Source: Candidatus Liptonbacteria bacterium (GTDB taxonomy: Bacteria; Patescibacteriota; Minisyncoccia; UBA6257; 2-01-FULL-56-20). From it: a DNA stretch of 64,000 nt. This document shows, one piece after another, positions 1-64,000 of the stretch (the first letter of the stretch is position 1; each line of letters begins with the position of its first letter). The notes under the pieces were generated by a model. It was given only the letters and a program-made list of their open reading frames with translations. It ran no database searches and was not told the origin of the DNA. A program made the position numbers and the translations under genes. The DNA lies in the NCBI GenBank assembly GCA_016212635.1, contig JACRFR010000018.1, positions 4,080 to 68,079 of the forward strand, read 5' to 3'.

Positions 1-3000
1 TTCTCCCCGGGAAAGATGACATCCGGGATGTCATGCGCTCGATTCAGGCGAAGGCGGAGCAGCTCAAGTGCGAAGGCAATGTCGAAGTTTTGTCTTGCCA
101 TGGGGAATCGACTCCCGAGGAGCAGGATCGTGTGCAGACACCACTCAAGCCCGGCACGCTGCGGTTTGTTTGCGGCACGGAAGTGCTTCGCTCGTCAGTG
201 ACGGTTCAAAATACCATTGGCATTATCGATTCGCTTCAGATCAAACGTCTGATAAGTGATGCAAAAGGCGTTGGCCACTTGGACAAGATTGCGGTTTCGA
301 AAGCCGAAGCCGATCAAGGAAAGGGACGCGCGGGCCGGACCCGCCCGGGATTCTATATGCCCGTGTCATTCGGATCGGAATATGAACGTCTGAACCCCTA
401 TCCGACTCCCGCTATATTACAGCAACCCATTACGAACGTAGTCCTTCAAGTTGCGGCCATTGACCGCTCGGCGCGGGATTTCGCATTCATTGATAAGCCA
501 CCGGCGGACAAACTTGAAACCGCGCTTACTCGCCTGAAGCGAATTGGTGCGCTGGACGCGGAAGAGAAAATAACCGAAGCCGGAGAAATGCTGGTGCAGT
601 TCCCGCTTGATCCGGAGCGGGCGAAGGTACTTCTCGTCGCGGAGAAACTCGGCGTGCTTTCCGAAGCGGTTATTGCGGCGGGAGTGCTCGAGGCAGAAAA
701 TGTTTTCTTCAGCCCAAACCGCGAACAGAAAACGTGCATGGTCGAAGAGACAGTGATGCGAAAAATTCTTTCGCATGTCGAAAAGGAGGAAAGGTATGGA
801 AGCGAATATTGGAAAAAGTTGTATGAACCACGCGATCCGGCAACTGTTGATATTGCCATCTTGCCAAAGTGGGCGAAGAAAAAAGGAGAGTATTGGGAAG
901 TCGACATTTCCGATTATGACTTTCCAATCGAAGATGGTGTCCGGGGAATTTCTAATGTGGTTCGCAAACAATGGGCAGGCAAAGATAAAAGCGACTTCGC
1001 AACCATTGTGCGGGCGTACCGTGCGTTTAAGGGCGAAGAGCGGCGGCTCCGCGATGCAGAACCTCCGCGCGAGCCTGGTCAGCAAAGAGAATCTCCCACA
1101 ACATGGAGGCGGAATATGCTTCAAGCGTGGTGCGAGCGCAATTTCATAAATCAGAAACGCATGCGCGAAGCCGAGCGAATCATGCATGAAATTCTTGATG
1201 AGCTTGATAACTCGCCGCTTCGTACGGAAAACCGCATTGCCTATAATCGCGACTTCAATGCCGAGTCATTAACCAAGGCGCTCGCTGCAGGACTTACGGA
1301 CAATGTCGCCCGAAAAAGCGGACGAGGTTTTACGGGCCCAATCGTCGAACGAGGACAGGATTTTCAGATCGGGCGGGAATCGGTGTGCCCAGATGGAAGC
1401 GAGCTTGTGATTGTGAGCGGCGTGCGTAAAATCCCGACACGGCGCCAAAGCTTCTTTTATCTCGCCGACCTCGCAGCGCCCATCAAGAAAGAATGGCTCA
1501 AGGAGGTCATGCCGCAACTTTGCACAAGCCGCCGAGAAGCAGATGCCGCGTACAGTCCCGACGCCGATGCAGTTCTTGAGACGGAAGCTTCGTTTTACGC
1601 CGATTTGGACCTTGGCCGCGAAAAAGTTCCCGCACCTTATACCGCCGAAAACGCACAGCGATTTGCCCGATGGCTCGCGGGATATAATGCAGCTCGGGAT
1701 ACAAAAAACGAGAAGCTTAAAGCTGTGCTTTTGGCCAACGATATGCAACAACAGCGTGCTACGAACCTGAACCTTCGTGTCGGAGAGGCGAAACTAAAAC
1801 AGTATTCAAACGAAGAAGTTTTTGCATTTTATTCTGAAAAATTGGCCGGTGCTTGGAAGCAGTCGGAGGTGGAAAACTCCGACGACTTACGCCTTCCGCC
1901 GCTCGAAGATGCTGAAGTCGAAAAGATACTTGCGCTTTACCCCGACAAGATATCCATTCTCGGGTCTGATGCTGAAGTTACGTACACTCAGCAGAGCAAA
2001 CGATCCGAAACTGGAGAATACGCGAATGTCATGGTTGCCCGAGTAAATCTCGGGGATCTTTCGGAGGGAAATAAATGGATGCAACTTCCGGAAGAAGGGG
2101 TAAAGCTGCCAAGCGGTTTCGTGGCAGAAATTCAGGTTTCTATAAAACGGGACGGATCCTATTGGAGCGAGAATTTCTCGAATACCGATATTGTCGCCTT
2201 GAAGGAAAAAATCACGGGGTACTTGAATCGTTCATTATGGGAGGAGTGGAAAGAACGTCCGGAAATTACAGCCCCTAATCCGGAAGATGATGATGCGGTT
2301 TTGCCCGCTATTACAACGGCTTCATATGGAACGTCTGTTGTGGATGGAACACCTCTAATGGCTTACGGCACGGTAGTCTTTAATTCCAATCGATACTATT
2401 CAACCGATCCTAGTTTCAAAACAGAATGGTTTTCGGTTCGTTTGGAGGCGGAAGAGTCCCACGCAAAAGCCGGAACGGAACTAGATAGCCTGAAAAAAGA
2501 GCGGCGCGATCAGAGAGAACTGAAAAGCGCGCAGGAAGCCGCGCAGCAATCCAAGGATCGGCTGAATAAGCTTTATGACCAGTACTACTACTCCGAAATA
2601 GATTCCGAGATGCGGAGTAAATTATACAACCGACGTTATGAATCGCTTCCATACCAAGCGTCGGAACTCAAGCAATGGAAAGCTGAGATCGACGCAACCA
2701 TCGCGGAGGTGGAAAGCGCGGTGGTCGAGGCGAATCGCAAAGGGGAGGAGGAAAACCAGCTACTTCTGAATTCTGCTCGTCCGATTGTCATGCCGGGAGA
2801 GACTACCAACGAGAACACCGTGTACGGGATGCCCTGCAACGAAGAAGGTCCCTGCGATGCGGATGTCGCCACCGAATGGCGGTTGTACTCTTACCAAGAC
2901 AGAAGATTACGGCCACACAAAGGATATCGTTCCAAATCATATGGCACCACCTTTGCGGAACTGATCCAAGATTATTTGCGCGACGATCCGAATTTGGATG

Positions 3001-4481
3001 CCGTACTGCGACAACTGACCCCGGAAGATTACCGGCGAGGCGAAAAGATCGGGGAAACATTGAAAGCGGTTCTGGACCAAGATTATGCCAGCTGCATAAT
3101 CTGCAAGGAATCTTGGCGCTGGGACGCGGAGGAGCTCAGTAATCCCCAGCGGGAGCCGCGCATTTCTTGTTCCTGTATGCACGAGGTGTCGAAATGGAGC
3201 CCGATTATCCAAGCGATCGAAAACGGCTTAGCGGGCGAAACCGTGGAGGTGGACGGGCGCACCGGCTCGGTCCTGCGGCGAACCACAGTGGACGGGAAGA
3301 CAGCCGTGGAAACCGCCGTGTATTTTAAGTACGGACACTGGAACTTGGCAGTGATCGTTAACCGCAGCGCGTTGGCCCACCCGGGAGTCCCGGAAACGCA
3401 AGACGTCTGGCACCAGCCGACCTCCGCGGAGATAGAGCTGGCCCATACCGAACGAGAAAAGGATGCTGTTTTGAGCAGGCTCCAGAGTGAATTGTCGAAC
3501 TACGAGTACGATCTGGAATCCGCTAACCGTTCTGCGGAAGAAGGATCAGTCCACAAAATTCAGTTTCGAAGAGGCAAGAACCCGAAAACCAACAAAGAGC
3601 AGTGGGAGGCCGATGTGAAAACGGCGGATGGTATAAGCTTGAAACTCATTTTGGACAGCAAGGATAAGACCGTCCCCAAGGACGGAGTAAATTATTTCTG
3701 TCGCGAATATCGCCGCCTTGTAGATAATCCCAAATTCAAGTTAATAATAGTTACTCCGTATTTGGAAGAGGGACGTAACATACAGGCAGAAATTGAAGAG
3801 ACGACCACAAAATTCGACTCGCAGATTGCCATGGCTAGGGTGCGGGTGGAAGAGGAGAAGAAACAAGCAACAGAAGCGAAGGCGGAAGCCGCAACCCCAG
3901 ATCTTGCAACTAAACTTCAGTCGGCCTTGGGATCACGGGTCGAACCAAAAAGGAATGGTACCGTTACCGGTCCTCCGCCTCTCCCGCCGAAAGAATCTTT
4001 CGAAAAAGCAAAATCAGTACCCGAGCCGGAGGTTATGACACCGGAACTCCAGAGAGAATTTATGGAGATGCTGGATGTTGCTGATGTATTGGTTAAAAGA
4101 ATGGTGGCAGAGGGACTCAAATTAAATGACCAACAGCGCGATTTGTTGCGAAGCACGCGCAAAGGACTGGAAGATCTGGTCGGCCGACCTGCGAGCATTC
4201 GTGGCCACATACGGACGGTTCTCGCGGCTATTGAATCGCAATACAAAAAGAAAGGCGTGGAAGCGGGATGGACAAAGAGAGTTTTGGAACTCTGGAATGC
4301 CGTGAATCAGGTAATTGCAGATAATCCCGACGCGCAAGAATATGTCCGTGAGGGTGTTGTAACCCAGGGGGCTCTCGCAGAAGAAGTGCGCAAGAAAATT
4401 CTTGCATCAACCCCGCTCATCCAGAGCGGAAGGGAAATAGATGTAAGCAATCTGCTTTTGGAGCAGATGCAGGAGTTATAA
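1..4481 (+). CDS. 5'-truncated giant protein. The N-terminal part matches the C-terminal region of a DEAH/HrpA-type RNA helicase (HA2 + OB-fold region), followed by a ~1000-aa coiled-coil/charged extension with a Cys cluster.
   Basis: The frame is open from the window edge. Motifs TNVVLQVAAID, LDAEEKITEAGEMLVQFPLDPERAKVLL (HA2) and WCERNFINQKRMREAERIMHEIL are typical of DEAH helicases downstream of the helicase core. The long C-terminal region includes CIICKESWRWD...SCSCMHE. Confidence 0.6.
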   Translation, partial: LPGKDDIRDVMRSIQAKAEQLKCEGNVEVLSCHGESTPEEQDRVQTPLKPGTLRFVCGTEVLRSSVTVQNTIGIIDSLQIKRLISDAKGVGHLDKIAVSKAEADQGKGRAGRTRPGFYMPVSFGSEYERLNPYPTPAILQQPITNVVLQVAAIDRSARDFAFIDKPPADKLETALTRLKRIGALDAEEKITEAGEMLVQFPLDPERAKVLLVAEKLGVLSEAVIAAGVLEAENVFFSPNREQKTCMVEETVMRKILSHVEKEERYGSEYWKKLYEPRDPATVDIAILPKWAKKKGEYWEVDISDYDFPIEDGVRGISNVVRKQWAGKDKSDFATIVRAYRAFKGEERRLRDAEPPREPGQQRESPTTWRRNMLQAWCERNFINQKRMREAERIMHEILDELDNSPLRTENRIAYNRDFNAESLTKALAAGLTDNVARKSGRGFTGPIVERGQDFQIGRESVCPDGSELVIVSGVRKIPTRRQSFFYLADLAAPIKKEWLKEVMPQLCTSRREADAAYSPDADAVLETEASFYADLDLGREKVPAPYTAENAQRFARWLAGYNAARDTKNEKLKAVLLANDMQQQRATNLNLRVGEAKLKQYSNEEVFAFYSEKLAGAWKQSEVENSDDLRLPPLEDAEVEKILALYPDKISILGSDAEVTYTQQSKRSETGEYANVMVARVNLGDLSEGNKWMQLPEEGVKLPSGFVAEIQVSIKRDGSYWSENFSNTDIVALKEKITGYLNRSLWEEWKERPEITAPNPEDDDAVLPAITTASYGTSVVDGTPLMAYGTVVFNSNRYYSTDPSFKTEWFSVRLEAEESHAKAGTELDSLKKERRDQRELKSAQEAAQQSKDRLNKLYDQYYYSEIDSEMRSKLYNRRYESLPYQASELKQWKAEIDATIAEVESAVVEANRKGEEENQLLLNSARPIVMPGETTNENTVYGMPCNEEGPCDADVATEWRLYSYQDRRLRPHKGYRSKSYGTTFAELIQDYLRDDPNLDAVLRQLTPEDYRRGEKIGETLKAVLDQDYASCIICKESWRWDAEELSNPQREPRISCSCMHEVSKWSPIIQAIENGLAGETVEVDGRTGSVLRRTTVDGKTAVETAVYFKYGHWNLAVIVNRSALAHPGVPETQDVWHQPTSAEIELAHTEREKDAVLSRLQSELSNYEYDLESANRSAEEGSVHKIQFRRGKNPKTNKEQWEADVKTADGISLKLILDSKDKTVPKDGVNYFCREYRRLVDNPKFKLIIVTPYLEEGRNIQAEIEETTTKFDSQIAMARVRVEEEKKQATEAKAEAATPDLATKLQSALGSRVEPKRNGTVTGPPPLPPKESFEKAKSVPEPEVMTPELQREFMEMLDVADVLVKRMVAEGLKLNDQQRDLLRSTRKGLEDLVGRPASIRGHIRTVLAAIESQYKKKGVEAGWTKRVLELWNAVNQVIADNPDAQEYVREGVVTQGALAEEVRKKILASTPLIQSGREIDVSNLLLEQMQEL

Positions 4482-4630
4482 TTTGTTTTATTTATTGGGC
4501 GTCTTGCCTTCTCCGGCTTTTAGTCGCCTTGTGGCTGTTCTCGGTTATCAACTACCCCGCCTGGACTCTCAAGAGGGTTGGCGTCATCCCTTGTGGTATG
4601 CCAAACCAAACACAAGCGCCAGTTGGGGCT

Positions 4631-5926
4631 ATGGCCAAAGAAATTCAAGCCCCCACAAAGGTCAGATACGTACTTTACGCAAGAAAAAGCATGGAATCGG
4701 AGGAGTAACAAATTTTGAGCATCGACAGCCAAATCAAAGAGATGCTCGCCATGGCGGAACGCGACCACCTTGAGATTGTGGAAATCAAAAAAGAGTCGCA
4801 CTCCGCCAAGGAGGCCGGACAGCGGCCGGTGTTCAATGAGATTGTAGAGGAAATAAAAAGTGGCAAGTTCAACGGCATCCTCACCTGGGCCGCTGATCGC
4901 ATCTCACGAAATGCTGGGGATCTCGGAAGGATTGTAGACCTCATGGATAGCGGGAAGCTCATCGAGATACGCGCCTACGGGCAGAAATTCACGAATAGTC
5001 CGAACGAGAAGTTTCTCCTCATGATCTTAGGCAGCCAGGCAAAGCTCGAGAACGACAACAAAGTAGTGAACGTGAAGCGAGGACTTAGAGCCAGATGCGA
5101 GATGGGATTATGGCCCTGCACCGCACCCACGGGATACCTAAACAGCACGAGTAAGGAGAAAAGCTGCGTGGTGGAGATTGATTCACACCGGGCATCCGTG
5201 GTTAAAAAGATGTTTGAAAAGGTGGCTTATGAAAATATGAGTGGCCGGCGTTTGCACGCATGGCTCAAGGATGAAGCTAAGTTCAGGGTAAGGAGTGGAA
5301 AGCCACTCACGATCGGTAATATCTACATCACCCTGCGGAATCCATTTTACTACGGATCATTTGAATATCCGAAAGGCGGAGGTCAGTGGTATACCGGCAA
5401 ACACACACCAATTATCACCAAGGAGCTTTTCGACATGGTGCAGGAAAAAATGGCGAACTATGCGGTACGGGGAGGAACAAAAGAATTCGCCTTCACGAAA
5501 CTCATGACCTGCGGATTATGCGGATCTGGTATCACGGCCGATGAAAAATTCAAGAAACAACAGAACGGCAACGTGCATCGGTATGTCTACTACGGCTGCT
5601 GCCGGTTCCAGGATAAGAATTGCAAATCAGGATACATGCGAGAGGAGGATTTGATCGAACAACTTGCAAACCTAATGGATGAAATCCATCTCGACGAGAT
5701 TGGTATGAAAGAACGAATCAAAACCGAAATCGAGCGGCACAAGAAATTCCAATCAGGACTACTTGGCATCAAAGAGAAAGCGGTCAAAGCCGGAGACATC
5801 GACGTGCGCAACTACGCCAAATACATCCTACGGGACGGAACAATGCTCGAAAAACGAGAGCTGCTATCCTGCCTGCGAAGTAAGATCACGATGGCGAAGA
5901 AAGAAGTGAAAATCGCGACTGCCTAA
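4631..5926 (+). pseudogene. Large serine recombinase (resolvase/invertase N-domain, recombinase domain and zinc ribbon) interrupted by an in-frame TAA at 4706-4708.
   Basis: ATG 4631 gives MAKEIQAPTKVRYVLYARKSMESEE*, which is the YARxS catalytic-serine motif. The same frame resumes as QILSIDSQ...DRISRNAGDLGRIVDLMDSGKL...CGLCGSGIT...YYGCCRF. The ORF track starts only at TTG 4715, after the stop. Confidence 0.7.
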
Positions 5927-5937
5927 ATAAAGCTGGG

Positions 5938-6492
5938 CTAGATGATTGACGGAGCAACTCGACTTGATTGAAAAGTCCAACCTCGCTCTGTAACTAATTC
6001 CCATAAGTTAAGACATTTAACGCCAAATAACGGATCATCGCAAACATTTGGCAGCTTATAGTTCTCAGGATCAGTGCTACCACTGTGAGTTTCTTCAGAA
6101 ATGATTTTAAGTTTGTGTAGTTTGGCCTGAGCAATAAGCCATGGATCCGCATAGACATCACTAGCTTTGTTTTTATTATTAACAAAAACTTTATACGTCA
6201 CGGACATGCTCCTGATAATCTTTCCCTCTATATCCTCATCGTGATTCTTGAAAATATGCTCATTGGCATGAGCCCAATTGTAGAGTTCCTCGCCCTTCTT
6301 CCCGTCTTTCTTTATTTCCGCCAATACCTCAGCGTGGGAGATGATCACTCCTTCGGCCATCAGTTCTTTGATCCTTTCCCAGAGGCCAGGATTAACACTC
6401 TTTGATATCCACGGCGTTTCGCTGAAAATTGACATCAAGGAGCAACTATCAATGGTATATTCTGCGGGTTTAGAAAAGAGATCACCTGGCAT
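5938..6492 (-). CDS. PIN-like (DUF4411-like) putative nuclease, co-operonic with the upstream XRE-ImmA gene.
   Basis: 184 aa with an 11-nt overlap with the upstream gene. N-terminal YTIDSCSLMSIF and later conserved acidic residues are consistent with a PIN-like fold. The DUF4411 assignment is from memory of that family's association with ImmA/IrrE genes. Confidence 0.4.
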   Translation of the reverse strand: MPGDLFSKPAEYTIDSCSLMSIFSETPWISKSVNPGLWERIKELMAEGVIISHAEVLAEIKKDGKKGEELYNWAHANEHIFKNHDEDIEGKIIRSMSVTYKVFVNNKNKASDVYADPWLIAQAKLHKLKIISEETHSGSTDPENYKLPNVCDDPLFGVKCLNLWELVTERGWTFQSSRVAPSII

Positions 6493-7675
6493 GAGAGTGT
6501 ATTAGTTTTTCCAACCCAGGCAAATGCTTCATCTTCAATCCAAGGTAATCTGAGATTCCCGAATACGGTATTTTTTTCTGCTTGTAAGCCTCAAAAACAA
6601 GAGAGCTAAAACCCACGCCATTTTTTGACAAGATAGTCTTCAGGGAAAATCTCCCACCCTTCTTCCCATTCGGCCGGGGTTCACCATCCCATTTTTTTGT
6701 TTTGGCTTCGTAAATTGCCGAAGTAACATAATTGAATGTTAGCAACCTCCTCAAAATTACCACTCGGCTCACTTTGAAATCAAAAGCTATCCGCTCAATT
6801 TTAGAATCGAGGTCCTCGGGGGATATTTTTGTCTTATCTTTCAAAGTTCTATGCTTTAAGAATTCCGCCTCCGGTACCAAGAAGCTGGCGGCGAACTGGT
6901 TGCAAAAAACCTCAAGCTTATTTATCCCATTCTTGTGACCGCTGAAAGATTTGAAGTTGTTGCAAATACCGGCTTCACGTAGAAGAACGTGCGCAAATTC
7001 ATGCGCCAAAGAAAAGTTCTTTGCTCCTTCAGTATCCTTATTGTTCACAAAAACCAGATATGGCTGTTGGTCAGCGAAAGAGAAAGCACGACAATCTGTT
7101 ATTGGAAAACTATCGTGAAGACCGCTTTTTAGGGTTATCACGCCCGCACTTTCGATTTTGTTCCGTAGGTACTCGAAGAAATCCTCGTACTTCTTGAAAC
7201 CAAATTGCTCATTTGCCGAAATCAAAAGGTCAGCTCTTATGTTTTCCGCTAATTCTGAAGCGTTCTCATCTAAGGAATGCCGTGCATATTTAAAAAAAGG
7301 TCTTTCGCCGAGTTCTTCATGGAGATCTGCGGATACCTCTTGAACTCTTCTCGCTTTTCTAATAGCCAAGAGTGCCGCCGGAGATAAGAGCTTATTATCT
7401 TCCGAGTTGATAGTTCTGAGATCTGGCGGATCCTTTTTTTCTTTCGGTGGACCATCGAGAAAGAATACGGCCAGGGGTCGTTTATATATTTCCGCGAGTT
7501 TTCTTACCTGTGCGAAGGTCGGCTGAGCAATTCCATTTTCCCACTCCTTAATGAGATCGGGGGTGACTTCTTTCCATGATTCAACCCAATTGGCCAGCAA
7601 AATTTCCATTTTTGGGCCAAATCTTTTTTCACGTGCCCATTTCAATACTACAGGTTCAAATCTCAAATCTGCCAT
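6482..7675 (-). CDS. Fusion of an XRE-family HTH domain and an ImmA/IrrE (COG2856, M78-like) zinc metallopeptidase.
   Basis: N-terminal HTH (QPTFAQVRKLAEIYKRPLAVFF) and an HEFAHVLL HExxH motif mid-protein. 397 aa. Confidence 0.8.
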   Translation of the reverse strand: MADLRFEPVVLKWAREKRFGPKMEILLANWVESWKEVTPDLIKEWENGIAQPTFAQVRKLAEIYKRPLAVFFLDGPPKEKKDPPDLRTINSEDNKLLSPAALLAIRKARRVQEVSADLHEELGERPFFKYARHSLDENASELAENIRADLLISANEQFGFKKYEDFFEYLRNKIESAGVITLKSGLHDSFPITDCRAFSFADQQPYLVFVNNKDTEGAKNFSLAHEFAHVLLREAGICNNFKSFSGHKNGINKLEVFCNQFAASFLVPEAEFLKHRTLKDKTKISPEDLDSKIERIAFDFKVSRVVILRRLLTFNYVTSAIYEAKTKKWDGEPRPNGKKGGRFSLKTILSKNGVGFSSLVFEAYKQKKIPYSGISDYLGLKMKHLPGLEKLIHSHAR

Positions 7676-7836
7676 AACTAAATTATAGCAATAAACAGCC
7701 CCGAAAAAACATCTGGTAAAAACTTATAACCGCCTTTCAAAGAGGTAATCTAGACAGCTTCTTAGCGGTTATTTACTCTTTCGTACTCGTTCTATTCGTC
7801 TTGACTGGTTAGAAGAAAGTCGGCATTTAAGCCTCA

Positions 7837-7880
7837 TGGTCGGTCTCACTGCGTTGTGCCCTCGAGAGGAATCGAACCCA
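7837..7880 (-). repeat. Degenerate copy of the 3' half of tRNA-Arg plus its 16-nt downstream flank (att-like direct repeat).
   Basis: GGTTCGATTCCTCTCGAGGGCACAA + CGCAGTGAGACCGACC aligns with the T-arm/acceptor/3' flank of the tRNA at 9084-9127. The flank is identical and the tRNA part has about 6 mismatches. The T-stem can no longer pair, so it is not a functional tRNA. Confidence 0.55.
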
Positions 7881-7956
7881 GTAAAACTCTCCCCTAGATG
7901 ACGGCGAATTGCCACGGGGCAGACACGTATTGTTGGTTACAGTACTGAAGTTTTAT

Positions 7957-9051
7957 TTAAAGAGTTGCAAACAACCCCAACTCTATACCGATGTCGTATG
8001 CCTCATCCACAGAACACGTCATGATTTTTCTATAGCTTTTCCGGCCAAACCTTTTTTCGACAGCTCTGGCCAGGGGCAATATTTTGCCATCAATCCTTGC
8101 CTGCTCTGCGAGATTTTGGAACTCCGGGATTTCTGCTCTTAGGCGTGAGACAAGAAGGAAAGCGGCGGCAGATTGGGAGCCAAAACTTACAGTACTACCG
8201 TCAAAATTAAATATCCTCCGAGATTCTTCCGGGAAGTTGTCTAGCCGCGGATCTTTTTCGGCCACATAGTTCAGTAACTTAGCGTACAAAGCTTTTCCTT
8301 TGGGAAATTGTGTTTGGAGTAAGTTGTCTGCGTCTTCTTCTGCGAGCATGGCTAGACCCTCTTCGACCGCCGGAGTTTGTAGACCTGCCTCGCATCTAAT
8401 ATATCCCAAACCTCTCCGCTCCAAAGGCTTTACGCTATCGAAAACATGTTCATTTTCTCCAGTCGCCTTGTTTCGCACGGTGCGAAACAGAAGAGAAAAC
8501 GGTGCGGCATCGTGGTATAGCTCATGTAGAACTTGGCGGGCCTCAATATATTCTCTTACTGCTTTTGCGGCACCCGGCCTAGTCATTCCGCCTAAACTTT
8601 TTTCATCTGTCATGGCAATTGGGTGAAAATGATCATCATCCCTTATTCTTTGATCGAGAGAACTGGGCACAAGTTTTTCTTTTGTTAAATTATGTAGGAC
8701 GATATATCCGAAGCTAGTGCCCGCCCGGAGGGCAGTTATGTTCCCCTCCTCCATAGAAGATGGGTTCCGCAATTTAAAGATGCGTTCTTGTTCTGTCCAT
8801 CGTATTGGACTCAACACACCAAATTTACAAAATCGCTTCTCGTGCCACCGTCTAGCCCGGGAACTGAAATTTCGCATCTCGACCGACAGTTCAATAGTTC
8901 CTTCTTTGGCCGTTCGTGCTACTTCGTTCATTGTCACTTTAACACCCATTCTAGTTCTGGAGATTCTTTGCCTCTCTTTCTTGTCTAGTAAGTCTGCAGA
9001 CCGTTCCTTGTTGAGAATAAAGTTTTCTCCTGGCCTGGTAAAGTTTCTCAT
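7957..9051 (-). CDS. Hypothetical protein (364 aa) lying between the tRNA-derived direct repeats.
   Basis: Long ORF with no motif I can assign. Bounded by the 7837-7880 and 9084-9127 repeats. Confidence 0.5.
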   Translation of the reverse strand: MRNFTRPGENFILNKERSADLLDKKERQRISRTRMGVKVTMNEVARTAKEGTIELSVEMRNFSSRARRWHEKRFCKFGVLSPIRWTEQERIFKLRNPSSMEEGNITALRAGTSFGYIVLHNLTKEKLVPSSLDQRIRDDDHFHPIAMTDEKSLGGMTRPGAAKAVREYIEARQVLHELYHDAAPFSLLFRTVRNKATGENEHVFDSVKPLERRGLGYIRCEAGLQTPAVEEGLAMLAEEDADNLLQTQFPKGKALYAKLLNYVAEKDPRLDNFPEESRRIFNFDGSTVSFGSQSAAAFLLVSRLRAEIPEFQNLAEQARIDGKILPLARAVEKRFGRKSYRKIMTCSVDEAYDIGIELGLFATL

Positions 9052-9100
9052 AATAATTGCTGCATGCTTGTATTATTGCGCCTCGGTCGGTCTCACTGCG

Positions 9101-9175
9101 TGGTGCCCCCGGCAGGAATCGAACCTGCATCACCTCCTTCGGAGGGAGATATCCTATCCGTTGAACGACGAGGGC
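9101..9175 (-). tRNA. tRNA-Arg (anticodon CCG), 75 nt with encoded CCA.
   Basis: Folded by hand. Acceptor GCCCTCG/CGGGGGC, D-arm, anticodon stem TCTCC/GGAGG with loop CTCCGAA (U33, A37), 4-nt variable loop, T-arm GCAGG-TTCGATT-CCTGC, discriminator A, CCA. Confidence 0.85.
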
Positions 9176-9180
9176 GGAAG

Positions 9181-9212
9181 ATGATCATTGATTATTAATC
9201 ATTGATTATTAA
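9181..9212. promoter_or_regulatory. Tandem palindromic motif (TGATTA-N-TAATCA x2) directly upstream of tRNA-Arg. The same motif recurs at 46088-46118.
   Basis: ATCATTGATTATTAATCATTGATTATTAA contains two overlapping 13-bp palindromes. A 20-nt core TATTAATCATTGATTATTAA is shared with the 46-kb locus. Confidence 0.45.
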
Positions 9213-9223
9213 GCGGCACGCTC

Positions 9224-10306
9224 TCACCCTAGCATGAAAAAGTAAAGTTCGCAAACTGCGGCTGCGGCGAAGGCGGCGGCGGCCAGGGTTAGCAGCCACG
9301 ACTTAAAGCCGCTGGGCCGCAGGACCGAGCGCACAACCAGAGCCAGTAAGACGTACTGGATGGCCAGGAACAGGCCGCCGACAAAACCGATGGTTCGGAT
9401 CACGTCCGCGGACCGGAATGCGATCGCGAGGAGAAGCGGCAGGAGCGCCACCGCGAGATCGGTCGCGAACTCCGGAATGCGCGCGCCCTCCCGCAGGGAA
9501 CGGAGCACTTCGCGGCCGACCGGCACATAAGAGGTCCAGATCGCCGTCAAGCCGCAAAACGCGATGGTCCGAACCAGCGAACTCGACTCGCTGCCGAAAC
9601 CCAGGATGGCGGCGGCAAAGATCGCATAGACTACGGCCACCACCGCGGCCGAGACGGCAAACATCCCCGGGGCGCCAAATGATGTTCTGGCATACTTCCG
9701 GCGCAGAACCGCCACCGGCTCCACCGCTGTCCAGCCGGTTAGGGCGAACAGGATGGCGCCGAACGGCAAAAAGGCCGCCGCGAGATTCACGCGCGGCTCG
9801 CCCCGAAAGGTCAGATCGGGCGCGAGCACCGCGAGGAGCAGCACGATGCCAACCAAAAGGAGGGTGCCCACGGCCTCGGCCCGGGCGAAGCGCCGGATCC
9901 CGATAAAAAGCGGTAGGGTGGAAACCACCCAAAGCAGCAGGAGCGCCGGCCAACCTAAGAGTCCCGGCAATAAAGTCTCCACGAAAGCGGAGCCGAGTTG
10001 CAAGTAAATGAAAAGGGTCAGGAGGTTGCCGCAGATGATCGCCAGAAGTCCGGCGGTTCCGGCCAGGGGTCCGAGTCGAGATCGGACCAGCTCCAGGAGG
10101 CCCATCTTGTTGCCGGTTCGCACGAGCGCCTGGTAGTAGGCGGCGTGAAGCGCGGCTAGCGCGATCGAGAGCCCGACTAACCACGCTAAGGCAATGAGCC
10201 AGCCGGACTGGTGGAAGGTAACCGGCAGGGCAAAAATACCGGCGCCGATGGTCGTGCCGCCGACGATACTGATCGACCACCAGAACAGTTTACGGGAGTC
10301 GGACAT
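9224..10306 (-). CDS. Polytopic membrane transporter, amino-acid permease-like (APC/Trp-Tyr permease-like).
   Basis: 360 aa with about 10 hydrophobic segments. N-terminal GAGIFALP motif. Confidence 0.55.
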   Translation of the reverse strand: MSDSRKLFWWSISIVGGTTIGAGIFALPVTFHQSGWLIALAWLVGLSIALAALHAAYYQALVRTGNKMGLLELVRSRLGPLAGTAGLLAIICGNLLTLFIYLQLGSAFVETLLPGLLGWPALLLLWVVSTLPLFIGIRRFARAEAVGTLLLVGIVLLLAVLAPDLTFRGEPRVNLAAAFLPFGAILFALTGWTAVEPVAVLRRKYARTSFGAPGMFAVSAAVVAVVYAIFAAAILGFGSESSSLVRTIAFCGLTAIWTSYVPVGREVLRSLREGARIPEFATDLAVALLPLLLAIAFRSADVIRTIGFVGGLFLAIQYVLLALVVRSVLRPSGFKSWLLTLAAAAFAAAAVCELYFFMLG

Positions 10307-10320
10307 GGGGAGTTAAGTGG

Positions 10321-10504
10321 AACCCATCTCCAAAGTAGGAAATTAATAAAGGTAGAGGAAGGGATTTTGCCCAAAATGGTTATTTTCGGCTGCAAAACCT
10401 GAAAACCTCCTAGAAATAGCTACGGCTATTCCTTCGTCAGTTTTCATGTTTTTCGCTCGAAAATTTCTCATTTTGGCCTAAAACCTACTTTGGAGATGGG
10501 TTCT
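10321..10504. repeat. 184-bp near-perfect long palindrome (foldback) with 20-bp perfect terminal arms GAACCCATCTCCAAAGTAGG / CCTACTTTGGAGATGGGTTC.
   Basis: The arms are at 10321-10340 and 10485-10504. The interior is itself largely self-complementary (TTTTGCCCAAAATGG...CATTTTGGCCTAAAA) with a central GAAATAGC-TACG-GCTATTCC stem. It overlaps the 3' end of the RNase gene. Confidence 0.6.
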
Positions 10505-11847
10505 AGCTCTATAGTTTCATTTTCCCGAGGCACACGGCTGGTCGCGCCCAGGTCGTGGTGAATTTTGCCGGCCAGGGTCTCGCTGGCTCCCGCCTCCCCC
10601 TGAACCACGAACACGCTTTGGAGCGCGGCGGCTCGGGGGCGGAGCCAAGACAAGAGGCGCGGCTGGTCGGCGTGCGCGGAATAAGCAGTGATCGAACGGC
10701 GCTCGCAGCGGATCGGCACTCGTTCCCCGAAGATGTGAACCTCCGGAGCGCCTTCCATTATTTGGCGGCCCAGGGAGGACACCGATTGATAACCCACAAA
10801 GAGAATCATACTTTGGGGATCGGGGAGGTAGCGCAGCTCGTGGTGGAGAATGCGGCCGCCTTGGGACATGCCGGAACCGGCAATAATGATCTTGGGCGGC
10901 GGCACATTATTGATGTCTTTGGACTGTTCCGTGGTCAGAGTCAGGCGCAACCCGGGAAAGTTTAAGATGTCGTCTCCGGAGCGAACCAGGCTGGAGGCTT
11001 CGCGATTGAAATAATTCTCGTATTTCTTGTAAACGGCGGTCATTTTGATCGCGAGCGGGCTGTCCAGAAACACCGGCACCCGAGGCACGCCGCGATGCTC
11101 AAAGGCCTCGTTCAAATGATACAAGATTTCTTGGGTCCGTTCGAGAGCGAAGGTGGGGATTAGGAGGGTGCCACGGCGAGCTATGGTGTCGCGCACGGCC
11201 TGCTCCAAGTCTTCTTGCCGGTTCGCTTCGCGCTCATGGACCCGGTCCCCATAGGCAGATTCAACCACGCAATGATCCGCCTCGGGCATGGGTTCGGTGG
11301 ATCGGACAATGGGCGCGGGACTGTTGCCCAGGTCGCCGGAGAAAACAATGGTGCGTTCGCGCGAGCGGATTTGGATAAAAGCAGAACCGAGAATGTGACC
11401 GGCATCGAAAAACTCCACATTGAACGGGCCGAGGGTAAGCGACTGGTGATACGGCAACGGCAACCACCGCTGCATAGTTCGATCCACGCTATCGATGGAG
11501 CATAAAGGGGAGCTGGCTTCGCGTTCCGCCTCTTTGCACAACACGTGCTCCGAGTCGATCAGGATAAGTTCCGCCAGGTCGCGGGTGGGCGGGGTGGAAT
11601 AGATCGAGCCGCGGAATCCCTCCCCGACCAGCTTGGGCAGGCGTCCCACATGATCCAGGTGCGCGTGAGTTACCAGCAGGGCGTTGATGTCCCGCGGCTG
11701 GAAGGCAAAAGGTTGGAAGTTTTCCCTCTCCGCAAAGTGACCGCCTTGGATCAGTCCGCAGTCGACCATCAGTCGAAAACCCCCCGATTCCAAGAGATAG
11801 TTGGCGCCGGTGACGCTCCCCGCTCCGCCGTAAAAAGTGATGCACAT
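10468..11847 (-). CDS. MBL-fold beta-CASP ribonuclease (RNase J / CPSF-like).
   Basis: HAHLDHVGRLP (HxHxDH) metallo-beta-lactamase motif and beta-CASP-like C-terminal region. 459 aa. Confidence 0.75.
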   Translation of the reverse strand: MCITFYGGAGSVTGANYLLESGGFRLMVDCGLIQGGHFAERENFQPFAFQPRDINALLVTHAHLDHVGRLPKLVGEGFRGSIYSTPPTRDLAELILIDSEHVLCKEAEREASSPLCSIDSVDRTMQRWLPLPYHQSLTLGPFNVEFFDAGHILGSAFIQIRSRERTIVFSGDLGNSPAPIVRSTEPMPEADHCVVESAYGDRVHEREANRQEDLEQAVRDTIARRGTLLIPTFALERTQEILYHLNEAFEHRGVPRVPVFLDSPLAIKMTAVYKKYENYFNREASSLVRSGDDILNFPGLRLTLTTEQSKDINNVPPPKIIIAGSGMSQGGRILHHELRYLPDPQSMILFVGYQSVSSLGRQIMEGAPEVHIFGERVPIRCERRSITAYSAHADQPRLLSWLRPRAAALQSVFVVQGEAGASETLAGKIHHDLGATSRVPRENETIELEPISKVGFRPK

Positions 11848-11857
11848 GAACGGTTAA

Positions 11858-11890
11858 CCCCACCTCACCTCCCCTAAGATAAGGGGAGGG
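11858..11890. repeat. Family-2 hairpin (CACCTCACCTCCCCT-AAGATA-AGGGGAGGG) between the co-directional Mur ligase and RNase genes.
   Basis: Read directly. Confidence 0.6.
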
Positions 11891-11928
11891 ACTAAGAACG
11901 GGTGTTTCTTAATTCAAGGTATTATAAG

Positions 11929-13281
11929 TCATGCTAACGGCTGGCGGAAGCCCATAGCTTTTAACGCCTCAGTCGCGACCGCGCGCTCATCCCAGCCAAC
12001 TTTGCGACCATTTATTTTCATCGCCGTTTCGCCGCCTTTGCCCGCCAGGAGCACCAGGTCTCCCGGCTCCGCCAGCGCCAGGGCTTTAGCTATCGCCTCC
12101 TTACGATCCACGATCTTAAAAATATTCTCGCCCAGTTTGCGCCGAGGATTTTGGAGCGCGCCTGCCGCCACCTGATCGATGATCAACGCCGGGTCTTCCT
12201 GGTAGGGATCGTCGGTGGTCACCACGATCACATCCGCGCCCCGGTCGGCGACCTCTCCCATGGCCGGCCGCTGCCAGCGGTCGCGGTGACCGGCGGCAAT
12301 ACCAGTCAAGACAATAGTCCGTCGGGGTTGGTAAATTCGGGTGGCGGCGAGCGCGGCCGCAAGACCGCTGGGATCGTAGGCGTAATCGATCAGGACCCGG
12401 AAGGGTTGCCCCAGCTTAAGTTCTTCCATGCGGCCCGCCACCGGCTCCGCCGCGGCCAGCGCCGCGCCGATCACGTTCCAAGACAAGCCGTGCGCCCGAG
12501 CGGCGGCCGCCGCGGCCAGCGAGTTTGCCGCGTTAAACTCCCCCACTAAACGAGTGGTTAGAACGATGCCATTTACAGAAAGACTGGTCCCGGCGGGGCC
12601 GAGTTCCAGGCGGTCGGCCAGTAATACCTCGGCCATTTGATCGCGGGCCGCGGCGCCTACGGCGGGGTTGCCGGTATCCAGGTAATAGCCGTACTTCGTG
12701 GCAACCGGAACCGCCAGAAAGTATTCGGCGTGGGCGTCGGCCAAGTTGTAAATTCCCACAGAACCCGGGCGGCGGGCGATAAGTTCGAACAGTTTGCGCT
12801 TGGCGGCGCGATAATTTTCCAGGCCGCCATGCTGATCCAGATGTTCCGGGTAAAGATTAGTGATCAGCGCGGCGTGATAGCGGATGAAACGGTGGCGATA
12901 CTGCCGGATGCCTTCCGAGGAGGTTTCGACTACGGCGTGGGTGCACCCGGCCCGGACCATGGCCCGGAGTAATTTCTGAAGCTGGAATCGTCCCAGCATG
13001 GTTTGGCGCGTGGTATTGCTCCACTCCCGATCTCGGATCCGGAAGTTGACCGTGGTTGCCAGACCGGTGGGCATCCCGGCCGCGTTTAAAATATGTGCGA
13101 TGAGATTGCAAGTGGTAGTCTTGCCTTTGGTGCCGGTCACCCCGATCACGGTCAAGCGGCGGGACGGAAAACCGTAAACCAGCGCGCCCAGAAAAGCCAG
13201 GGTCAGGTGATAAGCCGACAATAAAAACGGCAATCGGTACAGATACCGGACACCCGGAATTCGCTTTATTTTATCTAGCAT
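11929..13281 (-). CDS. Mur ligase family protein (MurE/MurF-like) with an N-terminal hydrophobic segment.
   Basis: VIGVTGTKGKTTT P-loop, DYAYDP (a DYAHNP-like motif). 450 aa. Confidence 0.7.
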   Translation of the reverse strand: MLDKIKRIPGVRYLYRLPFLLSAYHLTLAFLGALVYGFPSRRLTVIGVTGTKGKTTTCNLIAHILNAAGMPTGLATTVNFRIRDREWSNTTRQTMLGRFQLQKLLRAMVRAGCTHAVVETSSEGIRQYRHRFIRYHAALITNLYPEHLDQHGGLENYRAAKRKLFELIARRPGSVGIYNLADAHAEYFLAVPVATKYGYYLDTGNPAVGAAARDQMAEVLLADRLELGPAGTSLSVNGIVLTTRLVGEFNAANSLAAAAAARAHGLSWNVIGAALAAAEPVAGRMEELKLGQPFRVLIDYAYDPSGLAAALAATRIYQPRRTIVLTGIAAGHRDRWQRPAMGEVADRGADVIVVTTDDPYQEDPALIIDQVAAGALQNPRRKLGENIFKIVDRKEAIAKALALAEPGDLVLLAGKGGETAMKINGRKVGWDERAVATEALKAMGFRQPLA

Positions 13282-13397
13282 TTTTGGTTGATTGCGGCTG
13301 TGGATAACTTGGTGTATAATAGGTCTACCAACAGGTGAGTCCCTACTCGTGAGGTACCGGAGGGTTCCTCTATATAGCGGGTGGGGCTCTGTTGTTT

Positions 13398-14039
13398 TTA
13401 AGGAAATAGGGGATTTTCTTCCACGATTTTCTGGCGAATGAGATTGTAGTAAGTATCGTCTCCGTACTCATACTTACGAAAGATGGCCCAAGAAGCAAAA
13501 TCTACGATTTGCAGGCTTGCTTCTTCTCTGGTTGATTTTATCTCTGCGGTCAGGCGCAGGGCATGGTTGCGTTCGGTCTGTTGTGCGAGGTACCACTTAA
13601 AGTTCTCGTTTAAAAACTTATTTGTCTGCCGGCGCGACGCGACGAGTGTGATTGGCTCATTTACCGGTAAAAGTTTCTTTCGATATATTCGATCGAGAAG
13701 TATGTTGGTAACGTAGTTGTATAAGACATCTTGTTCCGCTTGCAGATTGGTATATACCCGACGCTTATTAAGATAAATGCAAAGTATGCTGACGTCTTTC
13801 TCGGCCAAAAGCGAGAGGGTTTGGGTGCGCACTTTGGGTGATTCGTAGTGTGCGTGCAGTACGCCGACGTGCCGCTTCCTCTCACGTCCCGCTAGTGCGC
13901 GCCTGACTTTGCGCACGATTTTCTCCACCGGACCCTTGTGCGCGACAAAAAGCGCAGTGATTAAAAAATACTTAGTGGTTCGCTTTTTGGCGAAGTTAAA
14001 GCCCGAATCCCCGCTTTCATCCAGAAAGATGTGGACCAT
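13398..14039 (-). CDS. DUF3800-family protein.
   Basis: N-terminal IFLDESGDSGF signature. Confidence 0.55.
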   Translation of the reverse strand: MVHIFLDESGDSGFNFAKKRTTKYFLITALFVAHKGPVEKIVRKVRRALAGRERKRHVGVLHAHYESPKVRTQTLSLLAEKDVSILCIYLNKRRVYTNLQAEQDVLYNYVTNILLDRIYRKKLLPVNEPITLVASRRQTNKFLNENFKWYLAQQTERNHALRLTAEIKSTREEASLQIVDFASWAIFRKYEYGDDTYYNLIRQKIVEENPLFP

Positions 14040-14212
14040 GTTTATCTTCCCGCAGATTGGTAGGCCGCGTCAATTTCTCTCTGCAATTCGAGAGTGCGCG
14101 TCAGGGCGGCGGCCGTGCGGCAGTAATGGGCGATATCTTCCGCCGTGAGCCCGCGCCCCGCCCGGCTTGGCGGTTTTGTAAACCTCGGCGCTGTAGTGGG
14201 ATAATGACATAT

Positions 14213-14797
14213 CTAACGCGGCGGGTTCAAAATTTTAAGCGCGGCGCGGAGACGATCTTCCAAGTTAACCAGGGATTGGTCCACCCGGCCCAGGGCGGAC
14301 TTGGCGTCCTCCCGACGATAACCCAATCCGGCCAAGGCCTCCACCAGGTCCGTATCCGTGCCCATGCGAGCGATAGTTTCCGCGCTTTCTGCCGCCGTCA
14401 CTTTGTTCCGCAGTTCCAGAATAATCCGCTCCGCGGTTTTACGGCCGACTCCCGCCGCGCGCGCCAGCGAGTCGGGACGATTCTCCTGGATCGCCGCCGC
14501 GAGTTCCTGCTGGGGCGCTACCTCTAAAATTGCCAGAGCGGACCGCGGGCCGACGCCGCTCACGGTGATCAGTAGCTCAAAAAAGGCGAGTTCCGGTTCC
14601 GATTCAAAACCGTATAAGGTAAAACCGTTGGCCTCGGTGAAGTGTTGATGGCACCAAACACGAAGCGAACCGCCCGGACTCGGAAACTTGAGAAGGTTGT
14701 GGGCCGGGGCGAAAACCTGGTAGCCCACTCCCTGGACGACAAGAACCAGGTAAGAGTCGGTTTTTTTGAGCACTTGGCCCTCTAGCGTGCAAATCAT
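14213..14797 (-). CDS. ruvA: Holliday junction DNA helicase RuvA.
   Basis: MICTLEGQVL...LITVSGVGPRSALAIL (HhH)...C-terminal domain III. The start was moved to the internal ATG at 14797, which matches the RuvA N-terminus. Confidence 0.9.
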   Translation of the reverse strand: MICTLEGQVLKKTDSYLVLVVQGVGYQVFAPAHNLLKFPSPGGSLRVWCHQHFTEANGFTLYGFESEPELAFFELLITVSGVGPRSALAILEVAPQQELAAAIQENRPDSLARAAGVGRKTAERIILELRNKVTAAESAETIARMGTDTDLVEALAGLGYRREDAKSALGRVDQSLVNLEDRLRAALKILNPPR

Positions 14798-14893
14798 GCG
14801 AGTAGCATAAAGTTCGGCGGGAGAATATGAAGCAGCGGGCAAGAAGTTAAAATTAAGAATAGGGGTGTAAATTAAATGTTTGGAGGGCGGGCC

Positions 14894-14926
14894 TCCACAA
14901 TCCGAGGCCCGACCTCGAAAATGTTG
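14894..14926. repeat. Family-1 palindromic repeat copy (GAGGGCGGGCCTCC...GAGGCCCGACCTC).
   Basis: Hairpin related to the GAGGTCGGGCC...GGCCCGACCTC family, sitting in the ruvA/rpsT divergent intergenic region. Confidence 0.5.
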
Positions 14927-15013
14927 CAAATTCTCGCTGGGCCGGTATACTGTTCTCGTCGTTTACCTCGGCCCCCTATATTCTATATCCTAACTTCTAA
15001 ATTCTCTATCGCC

Positions 15014-15301
15014 ATGCCCAACACTGCCTCCGCCCGTAAGGCTCTGCGACAAAGCGCCCGCCGGCACACGCGCAATACCGCCCGGCTGCGCACTTATCGG
15101 CAGCTGGCCAAAGACCTGCGGAAACTCACAACGGCTAAATCTTCCGAGGCGGCGGCCCTACTGCCTAAGGTATACCAAGCGATCGACAAGGCGGCCAAGG
15201 CACGGGCCATAAAAGCGAATAAGGCGAGTCGGCTCAAGTCTCGCTTGGCCCGTCTGGTCAACCCCGCCAGAAGTGAAACCTCTAGAGCCATCTCTAATTG
15301 A
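15014..15301 (+). CDS. rpsT: 30S ribosomal protein S20.
   Basis: MPNTASARKALRQSARRHTRNTARLRTYRQLAKDLRKL..., a basic 96-aa protein typical of S20. The start ATG was verified at 15014. Confidence 0.9.
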   Translation: MPNTASARKALRQSARRHTRNTARLRTYRQLAKDLRKLTTAKSSEAAALLPKVYQAIDKAAKARAIKANKASRLKSRLARLVNPARSETSRAISN

Positions 15302-15348
15302 CCGCTACTCGTGAATTAAAGCGAACGGGGAGCGCCACCCGAATTTCG

Positions 15349-15384
15349 GGAGGTCGGGCCTTGGGAATTCTTAAGGCCCGACCT
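15349..15384. repeat. Family-1 palindromic repeat (GAGGTCGGGCCTT-loop-AAGGCCCGACCTC) between the convergent rpsT and holA genes.
   Basis: Perfect 13-14-bp stems. The flanking GGATGCAATTC extends the palindrome. Confidence 0.7.
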
Positions 15385-15399
15385 CGGATGCAATTCCGT

Positions 15400-16188
15400 T
15401 CAACTCATTACTAGATCCACCAAGGCCTCCTCGTAGTCCAGCTTACCGGACTTGATGGCCAAGTCGTACGCCGCGAACCGCGGCGTTTTTTCGCCCCCCT
15501 TCGCCGAGGCGATATAAAACAAACGGGCGGCCGGTTCGTTCTGCGCGAACATTTGTTCCAGCGCGGCCAAGCGGACGCGGAGGGCGGGGGCGTGGAGGCC
15601 AGTTAGAAGCTGCCAGAAGTCCCCGGTTTCTTCCACGCCCATTTCTTGGAGATCCGCCACGGTTAAATTCTTACGTCCCAGGTTGGCTAATTTATCCAGC
15701 TCGGTTGCTAGACGCCAGGTATCGTTTTGATGGGTTCGCGCCAGGAGCTCCACCGCCGCGTCCGCCGGGTGCAGACCGCGAGCCAGAAGCTCGCTCCGCA
15801 CAAAGGCCCGCCAAGGTGAACCTTTCAAGAACTCGAAGTGATCGGATCGGACCGGCGGTTGGGACAAAAAGGCCCAAGGCTTGCCTTTGGGCAGGGCGGC
15901 TTCGGTTAGAACAATGTGGGTCTTGGTTTGCTCGGCCAGGATCTTAAGCTGGGCTGCGCCGCGCGCATCCAGGTCTGCCAAACAGTTCGCCGCGGCGGCG
16001 ATGCGCGGCGCAGCGAATAGCGATTGCCCCCGAATAAATCCGAGAAACTCTCCGGCTGCGACCGGATCCTCGCTGCCGTCGAAACTGACCGCGCTCGCGC
16101 TGGGGTGCCCGGCTTGCAAGTCGGTCAATATTCTATCTCGCGCCGCGGACCGGCGGTAAGCATCCGGTCCGGATAGAAAAATGATCAT
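15400..16188 (-). CDS. holA: DNA polymerase III delta subunit-like protein (HolA).
   Basis: 262 aa. N-terminal IIFLSGPDAYRRSAARDRIL is delta-like and the C-terminal region is helical. The assignment rests on weak similarity. Confidence 0.5.
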   Translation of the reverse strand: MIIFLSGPDAYRRSAARDRILTDLQAGHPSASAVSFDGSEDPVAAGEFLGFIRGQSLFAAPRIAAAANCLADLDARGAAQLKILAEQTKTHIVLTEAALPKGKPWAFLSQPPVRSDHFEFLKGSPWRAFVRSELLARGLHPADAAVELLARTHQNDTWRLATELDKLANLGRKNLTVADLQEMGVEETGDFWQLLTGLHAPALRVRLAALEQMFAQNEPAARLFYIASAKGGEKTPRFAAYDLAIKSGKLDYEEALVDLVMS

Positions 16189-16191
16189 GGA

Positions 16192-16380
16192 TTAATGGCC
16201 TTGGGCGTCGCCGGTTTCCGAGTCGTCATCAGTGTCGTCCCACCGCCCCCCCCGACTGCCCACCTCCAGCTGGAAAAGCATGCGTCGGAGACGATGAACC
16301 GCCCGGGAGAGTTGCGCGATCTTTAGAACTAGAGACAAAATCACCACCAAAAGGATCAAAACAACCCAAAAGAGAAACAT
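16192..16380 (-). CDS. Small hydrophobic protein (one transmembrane segment plus an acidic tail), possibly co-transcribed with holA.
   Basis: 62 aa: MFLFWVVLILLVVILSLVLKIA... It sits 3 nt from the holA start. Confidence 0.25.
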   Translation of the reverse strand: MFLFWVVLILLVVILSLVLKIAQLSRAVHRLRRMLFQLEVGSRGGRWDDTDDDSETGDAQGH

Positions 16381-16508
16381 GGTGATTAAAGCATACCGCC
16401 TCCCAGCAGGGCGGGCAACTGCGTTCGGGCCTTGTTTTACGGGCCTAGAATCACCCGGCGCAATTTGATGCCATTTCCAATTAGCCCGTACCCGGAAGAA
16501 TTGCAGCC

Positions 16509-16545
16509 GAGGTCGGGCCTTAAGGATTCCTCAAGGCCCGACCTC
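16509..16545. repeat. Family-1 palindromic repeat.
   Basis: GAGGTCGGGCCTTAAGGATTCCTCAAGGCCCGACCTC, preceded by the conserved CCCGGAAGAATTGCAGCC extension. Confidence 0.7.
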
Positions 16546-16565
16546 TTCCCGACCCCTCCCTAATT

Positions 16566-18263
16566 TCATCCGGCTCGCTTCTTGATACTGGCCTTAATAA
16601 ATTCCACAAACAGCGGGTGGGGCGATAAAGGCCGGCTCTTAAACTCCGGATGAAATTGAGTGCCGAGGAAGAAGGGATGTTTAGACCGGGGCAGTTCGAA
16701 GATTTCCATGAGTCGTCTGTCTGGCGAACGGCCGGAAAAAACGCCGCCGGCTTTTTCGATCTTCTCGATGTAGTCCGGATTCACCTCGTAGCGGTGACGG
16801 TGACGCTCGGAGATTAGCATGCCGCTTAGGGCAGATGGTTTATTGCCATGCTTTAGGGATTTAGACTGGGCGTCTTTCTTGTTCTTACTATACGCCATAT
16901 GCGCTATGCTCTTTGCTTGTAAGACCGCGGGGTAGGCGCCCAGGCGCATGGAGCCGCCATAGTCCTTGCGCGCCAGCTTCTCGCGCTGTTCCGGCAGGAT
17001 GTCGATCACGGGATGGGGTGTTTCAGAATCGATCTCGGTGGTATGGGCGGATTTCAACCCCGCCACGTGGCGCGCGAACTCCACCACCGCCAACTGCATG
17101 CCGTAGCACAGACCCAAATACGGAATTTTATGCTTGCGCGCGTATTCTACCACTCGGATTATGCCCTCTACTCCCCTACTACCAAATCCTCCGGGCACGA
17201 CTATGCCGCTATATCTCGCGAGCTCGCGAAGCTTCTTTGGGTCTTTTTCGAATTGCTCACTGTCAACCCAGCTAAATTTAGGAAGGGCTGCGTTGGCGTA
17301 ACACGCATGTTTGATCGCCTCCAAAACAGAGATGTATGAATCGGTCAAGACAAAATTTCCGGTCCCGAAGTATTTACCCACAATCGCGATATCCGCTGTT
17401 CGCGAGGCGGTTCGCACGGTTCGTTCCAACTTTCGCCACCCCGTAAGATCAGTGACGCGCGATCTTAGGCCCAGTTTCTTAAGTATTTTCGATCCCAATT
17501 CGTCTTTCTCAAAATTCAGGGGAATTTGATAGATGTTCTGGACGTCGGGCGCCGAGATCACAGAGCCTTTCTCGAGACCGCACATAAACTCCAGTTTTTC
17601 TTTCCGCTTCTCATCCAGGGGTACCGCCGCCCGACCAAAAACAAAATCGGGGCGCAGCCCCACGGAATTTAAACTTCGAACTGCGTGCTGAGTGGGCTTG
17701 GTTTTGAGCTCATTGCCTCCCGAACCGAGGGAGGGGATGTAGCTAACCAGGGCTAGGAGGACATCTTCGGGCTTCTTGAATTTTAATAAGCGGACTGCCT
17801 CCAGGAATAACACGTTTTGATAATCACCGATTGTGCCTCCAATTTCGATAATGACCACATCCGCCTGTTTTTTCTTTCCTGCCAAATTAATCTTTTTAAT
17901 AACTTCCAGGGGGATATCGGGTACCACGTGGACACATCGTCCTCCAAAACCCAGGTTGCGTTCCCGGGTAATGACTTCGAGGTAAACACTGCCGGTGGTC
18001 ATGTAGTTGGCGCGGCTAAAATCCAAATCCAAAAACCGCTCGTAATTACCCATATCCTGATCGCACTCCGTGCCATCATCCAAAACATAAACTTCCCCAT
18101 GTTCGGTGGGATTCATGGTACCCGCGTCCACGTTCACATAAGGGTCGATTTTTATTGCTGTCACCGCGAGGCCTCGCGCCTGCAACACCTTGCCGATGGA
18201 AGCCGCCGCAACTCCCTTGCCGACACTAGACATAACACCGCCGGCTACAAATATGTACTTCAT
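16566..18263 (-). CDS. pyrG: CTP synthase.
   Basis: MKYIFVAGGVMSSVGKGVAAASIG...GNYERFLD...glutamine amidotransferase C-terminal domain. 565 aa. Confidence 0.95.
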   Translation of the reverse strand: MKYIFVAGGVMSSVGKGVAAASIGKVLQARGLAVTAIKIDPYVNVDAGTMNPTEHGEVYVLDDGTECDQDMGNYERFLDLDFSRANYMTTGSVYLEVITRERNLGFGGRCVHVVPDIPLEVIKKINLAGKKKQADVVIIEIGGTIGDYQNVLFLEAVRLLKFKKPEDVLLALVSYIPSLGSGGNELKTKPTQHAVRSLNSVGLRPDFVFGRAAVPLDEKRKEKLEFMCGLEKGSVISAPDVQNIYQIPLNFEKDELGSKILKKLGLRSRVTDLTGWRKLERTVRTASRTADIAIVGKYFGTGNFVLTDSYISVLEAIKHACYANAALPKFSWVDSEQFEKDPKKLRELARYSGIVVPGGFGSRGVEGIIRVVEYARKHKIPYLGLCYGMQLAVVEFARHVAGLKSAHTTEIDSETPHPVIDILPEQREKLARKDYGGSMRLGAYPAVLQAKSIAHMAYSKNKKDAQSKSLKHGNKPSALSGMLISERHRHRYEVNPDYIEKIEKAGGVFSGRSPDRRLMEIFELPRSKHPFFLGTQFHPEFKSRPLSPHPLFVEFIKASIKKRAG

Positions 18264-18305
18264 GATGTAGATATGCTTGAAGAATAGCGCATGCGAACTA
18301 CCCCG

Positions 18306-18346
18306 CCTCGCCTCCCCTTAGCAAGGGGAGGAATCGAGGGGTCAAG
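18306..18346. repeat. Family-2 hairpin (CCTCGCCTCCCCT-TAGCA-AGGGGAGGAATCGAGGGGT) between the histidine kinase and pyrG genes.
   Basis: Read directly. Confidence 0.6.
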
Positions 18347-18385
18347 TTCGTATCATTAGTACCATTTGTATATTGGTATCGTTTC

Positions 18386-19711
18386 TCATAGATCCGCGGG
18401 GATCTCGTGGCTGGGCGCCAGCTTGGGATCGGTCGGCAGGGTAAAAGAGAAAATGCTGCCTCGGTTGACTTCGGATTGGATGCTAAACTCCCCGCCGTGC
18501 GCCTTGATGATACTCTGAACGATAAATAAACCCAAGCCCGAGCCTTTGGTTTCGTATTTCAGGGCGTTTTCCGCGCGGAAGAATTTTTGTCCGATCTTGT
18601 CCAGCTCCTGCGGCGGGATGCCGATCCCGGTGTCGCGCACGGACAGTTTTTGGTAGGGGCGATCGGGCAGCTGTTCCAGCTTAACGATGATTTCCCCGTC
18701 TTTGATGTTGTAACGCACCGCATTTTCCAGCAGATTATTGATCACAATGGAGAGTTTTTGGGAATCTGCGATTGCGGGCGGCAATGGATCTTTGGGCCGA
18801 TCGAAGTACAATTTGAGGCCGGCTTGTTGGACCAGGGGTAAAAGCTGGGTCATAAGCTTGTCCGCCAGGGCGGCGAGATCCAGCGGTTCTTTCTGGTAGC
18901 CAAAGTGGCCCTCTTCGATTTTGGCAATGGACAGCAGGTCTTCGGTAATTTTCGCCAATTCCCGGCTGGATCCCAGAGTGGCTTGAATAATGGTTTGCGC
19001 GCCGGGGTTCAGAGTAGAGTCGCTCGCGAGCGCCTCCAGGGCCCAAATAATTTCCGTGATGGGCGTACGCAGTTGATGCGAAGCTACGGTGATAAAGTCA
19101 TTTTTGGAGCGGATCGACGCCAATTCCCGAGTGCGGTCGTGGACGATCTTAACAAACCCAATCAGGTTGCCCGATTCGTCGCGGATCAGCGAGGTTGCCA
19201 CCCGGAGTTCCATCGCGGGCAACTCGAAAGACAGGTCGATTATCTCCGGATAGGTACCGGCCTCGGAGCGGGGCGCCATCACGGGCGCGAGCGCCGGGTA
19301 GATAACTTGGGTCAGGCGCTGCAGTTCCGGCTTTTGGGCATCCCGCGGTTCGATCTTTTGCCGCACAACTTGGTCCGCGGTCACGCGAAACAACTTCTCG
19401 GCCGCGGGATTAAAGAAAATGATCCGGAAACTTGGGTCATAAGCGATCAGGGCGTCGCTCAAGCCGAATATAATATGGCGCAATTCGTTTTGCTCCCGCG
19501 TCACCTCCGGGCCCAGCGCCGCGGCGCGGCCAGTCTGGATAAAAGCCAGTCCGCCCAAGACCAGGAGCACAATCATGCCCAAATATCGCCAGGGGGCGGG
19601 CAGCCAAGCCAGCCCAATTAGAACCATCGCCCAGAGCGGGAGGGAAAACCAAAACACCCGCATGGCAGGCAAACGGATCGCTTCTTGTATTTGTTGACGC
19701 AATTTATCCAT
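18386..19711 (-). CDS. Sensor histidine kinase (transmembrane N-terminus, PAS-like domain, HisKA, HATPase_c).
   Basis: HQLRTPITEI H-box, and a GSGLGL region in the ATPase domain. The start was set at ATG 19711 (MDKLRQQ) because the longer ORF extension runs into the inverted-repeat element. Confidence 0.8.
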   Translation of the reverse strand: MDKLRQQIQEAIRLPAMRVFWFSLPLWAMVLIGLAWLPAPWRYLGMIVLLVLGGLAFIQTGRAAALGPEVTREQNELRHIIFGLSDALIAYDPSFRIIFFNPAAEKLFRVTADQVVRQKIEPRDAQKPELQRLTQVIYPALAPVMAPRSEAGTYPEIIDLSFELPAMELRVATSLIRDESGNLIGFVKIVHDRTRELASIRSKNDFITVASHQLRTPITEIIWALEALASDSTLNPGAQTIIQATLGSSRELAKITEDLLSIAKIEEGHFGYQKEPLDLAALADKLMTQLLPLVQQAGLKLYFDRPKDPLPPAIADSQKLSIVINNLLENAVRYNIKDGEIIVKLEQLPDRPYQKLSVRDTGIGIPPQELDKIGQKFFRAENALKYETKGSGLGLFIVQSIIKAHGGEFSIQSEVNRGSIFSFTLPTDPKLAPSHEIPADL

Positions 19712-19765
19712 AACCAGATCAACCGTGCAGCTCGAGATGGCCCCAGTCCTTCCCGGTACAGACCT

Positions 19766-19897
19766 GGCGCTGTTCGAAAACCCCAGGTTTGTCATTCCGG
19801 CGAAAGCCGGAATCCAGGTTTTCTTAGTCACTGGATCCCGGGTCAAGCCCGGGATGACGCTCGGCAAGCGGGGGAATCAATGTTTTCGAACAGCGCC
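19766..19897. mobile_element. MITE-like element copy A: 132 bp with 16-bp perfect terminal inverted repeats GGCGCTGTTCGAAAAC and a 7-bp flanking duplication (CAGACCT). It is inserted in the 3' end of polA.
   Basis: It is identical (1 mismatch) to 60587-60718. The interior has two hairpin arms, GTCATTCCGGCGAAAGCCGGAATCCAG and CTGGATCCCGGGTCAAGCCCGGGATGAC. The original polA C-terminus (..VKVCTGKDWGHLELHG*) can be reconstructed across the insertion. Confidence 0.8.
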
Positions 19898-22367
19898 TGC
19901 AGACCTTGACTGATATCGGCACGCCAAGTTCTGGAGCGGCACGCTCCATCGCCTCGCGCAGCACGGGTATGGTTTCTTCTATCTTATCATCGCGTATCTG
20001 GAACAGCAATTCATCATGGATCGAGAGAAGCAGTTGGACCGTACCGTCCCAGGAGTTGCGGCGCACTAATTCCGCGCGCGCTCGAATCATGGCCAGTTTG
20101 ATCAGGTCGGCTCCGGAACCTTGCACGGGATGGTTGATCGCGGCCCGTCCCGCAGCCGCGACCAGGCGCGGGGAGTTGGAGATGAACTCCGGAAAGTAGC
20201 GCCGGCGGCCAGTCAAGGTTTGGGTATAACCCAGAGTACGGGCGGTTTGTTGGGTCGCTTCCTGCCAATCGCGGACGCCCCGAAAATGCTGGAAATACGC
20301 GGCGATAAACTGGCGGGCGGCGGCCCGGTCGATGCCTCCCGTCCGGGCAAAAGCGCTTTCACCCATGCCGTAGATCAAACCGAAGTTCAGGGTTTTGGCG
20401 ATCCGCCGATCCGCATCCGTTACGGCGGAGAGTGGTTTGCCCAAGATCTCGGCGGCAGTGGCACGATGCACGTCGCCACCCTGCCGAAAAACTTGGAGCA
20501 GCTGCGGGTCGCCGGAGAGCACTGCCAGGATGCGCAATTCCAATTGGGAATAGTCCAGAGTAACCAGGGTGTGCCCCGGGTCTGACTGGAAGACACTCCG
20601 CAGCGCCGGCGCCCAAGGCGAGTCGCGGGGAATGTTCTGTAAGTTTGGGTTTTGGGAACTTAAGCGTCCGGTGGCGGTGCCGGTCTGGATAAATTCGGTG
20701 TGAGCGCGGCCTATGGAACGAGCCAGTTCCAAAAGCGGCAGGATGTAGGTGGATCGAATCTTGAAGTGTTCTCGATAAGCCAAGATTGAGGATATGGCCG
20801 GATGTCGGTCCGAGAGTTCGGCCAAGCGCTCCGCGTCGGTGGAACGGCTGGCTCTGACCGCGCTGGGCGGCAGAAGTTTCAGCTCCTCGAAGAGCACGGT
20901 AGCCAGTTGCGCCGGGGAGTTCAGATTGAACTCGTGTCCTATTGATCTATAGATTTTTTGTTCCAGCTCTTGGATGGCCCGGCCTAGTTCGTGCTGGATG
21001 GTTACGAGTCGAGCCGCATCCAAACGAATGCCGCGTTGTTCCATCTCCGCCAAGATCCGGAGCACGGGCATTTCCACTTGTTCGAAAACAGCAAGTAGCT
21101 GATTGTGCTGCAGTTTAGTTCTTAGAGCGGCGTACAGCTCCGCCAAATCGCGCTCGTTTACCCTGTTAGAATCTTCGTTTCTAACGGGGTTTAGCCGGCC
21201 ATCGCGTCCCAAAATACGCGCCGCGACCGTGGCGGGTGCATAATCTTTAAGGTCGGGCTCGAGCAGCCAAAAGGCCACGCCTAAATCGGCGTAGGGCGGT
21301 ACCAAGTCTTGACCTTGTGCCCAGGCCCGTTTCAGGGCGGTTTTTAGATCAAAACCGATCTTGATCCGGCGAGGATCATTTTGCCCGGGCCAGGCCGCCG
21401 TTTGGCTGGAAATTACCCAGCAAGCCCGCGATTCGTCTCCGGCGTCCACGGGGGAAGAAGTTGGAGGGGCGAAAAGGCCGCCGAGAGTCCGGGGAGGCGG
21501 GGTGGGGGTGGTTGGTTTAGGAACCAGAGAATCGAAACCAAGCTGGCGGAAGGTGGCCGCGGGCTCGCCGGGCGCATGGTCTCGCACCCGGAGTTGTTCC
21601 AGGTTCTGGATCGGCAGTTCGGCATCGCGTTTTAAGGTGACTAGTTCGCGGGAAAGCAGTATTTGTTTCCGGAAAGGTTCCAGTTTAGCCCGCAGTTTGG
21701 CATCTTGGGACGATTGCTGAAGCAGCGCATCCAGGGTGTGATATTCGGCCAGCCAACCAGAGGCAGTTTTAGGCCCAACTCCGGGCACACCCGGAACATT
21801 GTCGGAGGCATCGCCCACTAACGCTTTATAATCCACCAGCTGATTCGGGGCCAGGCCATACCGTTCCCGAACGGCGGCGGAGTTGTACACAATGGTGTCG
21901 CTGATCCCTTTTTTAAACGTGCGGATGGCTATGTGGCCGTCGTCGACCAGCTGCAGAGAGTCTAGGTCGCCGGTCAGGACTATGATCTTTAAATCCTCTT
22001 CTCGCCGAAATTTTTCCGCCAGGGTCGCGATAATGTCATCCGCTTCCACGCCGGGACATTCCACGCTGGTGATGCCCAAGATTGCGAAGAGGTCCCGGGC
22101 GGCAATGATCTGGGTTACCAATTCTCCGGGAGTGGGTGGACGCTGGGCTTTATAGGCCGGAAATTGGAGTTTGCGGAAGGTAGGTTCGGGACGGTCGAAC
22201 GCGGCGGCGGCGAAATCCGGTTTGCCTTCGCGCCAAAGTTTCAAGAGGATGCGGGCCACGCCGTAGAGCGCTCCGGTGGGACGGCCATCCGGAGCCGAGA
22301 GCGGCGGCAGGGCGTGAAACATCCGGTGGATGAGCGAGTTGGCGTCTAAGAGGAGGAGGGTTTTCAT
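19824..22367 (-). CDS. polA: DNA polymerase I (5' nuclease + polymerase domains). The 3' end is remodeled by the MITE insertion.
   Basis: N-terminal 5'-3' exonuclease motifs, and polymerase motifs DYSQLELRILA, FGLIYGMG, LLSIHDELLF. The last 24 aa (CRRCSKTLIPPLAERHPGLDPGSSD) are encoded by the inserted element. Confidence 0.95.
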   Translation of the reverse strand: MKTLLLLDANSLIHRMFHALPPLSAPDGRPTGALYGVARILLKLWREGKPDFAAAAFDRPEPTFRKLQFPAYKAQRPPTPGELVTQIIAARDLFAILGITSVECPGVEADDIIATLAEKFRREEDLKIIVLTGDLDSLQLVDDGHIAIRTFKKGISDTIVYNSAAVRERYGLAPNQLVDYKALVGDASDNVPGVPGVGPKTASGWLAEYHTLDALLQQSSQDAKLRAKLEPFRKQILLSRELVTLKRDAELPIQNLEQLRVRDHAPGEPAATFRQLGFDSLVPKPTTPTPPPRTLGGLFAPPTSSPVDAGDESRACWVISSQTAAWPGQNDPRRIKIGFDLKTALKRAWAQGQDLVPPYADLGVAFWLLEPDLKDYAPATVAARILGRDGRLNPVRNEDSNRVNERDLAELYAALRTKLQHNQLLAVFEQVEMPVLRILAEMEQRGIRLDAARLVTIQHELGRAIQELEQKIYRSIGHEFNLNSPAQLATVLFEELKLLPPSAVRASRSTDAERLAELSDRHPAISSILAYREHFKIRSTYILPLLELARSIGRAHTEFIQTGTATGRLSSQNPNLQNIPRDSPWAPALRSVFQSDPGHTLVTLDYSQLELRILAVLSGDPQLLQVFRQGGDVHRATAAEILGKPLSAVTDADRRIAKTLNFGLIYGMGESAFARTGGIDRAAARQFIAAYFQHFRGVRDWQEATQQTARTLGYTQTLTGRRRYFPEFISNSPRLVAAAGRAAINHPVQGSGADLIKLAMIRARAELVRRNSWDGTVQLLLSIHDELLFQIRDDKIEETIPVLREAMERAAPELGVPISVKVCRRCSKTLIPPLAERHPGLDPGSSD

Positions 22368-22427
22368 AAGAGTAATCGCAAATAACGCTAATTGGAGAGG
22401 TAATAACGCGAATGAAACAAGGATTAA

Positions 22428-22919
22428 TTAATTACTAATTTCTAATTTAGATAGCCTCCGCCCGCCGATTTCGATGGCTCGCTCGTGTTCGCGCTGTCCG
22501 TGGTGGAAGCGTAGCCAAACTGTCTGGCGAGAGGGCAGTGCGCGGGGCAAACGATCCGCCCATTCTATTAATACTATATTTTGGGGATCGGCCAGGAGCG
22601 CCGCGAAGTCGAGCGGACCGAGTTGGGCGTGTTGTTGCAGACGGTAAAAATCCAAATGAAACGCCCGTTTCCAGTTTCGCTTTCGGAGGACATACTTTTT
22701 CATCAACACAAACGTGGGGCTGGTCAGGCGGCCGCGCACGCCCAGCGCGCGCAGGAACCCTTGAATAAAGGTGGTCTTGCCGCTGCCTAAATCCCCCGCC
22801 AGGGCGATCACCAGGGCGCGCTTGGGACCGTGATGGGACTTGTTATCCGAGAGGGTTTGCGCCCAGGCCGCTCCCAGTTTTACTGTCGCGCGGGAAGAAC
22901 AGGTTGTAAATTTGGTCAT
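22428..22919 (-). CDS. tsaE: tRNA t6A37 biosynthesis ATPase TsaE.
   Basis: ALAGDLGSGKTTFIQGFLRALGV P-loop. About 163 aa from ATG 22919. Confidence 0.7.
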   Translation of the reverse strand: MTKFTTCSSRATVKLGAAWAQTLSDNKSHHGPKRALVIALAGDLGSGKTTFIQGFLRALGVRGRLTSPTFVLMKKYVLRKRNWKRAFHLDFYRLQQHAQLGPLDFAALLADPQNIVLIEWADRLPRALPSRQTVWLRFHHGQREHERAIEIGGRRLSKLEISN

Positions 22920-23415
22920 ATTGCTTAAATAGGAACAGGCTAGCGCCAGCCAGCGCCAGGGCAACGCCCAGGGCCAACAGCATTATATCCCAAAAACTAC
23001 CCGCTGACCGAACCACTAGGCTGGAGGGATAGGTGTCTTGAGTTAGAACTGCCGCCAACTGGTTGGCTCGTCCCGGAGTCGGCTCCGAGAACCGGAAGTG
23101 GTTCCCAAATCGGCTGAAACTCCGCCCCTCCGACGCCGCACCCAGAAATGCCGCCTGGTCGGCCAACTGACCCCCGGCCGCATACAGACTGACTGCTCCG
23201 CCCTGATTCCCCAGGGTGAGTTTAGTTTCGGACCGAGCAAGCAGCGCATATCCATGGGGAGCGATAACTCCATCCAGGGCCACGCTTTTTTTATTCACCG
23301 CCAACTGCCAGTTTTGGAGATTGACCGGCGCGTCTCCGGTATTTACCAGCTCCACCCATTCGCCCCGGGCATCATTTCCTTTGGGGTTGGGCAGCCATTC
23401 GTTGATGAGAATCAT
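22843..23415 (-). CDS. Lamin-tail-domain (LTD) protein with a C-terminal transmembrane anchor.
   Basis: INEWLPNPKGNDARGEWVELVNTGDAPVNLQNWQL is the LTD signature. Confidence 0.6.
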   Translation of the reverse strand: MILINEWLPNPKGNDARGEWVELVNTGDAPVNLQNWQLAVNKKSVALDGVIAPHGYALLARSETKLTLGNQGGAVSLYAAGGQLADQAAFLGAASEGRSFSRFGNHFRFSEPTPGRANQLAAVLTQDTYPSSLVVRSAGSFWDIMLLALGVALALAGASLFLFKQYDQIYNLFFPRDSKTGSGLGANPLG

Positions 23416-23432
23416 ATTAAAGAGATTCGAAC

Positions 23433-25946
23433 TTACACTGAATTAAAAAGTGAATTAAATTTCCGCCTCCATTCGTTTTCGAAAATAACTTGGAAATTTA
23501 TATGGCTCTTTTGGAGTGCTAATCCCAAATCGCTCATTTTCTTTTCGTCCGCCATTTTATTGCACACTTCGAAAAGCGACTTTTTGTAATCGGTATCCTC
23601 GTTTTTTAGGTGCACCCCTTTTGTTTCGATTATAAACACCGACCCGCCGACCTTTCCGTTGGCTACGGAGAAAATAAAGTCGGGGTACACTTTTTGTTTT
23701 TTCCACCCTTGAATGGCATAATCGCTACGCGCGACATTCCGGAACCAGAAAAACAACTTGTCCTGGTCCTCTAGATACCATGCCACCGCTTTTTCTGTTT
23801 TGTTAAACTCGTCCTCTGCTACGAATTCAAACAAGCTTCTCTGAAGCGGCTGCCCATCATTTCGTAAGAGTGGGCGTGATAAAGTTTTTGCCTTGATTTG
23901 CTTAGGGAATTTGAAGCCGAGATCGTTTCCGATCACCAGAAACTTCAGTCGTCCCGCGTCAAGAAGTTTTTGAAACACTTGTTTCGAAAGGCGATTTTTC
24001 TCGCTTGAAAGAAGTTTGCGCAATTCCTCGATAACAAAAACAAAATTATTGGCCACCAATTTAATATTGTGCCGGGCAATTAATTCTTTAAGCACCAAGG
24101 CACCGATTTTATAGGAAAGCCATGGATTGGGTACAATATCGAGCAGGTGCCGAGCGAGAAAAACTTCATCTAACTTTAAAGCGCCGCTTCTCAAATGTTT
24201 TACACCCTGTTGTTCGATAAGTTTGTGCGGGTTGGTAGCTAGCGACACGATCTGCTCGATGTCTTTTTCTTCGATGAGGGAGAGGGGAAGCGAATACATC
24301 GGCTCGATATTTATTTCATTCCAGTCAATGCGGCTTGCAATGTCGCGCTCATAATTTACGACCCAAGATTCCCGCCCGTCTTGCATGACGAATACGGGCA
24401 GGATAATCTGGCTCACCGCTTTTTTGAATTTTTCCCGAATCAAAACGTTTTTTTCTCTAACCGCTTCTGATCCTTCAAGGCCTTCGTCCGTTACCACTTG
24501 CCCCGCAAGATCGCCAAGCCCCTCCTGTTCGAATCCTGATCGAATGTTCGACAAAAGAGCGCTGGCTCGTTGTTGGTAGCAAAACACATAACTTTCATCA
24601 AGCTCTTTCACTTTTGTTTTCCTTGCGAACGGCTGACGAAGAATGCGTCCAACGAGCTGGGTTAAAGCATTCTGGGATGTCGGATTTGAAAGAATGGTTA
24701 GCACATACGCAAACGGGCAGTCCCAGCCCTCCTGAAGCGCTTGCTTGGTTATGATGTACCTGATCTGACAATCCCGCGACAAAAGTCCGCCCACGTCATC
24801 GACCTCTTTAAGTTCGTCCTTCTCGCTTGTTTTAGTGGCGATCTGCTCGGCCGGAATGCCCATGGTTTTTATGAGAAACTCGCGCACGTCTTCGGCGTGG
24901 ATACGCCCGCTATCCCTTTGGTCTTTTCCGGTTCGTTCAACTTGAATCAAAACAATCGGGCGGATATAGGCTCCTTTATTCGCCTCGTACTCTTGTGCTT
25001 TTTCTTCTAAAAAACCGCGATGGTTTACCGCCGCCAAAAGTGTATCTTTCCAATCCGTGCTCGCCTTATTGATGATGTGCAGGTCAAGCTTAATCATTCC
25101 CTCCTGATTAAGTTCCGCGCCGCGAATATCAACCAAAATATTGCTTTCTTCCGGCGGTGTTGCGGAAAGTTCAAGAATCATCAAGGGGTTGAAACTGCGA
25201 AGCGTGCTCTGCGCCGTTTCACTGTATGCTTTGTGTCCCTCGTCAAGAATGATTAAAGGATTTAAAAGCCGGAGCGTGTTTCCCAGTGATGTTTTGATCT
25301 GATATTCCCAAAAGTTTCCCGCCTCGCCATAAGTATTGAGGTTGGGAATTTGTTTTAGTAATTCTTGATTGGCCTTGATGTTGTCCTCTGGCGGGAAGAA
25401 GTCCTGAAAACCGCCATTGTCTTTAAACATCCGGAGTGTCTCTTTGTTTTGACGCGAAGCCGACGGCAACATCAGTATAAGGACTACTAGATTTTCGTTT
25501 ATATCGAGCGGGACAAACCGATCCGTTTTCTCCAAAATCGTAGTCCGACCACCACTCGCAATATCAAGGTGTTGCCGATAGGGATGTTCTCGATCTCGTA
25601 AACTTCTTATCGTTTGATTATAAATTTGCGTGGTGGGCACTATCCAAAGAATAAGCCCTGTGCGCTTTTTGAGATAAGTTGTATTGATGAGATCGATCGC
25701 CTTTACGGCAAGCAGTGTTTTGCCGCCGCCGGTTGGGATCTTGAGGCAGAAGTTAGGCAATGGATTACCAATGCCGTTTTTATGCGAGTGATACTTCTTG
25801 CCGACTTCTGCCTTTTCCCACGCCTTCGCCGGAAAATCTATCTCCAGCTCCGGGTTTTGCGCGGCTTTCGTGCGCCAACCATTAAGTTGCTCGAGGTAAT
25901 GCTTGAGCTGTTCCAGGGTCTTTATTTGATAATCCTTGAGTTCCAT
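23433..25946 (-). CDS. res: Type III restriction enzyme Res subunit (SF2 helicase plus C-terminal PD-(D/E)xK nuclease).
   Basis: PTGGGKTL (motif I), LIILDEGHKA (DEAH-like motif II), and a C-terminal VYPDFIF...IIETKG nuclease motif. Confidence 0.85.
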   Translation of the reverse strand: MELKDYQIKTLEQLKHYLEQLNGWRTKAAQNPELEIDFPAKAWEKAEVGKKYHSHKNGIGNPLPNFCLKIPTGGGKTLLAVKAIDLINTTYLKKRTGLILWIVPTTQIYNQTIRSLRDREHPYRQHLDIASGGRTTILEKTDRFVPLDINENLVVLILMLPSASRQNKETLRMFKDNGGFQDFFPPEDNIKANQELLKQIPNLNTYGEAGNFWEYQIKTSLGNTLRLLNPLIILDEGHKAYSETAQSTLRSFNPLMILELSATPPEESNILVDIRGAELNQEGMIKLDLHIINKASTDWKDTLLAAVNHRGFLEEKAQEYEANKGAYIRPIVLIQVERTGKDQRDSGRIHAEDVREFLIKTMGIPAEQIATKTSEKDELKEVDDVGGLLSRDCQIRYIITKQALQEGWDCPFAYVLTILSNPTSQNALTQLVGRILRQPFARKTKVKELDESYVFCYQQRASALLSNIRSGFEQEGLGDLAGQVVTDEGLEGSEAVREKNVLIREKFKKAVSQIILPVFVMQDGRESWVVNYERDIASRIDWNEINIEPMYSLPLSLIEEKDIEQIVSLATNPHKLIEQQGVKHLRSGALKLDEVFLARHLLDIVPNPWLSYKIGALVLKELIARHNIKLVANNFVFVIEELRKLLSSEKNRLSKQVFQKLLDAGRLKFLVIGNDLGFKFPKQIKAKTLSRPLLRNDGQPLQRSLFEFVAEDEFNKTEKAVAWYLEDQDKLFFWFRNVARSDYAIQGWKKQKVYPDFIFSVANGKVGGSVFIIETKGVHLKNEDTDYKKSLFEVCNKMADEKKMSDLGLALQKSHINFQVIFENEWRRKFNSLFNSV

Positions 25947-25955
25947 GGGTCGCCT

Positions 25956-25973
25956 GTGGATAACTGTGGATAA
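25956..25973. promoter_or_regulatory. Two tandem perfect DnaA-box-like 9-mers (TGTGGATAA x2; TTATCCACAG x2 on the res strand), 10-30 nt upstream of the res start codon.
   Basis: CTGTGGATAACTGTGGATAACT. The same 12-mer CTGTGGATAACT occurs at 13299-13310, 17 nt upstream of the Mur ligase start. Confidence 0.5.
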
Positions 25974-25975
25974 CT

Positions 25976-26068
25976 TTGACTTTCTACATTAATCTCTGCT
26001 ATACTGCAGGCGTAGGAGAAATCCTACTACTCACGCGGTCCCGCCAAAAGCGGGATTTTCGCTTTTTA
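25976..26068 (+). ncRNA. Candidate ~55-nt plus-strand transcription unit between res and the NYN gene: a sigma70-like promoter (TTGACT-18-TATACT), a GTAGGA-GAAA-TCCTAC hairpin, then an intrinsic terminator (CCCGC-CAAAA-GCGGG + ATTTTCGCTTTTTAT).
   Basis: All elements were read directly from the sequence. It is oriented antisense to the res/NYN operon. Confidence 0.35.
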
Positions 26069-26737
26069 TACGTAAAATCTTTTGCCGGTATAAAATTTGC
26101 CAAAGTCAATATATTTATCTTTGATGCCATGTAATTCTCCTGCCACTTTCCCCCGCACGCCAGCAATGCCGATTTTTTTGCCTTTTACTTTCAGTCGTTC
26201 TATTGGTTTTAATAAATCCGAATCGCCAGAGAATAAAATGATTGCTGTCGCTTTTTCGGCATCATCCAGCATATCCATTGCTATTTCCACATCAAAATTA
26301 CACTTCGGCTCTTCAATTATCGTGCCGAATTTATTAAGCTCACTCATTAGCTCCTGAATCTTTTTCCTAACGCCTTCATCAAACAAAGTCAGCGTCCGGC
26401 GCTGGAAGAATAAGCCCTCGTCAATATTTTTTGGAATAAACTTCATCGGTTTTGTTCTTAAAATAGCGCCGGCCGTCCTAATGCGATTATGGAAAGCTTC
26501 GGAGTTTTTCTCGTCTCGCTCATTCAAGCCGTAATAAACCTTAACTTCTTTTATGTTGGGAAAGTTAAACAGTTGCTCCACTATGTCCTCTATGCGGAAT
26601 TTCCACCCTAGAACATCTTGCCAATGGAACATATTCGTTAAATCTAAATAAGCAAAGATTGATGTCTCTTTACTTATCCATTCCAAATAATCTTGTCTCA
26701 CAATAAACTTATTCAAAACGTCTCGTGGAATATCCAT
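26066..26737 (-). CDS. NYN-domain (LabA-like PIN-related) putative nuclease, encoded between the type III mod and res genes.
   Basis: ILFSGDSDLLKPIERLK and N-terminal acidic motifs. The start ATG 26737 lies 4 nt after the mod stop. Confidence 0.7.
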   Translation of the reverse strand: MDIPRDVLNKFIVRQDYLEWISKETSIFAYLDLTNMFHWQDVLGWKFRIEDIVEQLFNFPNIKEVKVYYGLNERDEKNSEAFHNRIRTAGAILRTKPMKFIPKNIDEGLFFQRRTLTLFDEGVRKKIQELMSELNKFGTIIEEPKCNFDVEIAMDMLDDAEKATAIILFSGDSDLLKPIERLKVKGKKIGIAGVRGKVAGELHGIKDKYIDFGKFYTGKRFYV

Positions 26738-26741
26738 AGCT

Positions 26742-28439
26742 TTATTTCGCCAGTTTATAAATCTCAAACGGCAATTGGGCAAAAACGATGCGGTATCCGT
26801 CCAGTTTTTCCTGGTCTAGATATTTTGTGGGCGCGAAAACCAAGCGCTTCTTTGTTTTCACTTTCCCAAGCTCTTTCGCTTTATCCAGAGTAAGAGCAGT
26901 ATTTTTTAGATAAGCGAGATCTGGCTTGTAGAAAAGATAAACCTCGTATTCTTTGCTTTCGCCGATAAAATTCTTCTTCTCGTTTATTTTCTTTTCGTTG
27001 AATTCCTCGCCGGTCGCGGTATAAAAAACATAGCGCGCGAGTTCGTTGTAGGAAGGCAGATTTTTGCCCGACAAAATGCTTTCCATTTCTATCGGTTTGC
27101 CGAGTTCAAAATAGCTAAATGTTCCACCTAGTCCTTTTTTGAGATTCTCGTCTTTGGCGGTTTTCACTCCCCTGATGACGCGCCGCACTCGCTCCGCGGT
27201 TATTGTGTCAGTGTAATCTTCCATCTCAACGAGGATAAATTTTCGATTGCCACCATCCTCTTTGTTGAGCGCCAAAACTGCGTGAGCAGTCGTGCCAGAA
27301 CCGGCAAAGGAGTCGAGAATTATGGAATCTTTATCTGTTGCAATTTCTACAATTCTTTTCAGTAAACCTAACGGCTTAGGATATTCAATTGTTTTTCTCT
27401 CGAGAATAAGTTTTAAAAGCTTGCCCCCTAATTCCGTATTGACCTCTGAATCCAACCACATTGAACGAGGTTTAGCGGTTTTTTGTTCGCCGTTTCGATT
27501 CAAATAATCTTTAATAAAAATGTCGAATTCATCTCGACCGCTTACTTTTCGGCCATATATTCGATTAATTTCATCCATCACTTTTTTCTTGCCCCACATC
27601 CATCTACCATCCCTTCCGTCAGATTTTCTTGGGAAAACTTCAACTGTGTGATCTTTAGTTTTCTCTAAACTTACAATCCCGTTTTTTGAATTAACATAAA
27701 TTGGAAAAAACATTTCTGGTCTTTCTTCGCGTAAAGAAGCGGCTCCGCGCTGGCGTAAACCAAGTTCTCTCCATTTCTTGCCGTCTTTATCTTGCTGATC
27801 GTATTCATCAATATTTTCTTGTGTCAGAGGCAAACCATTCAAAATTACTTCGTCTATGCCCCTGGTATAACAAAGACAATACTCATGCAACGTAGCAACG
27901 TTTTCATCAGATTGGCGACCGCGCGGATTAGCTTTGATCGAAAAGTTGGTAATGAAGTTTTCTTCGCCAAAAACTTCGTCCATTAAATCTCTTAGATGAT
28001 GTTGTTCATTGTCATCAATCGAAATAAAAATCGCGCCGTCGTCTCGCAATAATTCTCGTAATAACTTTAAGCGCGGTGTCATCATGCACAACCATTTATC
28101 GTGGCGGGTTAGATCGTCGCGATCCACCACCCTCCCCAGCCATTCCTGCATCATCGGAGAATTCACATTGTCGTTATACGCCCATCTTTCATTGCCGGTG
28201 TTGTATGGCGGATCGATGTAAATGCACTTTACCTTGCCCGCATAGGTAGGGAGTAGCGCTTTGAGGGCGACAAGGTTGTCGCCGTGGATAATAAGGCTAT
28301 CATCCAGCCGGACATTGCCTGCCCTTTTATCCTTCCCTTCGACCAAACTCAAGGCAGGTCGCGGAATAAGCTCGCGGTACTTCACCGCCAGATGATGATT
28401 CTGGACGAATTGCTTTCCTTTGAAATTCAGTTGGGCCAT
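26742..28439 (-). CDS. mod: Type III restriction-modification Mod subunit (N6-adenine/N4-cytosine DNA methyltransferase, beta class).
   Basis: IYIDPPYNTGNE (DPPY motif IV) before DSFAGSGTTAHAV (motif I). Confidence 0.85.
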   Translation of the reverse strand: MAQLNFKGKQFVQNHHLAVKYRELIPRPALSLVEGKDKRAGNVRLDDSLIIHGDNLVALKALLPTYAGKVKCIYIDPPYNTGNERWAYNDNVNSPMMQEWLGRVVDRDDLTRHDKWLCMMTPRLKLLRELLRDDGAIFISIDDNEQHHLRDLMDEVFGEENFITNFSIKANPRGRQSDENVATLHEYCLCYTRGIDEVILNGLPLTQENIDEYDQQDKDGKKWRELGLRQRGAASLREERPEMFFPIYVNSKNGIVSLEKTKDHTVEVFPRKSDGRDGRWMWGKKKVMDEINRIYGRKVSGRDEFDIFIKDYLNRNGEQKTAKPRSMWLDSEVNTELGGKLLKLILERKTIEYPKPLGLLKRIVEIATDKDSIILDSFAGSGTTAHAVLALNKEDGGNRKFILVEMEDYTDTITAERVRRVIRGVKTAKDENLKKGLGGTFSYFELGKPIEMESILSGKNLPSYNELARYVFYTATGEEFNEKKINEKKNFIGESKEYEVYLFYKPDLAYLKNTALTLDKAKELGKVKTKKRLVFAPTKYLDQEKLDGYRIVFAQLPFEIYKLAK

Positions 28440-28471
28440 TGTTTCGTGAATAAAATGTGTCTTGAATTAAC

Positions 28472-29533
28472 TTACAGCAGTGTTCCTGGCTGTTTTTTTC
28501 CCAAATGCTCATAGGCGGGCGCAAGCGCCACCCGGCCTCCCGGTTTGCGCTGGAGGAAGCCGAGGCTCATCAAAAAGGGCTCGTACACTTCGGCGATCAC
28601 ATCCTCGTCCTCATTCAGCGCCGCCGCCAGGGTGTTCAGGCCTACCGGTCCGCCGCCGAACTTGTCAATTATTGTTTCCAGCAGGCGGCGGTCGTGCGGC
28701 TCCAAGCCTCGCGCATCGATTTCTAGGAGTTCCAGCGCTTCCCGGGCGGCCGGCACGTCGATCGCGCCTTGTCGATGCACTTCGGCGTAGTCGCGCGCGC
28801 GGCGCAACAGCCGGTTAGCCACGCGCGGGGTGGCCCGGGCGGCGGCGGCCAGGATCGAGACCGCCTCCGCCGCGATTGCCGTACCCAAAATTTTCGCGGA
28901 GCGGGCTAGGATCTTTTCAATGTCATGGTCGTGATAGTAGGTTAGCCGGAACGTAGCCCCGAAGCGCGAGCGCAGGGGTTGGGATAAAAGATTCTCGCGA
29001 GTAGTTGCGGCGATCAGGGTGAAGGGGGGCAGGTCGATCATGAGCGCGCGAGCGCTGGGACCCTTACCCACCACTAGGTGGAGTTTGTAACTCTCCATGG
29101 CGGGATAGAGAACTTCCTCGATCATGCGGTTGATCCGGTGCGCCTCGTCGATGAAGAGCACGTCTCGGGGTTCTAGGTTGGTCAAAATGGCGGCCAGGTC
29201 TCCGGTTCGCTCCAGGGCCGGACCGGAAGTTACTTTAACCTGGCTGCCGAGTTCGCGCGCGGTCAGATAGGCCAGAGTGGTCTTGCCTAAGCCCGCCGGT
29301 CCGGAAAAAAGCAGGTGATCCGCCGCTTCCTTCCTTTGTTTGGCGGCCCGCAGTATGACCTGGAGGCTCTTCTTTATGTTCGCTTGACCCACAAAGTCAT
29401 CCCAGTTGGCGGGTCGCAGGGTTAGGTCCAGGGCCGCATCATCCGGTCCGGCATGCACGTTTAAATCCTTATTTTTACTGGCTTTTTTATCATTCATTAG
29501 AATAGGGGCGGGGTTGGCCAACTCTATTGACAA
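28472..29533 (-). CDS. ruvB: Holliday junction helicase RuvB.
   Basis: LFSGPAGLGKTTLA, VLFIDEAHRIN, sensor and arginine-finger regions. The start is either TTG 29533 or ATG 29497. Confidence 0.95.
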   Translation of the reverse strand: MSIELANPAPILMNDKKASKNKDLNVHAGPDDAALDLTLRPANWDDFVGQANIKKSLQVILRAAKQRKEAADHLLFSGPAGLGKTTLAYLTARELGSQVKVTSGPALERTGDLAAILTNLEPRDVLFIDEAHRINRMIEEVLYPAMESYKLHLVVGKGPSARALMIDLPPFTLIAATTRENLLSQPLRSRFGATFRLTYYHDHDIEKILARSAKILGTAIAAEAVSILAAAARATPRVANRLLRRARDYAEVHRQGAIDVPAAREALELLEIDARGLEPHDRRLLETIIDKFGGGPVGLNTLAAALNEDEDVIAEVYEPFLMSLGFLQRKPGGRVALAPAYEHLGKKQPGTLL

Positions 29534-29561
29534 CGAAAATGTTTTGTGCTAGTATCTGTGT

Positions 29562-29808
29562 CATTGAAAGCTGGTTGTTATTTGAGATCTGGGGGCTTTG
29601 CCCCTGCACTCAAGAGGACGGTTTTCAGTCTTTCTTCTTGAGTGTGGGGGCCGGAAACATCCTTAGCCTAGGACGGTTTGGCTCCGGCGAAACCCATCCT
29701 CGGGATTCTTCCAATCTCTTTTATTTTAAAGAGTTTAACCCTTTGGGGACACGCCCCTAGATCTCAGATAATCACTTTTTACTGCCGCCCGCAAGGCAGG
29801 TTATTTAT
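29562..29808 (+). ncRNA. Candidate ~245-nt structured small RNA (rod-like, 6S-RNA-like architecture) driven by a consensus promoter (TTGACA 29527-32, 17-nt spacer, TAGTAT 29550-55) and ended by a terminator hairpin (29782-29799) plus a T-tract.
   Basis: There is no plausible ORF. The 5' segment 29574-29596 (GTTGTTATTTGAGATCTGGGGGC) is complementary to the 3' segment 29753-29775 (GCCCCTAGATCTCAGATAATCAC), with internal hairpins. Confidence 0.35.
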
Positions 29809-29876
29809 CAGCGAATAACGAATTGGTTACGAATTTTCGAATTCGTAGATTCGAGACATATTCGTAATTCGTTGAC

Positions 29877-31559
29877 TTACCACTCGATCGGTCCGGTCAC
29901 GCTTTCCACTTCCGCCAGAGTAGTCAGGCCGGCTAAAAATTTCAGGATCCCGTCGGCTTGCATGCTGGTCATTTTTTGTTCTTGCGCCAACTTGCGCAGC
30001 GCCACGTGGGACGCAGACTGAAGGACCGCTTCCTGAAACTCCGGCTGGTCGGTTTCCAGGAATTCGAATATGCCGATCCGCCCCCGAAAACCAAATTGAT
30101 TGCAGGCCTCGCAACCCGTTTGGGTATTGACCGTGGCGGGACCATCGGCCAGAAAGGCCGCGTAGGGAGCTTGGTCTACTTGGGGCGGCAGGTGTTCCAG
30201 AAAGGCGCGGACCTTGGGACGAAGTTCGGCTGGTACCTCTTGGGGCTTGCGACACTTAGCGCATAGCCGCCGCACCAGACGCTGGGCGATAACCAAAGAA
30301 AGCGCCGGTCCGACCGTGGCTGTTTTGACCCCCAGGTCGACCAAACGGGGAATGGCTCCCACGGCGTCGTTGGTATGGAGGGTGGAAAAAACCAGGTGGC
30401 CGGTCAGTGCCGCTTGGAGGGCAATGTCCGCGGTTTCCTGGTCTCGAACCTCACCCACCAGAATAACATCCGGGTCTTGCCGTAAGATGGCTCGGAGGCC
30501 GCTCGCAAAAGTGTAGCCGGCCTCCGGGTCGATCTGGGTTTGCTCGATACCGGCGATGCGGTACTCGATCGGGTCTTCTACGGTGATGATCTTTATCTCG
30601 GGCGTGAGCACGTGGCGCAGAAATGCATACAAAGTGGTGGTTTTGCCCGAACCGGTGGGCCCGGTATTTAAGATTAAACCGTTGGGCTTGGCTAGTTGTT
30701 GCTCCACCAGTTTTAAGAGGTCGCTCCGGAGGCCCAGTTCGGGCAGGGTTACGGATATCCCGGCGGGGTCCAGGATGCGCATGACCACCGTCTCGCCGAA
30801 CTCGGAAGGGATGATCGAGACGCGGACCTCGATCTCTTTGCCCGCCACGGTGATCGTGAACCGGCCGTCTTGGGCCTCGTCTTTGACGTTCAGTTTCATC
30901 TCGGAAACCAGTTTGATCCGCGAGAGCAGGTGCTCATAGGGTTTTGGGGGGACGTCCCCCGCGGAGTGGAGCAGGCCGTCGATCCGGAGACGTATCTCCG
31001 CGCCGCCCTGGGTCGCCTCGAAGTGAATGTCGGAGGCTTTGTTCTGCAGCGCCCCAACTATGATTCGGCGGTACAGCTCCGCGGTACCCACCCGGCTGTA
31101 GTCCAAGGAGTCCAACTCGACTTTGAGCGCTTGAAAGGAATTTATTTTGGCGCCCAGCTCCGCGAGCTCCTCGGCGGTCACTCCCAGGGTGCCGGTGATG
31201 TCCGCTGTGGGTAGGGAGATGAAGCGGTAAAAGGCCCAGGCTTGGTCCAAGCTGGACTGAGAGCCCACGTAAATTTTGACTTTCAATTTTTTCTGGATCA
31301 AACCCGCGACTAATTTTTTGGCCGGCTCCAGGTGGGGGTCGAACATGACCAGCGCCAGTTCGTGCGCTCGAATTTGGATGGCGGCGGTTTGAGTCGCTTT
31401 GGCATCGGCTTCGGGCAGGAACTTCATGGCCTCGAGCGATATTGGTGTTTTACGCAGGTCCACATAGGGGAACCCCAGGGTCTTGGCCCGCCGCTCCGCG
31501 TCGCGTTCTTCCGCGTCGCGCTGGAGCGCCGCAAGCTGATGTTGGAGGTTGGAGGGCAT
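29877..31559 (-). CDS. pilB: Type IV pilus / type II secretion assembly ATPase (PilB/GspE family).
   Basis: LNTGPTGSGKTTTLYA Walker A, GEVRDQETADIALQAALTGHLVFSTLHTNDA. Confidence 0.9.
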   Translation of the reverse strand: MPSNLQHQLAALQRDAEERDAERRAKTLGFPYVDLRKTPISLEAMKFLPEADAKATQTAAIQIRAHELALVMFDPHLEPAKKLVAGLIQKKLKVKIYVGSQSSLDQAWAFYRFISLPTADITGTLGVTAEELAELGAKINSFQALKVELDSLDYSRVGTAELYRRIIVGALQNKASDIHFEATQGGAEIRLRIDGLLHSAGDVPPKPYEHLLSRIKLVSEMKLNVKDEAQDGRFTITVAGKEIEVRVSIIPSEFGETVVMRILDPAGISVTLPELGLRSDLLKLVEQQLAKPNGLILNTGPTGSGKTTTLYAFLRHVLTPEIKIITVEDPIEYRIAGIEQTQIDPEAGYTFASGLRAILRQDPDVILVGEVRDQETADIALQAALTGHLVFSTLHTNDAVGAIPRLVDLGVKTATVGPALSLVIAQRLVRRLCAKCRKPQEVPAELRPKVRAFLEHLPPQVDQAPYAAFLADGPATVNTQTGCEACNQFGFRGRIGIFEFLETDQPEFQEAVLQSASHVALRKLAQEQKMTSMQADGILKFLAGLTTLAEVESVTGPIEW

Positions 31560-31801
31560 GGAAGCGAGTTGTCGAGTTTATAAAATTTATAAAGTTCGTA
31601 AAGTTATAAAGTGGAGGGGCTGGAGGGAAGGAAACTTCTACGCCCCCGGACTCACACGGCGTAGAAGTTGCTTCTTCTCCGCCCTGGGGACGTGGTTAAT
31701 TGCTACGTGCTACATGATTCATGATCTATGCCATAAGTGTAAGGAAATTAAGACGAAGTCGCAAAGAAAGTTTCTGGTTTTGACCAACTAGGGCCCTTGT
31801 G

Positions 31802-31840
31802 TTGTAATTTTAGAGGTGGTGTGCTATAATCCCATCTATG
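31802..31840 (+). promoter_or_regulatory. Sigma70-like promoter (TTGTAA-17-TGcTATAAT) whose predicted start site coincides with the ATG at 31838, i.e. a leaderless mRNA.
   Basis: The -10 is at 31825-31830 and the ATG at 31838, with no room for an SD. Confidence 0.45.
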
Positions 31841-32557
31841 AAATCACCAGAGGGAACTCCAAGTCAGGGGCAGGATGGGCCGGAAAATCCAAAGCGGCGG
31901 AGGTTGCTGAAAGGTGTCCTTGGTTTGGTTGGATTTGGGGCCCTAACCGAGCGAAAGGCGGAGGCTTCAACTAAAATAGGATTTAGTAATCAAACTGGCG
32001 AAACTATCGTGATTATTGAGAATGGGCATGGGAAAATAGGCAGGACTACTTTGAGGCCCGGCCAGGTTTCAAGTAAAAGAATTTTTGCAACTCAACCACA
32101 GGGGAGATTTAACCGGATGGACTTTTTTGTTTTAGAACCAACGGGACGAAAACCAATCGAAAATCCTCCGCCCGAATTTACGGAATGGCTCCTAAAAAAT
32201 GACATACGTTTTGCTGGGAGATCAGAAAGAGAGATGCCAGAGATAATTAGAGGTATTATCAACATCTCTAAAGACGAGGAGGCAGCTCTTAGGGCGCTTG
32301 TGGAGCCATATAAAAAATCTTTAAAGGGGCGGAAGGTGTTGGGCCGCGATAGCGAGCGTAGCTCCGAGGGATTACTAGACCAAATTGATGGCTGGCAGAA
32401 AATTGTGAAGCGAGTCGGGGATCGGGAGGGCGCGCGCGAGATTCCTATTGGGAACTTGCAGGAATGGGTGCCAGGGGCAGGCCAGGAAAGCAGTATTAGT
32501 ATAGATTTCGTCCAGGAACCAGATGGCAGAATTAAGGTTGTTAGAAAGTGGAATTAG
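31838..32557 (+). CDS. Secreted hypothetical protein with a twin-arginine (Tat) signal peptide.
   Basis: KRRRLLKGVLGLVGFGALT near the N-terminus. Confidence 0.5.
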   Translation: MKSPEGTPSQGQDGPENPKRRRLLKGVLGLVGFGALTERKAEASTKIGFSNQTGETIVIIENGHGKIGRTTLRPGQVSSKRIFATQPQGRFNRMDFFVLEPTGRKPIENPPPEFTEWLLKNDIRFAGRSEREMPEIIRGIINISKDEEAALRALVEPYKKSLKGRKVLGRDSERSSEGLLDQIDGWQKIVKRVGDREGAREIPIGNLQEWVPGAGQESSISIDFVQEPDGRIKVVRKWN

Positions 32558-32676
32558 TTGGTGCGGTTAACGTGTGGGGTTGGTGAATATTTCTGCGCCT
32601 TCCCAAAGCTGCGCGGCTTTCTTATTTTTGTTCTATAATCTAGTAGATACGCTTAATATGTAGTGTATGTGAATTA

Positions 32677-32720
32677 CCCCACCTAACCTCCCCTTTCTAA
32701 GGGGAGGAGGGGAGGGGTCA
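32677..32720. repeat. Family-2 hairpin (CCCCACCTAACCTCCCCT-TTCTA-AGGGGAGGAGGGGAGGGGTCA) upstream of yebC.
   Basis: Read directly. Confidence 0.6.
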
Positions 32721-32860
32721 GATATTAGATGTGGGTACGCTTCCGCCGAAGACAGATCCTCCAGAGGAAACGACTCATGGCGAGTGAAGTCGAACCAATA
32801 GTGCATGTGAATAATTCGCGTCGTTTCGCGTAGATATTCGCGTAAATTCGCTTCTACCAC

Positions 32861-33406
32861 ATGTCTGGTCATTCTCATTGGGCTGGCATTAAACACAAAA
32901 AGGGCGTTACCGATCAAAAACGCGGGGTTTTGTTTTCCAAGCTTTTAGCCGCGGTTACTATCGCCGCCAAGGGCGAGCCCGACCCGGAGTTCAACCCTCG
33001 GCTTCGGACCGCGGTAGAAACGGCGCGCGAAGCCCAGGTGCCCAACGACAATATCACGCGAGCCATTAGGCGCGCCGCTGACACCTCTGCTGTTTTAGAA
33101 GAATTAATGTTCGAGGCCTACGGTCCCGGCGGGACGGCGATCTTGATCGAGGCGATCACCGACAGCCGCAACCGGACCGTTGCGGAGGTGAAGCATATTC
33201 TCTCTGAACGGGGAGGGAAGTGGGCGGATTCAGGCAGCGTCCAGTGGGCCTTTGAGCGTGTTTCTGGTTCGGATGGTTTGAAGTGGCAGGCAAAATTTCC
33301 CATGGAGTTATCCGCCGCCGATATGGAACAGTTAAAAAATCTCCTGGGGGCCATAGATGAGCATAACGATGTACAGGAGGTTTATACTAACGCTAAATTA
33401 GAATAA
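32861..33406 (+). CDS. yebC: YebC/PmpR-family transcriptional regulator (short form).
   Basis: MSGHSHWAGIKHKKGVTDQKRGVLFSKLL. 181 aa. Confidence 0.85.
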   Translation: MSGHSHWAGIKHKKGVTDQKRGVLFSKLLAAVTIAAKGEPDPEFNPRLRTAVETAREAQVPNDNITRAIRRAADTSAVLEELMFEAYGPGGTAILIEAITDSRNRTVAEVKHILSERGGKWADSGSVQWAFERVSGSDGLKWQAKFPMELSAADMEQLKNLLGAIDEHNDVQEVYTNAKLE

Positions 33407-33489
33407 AGAATGGAGAATTAAGAATTAGGGGGGGTTATGCTCTCGTTATTTTTGCTTAATTCTATATTCTAACTTCTAAATTCTACCCC

Positions 33490-34005
33490 ATGATTATCCT
33501 CGGCATCGACCCGGGCTCGCGGCGAATGGGATATGGTGTGGTGGAACAATCCGGCCCGCAACCGGTGTTTGTAGCCGCCGGCGTTTTACCGGTCACCGCC
33601 CGAACCGAGCCGGAGGCGCTCCAGGAGATCAAAACCGGTTTGGATGCGCTGCTGCGCAAGTATCGGCCGTCCGCGGTCGCGTTGGAGAAGCTGTTCTTCG
33701 TGCGCAATCAGAAAACAGGCATTGCCGTAGCCCAGGCGCGGGGAATCGCGCTACTCGCGGCCGCGCAAAAGGGTTTGCCGGTTTATGAATTCGCCCCCAA
33801 TGAGATCAAGGCGGGTATTACCGGCAATGGCGCGGCGGATAAGCGGGCGGTGCTTAAAATGGTCCGAATTATTCTAAACCAGCCAGCCCTAGTGGTGATT
33901 GATGACGCTTCCGACGCCCTGGCTTCCGCCCTGTTGGCCGCTCAAAAATTTAGAAATAATTTCAACATTAAACCGAAAAATTCTGGGAATAGCGGAGGGG
34001 GTTGA
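33490..34005 (+). CDS. ruvC: Crossover junction endodeoxyribonuclease RuvC.
   Basis: MIILGIDPGSRRMGYGVV... (RNase H-like). Confidence 0.9.
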   Translation: MIILGIDPGSRRMGYGVVEQSGPQPVFVAAGVLPVTARTEPEALQEIKTGLDALLRKYRPSAVALEKLFFVRNQKTGIAVAQARGIALLAAAQKGLPVYEFAPNEIKAGITGNGAADKRAVLKMVRIILNQPALVVIDDASDALASALLAAQKFRNNFNIKPKNSGNSGGG

Positions 34006-34593
34006 CAAACAACCTCCACAATCTATTCTGTATCCCAAGCTAGCGATTAATATTTTTAAAGGTTATTTTTTATCAAAGGTCGGCGGCTACCATTTTTGTG
34101 GAATGTCCACCGAGTTACTAAATATCCGAATGGCATTTCGAGGCTTGAGTGATGAAGACACTGGCGGTGAAGAGGAGGTGGGAGGTGGTTTTGGTGTCCC
34201 TAGTAAAGGCAATGGTGACGATGATGATGGCGTGGAAGAACCAAAGGAAGAACTAGAGGAGGGCGCGGAAGCAGATGAAGATGACGATGATTTGGAGGGA
34301 GGGGATTCTGAAATCTAGGCTGGTTGGTTCGATGTAGTTCTGGGGCGGCGGAGTAGGCAAGGCGGGAATCCAGAATTTCCGGGCCTAGATTCCCTGCCGG
34401 CCGTCAGGCGGGCGGATATGGCCTGCTGACCATTCCGGAATGACAGACAAATACATAGTTTCGTAATTCAAGGTCAGATGGCGCGGCCTGGCGCTATTCG
34501 GAAACGTCAAAAAGTTATTCCCTGAGCCCGTCGAAGGGTAGCTTTTGGGCGGGTACATGGCATGGCCCTCGACAAGCTCGGGCAATAAAATCG

Positions 34594-37182
34594 GTGGTTT
34601 CCGAACAGCGCCACGCGGCCTCGACAGTTGAGGTGGTTTTTCCGATAATGCATGATATGCGGTTGACCAGAGAACGTTCCCCCGAAGGGATAAGGCACAA
34701 GTTGCGTTTGTTTGGGCATCGTCTATCTACCCCACCAGAGAATACAAGTTCTCTAGTGGGGTCTGCCGCTCCCAAAAGAGAACGTCCCAGGAAACCCGGA
34801 CGGCGGGCCCGCCGAATTTGGTTGTGGTTGGTTTTGGTGGTGGGGGTGATTGCGGTGCTCGCCCTTATTTGGGTGGCCTTATTGCTCCAAGACCTGCCGT
34901 CTACGGAACAAATTTTGAGCCGCCGGGTAAGTCAGTCGACCAAGATCTACGACCGCACCGGACAGGTGGTTTTATATGAGATTGGGGGGGATCAAAAACG
35001 AACCGTTATTTCCGGGGAGGAAATACCCCAGTCGCTCAAAAACGCGACTATCGCTGCAGAGGATGAGCGGTTCTACTCTGATTCCGCCATCGACTACCGC
35101 GGTTTGTTGCGCGCGCTATGGACAAACTTGAGGAGTGGCCGGGTGGTTCAGGGCGGGTCCACCATCACCCAGCAGTTGGCCAAAAACGCCTTCTTGACTT
35201 CGGATCAGACCCTAACCCGGAAGATCCGGGAGGTTTTCCTGGCGATCCGTTTGGCGCGCAACTACACCAAAGACCAGATCTTGGCCATGTACTTAAATGA
35301 GATACCTTACGGACCAACGATCTATGGAGTGGAGGGTGCGGGTCAGTTGTACTTTGGCAAACCCGCTCGTGATTTGAGTCTGGCCGAGAGCGCGGTTCTA
35401 GCCGCCCTGCCTAAGGCCCCGAGCCGTTTAGCGCCCGGCGGCAGCCACCAGGACGAACTTATTGCCAGACAGCGGACTATTTTGCGGAAAATGAACAGAT
35501 TGGGAATGATCTCGGCCGAGGAACTGGAGGTGGCGTTGAATGCCAAGCTTAGTTTTGTTCCGCCTACTCATGGGATCAAGGCGCCCCATTTTGTTTTCTG
35601 GGTGCAAGATTATTTGATCGAACGTTACGGGGAGGAGTTGGTTAGAAGCGGCGGCTTGCGAGTGATCACCACCCTGGACTGGGAGATGCAGCAGGCGGCG
35701 GAAAAGGCGGTGCGAGAGGGCGCGGAACGCAATCAAAAGTTGTACCAGGGACGGAATGCGGCCTTGGTCGCGGAAGATCCCCGCACCGGGCAGGTCTTAG
35801 CCCTGGTCGGCTCCCGAGATTACTTTGACCTGGAACATAACGGCAACTTTAATGTGGCCGCTCAAGGACTGCGCCAGCCCGGATCGACCCTTAAACCATT
35901 CGTCTACTTGACCGCTTTCCAAAAAGGCTATTCTCCAGACTCGGTGGTTTTCGATGTCCCGACTGAATTTGTGGCGCGCGACCCAGACTGTCCGCCGGAA
36001 CCGGTTTTTGAGATAGAGAGTCCCACTTGTTTCCATCCCCAAAATTTTGATGATTCTTTTCTGGGTCCGGTTCCCTTCCGCCGCGCCTTGGCCCAATCCC
36101 GTAATATTCCAGCGGTGAAGGTTTTGTACTTGGTGGGATTCAAGGACGCCCTAACCAACGCCACTCGTTTTGGATTGACCACCCTAACTAACCCGGCCGA
36201 GTATGGCTTGTCTTTGGTCTTGGGCGGTGGCGCGGTCCGTTTAGTAAATTTAGTGGAGGCCTATTCAGTTTTAGCGGGAGACGGCGTGCGTCATGCCCAA
36301 GGATCTATTTTGGAAGTTAAGGATAGTTCGGGCGCAATCTTAGAGACTTATCGCGACAGCGCGGAGCGAGTGGCAGAAGCGCAACCGGTGCGGCTGGTGA
36401 ATAACATATTAACCGACCTGGACGCGCGATCTGGCTTGTTCCACAGCAGTCTGGCGCTCACTACTATACCCGGACATGATATTGCCATTAAAACCGGAAC
36501 TTCCAATGACTACCGCGACGCTTGGGTGGTTGGTTACTCTTCCGCCTTGGTGGTGGGGGTTTGGGCGGGTAATAATAACAATCAGCCCATGCAGCGCCAG
36601 GGCTCCAGCCTTTTGGCGGCGGTTCCGATCTGGCACAGCTTCGCAGTCGAGGCCTTCCCTCGGGTCCCACCGGAAAAATTTCCCGCGCCGGAACCGGTCG
36701 CGCGCTCCGACAAACCGATGTTCAGTGGTCAAGTGGTCAGTAATAATCAGATCCATTCGCTTTTGTATTACGTCAACCGAACCGATCCCACCGGGCCGGC
36801 CCCGGAGCGCCCGGAGCGTGATCCCCAGTTCTATAATTGGGAAATGGGTGTTTTGCTTTGGGCCCAAAAGAATGTTCCGGCTTTAGTAGCCGGCAATAAT
36901 GCCACCTCGTCCCCGCAAATTAGTTTCGCTTCTCCCGCCAATGGCAGTTCTTTTGTTGATTCCATCAACTTAACCGCGTCGGTGGCTTCCGCCACGCCCT
37001 TGAAGCGAATCAGTATTTCTTTTAACGGGGTCTTGATTCAAGAGGTGGCTCCGGAGTCACCCGGACCATACCAGATCAACTGGTCTTTTGTTCCCGCCAA
37101 CCCCCAGCCTCAAAACATTTTAGAAATTGAGGCGCGAAACGCGAGTAGCACCAGTCGGGAGGGAATAATTTTATACCACTAG
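34594..37182 (+). CDS. Class A penicillin-binding protein (glycosyltransferase + transpeptidase) with a C-terminal Ig-like extension.
   Basis: IAAEDERFY, GGSTITQQLAKN (GT51 motifs), transmembrane anchor, transpeptidase region. The start may be at internal ATGs 34651/34657. Confidence 0.88.
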   Translation: MVSEQRHAASTVEVVFPIMHDMRLTRERSPEGIRHKLRLFGHRLSTPPENTSSLVGSAAPKRERPRKPGRRARRIWLWLVLVVGVIAVLALIWVALLLQDLPSTEQILSRRVSQSTKIYDRTGQVVLYEIGGDQKRTVISGEEIPQSLKNATIAAEDERFYSDSAIDYRGLLRALWTNLRSGRVVQGGSTITQQLAKNAFLTSDQTLTRKIREVFLAIRLARNYTKDQILAMYLNEIPYGPTIYGVEGAGQLYFGKPARDLSLAESAVLAALPKAPSRLAPGGSHQDELIARQRTILRKMNRLGMISAEELEVALNAKLSFVPPTHGIKAPHFVFWVQDYLIERYGEELVRSGGLRVITTLDWEMQQAAEKAVREGAERNQKLYQGRNAALVAEDPRTGQVLALVGSRDYFDLEHNGNFNVAAQGLRQPGSTLKPFVYLTAFQKGYSPDSVVFDVPTEFVARDPDCPPEPVFEIESPTCFHPQNFDDSFLGPVPFRRALAQSRNIPAVKVLYLVGFKDALTNATRFGLTTLTNPAEYGLSLVLGGGAVRLVNLVEAYSVLAGDGVRHAQGSILEVKDSSGAILETYRDSAERVAEAQPVRLVNNILTDLDARSGLFHSSLALTTIPGHDIAIKTGTSNDYRDAWVVGYSSALVVGVWAGNNNNQPMQRQGSSLLAAVPIWHSFAVEAFPRVPPEKFPAPEPVARSDKPMFSGQVVSNNQIHSLLYYVNRTDPTGPAPERPERDPQFYNWEMGVLLWAQKNVPALVAGNNATSSPQISFASPANGSSFVDSINLTASVASATPLKRISISFNGVLIQEVAPESPGPYQINWSFVPANPQPQNILEIEARNASSTSREGIILYH

Positions 37183-37191
37183 TCAGGTATA

Positions 37192-38301
37192 TCAGGAAGT
37201 CAGGATGGGGGCGATAATGTAGAAAAAGGAGGGGTCTTTGGGGTTTTTAAGCAGGGCGGGTTTGTCTTCGTTAATTCCCCAAAAAACATCTTCCCCGATT
37301 AAAGACCTAAGTCCATCCAAAAGGTAGCGGGCGTTGAAGGTTACGCGGTTGAACCCATTGGTGAGTTTTACCGGGAGGAGATACTGGTTCTCTCCGGCCA
37401 CCGTGTCGCCGGAAGAAAGTTTTATGCCGTTTAGTGTTTTTTCCGGCTCGACGCGAACTTCGTTGTTGCGCCCGCCCAAAACACTGACTAGCTTCAGGGC
37501 GTCAATCAACTCTTGTTTTTTTAAAGTAACTTCAGCGGTAAAAGCGGAGGGGATAATGGTTTGGTAGTCGGGGAAAACTCCTTCCACAAACCGGGTAATG
37601 CACTCGAAGTTTTTTGTTCGCACTAAAAGTTGGGATTGGTCGGGTAGGAGCTCAACTTCGTCGGTGTCTTTAATGGTTCGTAACAGCTCTTGAATGGTGC
37701 GCAGGGGGATCAGTTTTCGTAGGGGTTGCGGGTAGCCGCCTTGGTATTGTCCGCCGGTGACGGTTTTTTCCGCCAAGCGATAAGTGTCGGTCGCAACCAA
37801 CCGTATATTATCGATGGAATAGTCCCACAGAACAGAGGATAGTTCCGGTCGCAGGTCGGTAATTTGCGCCGCGCCGGCCACCGGACCCAGCGCTCCCCGG
37901 AAAACGCTTCCGGTCATAGAAATTTTTTCGGTTTGGTTGCTTATTTTGGGAATAATTGGAAAGTCCTCCGCGGGCATCCCGTTGATACTGCCTTCGTAAT
38001 TCTCGGTTTTAATCAGTAGGGCTTGTTGTTTCTGTTCGAGATTAATCCGCTCGCTGGTTAGATTGCCGACAATATTAGAAAGTAGTCCCAGTGGTGTCGT
38101 TAGGCTGCCGCCTTCCAGAACTTTGCCCGGAACTGAATATCGGAGGGCGATCTCCAGGTTGGTGGCGGTTAGGGTTATGTCCTCGCCCCTAGCTTCCAGA
38201 AGAACGTTTTTTAGAATCGGCAAACTTGCACCCTCGCCTAGCGCGCGCTCCACCACCACCAACCCTTCTTTAAGATGAGCCCGAAGCACTATAATCTTCA
38301 T
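37192..38301 (-). CDS. dnaN: DNA polymerase III beta sliding clamp.
   Basis: Three-domain beta clamp. N-terminus MKIIVLRAHLKEGLVVVERAL. Confidence 0.9.
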   Translation of the reverse strand: MKIIVLRAHLKEGLVVVERALGEGASLPILKNVLLEARGEDITLTATNLEIALRYSVPGKVLEGGSLTTPLGLLSNIVGNLTSERINLEQKQQALLIKTENYEGSINGMPAEDFPIIPKISNQTEKISMTGSVFRGALGPVAGAAQITDLRPELSSVLWDYSIDNIRLVATDTYRLAEKTVTGGQYQGGYPQPLRKLIPLRTIQELLRTIKDTDEVELLPDQSQLLVRTKNFECITRFVEGVFPDYQTIIPSAFTAEVTLKKQELIDALKLVSVLGGRNNEVRVEPEKTLNGIKLSSGDTVAGENQYLLPVKLTNGFNRVTFNARYLLDGLRSLIGEDVFWGINEDKPALLKNPKDPSFFYIIAPILTS

Positions 38302-38412
38302 TTTTATAAATAATAATACTAGTAGTAGTTAATAGTGGCTGGGGATGTGGGGATAAGAGGGATAAACCAAAGTAAATAATACCAAAAAAAAGGAAAGAAA
38401 TCCCCACAAATT
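38302..38412. promoter_or_regulatory. Candidate oriC/DUE region (AT-rich with imperfect DnaA boxes) between dnaA and dnaN.
   Basis: TGTGGGGATAAG and TCCCCACAAA are box-like sequences, and there are long A/T runs. Confidence 0.4.
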
Positions 38413-39783
38413 TCAGCTCTTGTTGATAAGTTCTCGGATTTGGAACATTTTTTGGTTTAAATTGGAGTTTTTAGTCAACTCTACGGTTATTTTTTCGAAA
38501 GAATGGATGGCGGTGGTGTGGTCCCTACCCATCTTTTCCCCAATATATGGATAAGATAGTCCCAAAATATCCCGAAGCAGGAACATGGTTACTTGGCGCG
38601 GCTCCACAATTTCTTTGCGGCGGCACCGCCCGATCAAATCAGTGGTGGGGATATTATAGAAGTCAGCTACTGCGCCAATAACCTGCGCGTCACTGACCGG
38701 CCGGGAGAAGGCTTGAATGGACTTATCAATGATCTCCTCCGCCACCTTACGGCTGATATCAGTTTGTTTTTTATCCTGATAAAAAACAATCTTATTCAAA
38801 ATTCCTTCCAGCTCGCGGATATTCTTTTTAACTCGGCGGGCGATCAAATCCACCACCTCATCCGAAAGCAAACGCCCGCCCTGTTGCAGTTTGCTTTTAA
38901 TAATCGCCACCCGGGTCTCATACTCCGGATAACTAATATCCACAATTAAACCACCCTCAAAACGCGAGCGCAGACGTTCTTCTAAGGTTGGAATAGATTG
39001 CGGAGGCCGATCGGAAGAAATGATTATTTGTTTATTGTGTTCATATAAAGCATTGAATGTGTGGAAAAACTCCTCCTCGGTTTTTTCCTTACCCCCAATA
39101 AACTGAATATCGTCGATGATCAACACATCCACATCCCGATACTTCTTTTTAATGTCCTCCATGCGTTTATTGCGGATCGCCCAAACCACATCGTTAGTGA
39201 ACCTTTCCGAAGTTACATATTTAGGCCTAACTGTGCCATGATAACGCAGTAAGATCTCATTACCCACAGCCTGGATTAAATGGGTCTTGCCTAAACCCAC
39301 TCCCCCGTATACAAAAAACGGGTTGTACTTGGTGCCGACATCCTGCACAACCGCGCTGGCCGCGGCGTGAGCCAGCTCATTAGAGGAACCTACGACAAAA
39401 CTGTTAAGGGTGTATCGGGAGTTAAGGTTGGTTTCGGGATCAACCCTAAACTCCAAACTAATTTGACTCTGGTTGGGGCTGGTTCGCTCCCCGGCCGCCG
39501 CCGCCCGTTTATGGGCTTCCTCGGCGGCTTCGCTGATAACCACAAACTCCAGTTTTTTTACCGAGTCGTCAAAGATCCGAATGATCCCCAAAAGATCTTT
39601 GTGATATTTGTTTTGCACCCACTCTTTGGCGAAATTGTTTGGCAGGCCGACACAACCAACCCCATCCCGCCGATCCAAAAAACAACTGCCTTTTAACCAA
39701 GTAGCGAAATTAGCCCGAGAAGTTTTTTGCTCCATCTCACCCAAAACCAATCTCCACAAATTTTCCAAATCCATAAAAGCCAA
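38413..39783 (-). CDS. dnaA: Chromosomal replication initiator DnaA.
   Basis: GGVGLGKTHL, the AAA+ domain, and a C-terminal DNA-binding domain. Confidence 0.95.
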   Translation of the reverse strand: MAFMDLENLWRLVLGEMEQKTSRANFATWLKGSCFLDRRDGVGCVGLPNNFAKEWVQNKYHKDLLGIIRIFDDSVKKLEFVVISEAAEEAHKRAAAAGERTSPNQSQISLEFRVDPETNLNSRYTLNSFVVGSSNELAHAAASAVVQDVGTKYNPFFVYGGVGLGKTHLIQAVGNEILLRYHGTVRPKYVTSERFTNDVVWAIRNKRMEDIKKKYRDVDVLIIDDIQFIGGKEKTEEEFFHTFNALYEHNKQIIISSDRPPQSIPTLEERLRSRFEGGLIVDISYPEYETRVAIIKSKLQQGGRLLSDEVVDLIARRVKKNIRELEGILNKIVFYQDKKQTDISRKVAEEIIDKSIQAFSRPVSDAQVIGAVADFYNIPTTDLIGRCRRKEIVEPRQVTMFLLRDILGLSYPYIGEKMGRDHTTAIHSFEKITVELTKNSNLNQKMFQIRELINKS

Positions 39784-39934
39784 AAGTTAGAGGGTATTTT
39801 TCAGGTGCAATCATTCTACTCCCACCCAAACACAAGTCAAAACCAATTCCGAAGATATGGGGATTACTTGTTAAGAAGTGCCTACCCCCCAACCCCCTTA
39901 AATTTTGTATCAGTCTATGCTAGAGTAGCCTTAC

Positions 39935-40069
39935 ATGTCCACCACCTATCAACCCAAAAAGCGGAAAAGGGCCAAAACCCACGGGTTCCGGGCCAGGCGA
40001 CTTACCCCAACCGGACGACGGGTACTTACCCGCCGGCGCCAAAAGGGCCGCCGGAAGCTTAGTGTTTAA
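39935..40069 (+). CDS. rpmH: 50S ribosomal protein L34.
   Basis: [44 protein letters not shown]. Found by eye (44 aa, below the ORF-track cutoff). Confidence 0.85.
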
Positions 40070-40085
40070 AACACAGCTGGATTCT

Positions 40086-40409
40086 ATGTTGCCCCGGAAA
40101 CAGCGGCTTAGTCGTCTGGAAATCGCCCGGTTTTTCCCCCTGCGCACCCCCCCGCGCTTTACCTGCGCCTGGTTTGATCTTTGGGCGCAACCCAATTCCA
40201 CCAACCACAACCGATACGCCATTGTTATCCCCAATAAAACCCTAACCCGGGCAGTTGACCGGGCTTATTCCCGTCGGCGAATATACGCCCTGGTGAGAAA
40301 CTGGCCGAATTACAGAGAAGACAGACTGATCCGGCTCAAGCCACACATCCGAAGCCGCCAGCAAGTCAAGAACTTTCTAACCGGCTTTGTCGCTGCCCCA
40401 AAACTATAA
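40086..40409 (+). CDS. rnpA: RNase P protein component.
   Basis: It sits immediately after rpmH. Basic, 107 aa, with LPRKQRLSRLEIARFF. Confidence 0.7.
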   Translation: MLPRKQRLSRLEIARFFPLRTPPRFTCAWFDLWAQPNSTNHNRYAIVIPNKTLTRAVDRAYSRRRIYALVRNWPNYREDRLIRLKPHIRSRQQVKNFLTGFVAAPKL

Positions 40410-40418
40410 TATCCCAAT

Positions 40419-41162
40419 ATGGCCAATTTATACCACCTCGTCTTATATCAACCCCTACTAAATCTATTAGTGATCCTCTACCAAACTACGGCCGGGGGCG
40501 ATTTGGGGGTGGCCATTATAGAACTTACGGTGCTGATTCAGCTAATCCTTTTCCCCATTGTCCGGCGCAACCTCCGAACCCAAATGGTTATGCAAAAAAT
40601 TCAGCCGGAACTGCGCCGCACCCAAGAACTTTATAAAAAAGATCCGGCCAAACAGTACCAGGCCATGATGGCCACCTACCGCGAACACCACATATCGCCT
40701 TTCGGGGGTTTTGCCCTGACTTTTGTGCAACTGCTCCTGATCATTCCTCTGTACCAAATATTCCTGCACATTTTTGCCGCCGAGACCTTAACCCAACTAT
40801 ACTCCTTCGTGTCCCAGCCCGCCGCCCTAGCCAACATCTCTTTGGGCTTGATAAATCTGCCGCAGCCCAGTATTCTCTTGGTAGTTCTTACCGCTGCCAT
40901 GCAGCTACTTCAAGGCTGGCTAATGTTCCAACCACTGGCGGGATCTGGTCCTGGTCCAGCCTCCTCAAAAATGATGATCTTGATGGGGCCGGTGATCACG
41001 GTGGTAATTTTTTCGCGCTTGCCCGCCGCCGTTGGTCTATATTGGTTAGCCTCCACTATCGCTTCCATTGGTCAAACCGTTATCATTCGCCGGCAGTTAA
41101 CAACCAGCCATGATCAACCTCGAAGCCTTTGTTCAAAAACTGATAGCCCTGATGGGGTTTGA
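40419..41162 (+). CDS. yidC: Membrane protein insertase YidC (short form).
   Basis: Multi-transmembrane protein with YidC/Oxa1 conserved helices. Confidence 0.85.
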   Translation: MANLYHLVLYQPLLNLLVILYQTTAGGDLGVAIIELTVLIQLILFPIVRRNLRTQMVMQKIQPELRRTQELYKKDPAKQYQAMMATYREHHISPFGGFALTFVQLLLIIPLYQIFLHIFAAETLTQLYSFVSQPAALANISLGLINLPQPSILLVVLTAAMQLLQGWLMFQPLAGSGPGPASSKMMILMGPVITVVIFSRLPAAVGLYWLASTIASIGQTVIIRRQLTTSHDQPRSLCSKTDSPDGV

Positions 41163-41583
41163 GGACTGCAAAATAGAAGTCGACGCCGAGCACCGGCACG
41201 GCTCGATCTTTATTTACAGCCACGAGAACCTGATCCAAGAGAACCTGCCCGACTTAGTGGAAAGCATCAACCATTTGGTGCAAATGGCGGCCAAACAACA
41301 AAATGCCGAGACCATCTTCTTCGATCTAAATAATTACCGCCGCGAGCGCGAGCGGCTGATCGCCGAACTGGCTCGAACCGCGGCCCGCAAGGTGCTCGCG
41401 ACCCAACAAGAACTAACCTTGCCCAGCATGAACTCTTACGAGCGGCGGCTGGTCCACGTGGAGCTCGCCACCCATCCGGGAGTAGTTACCGAGAGCAACG
41501 GAGTGGGACGAGAACGCTGCGTGGTGATCAAACCCCTCACGGATGAACCGAAAGGGTCCCTAGTCCAAAGTCAGACCGTATAA
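41155..41583 (+). CDS. jag: Jag/KhpB-like R3H RNA-binding protein.
   Basis: NSYERRLVHVELATHPGVVTESNGVGRERCVVIKP (R3H). Confidence 0.8.
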   Translation, partial: GFEDCKIEVDAEHRHGSIFIYSHENLIQENLPDLVESINHLVQMAAKQQNAETIFFDLNNYRRERERLIAELARTAARKVLATQQELTLPSMNSYERRLVHVELATHPGVVTESNGVGRERCVVIKPLTDEPKGSLVQSQTV

Positions 41584-42786
41584 CCGCCGGTCGTATCGGT
41601 TGATGAAGAACAGCCGGTTTTGGTACACCCGAAGTTCATCTGCGTCCAGGCTCAACCCCTCTAAATTAAGCAAGCTGGACACGTCGCCGGTGGTTAAGTT
41701 GATCGAGAGAAAATCATCCACCGTGTAAAGACGGCGCTTGAAGTAATCATCCGGCAGCTCCGCCGCCGCGAAAGCCCGGGCGTCCCGAGGCACGGCGCAG
41801 ATCAAACCAGCCCCCTCCGTAGAAGTGGCCTGACCCGAGCTCGTCGAATGAGCCTGCCCCAACTCTTCGCTCTTCGCGCTTCGCTCTTCGCTTATCAAGG
41901 TGCATTTATTGGGCAGGGTGAGAAAGTTCAGATCGTGCAGGACGGTGCCGCCTCGCCCCAAAAGGGACAAGGTGCCGCCCCGGCGGTTCTTGTTGGCCGC
42001 AAAAGCGACCCCATAACCCGCCGCCCCGTTCCAATTAATAACTAATCCCACCCGACCCGCCAGGGCGGGCTGGGATGTTTGTTTGGCCAAATCAACCCAC
42101 CACGCCGCCCCTTCGGTTTCCGCAGAACTCCGAGCGACCAAAAGGATCTTCTCCGGACTGGAAGCGATAATATCCACATCGCTAACGTTCACGCCTAAAA
42201 GCGGCCGGGGTGGAGCTTGGGGGCGGGCTGGGTCCAGTTCGGCTAAAACGTTAGTCTTATCACCCCGAGCCAAAAACAAAACAACTCGGCTGTCGGCGGA
42301 CCAAGCGGCGTCGGTTACCGCGACCGGCAGGCCTTGCCAAGTACTGGAGGCGGTCGAAAAAAGAGAAGCGCCCGACTTACCCTCGGCTAGGACGAAACGG
42401 CCATTGGGCGAAAAACGGGCACGGGTGAGGTTGGGCAAGGTGCTGGCGCTGGCCGTGCCGGTGCGCCCTCCCGCCACCCGAACCACTTGCCCGTCGGGAC
42501 GGATCAACCAAACGACACTTTGTTTGTCCACGAAATAATCCAACACCGGATCGGGGGCGACCACGCCGAACTTCTGACTCATTGCAGTGACGCCGGGACT
42601 GGAACTGGTGGCGCCCGGAACAACCACCGTGCCCGGTCGAGAAACTATGCCGGGAGATATGACGCCGCCGACGCCGCTCGGATTGGGGTGGCTGGGGGCT
42701 GGAACGGATCGAAAAACTTGCCACAAACCATAGCCCGCCAGTGCGCCGACAACCAACACTATTAAAACCAGGATCAATTTACGCAT
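41560..42786 (-). CDS. Signal-anchored hypothetical protein (408 aa) carrying an SEER-repeat insertion.
   Basis: N-terminal transmembrane segment, Ser/Gly-rich region, and SEERSAKSEEL encoded by a 14-mer x2 tandem repeat. Confidence 0.5.
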   Translation of the reverse strand: MRKLILVLIVLVVGALAGYGLWQVFRSVPAPSHPNPSGVGGVISPGIVSRPGTVVVPGATSSSPGVTAMSQKFGVVAPDPVLDYFVDKQSVVWLIRPDGQVVRVAGGRTGTASASTLPNLTRARFSPNGRFVLAEGKSGASLFSTASSTWQGLPVAVTDAAWSADSRVVLFLARGDKTNVLAELDPARPQAPPRPLLGVNVSDVDIIASSPEKILLVARSSAETEGAAWWVDLAKQTSQPALAGRVGLVINWNGAAGYGVAFAANKNRRGGTLSLLGRGGTVLHDLNFLTLPNKCTLISEERSAKSEELGQAHSTSSGQATSTEGAGLICAVPRDARAFAAAELPDDYFKRRLYTVDDFLSINLTTGDVSSLLNLEGLSLDADELRVYQNRLFFINRYDRRLYGLTLD

Positions 42787-42788
42787 GC

Positions 42789-43469
42789 TTATTTTTGAAA
42801 AATCAACCGCGCGGCGCTTTGGGCGGATTCGAATAAACCGCGCGGATTTTGCGCGGCGAGGGAAATATCAACCGCGGTTCCGTCGGGAGTGTTGGGATCA
42901 ATTTCCATTCGGAGTGATTCCGGGTGCTCCGCGTTTTGGACCAACTCGCCATTGACCCGCCAAGTCAAACCCAAATCACCCAACCTGGCGATCTTAAAGA
43001 AGAACGGCCGAGCCCACACCTCCGCCGCCGTAGTTCCGAAACGGTTGCTGGGATAAGGAGCGTCGATAACTATGTCCGGGGCGGCTACGGGCAGCCGCAG
43101 GGTTTGGATCGCATCCCCGTTTTTCAACCCCCCCACCCGCGCGCGCAACTTGAGATTACGACTGGCGTCCTCGGGCACCAAGAAAACAATCTTCTGCTTG
43201 CCGTTGCCGCCCTCCAAAAGACGATCGTTTAGGTACCAGTAGATCGGCAGTTTGGATAGATCCACCAGCTGGCCGGTAGTTTCAGTGACAAACACCGTGG
43301 CTTCCATGAACGACCCCGCCACGGGCAACACCTTGCCCGCGTAACCCGACGGCGCATAAGTATCCGCCCGCCAATCCACCCAAATCCAGTAATTTGTTTC
43401 TTGCGCGCCGGCAGTCAGTCCTATAGCTGCCGCGAGGGCCACGCCGAATATCAACAAAACTTTAGGCAT
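42789..43469 (-). CDS. Secreted hypothetical protein (signal peptide).
   Basis: MPKVLLIFGVALAAAIGLTAGAQE. Confidence 0.5.
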   Translation of the reverse strand: MPKVLLIFGVALAAAIGLTAGAQETNYWIWVDWRADTYAPSGYAGKVLPVAGSFMEATVFVTETTGQLVDLSKLPIYWYLNDRLLEGGNGKQKIVFLVPEDASRNLKLRARVGGLKNGDAIQTLRLPVAAPDIVIDAPYPSNRFGTTAAEVWARPFFFKIARLGDLGLTWRVNGELVQNAEHPESLRMEIDPNTPDGTAVDISLAAQNPRGLFESAQSAARLIFQK

Positions 43470-44304
43470 AAGATTCTTGGAATTTCTTGGATCTGCCGGC
43501 TGGCCGTCTCTGATTCCAAGCGCGTTCCGCCCGGAGGCGTTTCGCGGCTGCGGGGTCGCTCAAATCAACCACCGAGCCGTCGATCCGAACCCGACCCCCA
43601 CCCAGAAGTTCCCAACCGACGTCTTCCGGCGCAACCCCCGTCTCCATACTTTCTTTAAGTGTATCAAGTGAGGTTCGAGAAAGGTAGTCGGCGGATAAGA
43701 CACCTCGGTCGCTAATCATCGGCGCCACCCCTAAGCCTTCTGGTCTTTGAGAGGGTAAGTACTGTCCCGCCGCGAGCGCGGGTTGTTCTCCAAAGGCCGT
43801 GGTGGTAGTTGCGCCGGCTGCTTGGCCCGATCTAGCTTCGGCCATCGACTCCTGCACGGTTCCATAGAATTGGCGTCCTTCCCGGCTGACATTCTTGACC
43901 CGTTCCCAAGCAGCCCCATCCTTGCTCCGCGCGGCCGCCCCTAGGCTTCTCGCCGAGGCTTGAACTTTTGGGTCGAACCCAACCTTGAGCGCGGTGGCGG
44001 CCAGAGCGGACTTAGGGTGACGATCCACGTAAATCGTGACCAAGAAGGCAGCTGTTCGAAGCGGCAAGACGTCGCCCACGACCGGGATCAATTCTAAAAG
44101 ATTGCCAATCAGCGCATAATTGCCCTTGACCCCTTTCGTACGCATATAAATTTGTTCCGACGGGAAGGCGATGGCGTCGGTGACGCCCAGGCCCACGCCC
44201 GGGATGTAGTCCAAAATATCCGCCAACAAAATCAAGGCGCCGACAAGCAAGGCCTCGGCGGAAGGTATCTTTGGACCCGAGCTGCTCCTTTGATCATCGC
44301 CCAT
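43462..44304 (-). CDS. Hypothetical membrane-associated protein.
   Basis: Co-directional with its neighbours, with tight spacing. Confidence 0.45.
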   Translation of the reverse strand: MGDDQRSSSGPKIPSAEALLVGALILLADILDYIPGVGLGVTDAIAFPSEQIYMRTKGVKGNYALIGNLLELIPVVGDVLPLRTAAFLVTIYVDRHPKSALAATALKVGFDPKVQASARSLGAAARSKDGAAWERVKNVSREGRQFYGTVQESMAEARSGQAAGATTTTAFGEQPALAAGQYLPSQRPEGLGVAPMISDRGVLSADYLSRTSLDTLKESMETGVAPEDVGWELLGGGRVRIDGSVVDLSDPAAAKRLRAERAWNQRRPAGRSKKFQESYA

Positions 44305-44311
44305 GGTTGTG

Positions 44312-46084
44312 TTACTTGCCCTCCCCGGCCTCTTCTAAGAGTTGTTTGGGGTCAGTGGTAATAATCTTACCTTCAAAGTAGGAAGGAATGATCTGGATTG
44401 CCACATGCCGCTGGCCGGCGATGAACAAACCAGTGCCCACCTCCGCGGTCAACAACAGATCTTTTTCCGCTTGGGTTAGATTAAAGGCCTTACCTACCAC
44501 ATCAATGGTGGCCGGGGCTTGTTTCAGGAGTAATTGAACTGAAGAGTTGGTGATGACCGGCCGGCCATATGGGGAGCGCAGGAAATCCTCCACGTCCTGG
44601 GTGATGGTAGTGGTACCCAAGTAGTACTTGCGGCAGCGTTTGACCAGGCCGAACAAGAAGGCGGCACTGGTTTCATCTTTCATCATCCACCAAGCCTCAT
44701 CCACGATCAAGATCCGCCGCTTAAGATGGGCGCGGATCAGATTCCAAATAAAGTTTAAAATAAGATACATGGCGATCGGGCGCAGTCCGTCTTCCAGGTC
44801 CCGGATCGAAAAGACAATCAATCGATTCTTAAGATCAATGTTGCTGGCTTGATTCAGGAAGCCGGAGAAGCTGCCCTTGGTGAACTTATAAAGCCGCTCG
44901 GCCATGCCCCGGCCGCCCTCTAGGTTGCGCAACACCGTTTCCAGATCCTCCAATAGGGGCGGCTGGGCCTCCGAGAAGTCTTCCCCGATCACGATCTCGC
45001 GCGAGGCGTATGTTTCCGTGATGGCTCGGTCCAGAATGGCATCTTCCTCGGTAGAAACTTCGCCCAAGAGAAGCTTGATCAAACCGGCAATATTTACAAT
45101 ATGCGAACGCAAAACATCCGAGGCAGTCTCTCCGTCGGGGATAATAGGCAGATCGAAAGGGTTAATGTGCTCTTCGGAGGATAGGGAAATGTTGAAGAAG
45201 CTCCCGCCGAACGCCTCGGCTAAGCGTTGGTACTCGTTCTCTGGGTCGATGACAATAACCTCCGTGCCCAACATTAAAGAACGGATAATTTCCAACTTAG
45301 TGGCGTAGGATTTGCCGCTGCCCGCCTTAGCGAAGACCACCTGATTCGCGTTTTCCATGGAGAACCGGTCGAAGATGACCAAACTGTTATTGTGACGATT
45401 GATGCCGTACATCACCCCATCTTCGGAGGTTATATCTTCGGAAACAAAAGGAAAAAAGGACGACACCGGACCCGAATTCATGGGGGTCATGACCAGGAGA
45501 TGATCCTGCCGCAAAGGCAGAACCGACTGATAGCCTTGCAGTTGCTGGAACAGAGCGGGCTTGGCGAAGACCAATTTAGCTTCCAAGATCGAGGTCAGCC
45601 GACTTTCGATCCGAGTCAGTGCGTCCAAGTTATCCGCGTAAATAGTCAGGTACACCGCCACACTAAACAATCTTTCCTGGCCCTGCATCAGCCCGTCGCG
45701 CAGATTCTCAATGTCTTGCATCGCGGTCTCCAGCATGGGATCGCGGACCAACCCTTTTTCTTCCCGATCCGCGATTTGGGACTGTACTTGGGTGACTTTC
45801 TTGCGCAAATTTTTCAAGGCGTTACCGGTGTCCAAGGGCTCGGTGTAGATCGCGATATCCATCAATTCCGGCAGGTTGATAATCGGCTCGAACCAACCCG
45901 TGGACAGGAAGCGCGGGTAGGAAAAGAAGAAGAAGGACTTGGCGAGCTTATCCCCGATCTTGAGGTAGTTAGATTGCACCTCCAGGCCCGGTGGAGCGAT
46001 AACCTTTTTAACTTGTTGGAAATTGTCGGGCATGTTAGGAGTGTGAGACGCGGCGCCGTCTAAGCTAGAATTCGATGGTGCCAT
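44312..46084 (-). CDS. VirB4/TrbE/TraC-family type IV secretion ATPase (C-terminal AAA_10-like domain).
   Basis: VFAKAGSGKSY Walker A and ILIVDEAWWMMKD (the DEAW Walker B diagnostic of VirB4), then the conserved RK...TQ...D region. Confidence 0.8.
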   Translation of the reverse strand: MAPSNSSLDGAASHTPNMPDNFQQVKKVIAPPGLEVQSNYLKIGDKLAKSFFFFSYPRFLSTGWFEPIINLPELMDIAIYTEPLDTGNALKNLRKKVTQVQSQIADREEKGLVRDPMLETAMQDIENLRDGLMQGQERLFSVAVYLTIYADNLDALTRIESRLTSILEAKLVFAKPALFQQLQGYQSVLPLRQDHLLVMTPMNSGPVSSFFPFVSEDITSEDGVMYGINRHNNSLVIFDRFSMENANQVVFAKAGSGKSYATKLEIIRSLMLGTEVIVIDPENEYQRLAEAFGGSFFNISLSSEEHINPFDLPIIPDGETASDVLRSHIVNIAGLIKLLLGEVSTEEDAILDRAITETYASREIVIGEDFSEAQPPLLEDLETVLRNLEGGRGMAERLYKFTKGSFSGFLNQASNIDLKNRLIVFSIRDLEDGLRPIAMYLILNFIWNLIRAHLKRRILIVDEAWWMMKDETSAAFLFGLVKRCRKYYLGTTTITQDVEDFLRSPYGRPVITNSSVQLLLKQAPATIDVVGKAFNLTQAEKDLLLTAEVGTGLFIAGQRHVAIQIIPSYFEGKIITTDPKQLLEEAGEGK

Positions 46085-46087
46085 GGC

Positions 46088-46118
46088 GAGTTATTAATCA
46101 TTGATTATTAATCATTGA
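46088..46118. promoter_or_regulatory. Second copy of the TGATTA-N-TAATCA tandem palindrome, in the 34-nt gap directly upstream of the VirB4-like start.
   Basis: TTATTAATCATTGATTATTAATCATTGAT shares the 20-nt core with 9181-9212. Confidence 0.45.
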
Positions 46119-46802
46119 TCATTTCTGACCGGCCGCCTCCAAAGTTTCCACGCCCGGAACTCGTACCCCTTCCTTCTCGATAGTTTCGGGGTTATAGAAG
46201 TTATAAAACAATTCCACCAATTGTTCGTTGCCTAGCAGTTTAACTTCCAGCCCGACCGCCCGCAGGCCTTCCATTACTTGTTCTACTCGCTGTCCCAGCT
46301 GGGTCAGGTTTTTTTGGAACTCGGCTTCGTCCGCCGCGCTAGTTTGGGCCGCGGCCGCGCTCGTATCTTTGGACTTGAGAAAAGGTAAAAATTTACCCGC
46401 ACTCTCGCGGCTGGGCAGGGTTACGGTGTCGTAGGGAACAACCACCAAAAAAAGCTTCCGCATAATCGGGTTGTCGTGGACAAAACCCCGGATGAACGAC
46501 TGGTACTCCAGCATTTGGTTCTGCAGTAAACTGGATGGCTCGTCCACCCGGCGCTTCTCTAGTTTGGTCAGATACTTCTCGATATTGATCTTGCGCGAAT
46601 GGATCACGGTTTGAACGGTAAAATCCAATCCATTTAGAAATTCCTGGTAGCTCTGGGTAATTACGTTCTGTTCCACCTCGGATTTCAGGGCGAAATTCAT
46701 TCCCCCCACCAGCAAAATTTGCCGCAGGCCGCCGGACAAGATAATGGTGTTATCCCGGATCTCCTCGATCATTACTAGGTTTTGAGTGTTGGCTTCGGCC
46801 AT
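46119..46802 (-). CDS. Hypothetical protein (227 aa), possibly the detached N-terminal domain of the VirB4-like ATPase.
   Basis: It sits immediately upstream of, and co-directional with, the 590-aa VirB4-like gene. The combined length is about 817 aa, close to a full-length VirB4. Confidence 0.4.
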   Translation of the reverse strand: MAEANTQNLVMIEEIRDNTIILSGGLRQILLVGGMNFALKSEVEQNVITQSYQEFLNGLDFTVQTVIHSRKINIEKYLTKLEKRRVDEPSSLLQNQMLEYQSFIRGFVHDNPIMRKLFLVVVPYDTVTLPSRESAGKFLPFLKSKDTSAAAAQTSAADEAEFQKNLTQLGQRVEQVMEGLRAVGLEVKLLGNEQLVELFYNFYNPETIEKEGVRVPGVETLEAAGQK

Positions 46803-46867
46803 TGTTTTAAGTATACCTTGAATTACGAAATTCTGTACTTACACCCTTTGGGTTATTCACGTCCCCA

Positions 46868-46946
46868 TCTGTCATTCCCGCGCAGGCGGGAATCCAGGCC
46901 CCAGGGCAAGTTGCATACTGGATCCCCGCATTCGCGAGGATGACAG
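46868..46946. repeat. Imperfect 29-bp-arm inverted repeat related to the MITE interior (CTGTCATTCCCGCGCAGGCGGGAATCCAG ... CTGGATCCCCGCATTCGCGAGGATGACAG).
   Basis: It shares the GTCATTCC-G/CGC-GGGAATCCAGG core with the 19.8-kb and 60.6-kb elements but lacks their terminal inverted repeats. Confidence 0.5.
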
Positions 46947-46994
46947 AAAGAAGGCGAATATGTAAGTCCTAAACATAAACAAAATAAAATAAGG

Positions 46995-47516
46995 CTAGCG
47001 ATAATCGATTCGCCGGGCGGCGCGATGTTCCCCAGTGGGACGCTTAATGATCTGGAAACGCTCCCGAACCTCGGGGGTAGTATCGGTGGGGGTTTGGGGT
47101 GACTCCGGGGGCGCGCTGGGCCGGCCGGTTTGGACCTCCTGCCATATGGTCTTGAGCGCCAAACCAGCCAAGACTCGCTCCAAATCAAATCCCGGCGTCA
47201 CCGGCTTGGGCGGTTGCGAACCCTGGGGGAGCGCCTTTTCGGTGGATTGCCAGATATATCTTTGCGGCTCCCAAAAAAAACTGAAGGCCGCGGCGATGAT
47301 CTTGGGCAACGACTGGCCGTTGATGGTGATAAAACCCAAGCCCAAGCTTATTCCCACCACAGCTATCGAGCACAGCGCCCAGAGCCAAGTTTGAACCGTA
47401 AAGTAAAAAACAAAACTAACTACGCCGCTCCCGGCCAGGTATAAAAATTGGCGGATGGTGAAGGGTCCCGCTATCTTATCCTCAACCTCGATGAATTGGG
47501 GAACTTGGTATTGCAT
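46995..47516 (-). CDS. Small membrane protein (two transmembrane helices), possibly a VirB3/PrgI-like component.
   Basis: FIEVEDKIAGPFTIRQFLYLAGSGVVSFVFYF. The call is from position and topology only. Confidence 0.35.
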   Translation of the reverse strand: MQYQVPQFIEVEDKIAGPFTIRQFLYLAGSGVVSFVFYFTVQTWLWALCSIAVVGISLGLGFITINGQSLPKIIAAAFSFFWEPQRYIWQSTEKALPQGSQPPKPVTPGFDLERVLAGLALKTIWQEVQTGRPSAPPESPQTPTDTTPEVRERFQIIKRPTGEHRAARRIDYR

Positions 47517-47602
47517 AAAAACCTATATGTCCTATCTGACCTATCGGGCCCGTGAGTCTTGTATCGGTTCCAATTAACGTACACCCGGAAGAGTTGCATC
47601 CG

Positions 47603-47637
47603 AGGTCGGGCCTTAGGGAGCCCCAAGGCCCGACCTC
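47603..47637. repeat. Family-1 palindromic repeat.
   Basis: GAGGTCGGGCCTTAGGGAGCCCCAAGGCCCGACCTC with the conserved upstream CCCGGAAGAGTTGCATCC. Confidence 0.7.
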
Positions 47638-47757
47638 AATGAATCCGCCAAGTCATCCGACCTGGCGTCCGGTCGAATAACCGGACGGGGCGTACCCTAT
47701 TCGCATCGATTCGCGAGTGGTGATTAATTGGAGACAGTACAACATAACCCGCGCGAC

Positions 47758-49137
47758 CTAAACCTTCGGCGCGGGCGGCTCTTCGGAATAATTAACAACC
47801 TTGGGCGGGGGCGCGAGTTTCTTTTCTAAAGACGAGGGGGTCGGGGCAGGCTTTGACAACTTCTGCCACCAGCCGGACTTGTCGGGCGCCGCGGGAATAG
47901 TGGAAGGCAAGATGGAGCCGAACTTAACCGTCGGCTGGGACAGGTCTATGGTGGCCGGGGTAGGGGCGGACACAAACTCCTCTTTCTTGAAAGGCGCAGT
48001 GGCGGGCGTTGGCGCCGGAACCGAGGCGGCAGGCCTCTCCAGAGAACTCGCCGGGGGCGTTAAGCCCCGTGTTCGCATAGGGGTATTCTCTAACGGGGTA
48101 AATAACTCGCCCTTGTCTTTGCCGAGCGGTGGTAGGGGCGGCACTGGCGGCGCCCCGGGCTTCGTGGGCGCGGGCACACCGATCTCGATACGAGCAGTGG
48201 AGGGCGGCGCCTTAGGTGTGCTAGCGGGGCCTCGAAGCAGGTCGGTTTCACCAGAAGGAGAAAGGCCGGGGGTAGTAGTGCTCGAGGTTTGCTTCGGCAT
48301 CTGGACGGGGCGCATCTTTTCCTCCTGCCGGAGTACGATTGGTTGAGGTGTGATGGTTTCTGGTTTTTTTGGTTCGACTCGGCTTCCGCCGGAGGCGCCT
48401 GCCCGCCCGAAGCCGGGTGCAGGCGGGGATCCTCCTTCGGAGGACACCACGGGCGGTTTGATCGGATCCATCATGGGCGGTGCCGATATTGGTTGTTTGG
48501 GAACTATCGGGGTGGGAACGGCGGGGGGCAAGACTGCGCCTCGAGTAATATCAGGTCGTATCGGCGGGGGTAGAGGCGCGGGCACTCCGGGGAATTTCCC
48601 AGCCTGCAGATTTACGGCTGGTAAATCCCCCGGACTTCCCGATGTTTCCGGGCGATGCCGAGTCGTACCCATGGGCGTAACCGGCGGCAGAGCCGCCGGC
48701 GCGGGTCGGGTTATTTCCTCAATCCGAGCGAGCGGGGTGGTGGCGGGAGCGGACAGGGTTACCACTGGCTGGGCGGGGGCTGTAGCGGGTGTTTCTACCG
48801 ACGGGAGCTGGTATATTTTTTCCAGATCCGCCCGGTACTTGGAAAAAATCTCCCGGTCCAAATCGGTCGCCATCTTTGCCACTTCTAGAGATCCCAGGGT
48901 TAATAAAACATCCAGCTGTTCGCTCAACTCGGCCGGCTTAAGGAATCCCAGCAAAACCAAACCGGACAACTGCTGAACCAGTAGTACGTCATTGCCGTCG
49001 GCCAAGCCCTGCCGCAAGCAAATTTGGGCAACAGCTTGCAAAAGTTCTGTCGAACTGGCGGCATCCTGGATCGATTTCGGCAGGGAGTCGAACCGTTCCG
49101 CAACTTGTTGAGGAGTAATTTGATCAATATCAGTCAT
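47758..49137 (-). CDS. Proline-rich hypothetical protein.
   Basis: 459 aa with long low-complexity Pro/Ala/Thr tracts. Confidence 0.45.
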   Translation of the reverse strand: MTDIDQITPQQVAERFDSLPKSIQDAASSTELLQAVAQICLRQGLADGNDVLLVQQLSGLVLLGFLKPAELSEQLDVLLTLGSLEVAKMATDLDREIFSKYRADLEKIYQLPSVETPATAPAQPVVTLSAPATTPLARIEEITRPAPAALPPVTPMGTTRHRPETSGSPGDLPAVNLQAGKFPGVPAPLPPPIRPDITRGAVLPPAVPTPIVPKQPISAPPMMDPIKPPVVSSEGGSPPAPGFGRAGASGGSRVEPKKPETITPQPIVLRQEEKMRPVQMPKQTSSTTTPGLSPSGETDLLRGPASTPKAPPSTARIEIGVPAPTKPGAPPVPPLPPLGKDKGELFTPLENTPMRTRGLTPPASSLERPAASVPAPTPATAPFKKEEFVSAPTPATIDLSQPTVKFGSILPSTIPAAPDKSGWWQKLSKPAPTPSSLEKKLAPPPKVVNYSEEPPAPKV

Positions 49138-49148
49138 AGTGGTTTATT

Positions 49149-51815
49149 TTATGCGGTTGCGGCTAGCTCCTGTGGGCTTAGCGTGCCAGTAGTATAGAAG
49201 TTATCCTTCCGGCGCTCTTTCCACGCCGCGAACTCCGCCTGGTTTGGTCTAGGCGCCCGAGCCCGACCAAATTCACAGCTCCGGTTGGCACAGTAGACGG
49301 GTCGCTTGGGGCTGTAGGTTTCTTGGGGGCATTTCTGACAGCGCCAGATCTTCGGGGTGGTGGAATACTGTTGGTAACTTAACGCTCCCGTGACCGCCGC
49401 CCCCACAATGCCCTTGGTCAAGCCCCAGGCGGTTCTGGCCGCGCCCTTGGCTAGAACACCGCCGGCCGCCGCCGCACCGGCAGCCACTCCCGCTACGCCG
49501 GCAGTCAAACGAGCGGCTCTTTGCTTGGATTTACTCTCACTATTGTACCATCCCTCTGTCCAGCCAGCTACCCGATCGCGGGCCGCCCGATGGGCTTCCA
49601 CCGGATGAGAGCCAAGGTAGGCCACTCGACCGAGACCACTCCCGACCGCGACTGCTCGACCGCGACCACTTACCGCCGCCAGTTCTTCTCTGGTTTTGGC
49701 CAAACGAGCGGCCGCCAGCGCGTCCGCCGCGCGTTGCTCCTGGCGTTGTTTCACTTCCGCCTTTTCGCGAAGCAGCCGCGCTTCGGCCGCGGCGAGTGTC
49801 GCTTGGACACGCGCCACCTCTGCCTCGGCTCTCTGTAGGCGCCCCGCTTTCTGTTCCGCGCCGCCGAATCCAATACTCTTCTCTCCTCTTATCCGATCAC
49901 GCTTCGCGGCCGCCGCCTCCAGAGCGCTTTTCGCCGCACGCGCGCCCTTCATGGCTTCTTGGATCTCGGGGCTAATTGCCGCTTCTTCGGGTTCGGCAAC
50001 TGCCGGCGGTGTCCCGGCCGGAACCCCTTCCGCAAATCCGCGCTGGAATGGAGACGCTGATGTCTCCCCTCCCAGTCCCACCGGGGCCGTGCCCATTACC
50101 TGGGGCTGGCTGGCGGGGGCGTGTGCGGCTGGCTGTAGCTGCGGCAGGGATTCGGCGGCGATCCGAACGGGCTGGGCCGGGGCAATGGGAATCACTTTGG
50201 GTCGGGCGGCCGCTCCCGCCGGAGAAGCAGAAGGCGGCGGTGGGGAAGATGGTTGGGCGGCGGCCGCGGCGGGAGGCGGTTGGTCCTCTGGTTTTGGTCC
50301 GGCGGCAGGCACGGCTTCCACCCGGGCCTTTTGAGCCGCCATCGCCGCCTCGGTTTTGGTCCCGCCGCGAGCAGCAGTTTGAACTGCGGTGACTGCGGGC
50401 AAAGTAGTTAACCGTTGTTTAACTCTGGCGGCTTGAGCCGTGGCCTTGCCCCAATACTCCTTACCCTTGTCCGCCACTCCTTTTTTGGCCCAACTCTGCA
50501 CTCCGCGCCGCGCTCCTTGCACTGCCGCCACTGCACCCTGGGAGCCGTAAACACCCACTTTTTGGGCCGCGAATATCCCGGCGGCTATGATTGCCAGCGA
50601 AACTATCATTTGGAGGAAAAAGGAAGCGGTTGTAGCCAGCGCGCCCAGTGCTCCGGCCAACCCCGCCGCCGCCCCGGCCGGAGCCCAAATATTAGTGGTC
50701 GCGAGAGCCTCGATGACCTTAATGCCGAGCCAAAGGAAGAAGACGCACAGCGGCGCGAAGAAAGAGTACTTTAAGAACTTACTCCACCACTCCCCCCACT
50801 GGCTCCGGAACATGGGCAAAATGAAGCCGATCATGGCCAGCGGGAACAAGACCAGCAAGATGCCCAGGGCAACGTAACGGATTAAGAACAAGCAGTTGAT
50901 CGTGGCCAAAATGACGATAATAAGCAGGGAGCCAAGTATCGAGAAAACCAGCGATCCGGTGGATTGCAAGAGGCCAGCCACGGCGGATCCCCCTCCAGAA
51001 TCGTTTAACTCTGCGCCAACTGCGGTCGCGTTAGTAGTTCCCATCTGCTCGTCCGACAGGCTGGTAAGGTTCGCTTTCTGCGGCTGGAAAGATCCCGAGA
51101 GAGCCATCGCGAAGTTGTGAAAACTATTGCCCCCGGCCGGACTGATCTGATTTATAAAGTAAGACGCCAGAGTATCGTTGAACTTGATGATCTGTCCGGT
51201 CAAGGGCAGGCCGAAATTAACCAAGAGTATCGCCGCGAGAAACTTGGGCAGGAGCGCCTTGGCGCCATAGGGCGTGTACCGGACAATGGTCGCGATCGCG
51301 ATCATCACTAAAGCGATCAAAGAGAAGACATTGAACAGGGCGGAGGACATCTTGTAACCAAGCTGGACCACTGGTCCGTTAACTATGTCCGTGTTAAGTT
51401 CCAGAACAATGCCCAAAAGCCACGCCTGGAGGGAGACGATTATCCCGGCAATGAAACTAATGAAGTAGGCGGCCAAAAAGAAGATCTTGCCGATCACCCC
51501 GAAGGCCAGGTTGAACATATTGCCGAAAGTTTTATCCCAAGCCCAAGAAAAAATATTATTGGCAGTTTTGGCATTCTTTTCCACAATTGCTTTTTCGCAG
51601 TTTGCCCGCTGTTCCGGCGTGGTGGTGGCGCCCTGCGCCGGTATGCAACGTAAACTGGCGAAGGTCTCTACGCTCCCGTAGGCCAGGGCGATATTACCGC
51701 CGAAGTTCTTTTGCGCCGCCCCGAAAGGAACGGGCGACAAAACCACCCACAGCCCTACGGTTGTCGCGACAGCTATCAAAACTGATCGGGGAATATCTAA
51801 TCGCTTCATATTCAT
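49149..51815 (-). CDS. Polytopic membrane protein, VirB6/TrbL-like, with a long Ala/Pro-rich coiled-coil C-terminal extension.
   Basis: At least 8 hydrophobic helices in the first ~450 aa, then QPPPAAAAAQPSSPPPP and a charged coiled coil. It lies next to the VirB4-like gene. Confidence 0.5.
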   Translation of the reverse strand: MNMKRLDIPRSVLIAVATTVGLWVVLSPVPFGAAQKNFGGNIALAYGSVETFASLRCIPAQGATTTPEQRANCEKAIVEKNAKTANNIFSWAWDKTFGNMFNLAFGVIGKIFFLAAYFISFIAGIIVSLQAWLLGIVLELNTDIVNGPVVQLGYKMSSALFNVFSLIALVMIAIATIVRYTPYGAKALLPKFLAAILLVNFGLPLTGQIIKFNDTLASYFINQISPAGGNSFHNFAMALSGSFQPQKANLTSLSDEQMGTTNATAVGAELNDSGGGSAVAGLLQSTGSLVFSILGSLLIIVILATINCLFLIRYVALGILLVLFPLAMIGFILPMFRSQWGEWWSKFLKYSFFAPLCVFFLWLGIKVIEALATTNIWAPAGAAAGLAGALGALATTASFFLQMIVSLAIIAAGIFAAQKVGVYGSQGAVAAVQGARRGVQSWAKKGVADKGKEYWGKATAQAARVKQRLTTLPAVTAVQTAARGGTKTEAAMAAQKARVEAVPAAGPKPEDQPPPAAAAAQPSSPPPPSASPAGAAARPKVIPIAPAQPVRIAAESLPQLQPAAHAPASQPQVMGTAPVGLGGETSASPFQRGFAEGVPAGTPPAVAEPEEAAISPEIQEAMKGARAAKSALEAAAAKRDRIRGEKSIGFGGAEQKAGRLQRAEAEVARVQATLAAAEARLLREKAEVKQRQEQRAADALAAARLAKTREELAAVSGRGRAVAVGSGLGRVAYLGSHPVEAHRAARDRVAGWTEGWYNSESKSKQRAARLTAGVAGVAAGAAAAGGVLAKGAARTAWGLTKGIVGAAVTGALSYQQYSTTPKIWRCQKCPQETYSPKRPVYCANRSCEFGRARAPRPNQAEFAAWKERRKDNFYTTGTLSPQELAATA

Positions 51816-54355
51816 TACGGCGCGGGCAGGGTTTGGTTGCAGCTCGGCGGGCCGCTGGTGACAATAGGCGCTCCGGTCAAAGGATCGGTCTGGGTGATCG
51901 GGGCGGGCGCTAGGTTGGCGGCGATGGCCGCGTTCAGGTTTCGGAGGCGCTCCAAGCGGTTTTTGGATTCTGTCTCCAGGCCGGCGATGTACTCCGCGCT
52001 CCGTTCGCGGGCGGCGTTCATCCAGTCCACTACTGCCTGGATCTGGGTTGTGCTGGCGGCTTGATTCAACTCGTCGCGCTTGGCGCTGAACTCGGTGGAG
52101 TTGCGCAAGACGTTATCCAGCTCCACCTGCACGTTCCCGCCCAAACTTTGCAGCATCTGGATCTTGCCCTCACTGCCGGTGATCGCGCCGTTCGCGTCTT
52201 GGTTGGGGCACTTGTTCTTAAGATCGTTCAAGGCGGCCACCGCGGAGCTCGCGGAATCCAGCCAGTCATTATCGTTTCTGGCGGTGTCGGATAGTTTAGT
52301 GAGCAACTCGTTCATACTCTGCACTATTGCTTCCTTACCGCTGGGAATGGGGGGCGGATTGCTGGCGCGATCCACATTACTGTTCATCTGGCGGCAATCC
52401 TCTAACTCTTGGGGATCGACGATGCCGTCGCACGCATTAGGTGTCGGCCCGCCACCCCCAGGAGAAGCGCCCACCCGGTCCGCCGCGGTCGCGCCCTGGA
52501 ACATTCCGCGCATACCCTTGACGCCTGCCGCCATGAGCTTATTTAATCCCGAGTTGACCAAGGCGGAAACGAGCGCGGTAAAATCTTCCGCGTTCACGAT
52601 GCGGTGCACGGGCGAGCCGATGGCGCTATCCATCGCTCCGGCGATGGTTTTGCCCGGAGTGGTGGCTTCGTAACCATTCGGGTCGCAGTAGGTGAACCAG
52701 CACTGGTAATCTTCTTCTCCGGGCGTTCCTTCGCACTTATCCATTCGGACAAACCCCTCCTTTTGCTTGTTCGCATTGACTAGAATCTGGGCCCGGGCAG
52801 GGGTAGTGCCGCCGGCTTCGTAGATATTTACCGGCTCGGTAGTTGAGTCCACACACTCCTTGGTCGACAAGAATCCTTGGCCGGCGCTCGCATCCTTGGA
52901 AGCCGAGTCTTTACCTTGATCCACTTGAGCCTGAACCCGGTCGCTGACCTCGATCATCGCTCCGAAGATATTATTGGACGGCTTCAGGGATTCCCCGTAA
53001 GCGACAAAACCGCCGCTCTCGAAGCTGTCATAAAATTGGTCTACGTTCTGAACGACTCGGTCCAGGGTGCAACCGGGCGGGGTATCGTAAGCGGCTTGCT
53101 GTTCGATTTTGGCGATCTGCAGCAGGGGCACCAAGCCGGTACAAAAATTAGGCATGATCTCTTCGATCGCTTGGCCCACCTGGCGGTTCGCCTCGTCTTT
53201 CAAAAAGCCGGTGAAGTTGGTGACAAACTTAGGCTTGCCTTCCCCTTGGACCCACTTGATGGTTTGCATGACTAAGCGGTGAACCAGCTGGTCTTTGAGC
53301 GTCTCGGTGGCCAAGGTCTTGATGTAAGTCTTGATGTCTTTGAGCAAGTCGTGGATAAATTTTTTGATGTCCGTCACGATCCACTGCGCGTGTGCGGTCG
53401 GCAGGCCGAAGAGCCGCGCGGACATCGTGCGGAGGGTCGAGTGGTCGGAGCGCGACGCGGCGCGTTCAATCGCGGCCGCCCGGTCCAACTCGCGGCGGTA
53501 CTCTTCCAGGGCCAGCGTAACGGTCGGGTCGTTGGCTTGCATCACCAAGTTCATCCGCAAAGGGTCGTTCACCTCATCGGTCAAAGCAACCATGTCGCGC
53601 GCGTAGACCAGGAGCGCGATCAAGCTCCGGTGATAGTTCGCGAGCGGCTCCGGCACCTCCGATCGAAGGGTTTGCTGGAGAGCCCGGTCTAAATAGGGCG
53701 CCGCAAAACCGATCGGTTGCTTGGCTTGGGTTAGGCTCGCCAGCTCATTCAAATTGGTTTGGACGAGGTTTTTGTCCAAAATTCGCTCGATGGCAGCGGA
53801 GTAGATGCGGACATCCCCCGGGCCGTATGTTTTTTTTGTTTTAATTTGGGCGACCAAAGTTTTGGCTTCGACCGACCAGTCGGGCAGAGTGATATTTTGG
53901 CTTAGGGCGCGAGCCGCCACCCCAGTAGCCGCGTTATCGAAATCCGGAGGCACCAGGCCCACTTGGCCATCCGGCTGGGTAACCAGTCCACCGGGGTTGG
54001 CCACCGCTATTTCCTGAACCAGATTTGCGGCGAGCGCGTCGGTTAAGTTAGTAGAGGTGGCCGGGAGAAGGGAGTCCGCGATGGAAGCGGCGGTAGAAGT
54101 GGCAGGCAAGGAGAAAAGCAGCGGGTCCGGGATCGGCTCCACGAACGCATTCCGGGGCGTGTCAGTTGGAACCGAAGACGCGGGCAGGACGGCCGCGGGT
54201 TTAGCGGGCGCGGGGCGCTGGTAGATGGCGGCCATAAGGTAAGTGGACCCTCCCACCAGCGTGGCGAGCACCAAAAACCCGACGACCAGAGTTTTGAAAT
54301 CGCGGGGAGCCATTTGCTCCTTTATTATAGAGAATACTTGCGGCCAAAGGAACAA
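51815..54355 (-). CDS. Large secreted/signal-anchored hypothetical protein (846 aa).
   Basis: N-terminal transmembrane/signal segment. It is the first gene of the co-directional cluster. Confidence 0.5.
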   Translation of the reverse strand: MFLWPQVFSIIKEQMAPRDFKTLVVGFLVLATLVGGSTYLMAAIYQRPAPAKPAAVLPASSVPTDTPRNAFVEPIPDPLLFSLPATSTAASIADSLLPATSTNLTDALAANLVQEIAVANPGGLVTQPDGQVGLVPPDFDNAATGVAARALSQNITLPDWSVEAKTLVAQIKTKKTYGPGDVRIYSAAIERILDKNLVQTNLNELASLTQAKQPIGFAAPYLDRALQQTLRSEVPEPLANYHRSLIALLVYARDMVALTDEVNDPLRMNLVMQANDPTVTLALEEYRRELDRAAAIERAASRSDHSTLRTMSARLFGLPTAHAQWIVTDIKKFIHDLLKDIKTYIKTLATETLKDQLVHRLVMQTIKWVQGEGKPKFVTNFTGFLKDEANRQVGQAIEEIMPNFCTGLVPLLQIAKIEQQAAYDTPPGCTLDRVVQNVDQFYDSFESGGFVAYGESLKPSNNIFGAMIEVSDRVQAQVDQGKDSASKDASAGQGFLSTKECVDSTTEPVNIYEAGGTTPARAQILVNANKQKEGFVRMDKCEGTPGEEDYQCWFTYCDPNGYEATTPGKTIAGAMDSAIGSPVHRIVNAEDFTALVSALVNSGLNKLMAAGVKGMRGMFQGATAADRVGASPGGGGPTPNACDGIVDPQELEDCRQMNSNVDRASNPPPIPSGKEAIVQSMNELLTKLSDTARNDNDWLDSASSAVAALNDLKNKCPNQDANGAITGSEGKIQMLQSLGGNVQVELDNVLRNSTEFSAKRDELNQAASTTQIQAVVDWMNAARERSAEYIAGLETESKNRLERLRNLNAAIAANLAPAPITQTDPLTGAPIVTSGPPSCNQTLPAP

Positions 54356-54403
54356 GGGTTAGGCCCAAGCCCCATACCAGAGCAAAGCACGGTACGGGGT
54401 TTG

Positions 54404-54445
54404 CCTCCCCTATCCCCTCCTTAGAAAAGGAGGGGATAGGGGAGG
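54404..54445. repeat. Family-2 GC-rich hairpin (CCTCCCCTATCCCCTCC-TTAGAAA-AGGAGGGGATAGGGGAGG).
   Basis: Read directly from the sequence. It lies between rsmA and the cluster start. Confidence 0.6.
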
Positions 54446-54462
54446 TTCCGGGTTCTCATATC

Positions 54463-54499
54463 GAGGTCGGGCCTTAAGATTTCCCCAAGGCCCGACCTC
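54463..54499. repeat. Family-1 palindromic repeat.
   Basis: GAGGTCGGGCCTTAAGATTTCCCCAAGGCCCGACCTC + AGATGCAATTC. Confidence 0.7.
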
Positions 54500-54518
54500 A
54501 GATGCAATTCTTAAAAAA

Positions 54519-55319
54519 TTACTCAACCTCCTCAAGCACATGCGTCAATCGCTCCAAGTCATCAAGAGACAAGTTGCCCGGCCGAACTTGAGGGTCGAAA
54601 CCCAACTCTTGGAGCCAGAGCTTTGGTTCCAAGCGCCCCCCCGCTAATCCCGCAGCGGTTAGGTTATTAAGTAAGGTTTTACGCGGCTGTCGAAACAACA
54701 AGTTCACCAATTGAAAATACTGATCCCGGCGAGTAACACTAGGTGGTTGCCGGCGGCGCAGGACTACCAACACACCGTCCACCTGGGGCGGCGGCGAGAA
54801 TTCTTGGCGGGGTATCTTTAAAACCAGTTCCGGTTCCCAGTCCAGCTGGACGCTGGCCGAGAGTTTGTTCATGCCGGGCGGCTTGGCCGCGAGGCGTTCG
54901 CCCACCTCCTGCTGCATCAAAAAAACACAAGCATCCGGGAGGCGGGGTAAGTTGCTGATCAAGCGCAAGAGATAACCGGTCAGGTAGTAGGGCAGGTTGC
55001 CGACCAGGAGATAAGAACGGAGAGGGAGTAGGGGGTAGGGAGTAGAGAGTAGAGTACGGATGTCGCCGGGAATGATTTCCACCCGCGGATCGTTCTTGTA
55101 CTTCTCTTGAAGCGCCTCGGCCAGTGCCGCATCCTTCTCGACCGCAATTATTCTCCTCGCTCCTCGCTCCTCGCTCCTCGCGAGTATCCCAGTCAACTCT
55201 CCATGCCCGGGGCCGATCTCTACGATCGCTTCTCCGGGCAGGGATGTGATCACTTCGGCGATGCGTTCCAGGATCGCCGAGTTCTTTAGAAAATGTTGGC
55301 CTAATTTTTGCCGCGGCAT
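54519..55319 (-). CDS. rsmA: 16S rRNA dimethyladenosine transferase RsmA/KsgA, with an SEER-repeat insertion.
   Basis: MPRQKLGQHFLKNSAILERI...VEIGPGHGELT. CTCCTCG x4 (55149-55176) encodes ARSEERGARR. Confidence 0.9.
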   Translation of the reverse strand: MPRQKLGQHFLKNSAILERIAEVITSLPGEAIVEIGPGHGELTGILARSEERGARRIIAVEKDAALAEALQEKYKNDPRVEIIPGDIRTLLSTPYPLLPLRSYLLVGNLPYYLTGYLLRLISNLPRLPDACVFLMQQEVGERLAAKPPGMNKLSASVQLDWEPELVLKIPRQEFSPPPQVDGVLVVLRRRQPPSVTRRDQYFQLVNLLFRQPRKTLLNNLTAAGLAGGRLEPKLWLQELGFDPQVRPGNLSLDDLERLTHVLEEVE

Positions 55320-55438
55320 GTTTTGTTTCGTGTCATTCCCGCTCGCCTCGCTGAAGCCTCCGGCGAAGCGGGCGAAGGCGGGAATCTAGTGCCCCCTTGG
55401 CTATTATAAGTCAAAAGTTAATAGTCAATCGTCAACAA

Positions 55439-58366
55439 TCAATCGTCAATAGTTATGTAGTCCTCTTCCTCCGCGCGGGACTCAAAATTCAGCAGCTCGG
55501 GCGGCAGCTCGCCTAAAAACCGGGAGGGAATGTCGAAATAAGACAGGGTTAGAGAATGCCTGGCCCGGGTCATGCCGACATACAACAAACGGCGCTCCTC
55601 TTCCAGCTCCGCGTCACTGCCCAAAGACCAGACATGAGGCACTAGTTCTTCCTTGCAGCCCACGATAAAAACCCGGTCGAATTCCAAACCCTTGGCCGCA
55701 TGCAGGGTCATCAGTGCCACTGGCGCGACCCGATCTTCTTGCTTGTCGCTTGTCGCTTGTCGCTTGTCGCTATCTGCGTCCGTGTCCTGAACCAATGCTA
55801 CTTTTTCTAGGAAGTCGCTGATGGTCGGAAAGGATCGCGCAAAAGCGAGCAACTCCGCGATGTTCTCGCGGCGCTCCCGATGATCCGGGAAAGAATGTTC
55901 TAAATATGTCAGGTAGCGGGTGTGGCTCAAGAAATATCGGAACACTTGGCTGGGCGACTGGCTAGCCAACCCTTCTGAACCGGCTAGAAAGTTTTTGAAA
56001 CCCTGCTTGGTCAAAACCTTTTCCAATCGTTCAGTGCTCAATAGGTCTTTGGGGTTGGCAATAACTTTAAGCGCGGCCAGAATATCCTTAACCTCTCGGC
56101 GTTCATAAAACTTCAACCCTCCGAAGATCTGGTACGGTACATCCCGCTCCAAAAGCGCCTGTTCCAAAGCCCGCGACTGGGCATTGGTCCGGTAAAGTAT
56201 GGCCGTGGTTTGTCCGGTTCTCCTCGCTCTTCCCTCCTCGCTCTTCGCTATGTTTTCTGCCACCCATTTCGCCTCTTGGTCTTCATCTGTAAATTCCGCC
56301 AACCGGATCAATTCCCCTTGGGGATTTTCGGTCCACAAAGATTTGGCTTTCTGGCGGCGATTGTGCGCGATCAGGGCCGAGGCGGCCCGGATAATGTTGG
56401 CGGAGGAGCGGTAGCATTTTTCCAGGAGAACCACCTGCGCCTCCGGCCAGTCCTGTTCAAAATTGAGGAATATTTCGAAGTTAGATCCTCGCCAGCGGTA
56501 AATAGAATTGTGCACAACCAGCCGATTGGCCGTGTAATTATGAACCCCGGCCACTTCCAGGTCATAGACCCATCCGCGATACGATTCCCATTCCACCTTT
56601 TTTATCTCATCCTCGACCACGCGCCCGCCAATTTTTACCGCGACTTGCATGGAGGGACGAGCGTGAGCGGCCGGTTGCAGCAACATTCGCGGGCCGGCAG
56701 TTAATCGCGCCGTCCGGACCGTTTCTAGGCCGGGATCAAGGGGTTTTATCTTCCGCACCCAATTTTCCAAGACCGCACTGTCCATATTAGTCAGCTCCGT
56801 CCGCCAATCGGAATATTTGCCCCGCCTGGTAGTTAGGCCCAAGGCGGCCACTTTTTCCTTTAGCCGCTGATCGCGGGTATTGATGCTCAATCGGCTTAGG
56901 CCCCAAGGATGGAGTTTACTTTTGCGCTTGTCGTCGAACATGGTTAGGCGCAAGCGCAATCGGTGGCTAGCGAAACGAATTCCGCCCTGGGGCAGGTAGT
57001 GGGGCCAATTAAAATAAAGGTGGTGATCCGCCATCAGTTTTTTCACTCGCGCAACAGTGTCTATATTTTGGAACAATCGGTCAACTTGGTCTTGAGATAT
57101 AAGCATGGACCTGTTACCGGTGTCGAAAACCGTGGTGGGTATGCCGTACTGAAACGATAAATACGCCTCCCAATATTGGGCTTCCCCACGGCTAGCGCAT
57201 ACCCGCACGATCCACATCTTGTCTCCCCTTTCCTGGTTGCTCCTGACCCGTAGTCCTATTTGCGATACGCCTCCTTGGACCTTTCTTGCGCCTTTGGCCA
57301 AGCCGAGCCGGAAACCGCGATCGGAGCGGTACATAAGATATACATAATATATTTCTTCGCATAGTTTGAGGCGCAAGAAAATAATATGGTTGGGTGTCAG
57401 GCGTAGCGTTTGCCCGCGGGCGGTAGTGATTTTTACCAAAGAGCCGCGATAGAAAAACTTTTTAACTTTTTTCACTACACCCGAGCAAACGCCGCCGTTG
57501 CCGGAAGCTGACCAGATCCGGTTTCCCTGCCTTATCTCCCTTATCGGCCGCGGGCCGGCGGAGGTTAGAATTTCGGTGTCCGGCGGGACGCACTGATGAT
57601 CATCCCCCACGGCAGTTACCGAGCCAGTCGCCCCGGCCATAAGTCGCACCATCTCATACTGCATGTTATTCAGATCCTGATACTCATCGATCAACAAGTA
57701 GCGGGTTCTTTTTTGAACGCGCTGGCAGACCATTTTATCCGAGCTACATAGCTGGACAACTTGATAAACCAAGTCGTCCAAGTCAAAAGCGTTGTTTTCT
57801 TGCAGCGCCTGTTCGTAAGCCGCCCAAATTTGAGCTAACACTTGGTCCTTGGGATCTGCCGAGTCCGGGTCGGGCAGTATCGCGGTCCCTTCCTTGATCC
57901 GGCTCACGGCTTGGAGCAGGCCGGCGGGTGAAAAGCGCGTCGGGTTGATCTCCAGCCGCTTGAACAGTTTTTTCATGAGCTGCATCGCGTCGCCGTGATC
58001 GAAGATCGCGAAGTCGGCCGTTCGACCCAAGAGCCGCGCCTCGAATCGCAGCAGGCGAGCGCCGAACGCGTGAAAAGTTCCAATAAACGGAGTCCCCCGC
58101 TCTTCGCTGTTCGCTCTTCGCTCTTCGCTTCCCACTACGCGTTCGATCATCACCCGCGCGGCCTTATTGGTCAAAGTTAGCGCGCAGATCTGGTCTCCCG
58201 GAATGCCGCGCCGGAGCAAGTTCTGGAGCCGGCTCATTAAGGTGTGGGTTTTGCCCGTGCCCGCCCCCGCCACAATTAATAGAGGCCGATCCGAAGCCTC
58301 CACGGCTTGTTTCTGCTGGGGGTTTAGACCGGAAAAACGGCTGGGAGAATTTTCGGGGATGTCCAT
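55439..58366 (-). CDS. UvrD/PcrA/Rep-family SF1 helicase containing an intein in motif III and three heptamer-repeat insertions.
   Basis: AGAGTGKT (motif I), LIDEYQD (motif II), VGDDHQ|[intein]|SIYRWRGSNFE (motif III), then motifs IV-VI. Confidence 0.9.
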   Translation of the reverse strand: MDIPENSPSRFSGLNPQQKQAVEASDRPLLIVAGAGTGKTHTLMSRLQNLLRRGIPGDQICALTLTNKAARVMIERVVGSEERRANSEERGTPFIGTFHAFGARLLRFEARLLGRTADFAIFDHGDAMQLMKKLFKRLEINPTRFSPAGLLQAVSRIKEGTAILPDPDSADPKDQVLAQIWAAYEQALQENNAFDLDDLVYQVVQLCSSDKMVCQRVQKRTRYLLIDEYQDLNNMQYEMVRLMAGATGSVTAVGDDHQCVPPDTEILTSAGPRPIREIRQGNRIWSASGNGGVCSGVVKKVKKFFYRGSLVKITTARGQTLRLTPNHIIFLRLKLCEEIYYVYLMYRSDRGFRLGLAKGARKVQGGVSQIGLRVRSNQERGDKMWIVRVCASRGEAQYWEAYLSFQYGIPTTVFDTGNRSMLISQDQVDRLFQNIDTVARVKKLMADHHLYFNWPHYLPQGGIRFASHRLRLRLTMFDDKRKSKLHPWGLSRLSINTRDQRLKEKVAALGLTTRRGKYSDWRTELTNMDSAVLENWVRKIKPLDPGLETVRTARLTAGPRMLLQPAAHARPSMQVAVKIGGRVVEDEIKKVEWESYRGWVYDLEVAGVHNYTANRLVVHNSIYRWRGSNFEIFLNFEQDWPEAQVVLLEKCYRSSANIIRAASALIAHNRRQKAKSLWTENPQGELIRLAEFTDEDQEAKWVAENIAKSEEGRARRTGQTTAILYRTNAQSRALEQALLERDVPYQIFGGLKFYERREVKDILAALKVIANPKDLLSTERLEKVLTKQGFKNFLAGSEGLASQSPSQVFRYFLSHTRYLTYLEHSFPDHRERRENIAELLAFARSFPTISDFLEKVALVQDTDADSDKRQATSDKQEDRVAPVALMTLHAAKGLEFDRVFIVGCKEELVPHVWSLGSDAELEEERRLLYVGMTRARHSLTLSYFDIPSRFLGELPPELLNFESRAEEEDYITIDD
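56507..57592 (-). other. Intein, 362 codons (residues 259-620 of the helicase), inserted between Q and S of helicase motif III.
   Basis: It starts CVPPDTEIL (Cys1) and ends ...YDLEVAGVHNYTANRLVVHN, followed by Ser+1. Block B TPNHIIF is present. Boundary codons were verified on the nucleotide sequence: TGC at 57590-57592, AAT at 56507-56509, TCT at 56504-56506. Confidence 0.8.
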
Positions 58367-58481
58367 TTTTGTCCTGCAAAAACAAGGGTTTTTGGCAATT
58401 GCCTCGCCAGCGGTTGTGTGCTAGCCTGTATCTATTCCAAGGTTAGTCAGAAAATTATATCGGTTAGTATCGCCATCAGGA

Positions 58482-59477
58482 ATGGCGGTTTTTTTCGCGG
58501 TAGCCGCACTAGGGTTAGTGGCGGCCGGCGGTGCGGCCCAGAAGAATACAACTCCGCCCCCGCGCGGAATTTTAGGTGGTCCGGCCGGCGGCCACAACCC
58601 CTCTCTGCAAATAGCCCTGGCAGCCGTTGTGGCGGAGAATAGCGCCGCGCCCACCAATACCGAGGTTCATCCTTTGAGCCAGCTCGACGCCAGTTCCTTA
58701 AGCTCGAGTGCCGCGCTCATCACCGCGCCCGCCGGCCTGCGGCAGTTGTCTGATGCCGCAGCCGAATTAGCGATCTATCCGGCGCGTTCGGGCGACACCC
58801 TGCTTAACCTCGCGGATCGTTTTAGTCTGTCATTTCGCGAGCTTTCGGTTCTGAACCCCGAACTGCGCCGCCGCCCGCCCCAACCCGGAGCCGAAGTTAT
58901 TTTGCCGGTGGGCGGTTTAGTTTACCGCGCGCGCGCCGAAGATACCATTCCCAACATTGCCGCCGCCGCGCGGCTTTCATCCGCGGAACTGGCGGACCTG
59001 AATCAAATGTCCGAAGACGAAGCGGTGCGGGCCGGGACACCGATCATTGTTCCTCGTCTGGCCGCCGCCGGTACCGGCGAGACCGTGCCCAGTAAGCAGC
59101 CGCGCATCCGAACGTCCATGTTCCTACCGGCGGACGGTTTGAATTGGGGCCGCCTGCATGGTCATAACGCGGTGGACATTGCCGCCGCTTGCGGCACGCC
59201 GGTTTCCGCGGTGCTGGATGGTACGGTGGTGAGCGACCCCGAATACGGCAATAATACGGCGGATGAGTGGCATGGCGGCTATGGCCGATTTGTGATGATC
59301 GAGCACGCGAACGGGATTCGAACGCGCTACGCGCATCTCGAAAAAGCCATTGTATCCACTGGTGATTTCCTCAATCGCGGCCAGCCGATCGGCACGGTGG
59401 GCCGTTCCGGCGAGGCGACGGGCTGCCATGTCCATTTCGAAGTTTACGGTGCCGCCAATCCCTTTGTGAAAAGCTAG
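58482..59477 (+). CDS. Secreted M23-family peptidase with two LysM domains.
   Basis: Signal peptide, LysM repeats (YPARSGDTLLNLADRF...; YRARAEDTIPNIAAAA...), HNAVDIAA...HVHFEVY. Confidence 0.85.
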   Translation: MAVFFAVAALGLVAAGGAAQKNTTPPPRGILGGPAGGHNPSLQIALAAVVAENSAAPTNTEVHPLSQLDASSLSSSAALITAPAGLRQLSDAAAELAIYPARSGDTLLNLADRFSLSFRELSVLNPELRRRPPQPGAEVILPVGGLVYRARAEDTIPNIAAAARLSSAELADLNQMSEDEAVRAGTPIIVPRLAAAGTGETVPSKQPRIRTSMFLPADGLNWGRLHGHNAVDIAAACGTPVSAVLDGTVVSDPEYGNNTADEWHGGYGRFVMIEHANGIRTRYAHLEKAIVSTGDFLNRGQPIGTVGRSGEATGCHVHFEVYGAANPFVKS

Positions 59478-59489
59478 GTCGGGTTTATT

Positions 59490-59567
59490 CCCCTCCTCGT
59501 CGAGGAGGGGCCAGGGAAGGTTCGGATCCCCAATTTCCCCTCCTCATTAAGGAGGGGCAAGGGGAGG
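59490..59567. repeat. Two tandem family-2-like GC-rich hairpins (CCCCTCCTCGTCGAGGAGGGG; TTCCCCTCCTCATTAAGGAGGGGCAAGGGGAGG) between convergent genes.
   Basis: Read directly. Neither is followed by a T-tract. Confidence 0.55.
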
Positions 59568-59585
59568 TCGTTCCCTCGGTAGTTT

Positions 59586-60437
59586 TTAAGTCAAGGGCAA
59601 ACTACCCTCTGGCCTGGAAAAAGGAGAACTAGCCTGCCCGCGCGTCCGAATGTTTTCATCCAATCGTTTCGCCTCCGCCCAAGCCAACTCATAGATCTTC
59701 TTCATCGCGTCCGCGATCTCCGCGCTCTCAATAATAATGCCTAATTTTTCCCGCCAGGAAGCGATCATCACTTTATTGTCGTAGATGTCGATCTCCGGAG
59801 AAAAGTAATACTTATCCGGGGGCACGAACGCGACCTCCCGTTTTTCTTCTGCGTTGTGTGCGGTGCGTTCCAGAGCGATTGGGGTCTTGGGCACGATGCC
59901 CCGGATACTGATTCCCTTGGCCGCGCGCCGGGCGTAGTATTTAGGAAAATAATTTGGCAGGGCGCGGTGCATGTCGTCGATTGTGGCATAGGCCCGGATT
60001 GGTTCGTGCGAGGTCAGCGTGTCTTCGTAAACTTCGATTAAGCCCTCGCGGCCCTCGTAGAAACGCACCCGCGGTCTTTCTCCGGCGAGCTGCAGTGGTT
60101 TAAGTTGGGGGATTAATTGCTTGGCCAGTTTGGTTTGCTCCTGGGCCGCGTGCAGGCGCCGCTCTAAGACCTCGGTAATCTTATCCGGCGATTCGGTTAC
60201 GTACTCCTGCTTTGGTTCCCGGCCGGAGATGCGCACCATGCCGTATGCGACCAGGGTATCCAGTATGTCGTATCCAGTGGTCCGGTTTATACCCGCGGCG
60301 CGGGAGATCTGGGAAACCGTTCCCCGGCCCAGGGTCAGGAGGGCCAAGTAAGCCCCCGCCTCTTTCTCCGAGAACCCCAAACCCTCCAGGCCCCGCTGAA
60401 TTTCTGACTTTTCCTTTGCGATCTGTTTATTGGACAT
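59586..60437 (-). CDS. TrmB-family transcriptional regulator.
   Basis: LGFSEKEAGAYLALLTLGRGTVSQISRAAGINRTTGYDILDTLVAYGMV (winged HTH) plus a C-terminal effector-like domain. Confidence 0.7.
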   Translation of the reverse strand: MSNKQIAKEKSEIQRGLEGLGFSEKEAGAYLALLTLGRGTVSQISRAAGINRTTGYDILDTLVAYGMVRISGREPKQEYVTESPDKITEVLERRLHAAQEQTKLAKQLIPQLKPLQLAGERPRVRFYEGREGLIEVYEDTLTSHEPIRAYATIDDMHRALPNYFPKYYARRAAKGISIRGIVPKTPIALERTAHNAEEKREVAFVPPDKYYFSPEIDIYDNKVMIASWREKLGIIIESAEIADAMKKIYELAWAEAKRLDENIRTRGQASSPFSRPEGSLPLT

Positions 60438-60575
60438 GTGCCCAGATTATACCCACCCCCTAATTGTGTCAATAGTCATCCACAAAACACAAAATATCCT
60501 TATAAAGTAAGTATAAAACAGACACATGCTATTGACAATGTACTTATATATGATATAATCCCAGTAGGAGGTAGT

Positions 60576-61028
60576 ATGACCTACAGGGCGCTGTTCGAAA
60601 ACCCCAGGTTTGTCATTCCGGCGAAAGCCGGAATCCAGGTTTTCTTAGTCACTGGATCCCGGGTCAAGCCCGGGATGACACTCGGCAAGCGGGGGAATCA
60701 ATGTTTTCGAACAGCGCCGACCTACAAAGTTATCGATCGGTTGCCGCCGCGCGGTGGTGCATTTGACCCCGATGTCGCAAAGGCCGTGGCGGCCGGCTAC
60801 GATTTGACAATTCACTACACGTTTCAGGAGGGAGAAGGCTGGTCTTGTTTCGTTGCGGTTCGGGACCGACATGATAATCCGCCGAACTATACCAAGATTT
60901 TAGCGGACCCTCGCTTCGTGAACGCCCTGGAAGTTGCAGGGTTGGCCAACTTTCGGTACACAGGCGGCGCGGAAAGCGACGAGGAATTGATCAAGGCGCT
61001 GAAAGAGATATTCCCGACCCTGTACTGA
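60576..61028 (+). CDS. Small hypothetical protein whose codons 4-50 are supplied by an in-frame MITE insertion. It is preceded by consensus TTGACA-16-TATAAT and an AGGAGG SD.
   Basis: MTY[RALFENPRFVIPAKAGIQVFLVTGSRVKPGMTLGKRGNQCFRTAPTY]KVIDRLPPRGG... The bracketed 47 aa are the element plus its 8-bp TSD. Confidence 0.5.
   Translation: MTYRALFENPRFVIPAKAGIQVFLVTGSRVKPGMTLGKRGNQCFRTAPTYKVIDRLPPRGGAFDPDVAKAVAAGYDLTIHYTFQEGEGWSCFVAVRDRHDNPPNYTKILADPRFVNALEVAGLANFRYTGGAESDEELIKALKEIFPTLY
60587..60718. mobile_element. MITE-like element copy B (132 bp, 16-bp TIRs) with an 8-bp target-site duplication GACCTACA at 60578-60585 and 60719-60726.
   Basis: Near-identical to 19766-19897. The TSD was verified on both flanks. 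Confidence 0.85.
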
Positions 61029-61362
61029 CCCTCCTTTCGGTTTTATCAAGGGGAAGACCGCCGTTTCCCCGCTTGTCCCGCACCGTGTTTTACTCTGGTG
61101 CGGGACCTACCCGGCACCCCGATGCATACGGGCGCCAGGTAGAATTTTTCATCGGATGACCCCGGTCTTACGATGACCAAATATTATCGGTTCTGTGGTC
61201 ATCGTAAGACACAGAATTTAGTTTTGGTTTCTTGGCCGGATAAAATCAATATCTGGTTATCTGATGACCAGACACGCAGACAATATTGGGTCATCAGATA
61301 ACGAAGACGTCGGATAACAGGACGGTTAGTCGTCGGACGGCAAATGGCGTAGCATTAAACTT

Positions 61363-63219
61363 ATGAACTCCGAGGCTAAACAGTGTCAGAGTTGTAAGCA
61401 AGATTTCTCAATCGAGCCCGCCGATTTCGATTTCTACCGTAAGATCGACGTACCCCCTCCGACATTTTATTGGAAGTGCCGCCTGGCCCGACGCCTAGTT
61501 TGGCGGAACGAACGTTCTCTATATAAGAGAGCGTGCGATCTGTGCCACAAAAACGTCATCTCCATGTATCCGGCGGAGGCGCCCTTCCCGGTATACTGCC
61601 ATGATTGCTGGTGGGGTGACAGCTGGTCCCCTGTCGATTATGGCCGCGAGTACGATTTTCAAAAACCATTCTTTGAGCAGTTCGCGGACCTGCAGAAAGT
61701 TGTGCCCAAGCCCGCCGCTTATGCTACAGGCAACGTGAATAGCGACTACTGCAACTACACCGCCCACATGAAGGAAGGCTATCTGATGTTCGGTAGTTGG
61801 TTCTCGGAAAATTGTGGTTACGGGCAGACAGTTTTAGAGAGTAAGGATTGCTGGGATTGCATGTTCGTCAAAAACTGCGAGCTATGCCTATCCTCTGTGG
61901 ATTGCACTAAGTGCAACCAGACACACTTCAGTCAAAAATGTTCGGACTGCTTCGCCTCGGCGTTCCTGTATGATTGCAAGAACTGCCAGAACTGCTTGTT
62001 CTGCTTCAATCTGCGGGGCAAGAGCTACCACATTTTTAACCAGCCGGTGTCCCGGGAAGAGTTTGAAAAGACCAAGAAAGAAATAATGGGTTCGTTTACT
62101 GCGCTTCAAAAAGCCAGGGCTGATTTCCAAGAAATGGCGCGGGCCAAGGCGATACATAAATCCATGACCGGAGATCGCAACAATAACGCCTCGGGAGAGT
62201 TCATTTATAATTCCAAGAACGTCCAGCGCTCGTACTATATTCACGACGGGGAGAATGAAAAATATGCGGTGCGCGGGGGCAAGGGACAGAAGGACGCCAT
62301 GGATGTCTTCGGCGTGCATGCAGGTGAACTGGCCTACGAATGCAACAACATCGATTTTTCCTCGCGCTGCCTCTTCAGTATCAACGGCGAGAACAATATC
62401 AACTCGGATTACCTGGCAGACTCATTCAATGTTAAGAACTCTTTTGGGTGCATCTCCTTGCGCCAGAAGGAGTATTGCATCTTGAACAAGCAATATGACG
62501 AGAAAACAGTTAAAGAACTCCGGGAAAAGATAATCACCCACATGTCGGCGCAACCCTACGTGGATCAAAAAGGCAGAACTTATGCCTACGGTGAGCTTTT
62601 TCCGATCGAGATAGCCCCCTCTGCCTATAACGAAACCCTGGCCCAGGAATACCTTCCTCTCACTGCGGAGCGGGCAGTGGAACTGGGATATGCCTGGCAT
62701 GCGATAGAGGATAAAAGCTATACCGCGTCTAAGAATTGGAAAGACCTACCCGACACCATCGGCGAAGTCGACGATGCCATTCTCTCCGAAGTTGTCTTGT
62801 GCCAAGCCTGGGACAGCGATAAGAAGTTGGCCCAGGAACATAAGTGCAGTAAGGCTTTTAAGATTACGCCCAACGAACTGGCCATGTACCGAAAATGGAA
62901 CACTCCCCTGCCGCGCCAATGCCCCAACACCAGAAATTTCGAATTATTCCAACTGCGCAACCCGGTGGACTTCTGGCCCCGTCATTGCCAGTGCTCTGGC
63001 AATGCGCAGATCAACGCTGAACCGACGCGGATTAACGCGGAAACAGACAACCTCACCCAACCTCTCCTTTCTAAGGAGAGGAGCGGAGAGGTGTATCGGA
63101 ATACCGTGCAGCATTTCCACGGCGCCGAACCGTGCCCGAATGAGTTCGAAACATCTTACGCGCCAGAACGGCCAGAGATCATATATTGTGAATCATGCTA
63201 CAATGCGGAAGTAGTATGA
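61363..63219 (+). CDS. Cysteine-rich hypothetical protein (618 aa) with many CxxC/CxC pairs, containing an in-frame family-2 hairpin repeat.
   Basis: DCWDCMFVKNCELCLSSVDCTKCNQTHFSQKCSDCF..YDCKNCQNCLFCFN and C-terminal ..HCQCSG..EPCPNEF..IYCESCYNAEVV. Confidence 0.55.
   Translation: MNSEAKQCQSCKQDFSIEPADFDFYRKIDVPPPTFYWKCRLARRLVWRNERSLYKRACDLCHKNVISMYPAEAPFPVYCHDCWWGDSWSPVDYGREYDFQKPFFEQFADLQKVVPKPAAYATGNVNSDYCNYTAHMKEGYLMFGSWFSENCGYGQTVLESKDCWDCMFVKNCELCLSSVDCTKCNQTHFSQKCSDCFASAFLYDCKNCQNCLFCFNLRGKSYHIFNQPVSREEFEKTKKEIMGSFTALQKARADFQEMARAKAIHKSMTGDRNNNASGEFIYNSKNVQRSYYIHDGENEKYAVRGGKGQKDAMDVFGVHAGELAYECNNIDFSSRCLFSINGENNINSDYLADSFNVKNSFGCISLRQKEYCILNKQYDEKTVKELREKIITHMSAQPYVDQKGRTYAYGELFPIEIAPSAYNETLAQEYLPLTAERAVELGYAWHAIEDKSYTASKNWKDLPDTIGEVDDAILSEVVLCQAWDSDKKLAQEHKCSKAFKITPNELAMYRKWNTPLPRQCPNTRNFELFQLRNPVDFWPRHCQCSGNAQINAEPTRINAETDNLTQPLLSKERSGEVYRNTVQHFHGAEPCPNEFETSYAPERPEIIYCESCYNAEVV
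63051..63093. repeat. Family-2 hairpin copy inside the Cys-rich CDS (CCTCACCCAACCTCTCCTTTCTAAGGAGAGGAGCGGAGAGGTG), encoding NLTQPLLSKERSGEV in frame.
   Basis: It aligns with the intergenic copy at 32677-32720, with compensatory C-to-T / G-to-A changes that preserve the stem. Confidence 0.55.
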
Positions 63220-63754
63220 TTCTCTTTTTGTATAAGCCGACGCCCTGGTCGGCTCCCCGACAGAATCGTCGGGGTTGCGAACAGTGTTACCAGCAAGAAG
63301 TTGCGTAGCAATCCTCATTCTACTCGCCATTCTACTCGCCCCCTTCACGCATCGCCTCCCCACCCAAATCACACGATTGTCCGATCGTCCAATCGTGTGA
63401 TTTGGCAAACGGTTACAACTAATTTGCAACGAAAACGAATCCGTAACGAATATGTTTGGATAACTTACTCCATGCCCCGATACATATCGGATCTACGGGG
63501 TGTTACCAAGCGGAAGTGGTCCAATCTAAAATAATTCAGCCGCTGTCCTCCAGCGCCTTCCTAATCTGAAGATAGTGCTGGCCACAGTGGCTCCTGTCTC
63601 CCTGCAATGTGTCGATGGTTTCTGTTACGCACACGGTTGGACGATCATCCAACCGTGTGCGTAAGGAATAGCGGTGCAAACTAACACGAAGCGCTTGTCG
63701 CCGCTTGCCCGCTTCGAGTATTGTTTTCACCGTGAAAATGTATAAAATGAAAAT

Positions 63755-64000
63755 ATGACCCTAGAAGAAGTCAAACAAAAAGCAGGTCCGATCTTGGAGC
63801 GACACGGGGTTACTTATGCCGCTATTTTCGGCAGCTTGGCGCGCGGGGAGGATAGTCCCCAAAGCGACGTGGATATCCTCGTGCGCCTCGGTCGCCCCAC
63901 GGGCATGATCGGCTACATGCGGCTCATCGAGAACCTCGAGACAACTCTTCAGAAAAAAATTGATTTAGTCACGGAACAAGGTCTCAATAAGCGCGTGCGC
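63755..64000 (+). CDS. Nucleotidyltransferase (MNT/Pol-beta superfamily) protein, 3'-truncated at the window end.
   Basis: GSLARGEDSPQSDVDILV signature. Confidence 0.6.
   Translation, partial: MTLEEVKQKAGPILERHGVTYAAIFGSLARGEDSPQSDVDILVRLGRPTGMIGYMRLIENLETTLQKKIDLVTEQGLNKRVR

Follow-up and report, generated by a model that had tools for sequence, protein, structure and literature searches.

A predicted VapBC52-type toxin-antitoxin gene pair in an uncultured Patescibacteria bacterium

Introduction

What do two overlapping genes encode that are now annotated only as 'ImmA/IrrE family metallo-endopeptidase' and 'DUF4411 family protein'? Found at positions 5938-7675 of the window, by which we mean the whole 64,000-nt stretch of DNA analysed here, the genes belong to an uncultured Patescibacteria bacterium known from a MAG. 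A sequence-only reading had regarded the genes as a candidate toxin-antitoxin (TA) module, noting that COG2856 and DUF4411 genes had been predicted as TA partners. Such predictions are in the literature. Makarova et al. 2009 found the COG2856 Zn-peptidase fused to a helix-turn-helix (HTH) domain to be a frequent partner of PIN toxins, with Rv2515c as an example of the fusion, and predicted a 'three-component' TA system (PMC2701414). Matelska et al. 2017 described DUF4411.1 genes downstream of fused DUF955 (COG2856/ImmA)-HTH genes (PMC5499597). A member of this family from Mycobacterium tuberculosis is VapBC52, composed of the antitoxin Rv2515c and the toxin Rv2514c (PDB 9vzy, 9vzz; Singh et al., NAR 2026, PMC13273310). 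Taking all lines of evidence together, we consider it likely that the window pair is a VapBC52-type type II TA operon, triggered by ssDNA and acquired horizontally.

Results and discussion

Gene layout of the locus

The two genes and their junction are as follows.

5938..6492, minus strand: toxin gene (ORF list; ATG start; 184 aa), predicted DUF4411 PIN-like nuclease of the VapC52 type
6482..7675, minus strand: antitoxin gene (ORF list; ATG start; 397 aa), predicted HTH, IrrE/ImmA (M78) zinc-peptidase and C-terminal helical domain of the VapB52 type
6482..6492, minus strand: 11-nt overlap of antitoxin stop and toxin start, ATGCCAGGTGA (direct sequence reading)

Both ORFs are full length, with neither a frameshift nor a stop codon. 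The 11-nt overlap claimed in the sequence-only reading is exact to the base, and overlaps of 8-23 nt are found in 6 independent homologous loci. The toxin ATG at 6492, and hence the overlap, is real because the N-terminal stretch M..DLFSKPAEYTIDS is kept in homologues. Such an overlap points to operon organisation and to translational coupling of the two genes. The pair has a GC content of 42.2%, against 53.4% for the whole window, and its base composition is foreign.

The toxin is a predicted PIN-fold nuclease

The 184-aa protein matches the Pfam family DUF4411 end to end (E=1.5e-24; residues 12-174 against 1-159 of 159). Its AF2 model (pLDDT 83) has VapC-type PIN toxins as all of its top Foldseek matches, at probability 1.0. 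The PIN-like, DUF4411 identity that had been suggested for this small ORF is thus borne out by a strong profile match and by the fold. The search against NCBIfam returned zero matches for the toxin. Four acidic residues are predicted by alignment to be catalytic, and all four are invariant in 18 toxin homologues.

6448-6450, minus strand: D15
6316-6318, minus strand: E59
6145-6147, minus strand: D116
6091-6093, minus strand: E134

The toxin also has a C-terminal extension of 9 aa that is atypical.

The antitoxin combines an HTH domain with an M78 peptidase

The following elements were mapped on the 397-aa protein.

7460..7654, minus strand: XRE-type HTH domain, five helices, residues about 8-72 (helices 8-19, 23-28, 39-46, 54-64 and 68-72 in the AF2 model)
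7415..7423, minus strand: linker D85-L86-R87, aligned by phmmer with F75-R76 of VapB52, the 'FR motif' at which self-cleavage is proposed
6989..7003, minus strand: HEFAH zinc-binding/catalytic motif, residues 225-229, with H225, E226 and H229; invariant in the homologue alignment and equivalent to VapB52 H216/H220
6911..6964, minus strand: cysteine-switch loop, C238 to E255, both invariant and equivalent to VapB52 C229 and E245
6488..6643, minus strand: C-terminal four-helix domain, residues about 345-396 (helices 345-352, 354-365, 371-378 and 382-396 in the AF2 model)

Pfam recognises Peptidase_M78 at residues 193-311 (E=3.2e-17) and, weakly, HTH_3 at residues 37-70 (E=1.4e-3), where the score of 19 bits falls short of the 23 bits required for gathering. 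Structure supports this weak HTH assignment: the model has a five-helix fold there, and Foldseek matches the N-terminal domain (NTD) to lambda cI-NTD, C.BclI and an HTH_3 regulator with probabilities of 0.99-1.0; precomputed PF01381 matches are also present in many antitoxin homologues. The combination of HTH and HEFAH zinc-peptidase read earlier from the letters alone was confirmed by the ORF list, the M78 match and the HTH fold. In NCBIfam, the only match of the antitoxin is 'spr1629 family repressor/antitoxin', far sub-threshold at 47 bits against a 335-bit cut-off.

The AF2 model (pLDDT 88) comprises 19 helices and 4 strands, with five helices in the NTD, four strands in the peptidase core and four helices in the C-terminal domain (CTD); VapB52 is described alike. 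The best Foldseek matches of the model are CapP, IrrE, PprI (PprI-ssDNA) and PrpR, the same neighbours that the VapBC52 paper reports. Across 28 homologues, some as distant as 35% identity, residues H225, E226, H229, C238 and E255 do not vary. Residues 246-249 have a pLDDT below 50, indicating that the cysteine-switch loop is flexible in the predicted structure. The linker also has a reduced pLDDT (70-75). Within it, D85 and R87 are invariant in the 28 homologues, but at position 86 L, F, R and A all occur: where the published FR motif has its 'F', the window antitoxin has L, and other clades have R or A.

Homology of both proteins to VapBC52 over their full length

VapC52 is toxic and is neutralised by VapB52, and this PIN toxin cuts tRNAs, whereas VapB52 self-cleaves when ssDNA is present (PMC13273310). 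The crystal structure and ITC established that one VapB52 binds a VapC52 dimer (1:2) with the active site occluded; the NTD is the main toxin-binding interface and the CTD occludes the toxin active site (PMC13273310). In the inactive state C229 is the fourth Zn ligand, E245 being the third, and the FR motif F75-R76 is the proposed cleavage site (PMC13273310).

The window antitoxin aligns with VapB52 (9vzy_A) over nearly its whole length, both by phmmer (E=1.5e-28; residues 8-389 against 4-384 of 393) and through its family profile (E=9.5e-68; 9-393 against 2-386), the CTD aligning as far as chain residue 384-386. The toxin matches VapC52 (9vzy_D) end to end by phmmer (9.2e-10) and over the full length with its family profile (2.8e-14), VapC52 D6 corresponding to D15. 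Identities are 30.6% for the antitoxin and 31.1% for the toxin. It was the sequence-based PDB search that surfaced this solved homologue; our fold searches gave generic VapC and CapP/IrrE neighbours only, because the Foldseek PDB library, dated 2026-04-08, is without 9vzy and 9vzz.

In these alignments, all catalytic and regulatory residues named in the 2026 paper are kept, save for F to L in the linker motif. The two systems share the gene order, the succession of an HTH NTD, a central peptidase of the IrrE type and a helical CTD, the Zn ligands, the cysteine switch and the linker Arg, as well as a DUF4411 PIN toxin with the same catalytic Asp. They differ in that identity is only about 31%, that the window linker reads Leu-Arg where VapB52 has Phe-Arg, and that VapB52 begins with a disordered extension of 23 residues which the window antitoxin lacks. 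The host is also different, a Patescibacteria MAG instead of an actinobacterial pathogen, and the window module, known here from sequence alone, is linked to a serine recombinase and an island on the side of a tRNA gene. With full-length homology to VapB52 and VapC52 in both proteins, the candidate TA module is supported, and we read the locus as a real, intact two-gene module of the VapBC52 type and a new example of a known system.

The pair is strictly linked and sporadically distributed

Across GTDB representatives, the M78-HTH gene lies directly upstream of the DUF4411 gene in 33/33 assessable loci, and the same arrangement is found in 6/6 metagenomic contexts. This pairing is strict while every other neighbour varies, making it essentially obligate across very distant bacteria and archaea. 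We found 34 pattern-matched loci, over many phyla, among 185,579 species representatives, a set that does not include the MAG of the window. Genomes with an adjacent pair belong to widely separated bacterial and archaeal phyla, and the pair is annotated on Methylorubrum and Rhizobium plasmids. It is therefore sporadic and horizontally distributed, not core; the sequence-only reading had named ubiquitous core genes as the outcome that would speak against a TA module. Homologues frequently lie beside defence genes (type I R-M, AbiEii, PycTM, ubiquitin-like Bil-type, ThsB-TIR) or mobile-element genes.

A putative promoter for leaderless translation

Upstream of the antitoxin gene, a scan for the sigma-70 consensus on the minus strand revealed no promoter. 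An extended -10 element was spotted by eye and then tested across loci.

7676..7690, minus strand: putative extended -10 promoter, TGCTATAAT at 7682-7690, which stops 6 nt short of the ATG at 7675 (sequence reading)

The string (GA)TTGCTATA(A/C)T-N6-7-ATG is common to 7/7 close relatives, and a TAnnnT hexamer is found 5-8 nt before the start in 16/36 loci, against a background of 6.1%. Because the -10 ends 6 nt before the ATG, the antitoxin-toxin mRNA transcribed from this putative promoter is probably leaderless. Local inverted repeats are present upstream of the antitoxin gene in the window; in relatives, nothing upstream of the -10 is conserved, and no shared operator-like palindrome was found. 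The VapBC52 study reports no DNA-binding or autoregulation assay (PMC13273310).

These observations bear on a different reading of the antitoxin, as a fused repressor-protease similar to ImmR/ImmA or IrrE/DdrO that would control element or stress genes on DNA damage, the DUF4411 protein being a regulated effector or accessory nuclease and not a bound toxin. A regulatory cascade was first proposed by Makarova et al. 2009 (PMC2701414), the HTH and M78 architecture is common to the ImmA/ImmR, IrrE/DdrO and CapP/CapH regulators, and the module adjoins a recombinase gene. However, the loci have no conserved operator in common and the strict partner of the antitoxin is DUF4411 (33/33), other neighbours being variable. 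Moreover, the crystal structure and ITC of the homologue demonstrate direct 1:2 binding with active-site occlusion (PMC13273310), and the NTD and CTD that make these contacts are kept along the full window antitoxin. We consider a repressor-protease improbable, and continue with a VapBC52-type TA pair.

The adjoining recombinase is probably inactivated

The genes and repeats surrounding the pair are listed below.

4631..5926, plus strand: large serine recombinase (listed ORF 4715-5926; Pfam Resolvase, Recombinase and Zn_ribbon_recom); the toxin gene converges on it, leaving an 11-nt gap
7838..7878, minus strand: att-like degenerate copy of the tRNA-Arg 3' end plus 16 nt downstream, intergenic, upstream of the antitoxin gene
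9101-9175, minus strand: tRNA-Arg(CCG), 1.4 kb from the pair, with a 364-aa ORF and the att-like copy in between

An in-frame stop codon (TAA, 4706-4708) interrupts the recombinase downstream of YARKS, its catalytic-Ser motif. We rejected an assembly error, as the stop is identical in two independent assemblies, and an alternative genetic code is unlikely in view of the many long ORFs in the standard code. The recombinase is probably an inactivated pseudogene. Segments 7838-7878 and 9085-9125 form a 41-nt direct repeat (90% identical), which we rejected as the borders of a TA-carrying element, for they enclose only the 364-aa ORF. An Rfam search over 4400-9400 placed the tRNA alone above threshold. 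The pair is on the accessory side of tRNA-Arg, and core genes start right past the tRNA. Other neighbours are the orphan 364-aa ORF, unrelated to the pair, and a helicase-like ORF. A contig search recovered the exact protein in Logan contigs of 4.5-5.9 kb.

The sequence-only reading had set the pair next to a recombinase and a tRNA att site, as cargo of a mobile element. Recombinase and tRNA are both present, but the former carries the in-frame TAA and the latter is 1.4 kb off. Of the mobile-cargo proposal, the low GC content, the recombinase linkage and the att-like repeat stand, while the inactivated recombinase and repeats that do not bracket the TA genes go against it.

The island region is mosaic, with the degenerate att copy within it. 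Could the whole locus be a decaying remnant without present function, like the recombinase pseudogene? The reproducible nonsense codon next door, the mosaic surroundings and the atypical extension of the toxin would fit such decay, but both TA genes are full length and uninterrupted, all invariant family residues are retained in both proteins, and neither the promoter-like element nor the start/stop overlap is disrupted. Intact TA pairs also tend to persist, because losing the antitoxin first would be lethal. We regard a decayed locus as highly improbable, and an intact VapBC52-type module as the better description.

Linkage to serine recombinases and the question of role

Intact recombinase homologues, 58-60% identical, lie directly beside the TA pair in 2 other Patescibacteria genomes (loci L013 and L015), where the pair and the recombinase are the sole syntenic block common with the window. 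On this comparison, recombinase and TA pair form what appears to be a conserved three-gene block. A serine recombinase is found within 8 kb in most close-clade loci and in none of the more distant members, all archaeal ones included.

This linkage raises the possibility that the main role of the same molecular parts is addiction, that is, post-segregational stabilisation of a serine-recombinase element, and not phage defence. Once the element was lost, antitoxin would no longer be made and the stable toxin would be set free. The directly adjacent, syntenic recombinase in the two other Patescibacteria genomes, the recombinases near most close-clade loci and the occurrence of the pair on plasmids are all consistent with addiction. 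So is the published phage D29 assay, in which protection was given only by over-expressed VapC52, and cells co-expressing VapB52 and VapC52, and thus the intact system, were unprotected (PMC13273310). Nevertheless, the strictly conserved apparatus of the antitoxin, predicted to sense ssDNA and to act as a protease, would be superfluous for simple addiction; the distant members, archaeal ones among them, are without a nearby recombinase, and homologues often adjoin defence genes. Addiction as the main role is possible in our estimation, though doubtful, and the two roles are not mutually exclusive.

A further, rather unlikely extension would see antitoxin, toxin and recombinase as a self-contained mobile cassette of about 3.2 kb, with its own leaderless promoter, moving between Patescibacteria, with TA relatives that reach DPANN and other archaea.

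Proposed mechanism of the VapBC52-type pair

By analogy with VapBC52, we infer that the same steps operate in the window pair. The toxin would be a metal-dependent ribonuclease with a PIN fold, whose most likely targets are tRNAs, cut in their anticodon or variable loops. The antitoxin would neutralise it by direct binding, one antitoxin per toxin dimer as in the VapB52:VapC52 crystal structure, with the HTH NTD clamping the outside of the dimer and the four-helix CTD plugging the active site. The central zinc peptidase would be kept off by Cys238 as fourth zinc ligand (the 'cysteine switch'), until ssDNA from phage replication or DNA damage opens the switch. The activated peptidase would then cut its own linker between NTD and peptidase, presumably at D85-L86|R87, the exact bond being assigned by analogy. 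With the toxin-holding domain lost, the freed nuclease would stop translation and bring about growth arrest or abortive infection; a role in phage defence may be supposed on these grounds. An extended -10 promoter that moves along with the module would give the operon a leaderless mRNA, and the module would have arrived by horizontal transfer in a three-gene block with the large serine recombinase, since inactivated.

Comparison with other known systems

The closest precedents in the literature are the predicted HTH-DUF955/DUF4411.1 systems, whose architecture is exactly like that of the window and which are likewise sporadic and mobile (PMC2701414, PMC5499597). In the 'three-component' TA system predicted bioinformatically, the protease cuts a separate Xre repressor, whereas the VapBC52 data have the fused protein cleaving itself.

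Canonical VapBC systems share with the window a PIN-fold toxin with four acidic residues, and an antitoxin gene that comes first and overlaps the toxin gene. Canonical VapB antitoxins are small proteins (8-13 kDa) of the RHH, AbrB or PhD type; they form 2:2 or 4:4 complexes, and host proteases break them down. In contrast, the window antitoxin is no small RHH, AbrB or PhD type but a 397-aa, 45-kDa protein of HTH and M78 domains that has its own protease.

RosmerTA (RmrT/RmrA) is reportedly an anti-phage TA system, attributed to Millman and colleagues in 2022. Its description, which refers to Matelska 2017, pairs a Zn-peptidase antitoxin with a toxin whose function is unknown. Its HTH and Zn-peptidase antitoxin resembles that of the window, which matches 15 PADLOC RmrA models (best E about 1e-13 to 1e-14, the lowest 2.6e-14) at modest scores of 19-51 bits; some of these matches are near full length (e.g. 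25-275 against 25-259 of 397), and the likeness is at the level of domains only. The toxin families differ, as the window toxin matches no RmrT model and, at E<=0.1, zero models of the 2023 PADLOC library. We therefore rejected RosmerTA as an identification, and because the toxin is without any PADLOC match, the module is not a catalogued defence system in that library.

Lastly, CapP/CapH, IrrE/DdrO and ImmA/ImmR have an IrrE-family M78 peptidase with a cysteine switch that responds to ssDNA or DNA damage, as is proposed for the window antitoxin. Among the structural neighbours of the antitoxin model, CapP and IrrE come first, and the PADLOC capP model matches the antitoxin at 2.3e-16. IrrE cuts DdrO at L106/R107 (PMC6868357), and the Leu-Arg at the aligned cleavage position of the window antitoxin is the bond cut in DdrO. 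The systems differ in that those proteases cut a separate HTH repressor, which leads to de-repression, whereas the window antitoxin is proposed to hold substrate HTH and protease in one chain, its output being the release of bound toxin. As for CBASS regulated by CapP/CapH, only the peptidase domain resembles CapP, and the ORF list, Pfam and PADLOC revealed no CBASS genes, cyclase, effector or separate CapH/repressor gene among the neighbours.

Significance

Both genes can now be named as a VapBC52-type TA pair whose proposed mechanism is concrete and can be tested. Predictions of this family date from 2009-2017 and its characterisation in Mycobacterium tuberculosis from 2026; the window pair is a new example of it. 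The comparison of homologues generalises the published 'FR' motif to D-x-R, in which Asp and Arg alone are invariant. It also adds context, in that close relatives share a putative promoter placed for leaderless translation and the pair travels with a serine recombinase in candidate-phyla bacteria. These findings extend a known system modestly into Patescibacteria and do not overturn current understanding. If the less likely mobile cassette were true, its ssDNA-sensing, self-cleaving antitoxin would be at once a lock on the cassette and one of few innate anti-phage devices open to these reduced-genome symbionts, and the clade-specific L, F, R or A before the invariant Arg would imply a co-evolving cleavage specificity instead of a fixed 'FR'.

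A VapBC52-type gene pair

The candidate toxin–antitoxin (TA) module proposed from the sequence alone consisted of two overlapping minus-strand genes, which match the ORF list exactly:

5938-6492, minus strand: toxin ORF, 184 aa
6482-7675, minus strand: antitoxin ORF, 397 aa

Direct reading of the sequence shows 11 nt common to both ORFs (ATGCCAGGTGA). The toxin N-terminal stretch M..DLFSKPAEYTIDS is kept among aligned homologues, so the annotated start, and hence the overlap, is real. Pfam HMM searches bore out the assignments of a HEFAH zinc peptidase and a PIN-like protein: Peptidase_M78 covers residues 193-311 of the 397-aa protein (E=3.2e-17), with HEFAH at residues 225-229, and DUF4411 matches the 184-aa protein over all 159 model positions (E=1.5e-24). 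NCBI labels these exact proteins, from a Candidatus Liptonbacteria MAG (Patescibacteria), as 'ImmA/IrrE family metallo-endopeptidase' and 'DUF4411 family protein'. The N-terminal HTH claimed for the larger protein gave a weak HTH_3 match (E=1.4e-3, under the gathering score), which was rescued because the five-helix N-terminal domain (NTD) of the structure model matches HTH structures, namely lambda cI-NTD, C.BclI and an HTH_3 regulator (Foldseek probability 0.99-1.0).

A PDB sequence search provided what we consider the decisive identification. The antitoxin aligned end to end with chain A of 9vzy ('HTH cro/C1-type domain-containing protein', 393 aa; E=1.5e-28) and the toxin matched chain D ('DUF4411 family protein'; E=9.2e-10), while family profiles matched both chains over their full length (9.5e-68 and 2.8e-14, respectively). 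This entry is the VapBC52 complex of M. tuberculosis, and 9vzz is its VapC52 toxin (Rv2515c/Rv2514c; NAR, June 2026, PMC13273310). The full-length homology of both proteins to VapBC52, at 30.6% identity for the antitoxin and 31.1% for the toxin, upholds the TA reading, and we are confident that the pair belongs to this family.

VapC52 is a PIN-fold tRNase that cleaves anticodon or variable loops, and VapB52 is an unusually large antitoxin binding 1:2 to the VapC52 dimer; its HTH-like N-terminal domain lies along the outside of the dimer, its C-terminal four-helix domain blocks the active site, and its middle domain is an IrrE/CapP-like zinc peptidase (PMC13273310). A cysteine switch keeps this peptidase inactive (Zn ligands H216, H220, E245 and C229), and ssDNA triggers a peptidase-dependent self-cleavage that removes the NTD, the proposed site being the linker 'FR motif', F75-R76 (PMC13273310).

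Predicted structures and conserved residues

The AlphaFold2 model of the window antitoxin, built on 28 homologues (pLDDT 88, pTM 0.87), comprises 19 helices and 4 strands, with five helices in the NTD, four strands in the peptidase core and four helices in the C-terminal domain. This mirrors the layout of VapB52, described with 20 helices and 4 strands, and the Foldseek neighbours of the model (CapP 7t5t, IrrE 3dti, PprI-ssDNA 8sln and Mtb PrpR) are identical to those given for VapB52 (PMC13273310). Low model confidence is confined to two probably flexible parts, the linker and the loop that follows C238. The toxin model (pLDDT 83) has VapC toxins as its best PDB matches (Foldseek probability 1.0).

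VapB52 residues were transferred through the antitoxin-9vzy alignment, in which the chain index is the paper number + 1:

VapB52 H216: window antitoxin H225
VapB52 H220: window antitoxin H229
VapB52 C229: window antitoxin C238
VapB52 E245: window antitoxin E255
VapB52 D-F75-R76: window antitoxin D85-L86-R87

Across 28 homologues, down to 35% identity, H225, E226, H229, C238, E255, D85 and R87 are invariant and position 86 is clade-dependent (L, F, R or A), so that the published 'FR' motif generalises to D-x-R. The related protease IrrE cuts DdrO at a Leu-Arg bond, the Arg being required for cleavage (PMC6868357). In the toxin, D15, which aligns to catalytic D6 of VapC52 (family profile against 9vzy chain D), is invariant together with E59, D116 and E134 (18 homologues). 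The pair could alternatively be a decaying remnant, a reading against which the full conservation of both ORFs speaks.

Pairing, distribution and expression signal

In six independent metagenomic contexts, an HTH-M78 gene lies directly upstream of the toxin homologue with an 8-23 nt overlap, amid a changing mixture of defence and mobile-element genes (type I R-M, AbiEii, PycTM, ubiquitin-like Bil-type, ThsB-TIR, relaxase/TrwB and serine recombinases). A scan of GTDB representatives, one genome per species, recovered 34 loci in bacteria (Acidobacteriota, several Patescibacteria classes, Verrucomicrobiia, Actinomycetota, Gammaproteobacteria, Gemmatimonadota) and archaea (Woesearchaeota, Nanoarchaeia, Methanosarcinales, Altarchaeum, Nitrosopumilaceae), with the antitoxin homologue directly upstream in all 33 assessable loci. 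A purely regulatory, ImmA/ImmR-like role has been considered as a rival; this strict pairing and the structural data speak against it. Relatives also occur on six sequenced plasmids (an adjacent upstream peptidase gene is annotated in 2/2 inspected) and in one phage-like record, and each of the two proteins has matches among the PHROG families.

Among 1.84 billion representatives searched by profile, 2,934 DUF4411 relatives were found at E<=1e-3. One of these, P0216 (351 aa), carries DUF4411 only C-terminally (residues 225-350 of 351), which makes it a toxin domain fused to an unknown N-terminal region. In two scanned genomes (loci L024, 5795-7003, and L017, 5096-5644) the antitoxin gene is damaged and the toxin gene intact: a Pyrinomonadaceae MAG has it split into two ORFs, and in another MAG nothing but the C-terminal half (profile positions 218-396) is left. 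Either assembly errors or natural variants keeping only the active-site-plugging part may explain these cases.

Upstream of the antitoxin lies a promoter-like element:

7682-7690, minus strand: putative extended -10 box TGCTATAAT, ending 6 nt before the antitoxin ATG

The pattern (GA)TTGCTATA(A/C)T-N6-7-ATG is common to 7/7 aligned close relatives from different phyla (window 7676-7690, minus strand; L005, L007, L008, L012, L013 and L014), whose upstream regions showed no further conservation and no common operator. A TAnnnT hexamer precedes the predicted antitoxin start by 5-8 nt in 16/36 loci, versus 6.1% for ATGs generally. Because the -10-like box sits 6-7 nt before the ATG in close relatives, the sequence suggests that the operon mRNA is leaderless and that its promoter would move with the module.

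Genomic setting

The TA pair has a GC content of 42.2% against 53.4% for the window. Its surroundings include:

4529-5926, plus strand: large serine recombinase, convergent with the TA pair, in-frame TAA at 4706-4708
7838-7878: att-like copy of the tRNA-Arg(CCG) 3' part plus 16 nt downstream, direct repeat with 9085-9125
7957-9051, minus strand: orphan 364-aa ORF (NCBI: 324 aa, hypothetical protein HY978_01240)

The recombinase and tRNA att site had been read as a mobile-element setting, a reading that is supported with two qualifications: the recombinase, present and convergent, is split by a TAA, and the att-like repeats do not bracket the pair. The stop directly follows the catalytic-serine motif (...YARKSMESEE*QILSIDSQ...), and two independent Logan assemblies carry it in identical form. 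Since the alignment to intact homologues of about 450 aa runs through this stop, the gene is a probable pseudogene from a single nonsense mutation. Intact homologues, 58-60% identical, adjoin the TA pair directly in two other Patescibacteria genomes, and because these three genes are the only synteny shared with the window, they suggest a three-gene mobile block. The pair might be an addiction module for the recombinase element, a rival that invokes identical parts and is compatible with defence.

The 41-nt direct repeats (90% identical) were rejected as boundaries of the TA pair, as the insert between them, about 1.25 kb long, contains only the orphan ORF; this suggests that the region is an integration hotspot of tandem or mosaic make-up. 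The T-stem strand of the displaced copy is different, so its probable source is the attP of another element or a different tRNA allele. The orphan ORF, in the integrase's expected place, carries no recombinase signature and no match in Pfam, NCBIfam or PHROG; its 8 homologues in 5.8 billion clusters are all hypothetical, and the two bearing an organism name are both Patescibacteria. Directly upstream of the tRNA-Arg gene, by the tRNA's own strand, 9184-9211 holds a 14-nt unit, ATCATTGATTATTA, in two perfect tandem copies. To the right of the tRNA are core genes (RNase J-like beta-CASP enzyme, Mur ligase, Pol I, RuvB).

Two other loci were observed. A 1482-aa protein (33-4481, plus strand) opens on the C-terminal part alone of Helicase_C and continues into HA2 winged-helix and ratchet domains, after which about 1,200 residues match nothing except a faint LmuB; its DEXH motor half seems missing or off the window, and this may be a truncated or split gene. 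A second patch of low GC (43% over 24-28 kb), located between Pol I and RuvB, holds a defence cluster that resembles type III restriction-modification and has a NYN nuclease embedded in it (23433-28439, minus strand: ResIII/DEAD helicase, 837 aa; NYN-domain protein, 238 aa; N6_N4 DNA methylase, 565 aa).

Relation to known systems and proposed mechanism

The COG2856 plus DUF4411 module has indeed been predicted before: Makarova et al. 2009 predicted the architecture bioinformatically, naming Rv2515c, and Matelska et al. 2017 likewise placed DUF4411.1 downstream of a fused DUF955-HTH. With its characterisation in 2026 the architecture is already known, and the window pair is a further example. 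Its antitoxin shows a domain-level resemblance to that of RosmerTA (PADLOC RmrA matches at ~1e-13), whereas the toxin does not, and it is the antitoxin that sets the pair apart from canonical VapBC. Sensor-protease logic is shared with CapP/CapH, IrrE/DdrO and ImmA/ImmR, from which the antitoxin differs in fusing substrate and protease in one chain.

We grant an anti-phage role a modest likelihood, somewhat short of even, because published protection used over-expressed VapC52, the co-expressed VapB52/VapC52 pair gave none (PMC13273310), and the window toxin matched no PADLOC model. A VapBC52-type TA system is the best-supported explanation, and the pair probably functions as one. The PIN tRNase would be held in a 1:2 antitoxin clamp until ssDNA opens the cysteine switch and the peptidase cuts the linker of its own chain at L86|R87, a self-cleavage whose occurrence in this antitoxin we judge evenly balanced; the released toxin would then stop translation.

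Follow-up and report, generated by a model that had tools for sequence, protein, structure and literature searches.

A single tRNA gene was predicted by ARAGORN in the 64-kb window (the whole stretch of DNA analysed here), a functional tRNA-Arg(CCG) on the minus strand (positions 9101–9175) that scores 56.9 bits with the Rfam tRNA model. It is the last gene of a conserved host block on the same strand (9224–13281; Mur ligase, beta-CASP RNase and permease; GC 0.57–0.62) and anchors a genomic island at its 3' end. A repeat search within the window revealed a direct repeat of 41 nt, identical at 37/41 positions, between the 3' end of this tRNA (9085–9125) and a site 1.2 kb away (7838–7878). Elsewhere on either strand of the window, the 41-mer is matched without gaps at 26/41 positions at best, so that a repeat by chance is excluded, and the 16-mer CGCAGTGAGACCGACC within it has exactly two copies in 64 kb (7838–7853 and 9085–9100). 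If a 2-nt indel (GACC[AT]GAGGC) is allowed, the repeat grows to 7831–7878 versus 9080–9125, i.e. approximately 46–48 nt. An earlier, sequence-only reading of this DNA had recognised both the tRNA and the repeat and had placed the latter at 7837–7880 and 9084–9127; the repeat is real, but these limits are 1–2 bases too generous (37/43 over 7838–7880).

Copy 1 of the repeated core (9080–9125, minus strand) comprises the resident tRNA from its T-loop through the acceptor 3' end and continues into a trailer of 21 to ~25 nt, the same unit as at tRNA-Arg genes of relatives, and reads GGTTCGATTCC TGCCGGGGGCA CCA CGCAGTGAGACCGACC GAGGC on the minus strand. Copy 2 (7831–7878, minus strand) stands alone, with no tRNA 5' half upstream, and consists of the T-loop, the 3' strand of the T-stem, the acceptor 3' strand and the trailer; of the T-arm and acceptor strand proposed earlier, the T-arm is thus not whole. 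It had also been taken for a decayed copy of the 3' half of the neighbouring tRNA, which does not hold. With blastn, copy 2 was 41/41 identical to the 3' end and trailer of a tRNA-Arg(CCT) at a related locus (L042, 8206–8246) and 40/41 to that of another tRNA-Arg(CCT) (L052), and no pairing is possible between its T-stem strand, CCTCT, and GCAGG of the resident tRNA. Judged by these comparisons, copy 2 is of the tRNA-Arg(CCT) type.

Window positions 3185–9129 are matched at 100% identity by an independently made per-run assembly (L059), which spans the tRNA T-stem, the open reading frame ORF364, copy 2 and the ImmA, DUF4411 and recombinase genes described below. Since it runs independently from core 1 to the recombinase, a chimera in the assembly of the metagenome-derived genome is ruled out. 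The per-run assemblies end inside the tRNA, L059 at 9129 and L061 at ~9141. The U5.G68 wobble of the window tRNA was considered a hint that this tRNA is chimeric; the idea was dropped, as the same wobble occurs in the tRNA of L012, which has no island signature.

Genes between and beyond the repeats

The segment between the two cores is a recombinase-less cassette of 1.2 kb with ORF364 (7957–9051, minus strand) as its sole gene, as had been noted from the sequence. This gene begins 29 nt past core copy 1 and has the orientation of the tRNA. Its 364-aa product is a putative zinc metallopeptidase of the gluzincin type: HELYHD and EEGLA motifs are invariant among eight sequences (H176, E177 and H180 in HELYH; E230 and E231 in EEGLA), the combination of HEXXH with a downstream Glu ligand is that of gluzincins (clan MA), and the predicted catalytic fold is thermolysin-like. 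ORF364 could not be placed in a curated peptidase family, with no match in Pfam, NCBIfam, PHROG, PADLOC or PDB sequences. That it might be a hidden integrase was rejected in view of the HEXXH motif, the gluzincin fold and the lack of recombinase motifs. Homologues of ORF364 were also detected just 3' of tRNA-Ala and tRNA-Gly genes (L001 and L008), and no direct repeats were found around them. A promoter and terminator scan of positions 7500–9400 gave counts at background level and no terminator between the tRNA and ORF364.

Copy 2 is followed by a conserved arm (7809–7830, minus strand; ..ATGAGGCTTAAATGCCGACTTTCTTC..) in common with the sequence after the core in five other loci (L043, L056, L047, L039 and L042); accordingly, blastn matches of the copy 2 region reach window positions 7809–7827. 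A structured RNA in this flank was rejected: RNAalifold of eight sequences yielded -3.97 kcal/mol, with little covariation and no conserved fold, and the Rfam search returned tRNAs only, with no match for the arm.

Beyond the arm, the sequence-only reading had listed an XRE-ImmA gene, a PIN-like gene and a stop-interrupted serine recombinase, and domain searches bore it out on all three. The first gene (6482–7675, minus strand) encodes a fusion of an XRE-type HTH with ImmA/IrrE (Peptidase_M78; PF06114, 3.2e-17); its HTH matches PF01381 (HTH_3) at E 0.0014 and 19.0 bits, under the Pfam curated cut-off of 23, and the protein further matches phrog_2439 (4e-38) and is RmrA/CapP-like in PADLOC. The overlapping gene (5938–6492, minus strand) codes for a DUF4411 (PIN-like) protein (PF14367, 1.5e-24), and the two likely form a toxin-antitoxin-like or defence pair. 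The large serine recombinase gene (4598–5926, plus strand) is read towards the cores and possesses Resolvase, Recombinase and Zn_ribbon_recom domains (phrog_95 integrase, 1e-51). It is a pseudogene with an in-frame TAA (4706–4708) six codons past the catalytic Ser (YARKS). Both L059 and L060, which are independent assemblies, have this stop, whereas the recombinase of L045, 81% identical at the amino acid level, is intact and has Ala (GCT) at this position; that of L057 is intact too. The nearest annotated relatives are phage serine integrases with 23–27% identity. Because the recombinase carries a nonsense codon, the island in the window genome is probably fixed.

The left end of the window is occupied by a giant open reading frame (3–4481, plus strand; at least 1492 aa, running off the window) with C-terminal domains of HrpA/B-type helicases (Pfam Helicase_C, HA2_N and HA2_C; NCBIfam HrpB/HrpA, partial); after these domains come a further ~1250 aa without matches. 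Its similarity to phage and plasmid records is confined to the helicase part. It had been proposed as the native neighbour of the tRNA, displaced by the insertion. We found no homologue of it beside tRNA-Arg in any relative, nor elsewhere in any related locus, and its GC content (0.49–0.53) is below the host level; it is possibly a part of the recombinase-bearing element.

The tRNA-Arg core in related Patescibacteria

The MurE, beta-CASP and permease genes and the tRNA-Arg(CCG) are syntenic in approximately 15 relatives, and the DNA past the tRNA is different in each. As the host block is conserved, the tRNA marks the chromosomal side of the junction. Integration has a hot spot at its 3' end, occupied by a composite island, as had been suspected, and the GC content of the island deviates (0.42–0.48 at 5–9 kb versus 0.57–0.62 at 9–13 kb, to the right of the tRNA). 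Seven loci (L040, L041, L047, L051, L053, L055 and L057) have in common their upstream DNA and the tRNA and display seven different downstream contents, each beginning right after the core. Compared with L040, in which an ECF-sigma gene is directly 3' of the core, L047 has a 1.9-kb insertion between the tRNA core and this gene, with a decayed tRNA 3' fragment on its far side. Inserted segments or arrays are bounded by tRNA-fragment repeats also in L038, L042, L051 and L057. L013 and L014 differ from one another in the insertions after the tRNA; in L014 a large serine recombinase abuts tRNA-Arg, and no direct repeats were found within the 7.8 kb covered at this locus. A search with the permease for an empty site in the window population yielded one contig of 1.2 kb, which ends inside the tRNA.

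The 16-nt flank described earlier as perfectly conserved is indeed exact in both copies, and it is a part of a larger unit of ~50 nt. This unit has the formula TTCGATTCC-N9-GCAC-NNN-GCAGTGAGACC-GACCGAGG and corresponds to the T-loop and acceptor 3' strand of tRNA-Arg, followed by a conserved trailer, AAC-GCAGTGAGACC-GACCGAGG. We counted 34 cores in 24 loci of related Patescibacteria. The unit is located 3' of tRNA-Arg in L020, L022 and L037–L058, after all four isoacceptors seen, and CAC-AAC-GCAGTGAGACC is invariant among the cores. The trailer is absent from the tRNA-Arg(CCG) of many relatives (L012–L019, L024, L025 and L035). It also occurs at tRNA-Arg genes with housekeeping-type genes next to them, namely in L020 (ECF sigma, UDG and ClpB) and L040.

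Arrays of two to four cores are present in the window and in L038, L042, L051 and L057. Ten cores are orphans; none has a tRNA 5' half, and each starts within ~2 nt of the T-loop, copy 2 of the window at the T-loop and so, too, nine further fragments in L038, L042, L044, L051 and L057. In the window, L051, L057 and L038, the T-stem/acceptor part of the orphan cores is unlike the resident tRNA. The orphan cores delimit recombinase-free cassettes of 0.8–3 kb with one to four genes, and these cassettes are oriented as the tRNA. Cassette genes are shared between loci of different isoacceptors: an IMPase gene is 3' of the core at both L053 (CCG) and L042 (CCT), and a 346-aa gene at both L051 (CCG) and L052 (CCT).

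Large serine recombinases lie at most ~2 kb from a core in five loci (the window, L043, L044, L045 and L057) and belong to two unrelated lineages. The order core, arm, XRE, ImmA and recombinase of the window recurs in L043, where XRE and ImmA are separate genes. No recombinase was detected within 11 kb of the four cores of L051, and neither the island proteins nor ~46 proteins encoded beside the cores of ten loci contain a Phage_integrase domain or represent a tyrosine integrase.

Origin of the island

We consider it probable that the two repeats are copies of an attachment-site core of ~50 nt, a docking point for mobile DNA at tRNA-Arg, and that the composite island was built through a serine recombinase. 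By analogy with SCCmec/ECC elements, such an enzyme would join a core on a circular element to the core at the tRNA 3' end, with the crossover presumably within the invariant CAC-AAC-GCAGTGAGACC; the tRNA would be kept intact because of this crossover position. Every inserted segment would carry its own tRNA-like half-site, and core 2 would be of the CCT type because the segment brought it along. The composite island reads, from the chromosomal side, tRNA-Arg(CCG) with core 1, the ORF364 cassette, core 2, and the recombinase-bearing element with the arm, XRE-ImmA, DUF4411, the recombinase and possibly the helicase gene. Recombinase-less cassettes may be added or exchanged in trans, and their expression may be by read-through from the tRNA side, i.e. 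by co-transcription with the tRNA.

Several observations count against a site-specific mechanism. For the window genome, neither an excised circle nor an empty site nor a recombination junction was observed. The core pattern, sought as a free attP-like site in viral contigs, had 0 matches in IMG/VR, and inspection of the core by eye revealed no convincing dyad symmetry of the kind expected for serine-integrase sites. Serine integrases can normally do without a long stretch of identity shared by attP and attB. The two unrelated recombinase lineages, the four cores of L051 and the trailer before housekeeping-type genes in L020 and L040 belong here as well.

It is rather unlikely, though worth weighing, that the trailer is native to tRNA-Arg in this clade and that RecA-type homologous recombination over the ~50 nt of identity did the work, with no dedicated recombinase and with the serine recombinases as passengers. 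The identity shared among the tRNA-Arg loci of a genome and incoming foreign DNA would then lead to fragment copies, swapped 3' ends and moved neighbour genes. The presence of the trailer after four isoacceptors, and before housekeeping-like genes in L020, is in line with this; its absence from many tRNA-Arg(CCG) of relatives is not. Mixed-looking acceptor stems would also be accounted for, as in the window and L052 (GCCCUCG pairing with CGGGGGC) and in L042, where the chimeric-looking C5.A68 fits variable crossover positions and therefore points to homologous recombination, not to a fixed dinucleotide. The fragments themselves argue otherwise, as all ten orphans start at one tRNA position, the T-loop. 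The same genes behind cores at CCG and CCT loci would be moved neighbours in this scenario, but an exchange between two loci alone makes no duplicated core around a new segment. L051, with its cores and no recombinase, is again as expected, whereas serine recombinases beside cores are far above the expectation for ~0.17 Mb (a rough estimate).

A direct repeat of a tRNA 3' end is the textbook signature of tyrosine-integrase islands, and the sequence-only reading had seen here the classic attL/attR arrangement. One or more such islands in the tRNA 3' end, with the integrase deleted or beyond the window, appear improbable to us. The island does continue past the left end of the window. Between the repeats, however, there is the peptidase-like gene alone and no integrase, the core-adjacent proteins are equally devoid of the Phage_integrase domain, and serine recombinases, that of the window being outside the repeat-bounded segment, recur instead. 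Moreover, copy 2 cannot be a displaced native 3' end, because its T-stem strand is incompatible with the resident tRNA and it matches a CCT-type tRNA at 41/41 positions. The breaks of the per-run assemblies inside the tRNA might point to an artefact, be it a match by chance, a chimeric assembly where a tRNA sequence is repeated, or a partial local duplication of the tRNA that then decayed. This is effectively refuted by the excess of the repeat over the background maximum, the contig spanning core 1 to the recombinase, the closer match of copy 2 to tRNA-Arg(CCT) genes of other genomes than to the resident gene and the same architecture in five other loci.

Returning to the serine-recombinase reading, a bolder and distinctly tentative proposal is that a clade of Patescibacteria possesses an SCC-like and integron-like gene-capture platform on tRNA-Arg, in which a serine recombinase would stack and exchange cassettes at the ~50-nt core behind any isoacceptor, with read-through from the tRNA and with the trailer as a footprint that primes more capture. 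The genomes of Patescibacteria are tiny, and little has been described of their mobile elements or of the ways in which they gain genes; the host of the present island is itself a tiny groundwater bacterium. A literature search revealed no report of serine-recombinase or tRNA-Arg islands in Patescibacteria. If the proposal is true, a single 50-nt site, conserved at all arginine tRNA genes, would be a shared landing pad through which small genes for metabolism and defence are moved from locus to locus and from genome to genome. It would also be a source of natural pairs of serine recombinases and attachment sites with a tRNA-based, multi-copy target, of interest for genome engineering. For annotation, caution is advised: tRNA 3' fragments in these genomes would be cassette-borne site copies, not decayed duplicates.

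Comparison with known systems

Phage serine integrases of the phiC31, Bxb1, A118 and phiFC1 type have the same architecture of Resolvase, Recombinase and zinc ribbon. Their attB and attP are short with little shared identity, and they usually disrupt or abut protein genes, whereas here a shared core of ~50 nt is duplicated at a tRNA.

P4-like and ICE-type tRNA islands (tyrosine integrase; CIMEs, tandem accretion) likewise have an intact tRNA at one end and a tRNA 3' repeat at the other, and are similar in their tandem arrays split by repeats, integrase-less members and atypical base composition. They differ from the present island in the tyrosine integrase, which is missing here, in the extension of the repeat into a trailer conserved across isoacceptors, and in that the orphan copy here is not the displaced native 3' end.

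With integrons (IntI, attI and attC) the island has in common small, apparently promoter-less cassettes in the same direction, a copy of the site at each, and a recombinase at the end of the array. It is a resemblance only: the recombinase is of the serine and not the tyrosine type and is located far from the presumed promoter (the tRNA), and the site is a conserved direct sequence as opposed to the folded attC hairpin.

The CcrAB serine recombinases use the 3' end of rlmH as the insertion site of SCC and ECC elements, which have direct repeats of ~50 bp and variable cargo and among which recombinase-less remnants occur (PMC6222049). The closest analogue of the island is an element of the SCCmec/ECC type. 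Both have a large serine recombinase and insert behind a conserved housekeeping gene, at its 3' end, so that the gene stays intact, and both have bounding repeats of ~50 bp, highly variable cargo, tandem composites and recombinase-less members. Composite tandem arrays of SCCmec occur. The differences are in the target (tRNA-Arg with its trailer versus rlmH), the core (GCAGTGAGACC versus TATCATAA of SCC) and the enzyme, a single recombinase gene with ~25% identity to phage serine integrases versus the ccrA/ccrB pair. In addition, the cassettes are very small (0.8–3 kb) and have the orientation of the tRNA, a CPR bacterium serves as host and mobility is putative here. If the proposal holds, the tRNA-Arg islands would be a compact analogue of SCCmec and integrons with a different combination of recombinase and target.

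The tRNA-Arg(CCG) locus and its direct repeat

The sole tRNA that ARAGORN detected in the 64-kb window is a tRNA-Arg(CCG) encoded on the minus strand (9101-9175; Rfam tRNA model, 56.9 bits). A repeat search of the window confirmed the direct repeat of its 3' part proposed in the sequence-only reading, with coordinates 1-2 bases tighter: 7838-7878 and 9085-9125 share 37 of 41 nt, the runner-up ungapped match to this 41-mer in the whole window reaches 26/41, and the 16-mer CGCAGTGAGACCGACC occurs just twice, once per copy. If a 2-nt indel is allowed, the repeat continues through GAGGC, giving core 1 (9080-9125) and core 2 (7831-7878, minus strand). L059, an assembly made independently from a single run, matches positions 3185-9129 at 100% identity, and the order core 1, ORF364, core 2, ImmA, DUF4411, recombinase is therefore no MAG artefact.

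The genes right of the tRNA encode a permease, a beta-CASP metallo-beta-lactamase RNase and a Mur ligase; the order and orientation Mur ligase-beta-CASP-permease-tRNA-Arg(CCG) are kept in approximately 15 related genomes (55-65% protein identity). The content following the tRNA is different in each relative, e.g. an ECF sigma factor, UDG and ClpB in L020, a HAD hydrolase and NusG in L022, and a large serine recombinase, GmrSD and an MvaI restriction-modification system in L014. Except for the serine recombinase, no homologues of window genes were found in this DNA; the expectation that the gene now at <4.5 kb would directly follow tRNA-Arg in relatives was not confirmed. At 5-9 kb the GC content is 0.42-0.48, and at 1-5 kb 0.49-0.53, versus 0.57-0.62 right of the tRNA, a deviation the earlier reading had proposed to check. 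The contrast marks the DNA left of the tRNA as compositionally foreign and, together with the variability of the downstream DNA, the tRNA 3' side as a variable hot spot. The locus is an integration-site duplication with a composite island, as had been suggested, and, as a tRNA-linked island, an ordinary kind of feature.

At the far left, a giant ORF (3-4481) of at least 1492 aa with HrpA/B-type helicase C-terminal domains runs past the window's end; searches of Pfam, PHROGs and of phage and plasmid records matched nothing in the approx. 1250 aa that come after these domains. A perfect 20-nt inverted repeat, GAACCCATCTCCAAAGTAGG (10320-10339 and 10484-10503, arms 144 nt apart), has one arm in the permease/beta-CASP intergenic gap and the other just within the beta-CASP ORF, at its 3' end; relatives carry approx. 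0.85 kb of extra DNA at this position (10320-10503). Further low-GC stretches (0.39-0.49; host approx. 0.57), at 23000-28000, 38000-40000 and also 13398-14039, may likewise be foreign; the kilobase at 13-14 kb (GC 0.49) contains a weak DUF3800-like ORF (PADLOC E 0.001).

ORF364 (7957-9051, minus strand), the 364-aa gene between the cores, had been described as of unknown function, and profile searches agreed, with no match in Pfam, PHROGs or NCBIfam, nor in PADLOC or PDB sequences. Its sole exact database match is a hypothetical protein from a Candidatus Liptonbacteria MAG (Patescibacteria/CPR); seven homologues share approx. 40% identity, both of those with a source name being Patescibacteria, and the family comprises 142 representative clusters. 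The start at 9051, 29 nt past core 1, is backed by homology. No promoter or terminator signals above background were seen between the tRNA and ORF364; the arrangement is compatible with, albeit no proof of, expression by read-through from the tRNA. Of the five homologues whose DNA was available, three directly follow a tRNA. Those at L001:9873-11050 (53 nt after tRNA-Ala(GGC)) and L008:1505-2637 (27 nt after tRNA-Gly(CCC)) are co-directional with it, and neither site yielded a direct repeat of the tRNA end. Elsewhere in L001 (12200-13000), fragments of tRNA-Ala(CGC) are dense, with the 5' half in three tandem copies (12762-12914) and the 3' end plus approx. 20 nt of flank in two more (12325-12367, 12602-12650), possibly a comparable repeat system at a different tRNA.

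A recurrent tRNA-Arg core and its cassettes

The trailer GCAGTGAGACC also follows tRNA-Arg(CCG) in L020 and L022. A pattern scan of metagenome contigs with TTCGATTCC-N3-CG-N-G-N-GCAC-N3-GCAGTGAGACC yielded 22 loci, in which the unit follows tRNA-Arg of four anticodons (CCG, TCT, CCT and GCG); the GCG of L039, L048, L054 and L058 stands in place of the usual bacterial ACG. As many closer relatives (L012-L019, L024, L025, L035) lack the trailer after tRNA-Arg(CCG), it is no universal tRNA feature. With a tolerant search, the count rose to 34 cores in 24 loci. Several of these loci carry arrays, with four cores in L051, three each in L038 and L057 and two each in L042 and the window; L044 has an orphan core. 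All ten orphan cores lack the tRNA 5' half and start within approx. 2 bases of the T-loop. In L027, a 3' fragment of a different tRNA-Arg type, GAGGTTCAATTCCTCATGAGGGCAC, lies approx. 30 nt after tRNA-Arg(CCG) (18797-18930), and this tRNA is 7.4 kb away from beta-CASP rather than the usual 2 kb, suggesting that DNA upstream was replaced or inserted.

The earlier reading took core 2 for a decayed duplicate of the tRNA's 3' half. Core 2 matches the 3' end and trailer of tRNA-Arg(CCT) at 41/41 positions in L042 and 40/41 in L052, and its T-stem strand CCTCT is complementary to AGAGG in these two tRNAs but not to GCAGG in the window tRNA; core 2 is no decayed self-copy. CCACG is likewise present in all three orphan cores of L051, whereas the resident tRNA requires CCTGT, and L057 and L038 show similar mismatches, so that the variable left part of each orphan core travels along with its inserted segment. 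With CAC-AAC-GCAGTGAGACC as the constant part, exchange probably takes place at the tRNA 3' end or immediately beyond it. In L042 itself, tRNA-Arg(CCT) (8224-8296) has a C5.A68 mismatch in the acceptor stem (GCCCCCG with CGAGGGC), and the orphan core 1.08 kb downstream (7133-7167) has G at the matching position; this looks like a swapped 3' end.

L040 and L047 have upstream DNA, tRNA and ECF-sigma region in common (92% identity), and L047 contains an extra 1.9 kb between core and sigma gene that terminates, at its far end, in a decayed tRNA 3' fragment, TTTGATTCCTGTAAGGGGC. Seven loci with common upstream homology and tRNA have seven distinct post-core contents. An inositol-monophosphatase gene follows a core at both L053 (CCG locus) and L042 (CCT locus), a 346-aa gene is found after the fourth L051 core and also after the intact tRNA-Arg(CCT) in L052, with homology beginning exactly at the core, and a 141-153-aa gene is common to cassettes of L047, L051 and L057. 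Cassette genes are nearly all co-directional with the tRNA and have small ordinary functions (EEP nuclease/phosphatase, EamA transporter, Ham1 NTPase, kinase-like ATPase, methyltransferase, OMP-decarboxylase/guanylate-kinase fusion).

Large serine recombinases beside the cores

Among approximately 46 core-neighbouring proteins none has a Phage_integrase domain; large serine recombinases were found instead. That of the window (4598-5926, plus strand) shares 81% protein identity with an intact one in L045, whose gene ends 116 nt beyond an intact tRNA-Arg(CCT) and its trailer, approx. 80% DNA identity with one in L043, 1.5 kb from tRNA-Arg(TCT), and 77% DNA identity with a 5'-truncated remnant beside the L044 orphan core. 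The L043 order (core, conserved arm, XRE, ImmA, recombinase) parallels that of the window: core 2, arm (7809-7830), XRE-ImmA (6482-7675, minus), DUF4411 (5938-6492, minus), recombinase. The gene had been noted as stop-interrupted, and the TAA, replacing GCT of L045 six codons past the catalytic serine, is present in two independent assemblies; the gene is a pseudogene unless read through.

A second recombinase lineage occurs directly past the third core of L057 and abuts tRNA-Arg(CCG) in L014, its frame running antisense over the tRNA 3' end. The C-terminal coding region lies antisense to the T-loop and acceptor at L014:13457-13503 and to a tRNA-like fragment at L057:8303-8394 (peptide ..LGIEPRS..). 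L057 also has a 44-nt piece, CCCGCTAGTGmGACCGAGCGGGGTTCGATTCCAAGAAAGrGCAC, on either side of the conserved flank.

Mechanism and comparison with known systems

The interpretation as a tRNA island is, as a whole, partly supported. The main rival to insertion by a serine recombinase is recombinase-independent homologous exchange among tRNA-Arg loci with a common native trailer. In favour of such exchange are the mixed acceptor stems, the L051 array, which has no recombinase, and the housekeeping-like genes that come after the trailer in L020 and L040. Counting against it are the uniform boundary at the T-loop, the lack of the trailer in many relatives and the enrichment of serine recombinases near cores. 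The repeats, earlier described as a classic attL/attR arrangement, are no classical tyrosine-integrase att pair: such an island fails for want of an integrase inside the repeats, and the defining tests of an integron failed as well.

The loci best fit an SCCmec/ECC-like system, in which insertion would be catalysed by the serine recombinase. The recurrent tRNA-Arg core of approx. 50 nt, the cassette arrays and their association with serine recombinases in CPR bacteria merit a systematic survey. SCCmec/ECC elements are inserted by a large serine recombinase where a conserved gene ends (3' end); they have flanking direct repeats of approx. 50 bp and variable cargo, and remnants lacking a recombinase occur (PMC6222049). 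Tandem composites are also known among SCCmec elements. The present loci resemble these in their repeats of approx. 50 bp, variable cargo, tandem composites and large serine recombinase at a conserved gene 3' end, but differ in target (tRNA-Arg plus trailer), core sequence and host, in having a single distant recombinase (approx. 25% identity to phage integrases), and in their very small, co-directional cassettes.

Follow-up and report, generated by a model that had tools for sequence, protein, structure and literature searches.

The window analysed here, a 64-kb stretch of DNA taken from one MAG assembly of an uncultured Liptonbacteria member, carries on its minus strand a polA gene interrupted close to its 3' end by a short element bounded by terminal inverted repeats (TIRs), with a histidine kinase gene immediately downstream. 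The features at this locus are as follows.

18386-19711, minus strand: PAS-HisKA-HATPase histidine kinase gene, downstream of polA.
19719-19757, minus strand: native polA tail, left stranded; a TGA stop preceded by 12 codons (TGKDWGHLELHG), intact, and in frame once 141 bp are removed.
19757-19765: target-site duplication, left copy, 9 bp, TACAGACCT.
19766-19897: candidate MITE, 132 bp, two 16-bp TIRs and a 100-bp interior.
19766-19781, plus strand: left TIR, a 16-bp inverted repeat, GGCGCTGTTCGAAAAC.
19882-19897, minus strand: right TIR, exact reverse complement of the left TIR.
19898-19906: target-site duplication, right copy, 9 bp, TGCAGACCT, whose last T is the first base of TTGACT.
19906-19911, plus strand: TTGACT, a -35-like hexamer, antisense of polA codons S819-V820-K821.
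19824-22367, minus strand: interrupted polA coding sequence, encoding 5'-nuclease and family-A polymerase domains in a product of 847 aa.

The inverted repeats are complementary at 16/16 positions and lie 100 nt apart, which confirms the 132-bp element with perfect TIRs proposed at these coordinates by the sequence-only reading. When the TIR 16-mer was searched with up to 3 mismatches, the window yielded 7 matches against 1.09 expected (0/100 shuffles reached 7), six of which are accounted for by three TIR pairs. The interior consists of two hairpin modules, and RNA of the polA strand has a folding energy of -68.2 kcal/mol over the 132 bp (z = -5.1). The element is short, well under the ~500 bp that bounds MITEs, and non-coding, with no transposase-like frame. 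Element and duplication add up to 141 bp, a length divisible by three, and of the six reading frames two are open. No Rfam family matched it, and a promoter and terminator scan of positions 19500-20100 found no promoter-like site and no terminator within the element, so that a role as mobile promoter or terminator is unsupported. The flanking target duplication, T[A/G]CAGACCT, is 9 bp long and its copies are 8/9 identical. The earlier description as a 7-bp duplication of CAGACCT was right in that a duplication exists and in its left copy (19759-19765), but the heptamer is only the core, and its right copy lies at 19900-19906, at a spacing of 141, rather than 1 bp away at 19899-19905; the dinucleotide TG (19898-99), which separates the heptamer from the right TIR, belongs to the 9-bp duplication. 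The A/G mismatch between the copies is synonymous (TGT/TGC, Cys), and because the duplicated target encodes Cys, this residue is retained at the polA junction.

Deleting 141 bp (47 codons) joins ...GGTACAGACC directly to TTGACTG... and restores an 835-aa PolA ending in ...VPISVKVCTGKDWGHLELHG. The uninterrupted 3' end first reconstructed by eye is thus borne out, and the restored tail (...VKVCTGKDWGHLELHG, then stop) fits the G-K-[DN]-W-G tail of 119 homologues, in which the first G is conserved in 118/119, the W in 108/119, and the last G in 107/119; it also aligns with Klentaq through ...VEVGIGEDW. In the present open reading frame this conserved tail is missing and is found only in the stranded codons downstream, while the TAA stop and the last 24 codons are located within the element, as had been noted. 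The number of element-encoded residues (24, RRCSKTLIPPLAERHPGLDPGSSD) given earlier also stands, whereas the native loss amounts to 12 residues (TGKDWGHLELHG) and not to about 15. The remainder of the protein is that of a Pol I, with Pfam matches to PF02739, PF01367, and PF00476, the last (DNA_pol_A) ending at residue 822 and profile position 373 of 381, and with motifs DYSQLELR and HDE aligning to motifs A and C of Klentaq. All 119 homologues cover just 97% of the query and end in the excision-restored motif, so that the 24-aa tail is matched in 0/119. No empty-site allele was found in the protein collection, where this PolA forms a cluster of one member from one contig, its next relative standing at 51% identity. 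Judged from the sequence, the insertion is recent, in line with the initial proposal, since neither the 12 stranded codons nor the stop that follows them shows decay, and a sister copy of the element differs at only 1 of 132 positions.

This sister copy is one of two further TIR-bounded copies in the window.

60587-60718: sister MITE, 131/132 identical to the polA copy.
60578-60586 and 60719-60727: its 9-bp duplication, GACCTACA[G/A].
34490-34612: related MITE, 123 bp, sharing the TIRs (1-2 mismatches) but not the interior.
34481-34489 and 34613-34621: its 9-bp duplication, [G/A]CGCGGCCT.

The sister element lies within an orphan ORF, after the third codon counted from a putative ATG at 60576; it is in frame there, free of stops, and adds 47 residues; a homologue search for this small gene found only itself. 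The 34490 copy stands directly upstream of TCGACA-17 nt-GATAAT (34621-34649), which is likely the promoter of the PBP1A gene. At all three window copies the 9-bp duplication is 8/9 identical, with one G/A mismatch each, even though two of the elements are near-identical. Five more copies were recovered from metagenomes, and the 16-bp TIR is the only part conserved among family members. A double hairpin of the same type also stands alone, without TIRs, at 46869-46946. Other searches added little: the 44-aa peptide encoded by the element had one weak match, the gapped TIR...TIR pattern had no match in viral contigs, and an exact scan of genome contigs with the 16-mer gave >120 single, scattered matches in unrelated phyla, about the chance level for 596 Gb. 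Some of these single matches are coding coincidences, such as the end of ftsY encoding ...ALFEN in L004.

The same TIRs also bound intact insertion sequences (ISs) of 939-954 bp in metagenomes, each encoding a DDE transposase of ~305 aa. These ISs measure 954 bp in L136-L141, 939 bp in L142, and ~945 bp in L143-L145, L147, L148, and L150, and the TIRs of the polA element match those of autonomous copies exactly (L144, L145) or with 1 mismatch (L136-L143). Perfect 9-bp duplications surround the ISs of L122, L136, L142, L143, L147, and L150. Intact transposases are 294-328 aa long and match PF01609 (DDE_Tnp_1), and 25 members share without exception D118, D194, E249, R245, and K256, the D-D-E and Y(2)R(3)E(6)K pattern. 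Their best NCBIfam match is IS5 family NF033579 (91-101 bits, IS4 second), below its cut-off of 140 bits, and for this reason we describe the presumptive parent element as IS5-like rather than as a certified IS5 member. Among the annotated ISs of the plasmid collection, identity to these transposases reaches 27% at best, and the nearest named relative is ISAae1. The family shows the traits of the IS903 group (939-1010 bp, a single ORF, 9-bp duplications), which is defined in ISfinder by a length of about 1 kb, one ORF, and a 9-bp duplication. An early assignment to ISL3, with GGCTCTT... ends and an 8-bp duplication, was dropped, the transposase being of the DDE_Tnp_1/IS5-like type and the duplications 9 bp. 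No transposase gene was found within the 64-kb window. Since its TIRs bound intact, transposase-encoding ISs with perfect 9-bp duplications, the 132-bp element can be classified from sequence as a genuine MITE of this IS5-like family, and the original call of a MITE holds: the element is short and non-coding, has TIRs and a duplication, and occurs in three window copies.

Next, we evaluated the sites at which the family inserts. TTGAC occupies positions 9-13 in 13 of 32 distinct outward flanks, against a background of 8.4e-4 (binomial P = 3.7e-32), and with three more sites added the arrangement TIR-N8-TTGAC is exact in 16 of 21 independent insertion events, with a near match in 4. A -10-like hexamer (≥4/6 matches to TATAAT) follows 16-18 nt on at 17/19 sites, the polA site being without one. 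As read from these flanks, the IS family and its MITEs insert directly upstream of promoter -35 hexamers. Within polA, the TTGACT at 19906-19911 would be the target determinant, and since no -10 box lies downstream of it, we interpret it as a decoy and not as a promoter. The landing in polA is probably due to the family's rule of inserting 8 bp upstream of TTGACA, combined with a chance motif on the opposite strand; the window holds 35 TTGAC[AT] sites. A palindromic target (TGTCAA-N-TTGACA), prompted by the ISAae1 site, was also considered and rejected, the other sites being asymmetric. A search of the literature on -35-targeting ISs, CPR MITEs, ISAae1, and the IPAFAGMT repeat returned nothing relevant.

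Part of this association with promoters could, however, reflect the survival of harmless insertions. In its full form, this alternative holds that the polA insertion is real but its site a matter of chance, the TTGACA association arising without any targeting because intergenic insertions are tolerated. The 17/19 sites that are plausible real promoters in insertion-tolerant intergenic DNA fit such a scenario, as does the recent copy at 60587, which has no TTGAC hexamer at the expected offset. Yet selection for intergenic positions cannot account for base-exact phasing, with TTGAC starting at position 9 from the TIR in 16/21 events. Moreover, the polA site is intragenic and lacks a -10 box but still presents TTGACT at the exact offset, and ISAae1, from another phylum, shows the same geometry. 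We thus regard a chance site as very unlikely, although it is the alternative that survives best.

For the polymerase itself, structure prediction points to a loss of order at the C-terminus. In an AlphaFold model of the present PolA, residues 826-847 have pLDDT <50, against a mean of ~90 or more over the other residues modelled, and the last beta-strand is still predicted; the native tail of the homologue P0057 is predicted to be ordered (pLDDT 90-97). The element-encoded 24-residue tail is therefore predicted to be disordered, and the stability or activity of the polymerase domain may be impaired, whereas the 5'-nuclease domain would be spared. An altered Pol I activity had been raised as a possibility in the sequence-only reading, and both the structure predictions and the conservation of the residues that were lost back such an effect on Pol I, which is usually the sole repair and Okazaki-processing polymerase of tiny CPR genomes. 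The downstream gene may be affected as well: the kinase ATG (19711) lies 7 nt past the native polA stop, a distance short enough that the two genes were probably once translationally coupled, and it now lies 112 nt past the new stop, such that this coupling would have been lost. Extended mechanically, the kinase ORF reaches upstream into the MITE, to 19867.

These changes could conceivably be adaptive or regulatory, either remodelling Pol I (e.g., into a mutator or low-polymerase variant) or creating a control point for the histidine kinase. The 5'-nuclease domain and all catalytic motifs are kept, along with the predicted last beta-strand, and a strongly structured RNA has come to lie between polA and the kinase gene. 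Against this, the insertion bears no sign of age or fixation, with an undecayed stranded tail and no counterpart in any relative, the PolA family hardly varies at the lost residues, and the element has no promoter-like site in the region. We consider an adaptive origin less likely still than a chance site.

Lower again in our estimation is an assembly or binning artefact, in which a mis-join or collapse of repeats placed the element in a polA that is in reality intact. The sequence does come from a MAG in which the element occurs at least 3 times in 64 kb, and chimeric IS flanks are common in metagenome assemblies of this family, with one right flank joined to differing left flanks in L136/L137 and again in L126/L127/L132. 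However, a mis-join would not make a target duplication, and here a 9-bp duplication is present at both junctions, joining the flanks restores polA in frame and without a break, complete with a family-typical tail, and the site follows the N8-TTGAC rule of the family. Least credible of all is the view that recombination or a Y1 (RAYT) transposase has dispersed the element as a palindromic repeat of REP/BIME-like or RPE-like type: its hairpin-module interior, the solitary TIR-less double hairpin at 46869-46946, the Y1_Tnp gene adjoining some IS copies (L127, L129, L130, L133), and the 141-bp length, a multiple of three with 2/6 frames open as in Rickettsia palindromic elements, are outweighed by the fact that such elements lack both TIRs shared with a DDE IS and fixed-length target duplications, while the only conserved part of this family is a 16-bp TIR identical to the ends of transposase-bearing ISs that generate 9-bp duplications. 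The REP/RAYT class was accordingly rejected: the element has both TIRs and a target duplication, and its partner transposase is of the DDE type.

Taken together, the best explanation overall, and in our view a highly probable one, is that an IS5-like MITE mobilised in trans and following the N8-TTGACA rule struck a decoy in polA, with recent loss of the native tail. The 132-bp element would be a non-autonomous derivative of a ~0.95-kb IS with a ~305-aa IS5-like DDE transposase, and this enzyme, encoded outside the window, would recognise the 16-bp TIRs (GGCGCTGTTCGRAAAC) and mobilise the MITE in trans within the host genome. Insertion would proceed through a 9-bp staggered cut, the duplication comprising N8 and the first T of a TTGACA-like hexamer, such that the element ends exactly 8 bp upstream of a -35 box and both promoter and genes are spared. 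Antisense of polA codons S819-V820-K821 reads TTGACT by chance and would thereby have acted as a decoy, placing the MITE 12 codons short of the polA stop. Translation of polA would then enter the element for 24 codons and end at TAA, and the conserved G-K-D-W-G... tail would be lost while its coding sequence was left intact downstream.

Several known systems share parts of this arrangement. IS903-type members of the IS5 family are likewise ~1 kb long, with one DDE_Tnp_1 transposase of ~305 aa (D-D-E and R(3)E(6)K), short TIRs beginning GGC, and a 9-bp target duplication, and the IS903 inverted repeat, GGCTTTGTTGAATAAATC, resembles the TIR described here; IS903, however, prefers a loose palindromic target and is not known to use a -35 hexamer at a fixed offset. 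ISAae1, annotated as IS5-like on plasmid ece1 of Aquifex aeolicus, is 27.3% identical over 76% of the transposase, measures 1010 bp, and has inverted repeats containing GCCYGTTKAAAAA; in the one copy examined, a perfect 9-bp duplication (AACCAAGGT) is followed by TTTACA-16 nt-TATACT in the same phasing. It differs in phylum, in terminal sequence, and in being autonomous. Correia elements of Neisseria, Nezha, and Chunjie are also short, TIR-bounded, non-coding derivatives of DDE transposons, with several near-identical copies, strong hairpins, and insertion near or into genes, but they have other TIRs and another duplication (TA for Correia), whereas the interior of the polA MITE is made of unrelated hairpin modules instead of a deleted IS, and its target is a -35-like hexamer. 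Rickettsia palindromic elements are read through in frame, as is the 60587 copy in its predicted gene (+47 residues), but have neither a TIR or IS partner nor a target duplication; at polA, by contrast, the frame meets a stop, giving a truncated and re-tailed rather than an expanded protein. Finally, Tn7 (attTn7) and yeast Ty3 (Pol III start sites) likewise spare genes by inserting at a fixed distance from a functional motif. They show no homology, and the apparent determinant here is a 5-6-bp motif present many times per genome; we know of no targeting protein for the N8-TTGACA element.

By itself, the polA insertion is an ordinary recent MITE insertion, although through it Pol I loses a near-invariant structural motif while keeping its 5'-nuclease domain. 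Neither the IS5-like family nor its MITEs are catalogued, and the base-exact N8-TTGACA rule is a new finding. This rule explains how streamlined genomes, whose intergenic regions are very short, can go on harbouring transposons, as well as the hit on a coding -35 look-alike; it also offers a testable model of sequence-directed target choice by a simple DDE transposase and, at no extra cost, annotates real promoters of uncultured bacteria. We give about even odds to the broader possibility that an IS5-like clade, spanning groundwater candidate-phyla bacteria and ISAae1 of Aquifex, positions its 9-bp staggered cut by reference to TTGACA. If so, the insertion point of these ISs and MITEs would lie upstream of sigma-70-type -35 boxes at a distance of exactly 8 bp, a promoter-proximal safe haven with no bacterial IS precedent in the literature searched, and the interruption of polA would be an off-target event on a -35 look-alike. 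Promoters of uncultivated bacteria could then be recognised from the sites occupied, and the transposase would represent a compact sequence-directed integrase.

The element in the 3' end of polA is a genuine miniature inverted-repeat transposable element (MITE) of an IS5-like, IS903-type family that is absent among annotated elements, because intact transposase-bearing insertion sequences (ISs) were found with the same terminal inverted repeats (TIRs) and 9-bp duplications. The site and its further copies comprise the following features:

19824-22367, minus strand, polA open reading frame, 847 aa
19766-19781, plus strand, left TIR GGCGCTGTTCGAAAAC
19882-19897, minus strand, right TIR, exact reverse complement of GGCGCTGTTCGAAAAC
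60587-60718, sister MITE copy, 131/132 identical to the polA copy, flanked by GACCTACA[G/A]
34490-34612, related MITE of 123 bp, same TIRs with 1-2 mismatches, different interior, flanked by [G/A]CGCGGCCT

The TIR arms of the polA element are complementary at 16/16 positions and lie 100 nt apart, and the 16-mer, allowing ≤3 mismatches, matches the window 7 times against 1.09 expected, a count reached in 0 shuffles. The sequence-only reading had proposed a TIR-bounded element between two copies of CAGACCT, and both repeats were located: the left heptamer at 19759-19765 as given, the right at 19900-19906 (spacing 141), one base from where it had been placed. The heptamer is the core of a 9-bp target duplication (TACAGACCT, 19757-19765; TGCAGACCT, 19898-19906), the TG between right TIR and heptamer having been missed, and the single A/G mismatch between duplicates is synonymous in polA. 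Element plus one duplicate measures 141 bp, or 47 codons.

Excising these 141 bp in silico restored, as had been claimed, a polA 3' end, here for an 835-aa product ending VPISVKVCTGKDWGHLELHG*, alignable with Klentaq through ...VPLEVEVGIGEDW and typical of 119 homologues (G in 118/119, K in 84, D/N in 83, W in 108, G in 107, L/M in 114). The present tail has 24 element-encoded residues, as first read, in place of 12 native ones rather than about 15, and downstream the 12 native codons survive undamaged, TGA stop included (19719-19757). A mis-join creates neither a target duplication nor an in-frame restorable gene, which makes an assembly artefact unlikely. Interruption of a gene by a MITE is a known kind of event, and an adaptive role finds no support here: the insertion is absent from relatives, and the stranded polA tail is undecayed. 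PolA is 100% identical to HY978_01300, encoded on a 78,060-bp contig of an NCBI metagenome-assembled genome (Candidatus Liptonbacteria bacterium), the next relative being only 51% identical, and the suggested comparison with other polA genes showed that all homologues cover 97% of the query, that is, all but the element-encoded tail.

The insertion spares motifs A and C of the polymerase as well as the 5'-nuclease domains, and in the present protein the Pfam DNA_pol_A match runs to residue 822 (position 373 in a profile of 381). As in Taq polymerase, the only Pfam domains are the 5'-nuclease (N-terminal and SAM-fold) and the family-A polymerase, with no Pfam match to a 3'-5' exonuclease in 19824-22367. 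In an AlphaFold model of the C-terminal 425 residues (mean pLDDT 90.4) the last beta-strand is kept and the element-encoded residues 826-847 fall below pLDDT 50, against 90-97 over the ordered last twenty residues of a control homologue with a native tail (P0057, ...GKDWGHLQEIHG). The insertion thus costs the protein a terminal motif that is ordered and almost invariant and gives it a floppy tail instead, a swap that may impair the polymerase.

Consequences may extend to the downstream histidine-kinase gene, whose start lay 7 nt past the native polA stop and now lies 112 nt past the new one, behind an RNA structure (element plus duplications on the polA mRNA strand, -68.2 kcal/mol, z = -5.1); a loss of translational coupling is plausible. 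Neither a promoter-like site in the element region nor a terminator or Rfam match within the element was found. The kinase frame stays open upstream (18386-19867, minus strand) through the stranded polA tail into the MITE, hence a mechanical call of 493 aa with a TTG start inside the element, overlapping the new polA end; the true start is likely the ATG at 19711 (441 aa).

The sister copy lies after codon 3 of a small, putative orphan ORF (60576-61028), for which no homologues were found and which is preceded by a consensus promoter (TTGACA at 60532, a 16-nt spacer, TATAAT at 60554) and an AGGAGG ribosome-binding site. Its frame is open, adding 47 residues to the predicted protein, and in being read in frame it resembles Rickettsia palindromic elements. 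The 123-bp MITE lies between ruvC and the PBP1A gene. An intergenic double-hairpin unit at 46869-46946 (CTGTCATTCCCGCGCAGGCGGGAATCCAGG...CTGGATCCCCGCATTCGCGAGGATGACAG) has the module type of the MITE interior and lacks the IS TIRs, so that the MITE looks like a second, independent repeat family enclosed by IS ends. Translating this hairpin family gives the spurious peptides VIPAKAGIQ and IPAFAGMT.

No transposase gene was found in the 64-kb window. A gapped TIR...TIR pattern search of metagenome contigs yielded 5 further MITEs sharing only the TIRs, their interiors being different hairpin modules. Interiors of an analogous GTCAT...ATGAC kind occur in the MITEs of contigs L121, L123 and L124. 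Some scattered single TIR matches in unrelated genomes are coding sequence, as with the exact 16-mer that closes an ftsY-like gene (...FVKALFEN; contig L004, 6474-6489). Of the contigs with these MITEs, L122 additionally carries a 948-bp element that shares their TIRs, has a perfect 9-bp duplication (AATTTTTTA) and encodes a decayed DDE transposase, which retrieved about 120 relatives (~305 aa, PF01609), mostly on IS-sized ~1-kb contigs. Intact ISs of 939-954 bp are bounded by GGCGCTGTTCG[A/G]AAAC (contigs L136-L145, L147, L148, L150), and a sister group ends in AAGGCTGTTCGAAAAC (L126-L135). Their duplications are perfect wherever both original flanks survive, 9 bp being a trait shared with IS903-type elements, and the transposases share D118, D194, E249, R245 and K256 without exception. 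The match to DDE-transposase ISs upholds the original MITE call, and TIRs, duplication and DDE partner together exclude a REP- or RPE-type repeat. The best curated model, IS5 family NF033579, scored under its cut-off, ISAae1 of Aquifex is the nearest among annotated ISs (27% identity), and the family was uncatalogued in the resources searched. In groundwater contigs L127, L129, L130 and L133, a 153-aa Y1_Tnp gene (PF01797; IS200/RAYT-like) adjoins the IS site, ~250-800 bp to the right.

Each window duplication (3/3) carries exactly one G/A transition:

19757-19765/19898-19906, polA, position 2
34481-34489/34613-34621, 34-kb copy, position 1
60578-60586/60719-60727, sister copy, position 9

This is despite two of the window MITEs differing at 1/132 positions, and 7 IS copies elsewhere have perfect duplications. 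Possible sources are deamination of cytosines in the single-stranded gaps ahead of fill-in, bases brought along from the donor, a consensus over a mixed population, or gene conversion among the copies that masks their age.

In the outward direction from the TIRs, almost every insertion has one flank in which eight bases are followed by TTGAC:

polA site, tgcagacc TTGACT
34-kb copy, acgcggcc TCGACA-17 nt-GATAAT
L136, upstream of greA, cggggtgg TTGACA-17 nt-TATTAT
L137, cataggtc TTGACA-17 nt-TATAAT
L143, gatatggc TTGACA-16 nt-TATAAT

In a first tally, TTGAC occupied exactly positions 9-13 in 13/32 distinct flanks (background 8.4e-4 per position; binomial P = 3.7e-32), and with 3 added sites the 21 evaluable insertion events gave 16 exact matches and 4 near ones. 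The enrichment is not circular, since loci were fetched by TIR or transposase, never by flank. The hexamer's first T is also base 9 of the duplication, and no TGACA follows the far-side duplicate; the motif is therefore part of the target, not the element. ISs occur in both orientations. A -10-like hexamer (≥4/6 matches to TATAAT) follows after 16-18 nt at 17/19 sites, which thus look like real promoters. On L122, neighbouring paralogous genes (products ending ...FLAVKQEKAD) have nearly identical promoters, one with the MITE (971-1094) and the other with the decayed IS (2042-2989), at exactly 8 bp upstream of TTGACA in both cases; the pair looks like independent insertions into duplicated targets.

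Part of the link with promoters may come from insertions that survive because they do no harm, but phasing to the single base cannot arise in this way. In polA, TTGACT lies at the expected offset on the antisense strand, where it overlaps codons S819-V820-K821, and there is no -10 box, which argues that the DNA hexamer itself, rather than an active promoter, would be recognised and that polA was struck as a decoy; 35 TTGAC[AT] sites occur in the window, 6 of them with a -10 box. No IS described as inserting a set number of bases upstream of -35 hexamers was found and, as ISfinder and the subscription literature lay outside the search, the rule is probably, not certainly, new. ISAae1, on Aquifex aeolicus plasmid ece1 (NC_001880.1, 539-1548), has a perfect 9-bp duplication (AACCAAGGT) and the same target geometry (aaccaagg TTTACA-16 nt-TATACT), and the rule may thus date far back and be shared widely among IS5-like elements of this branch.
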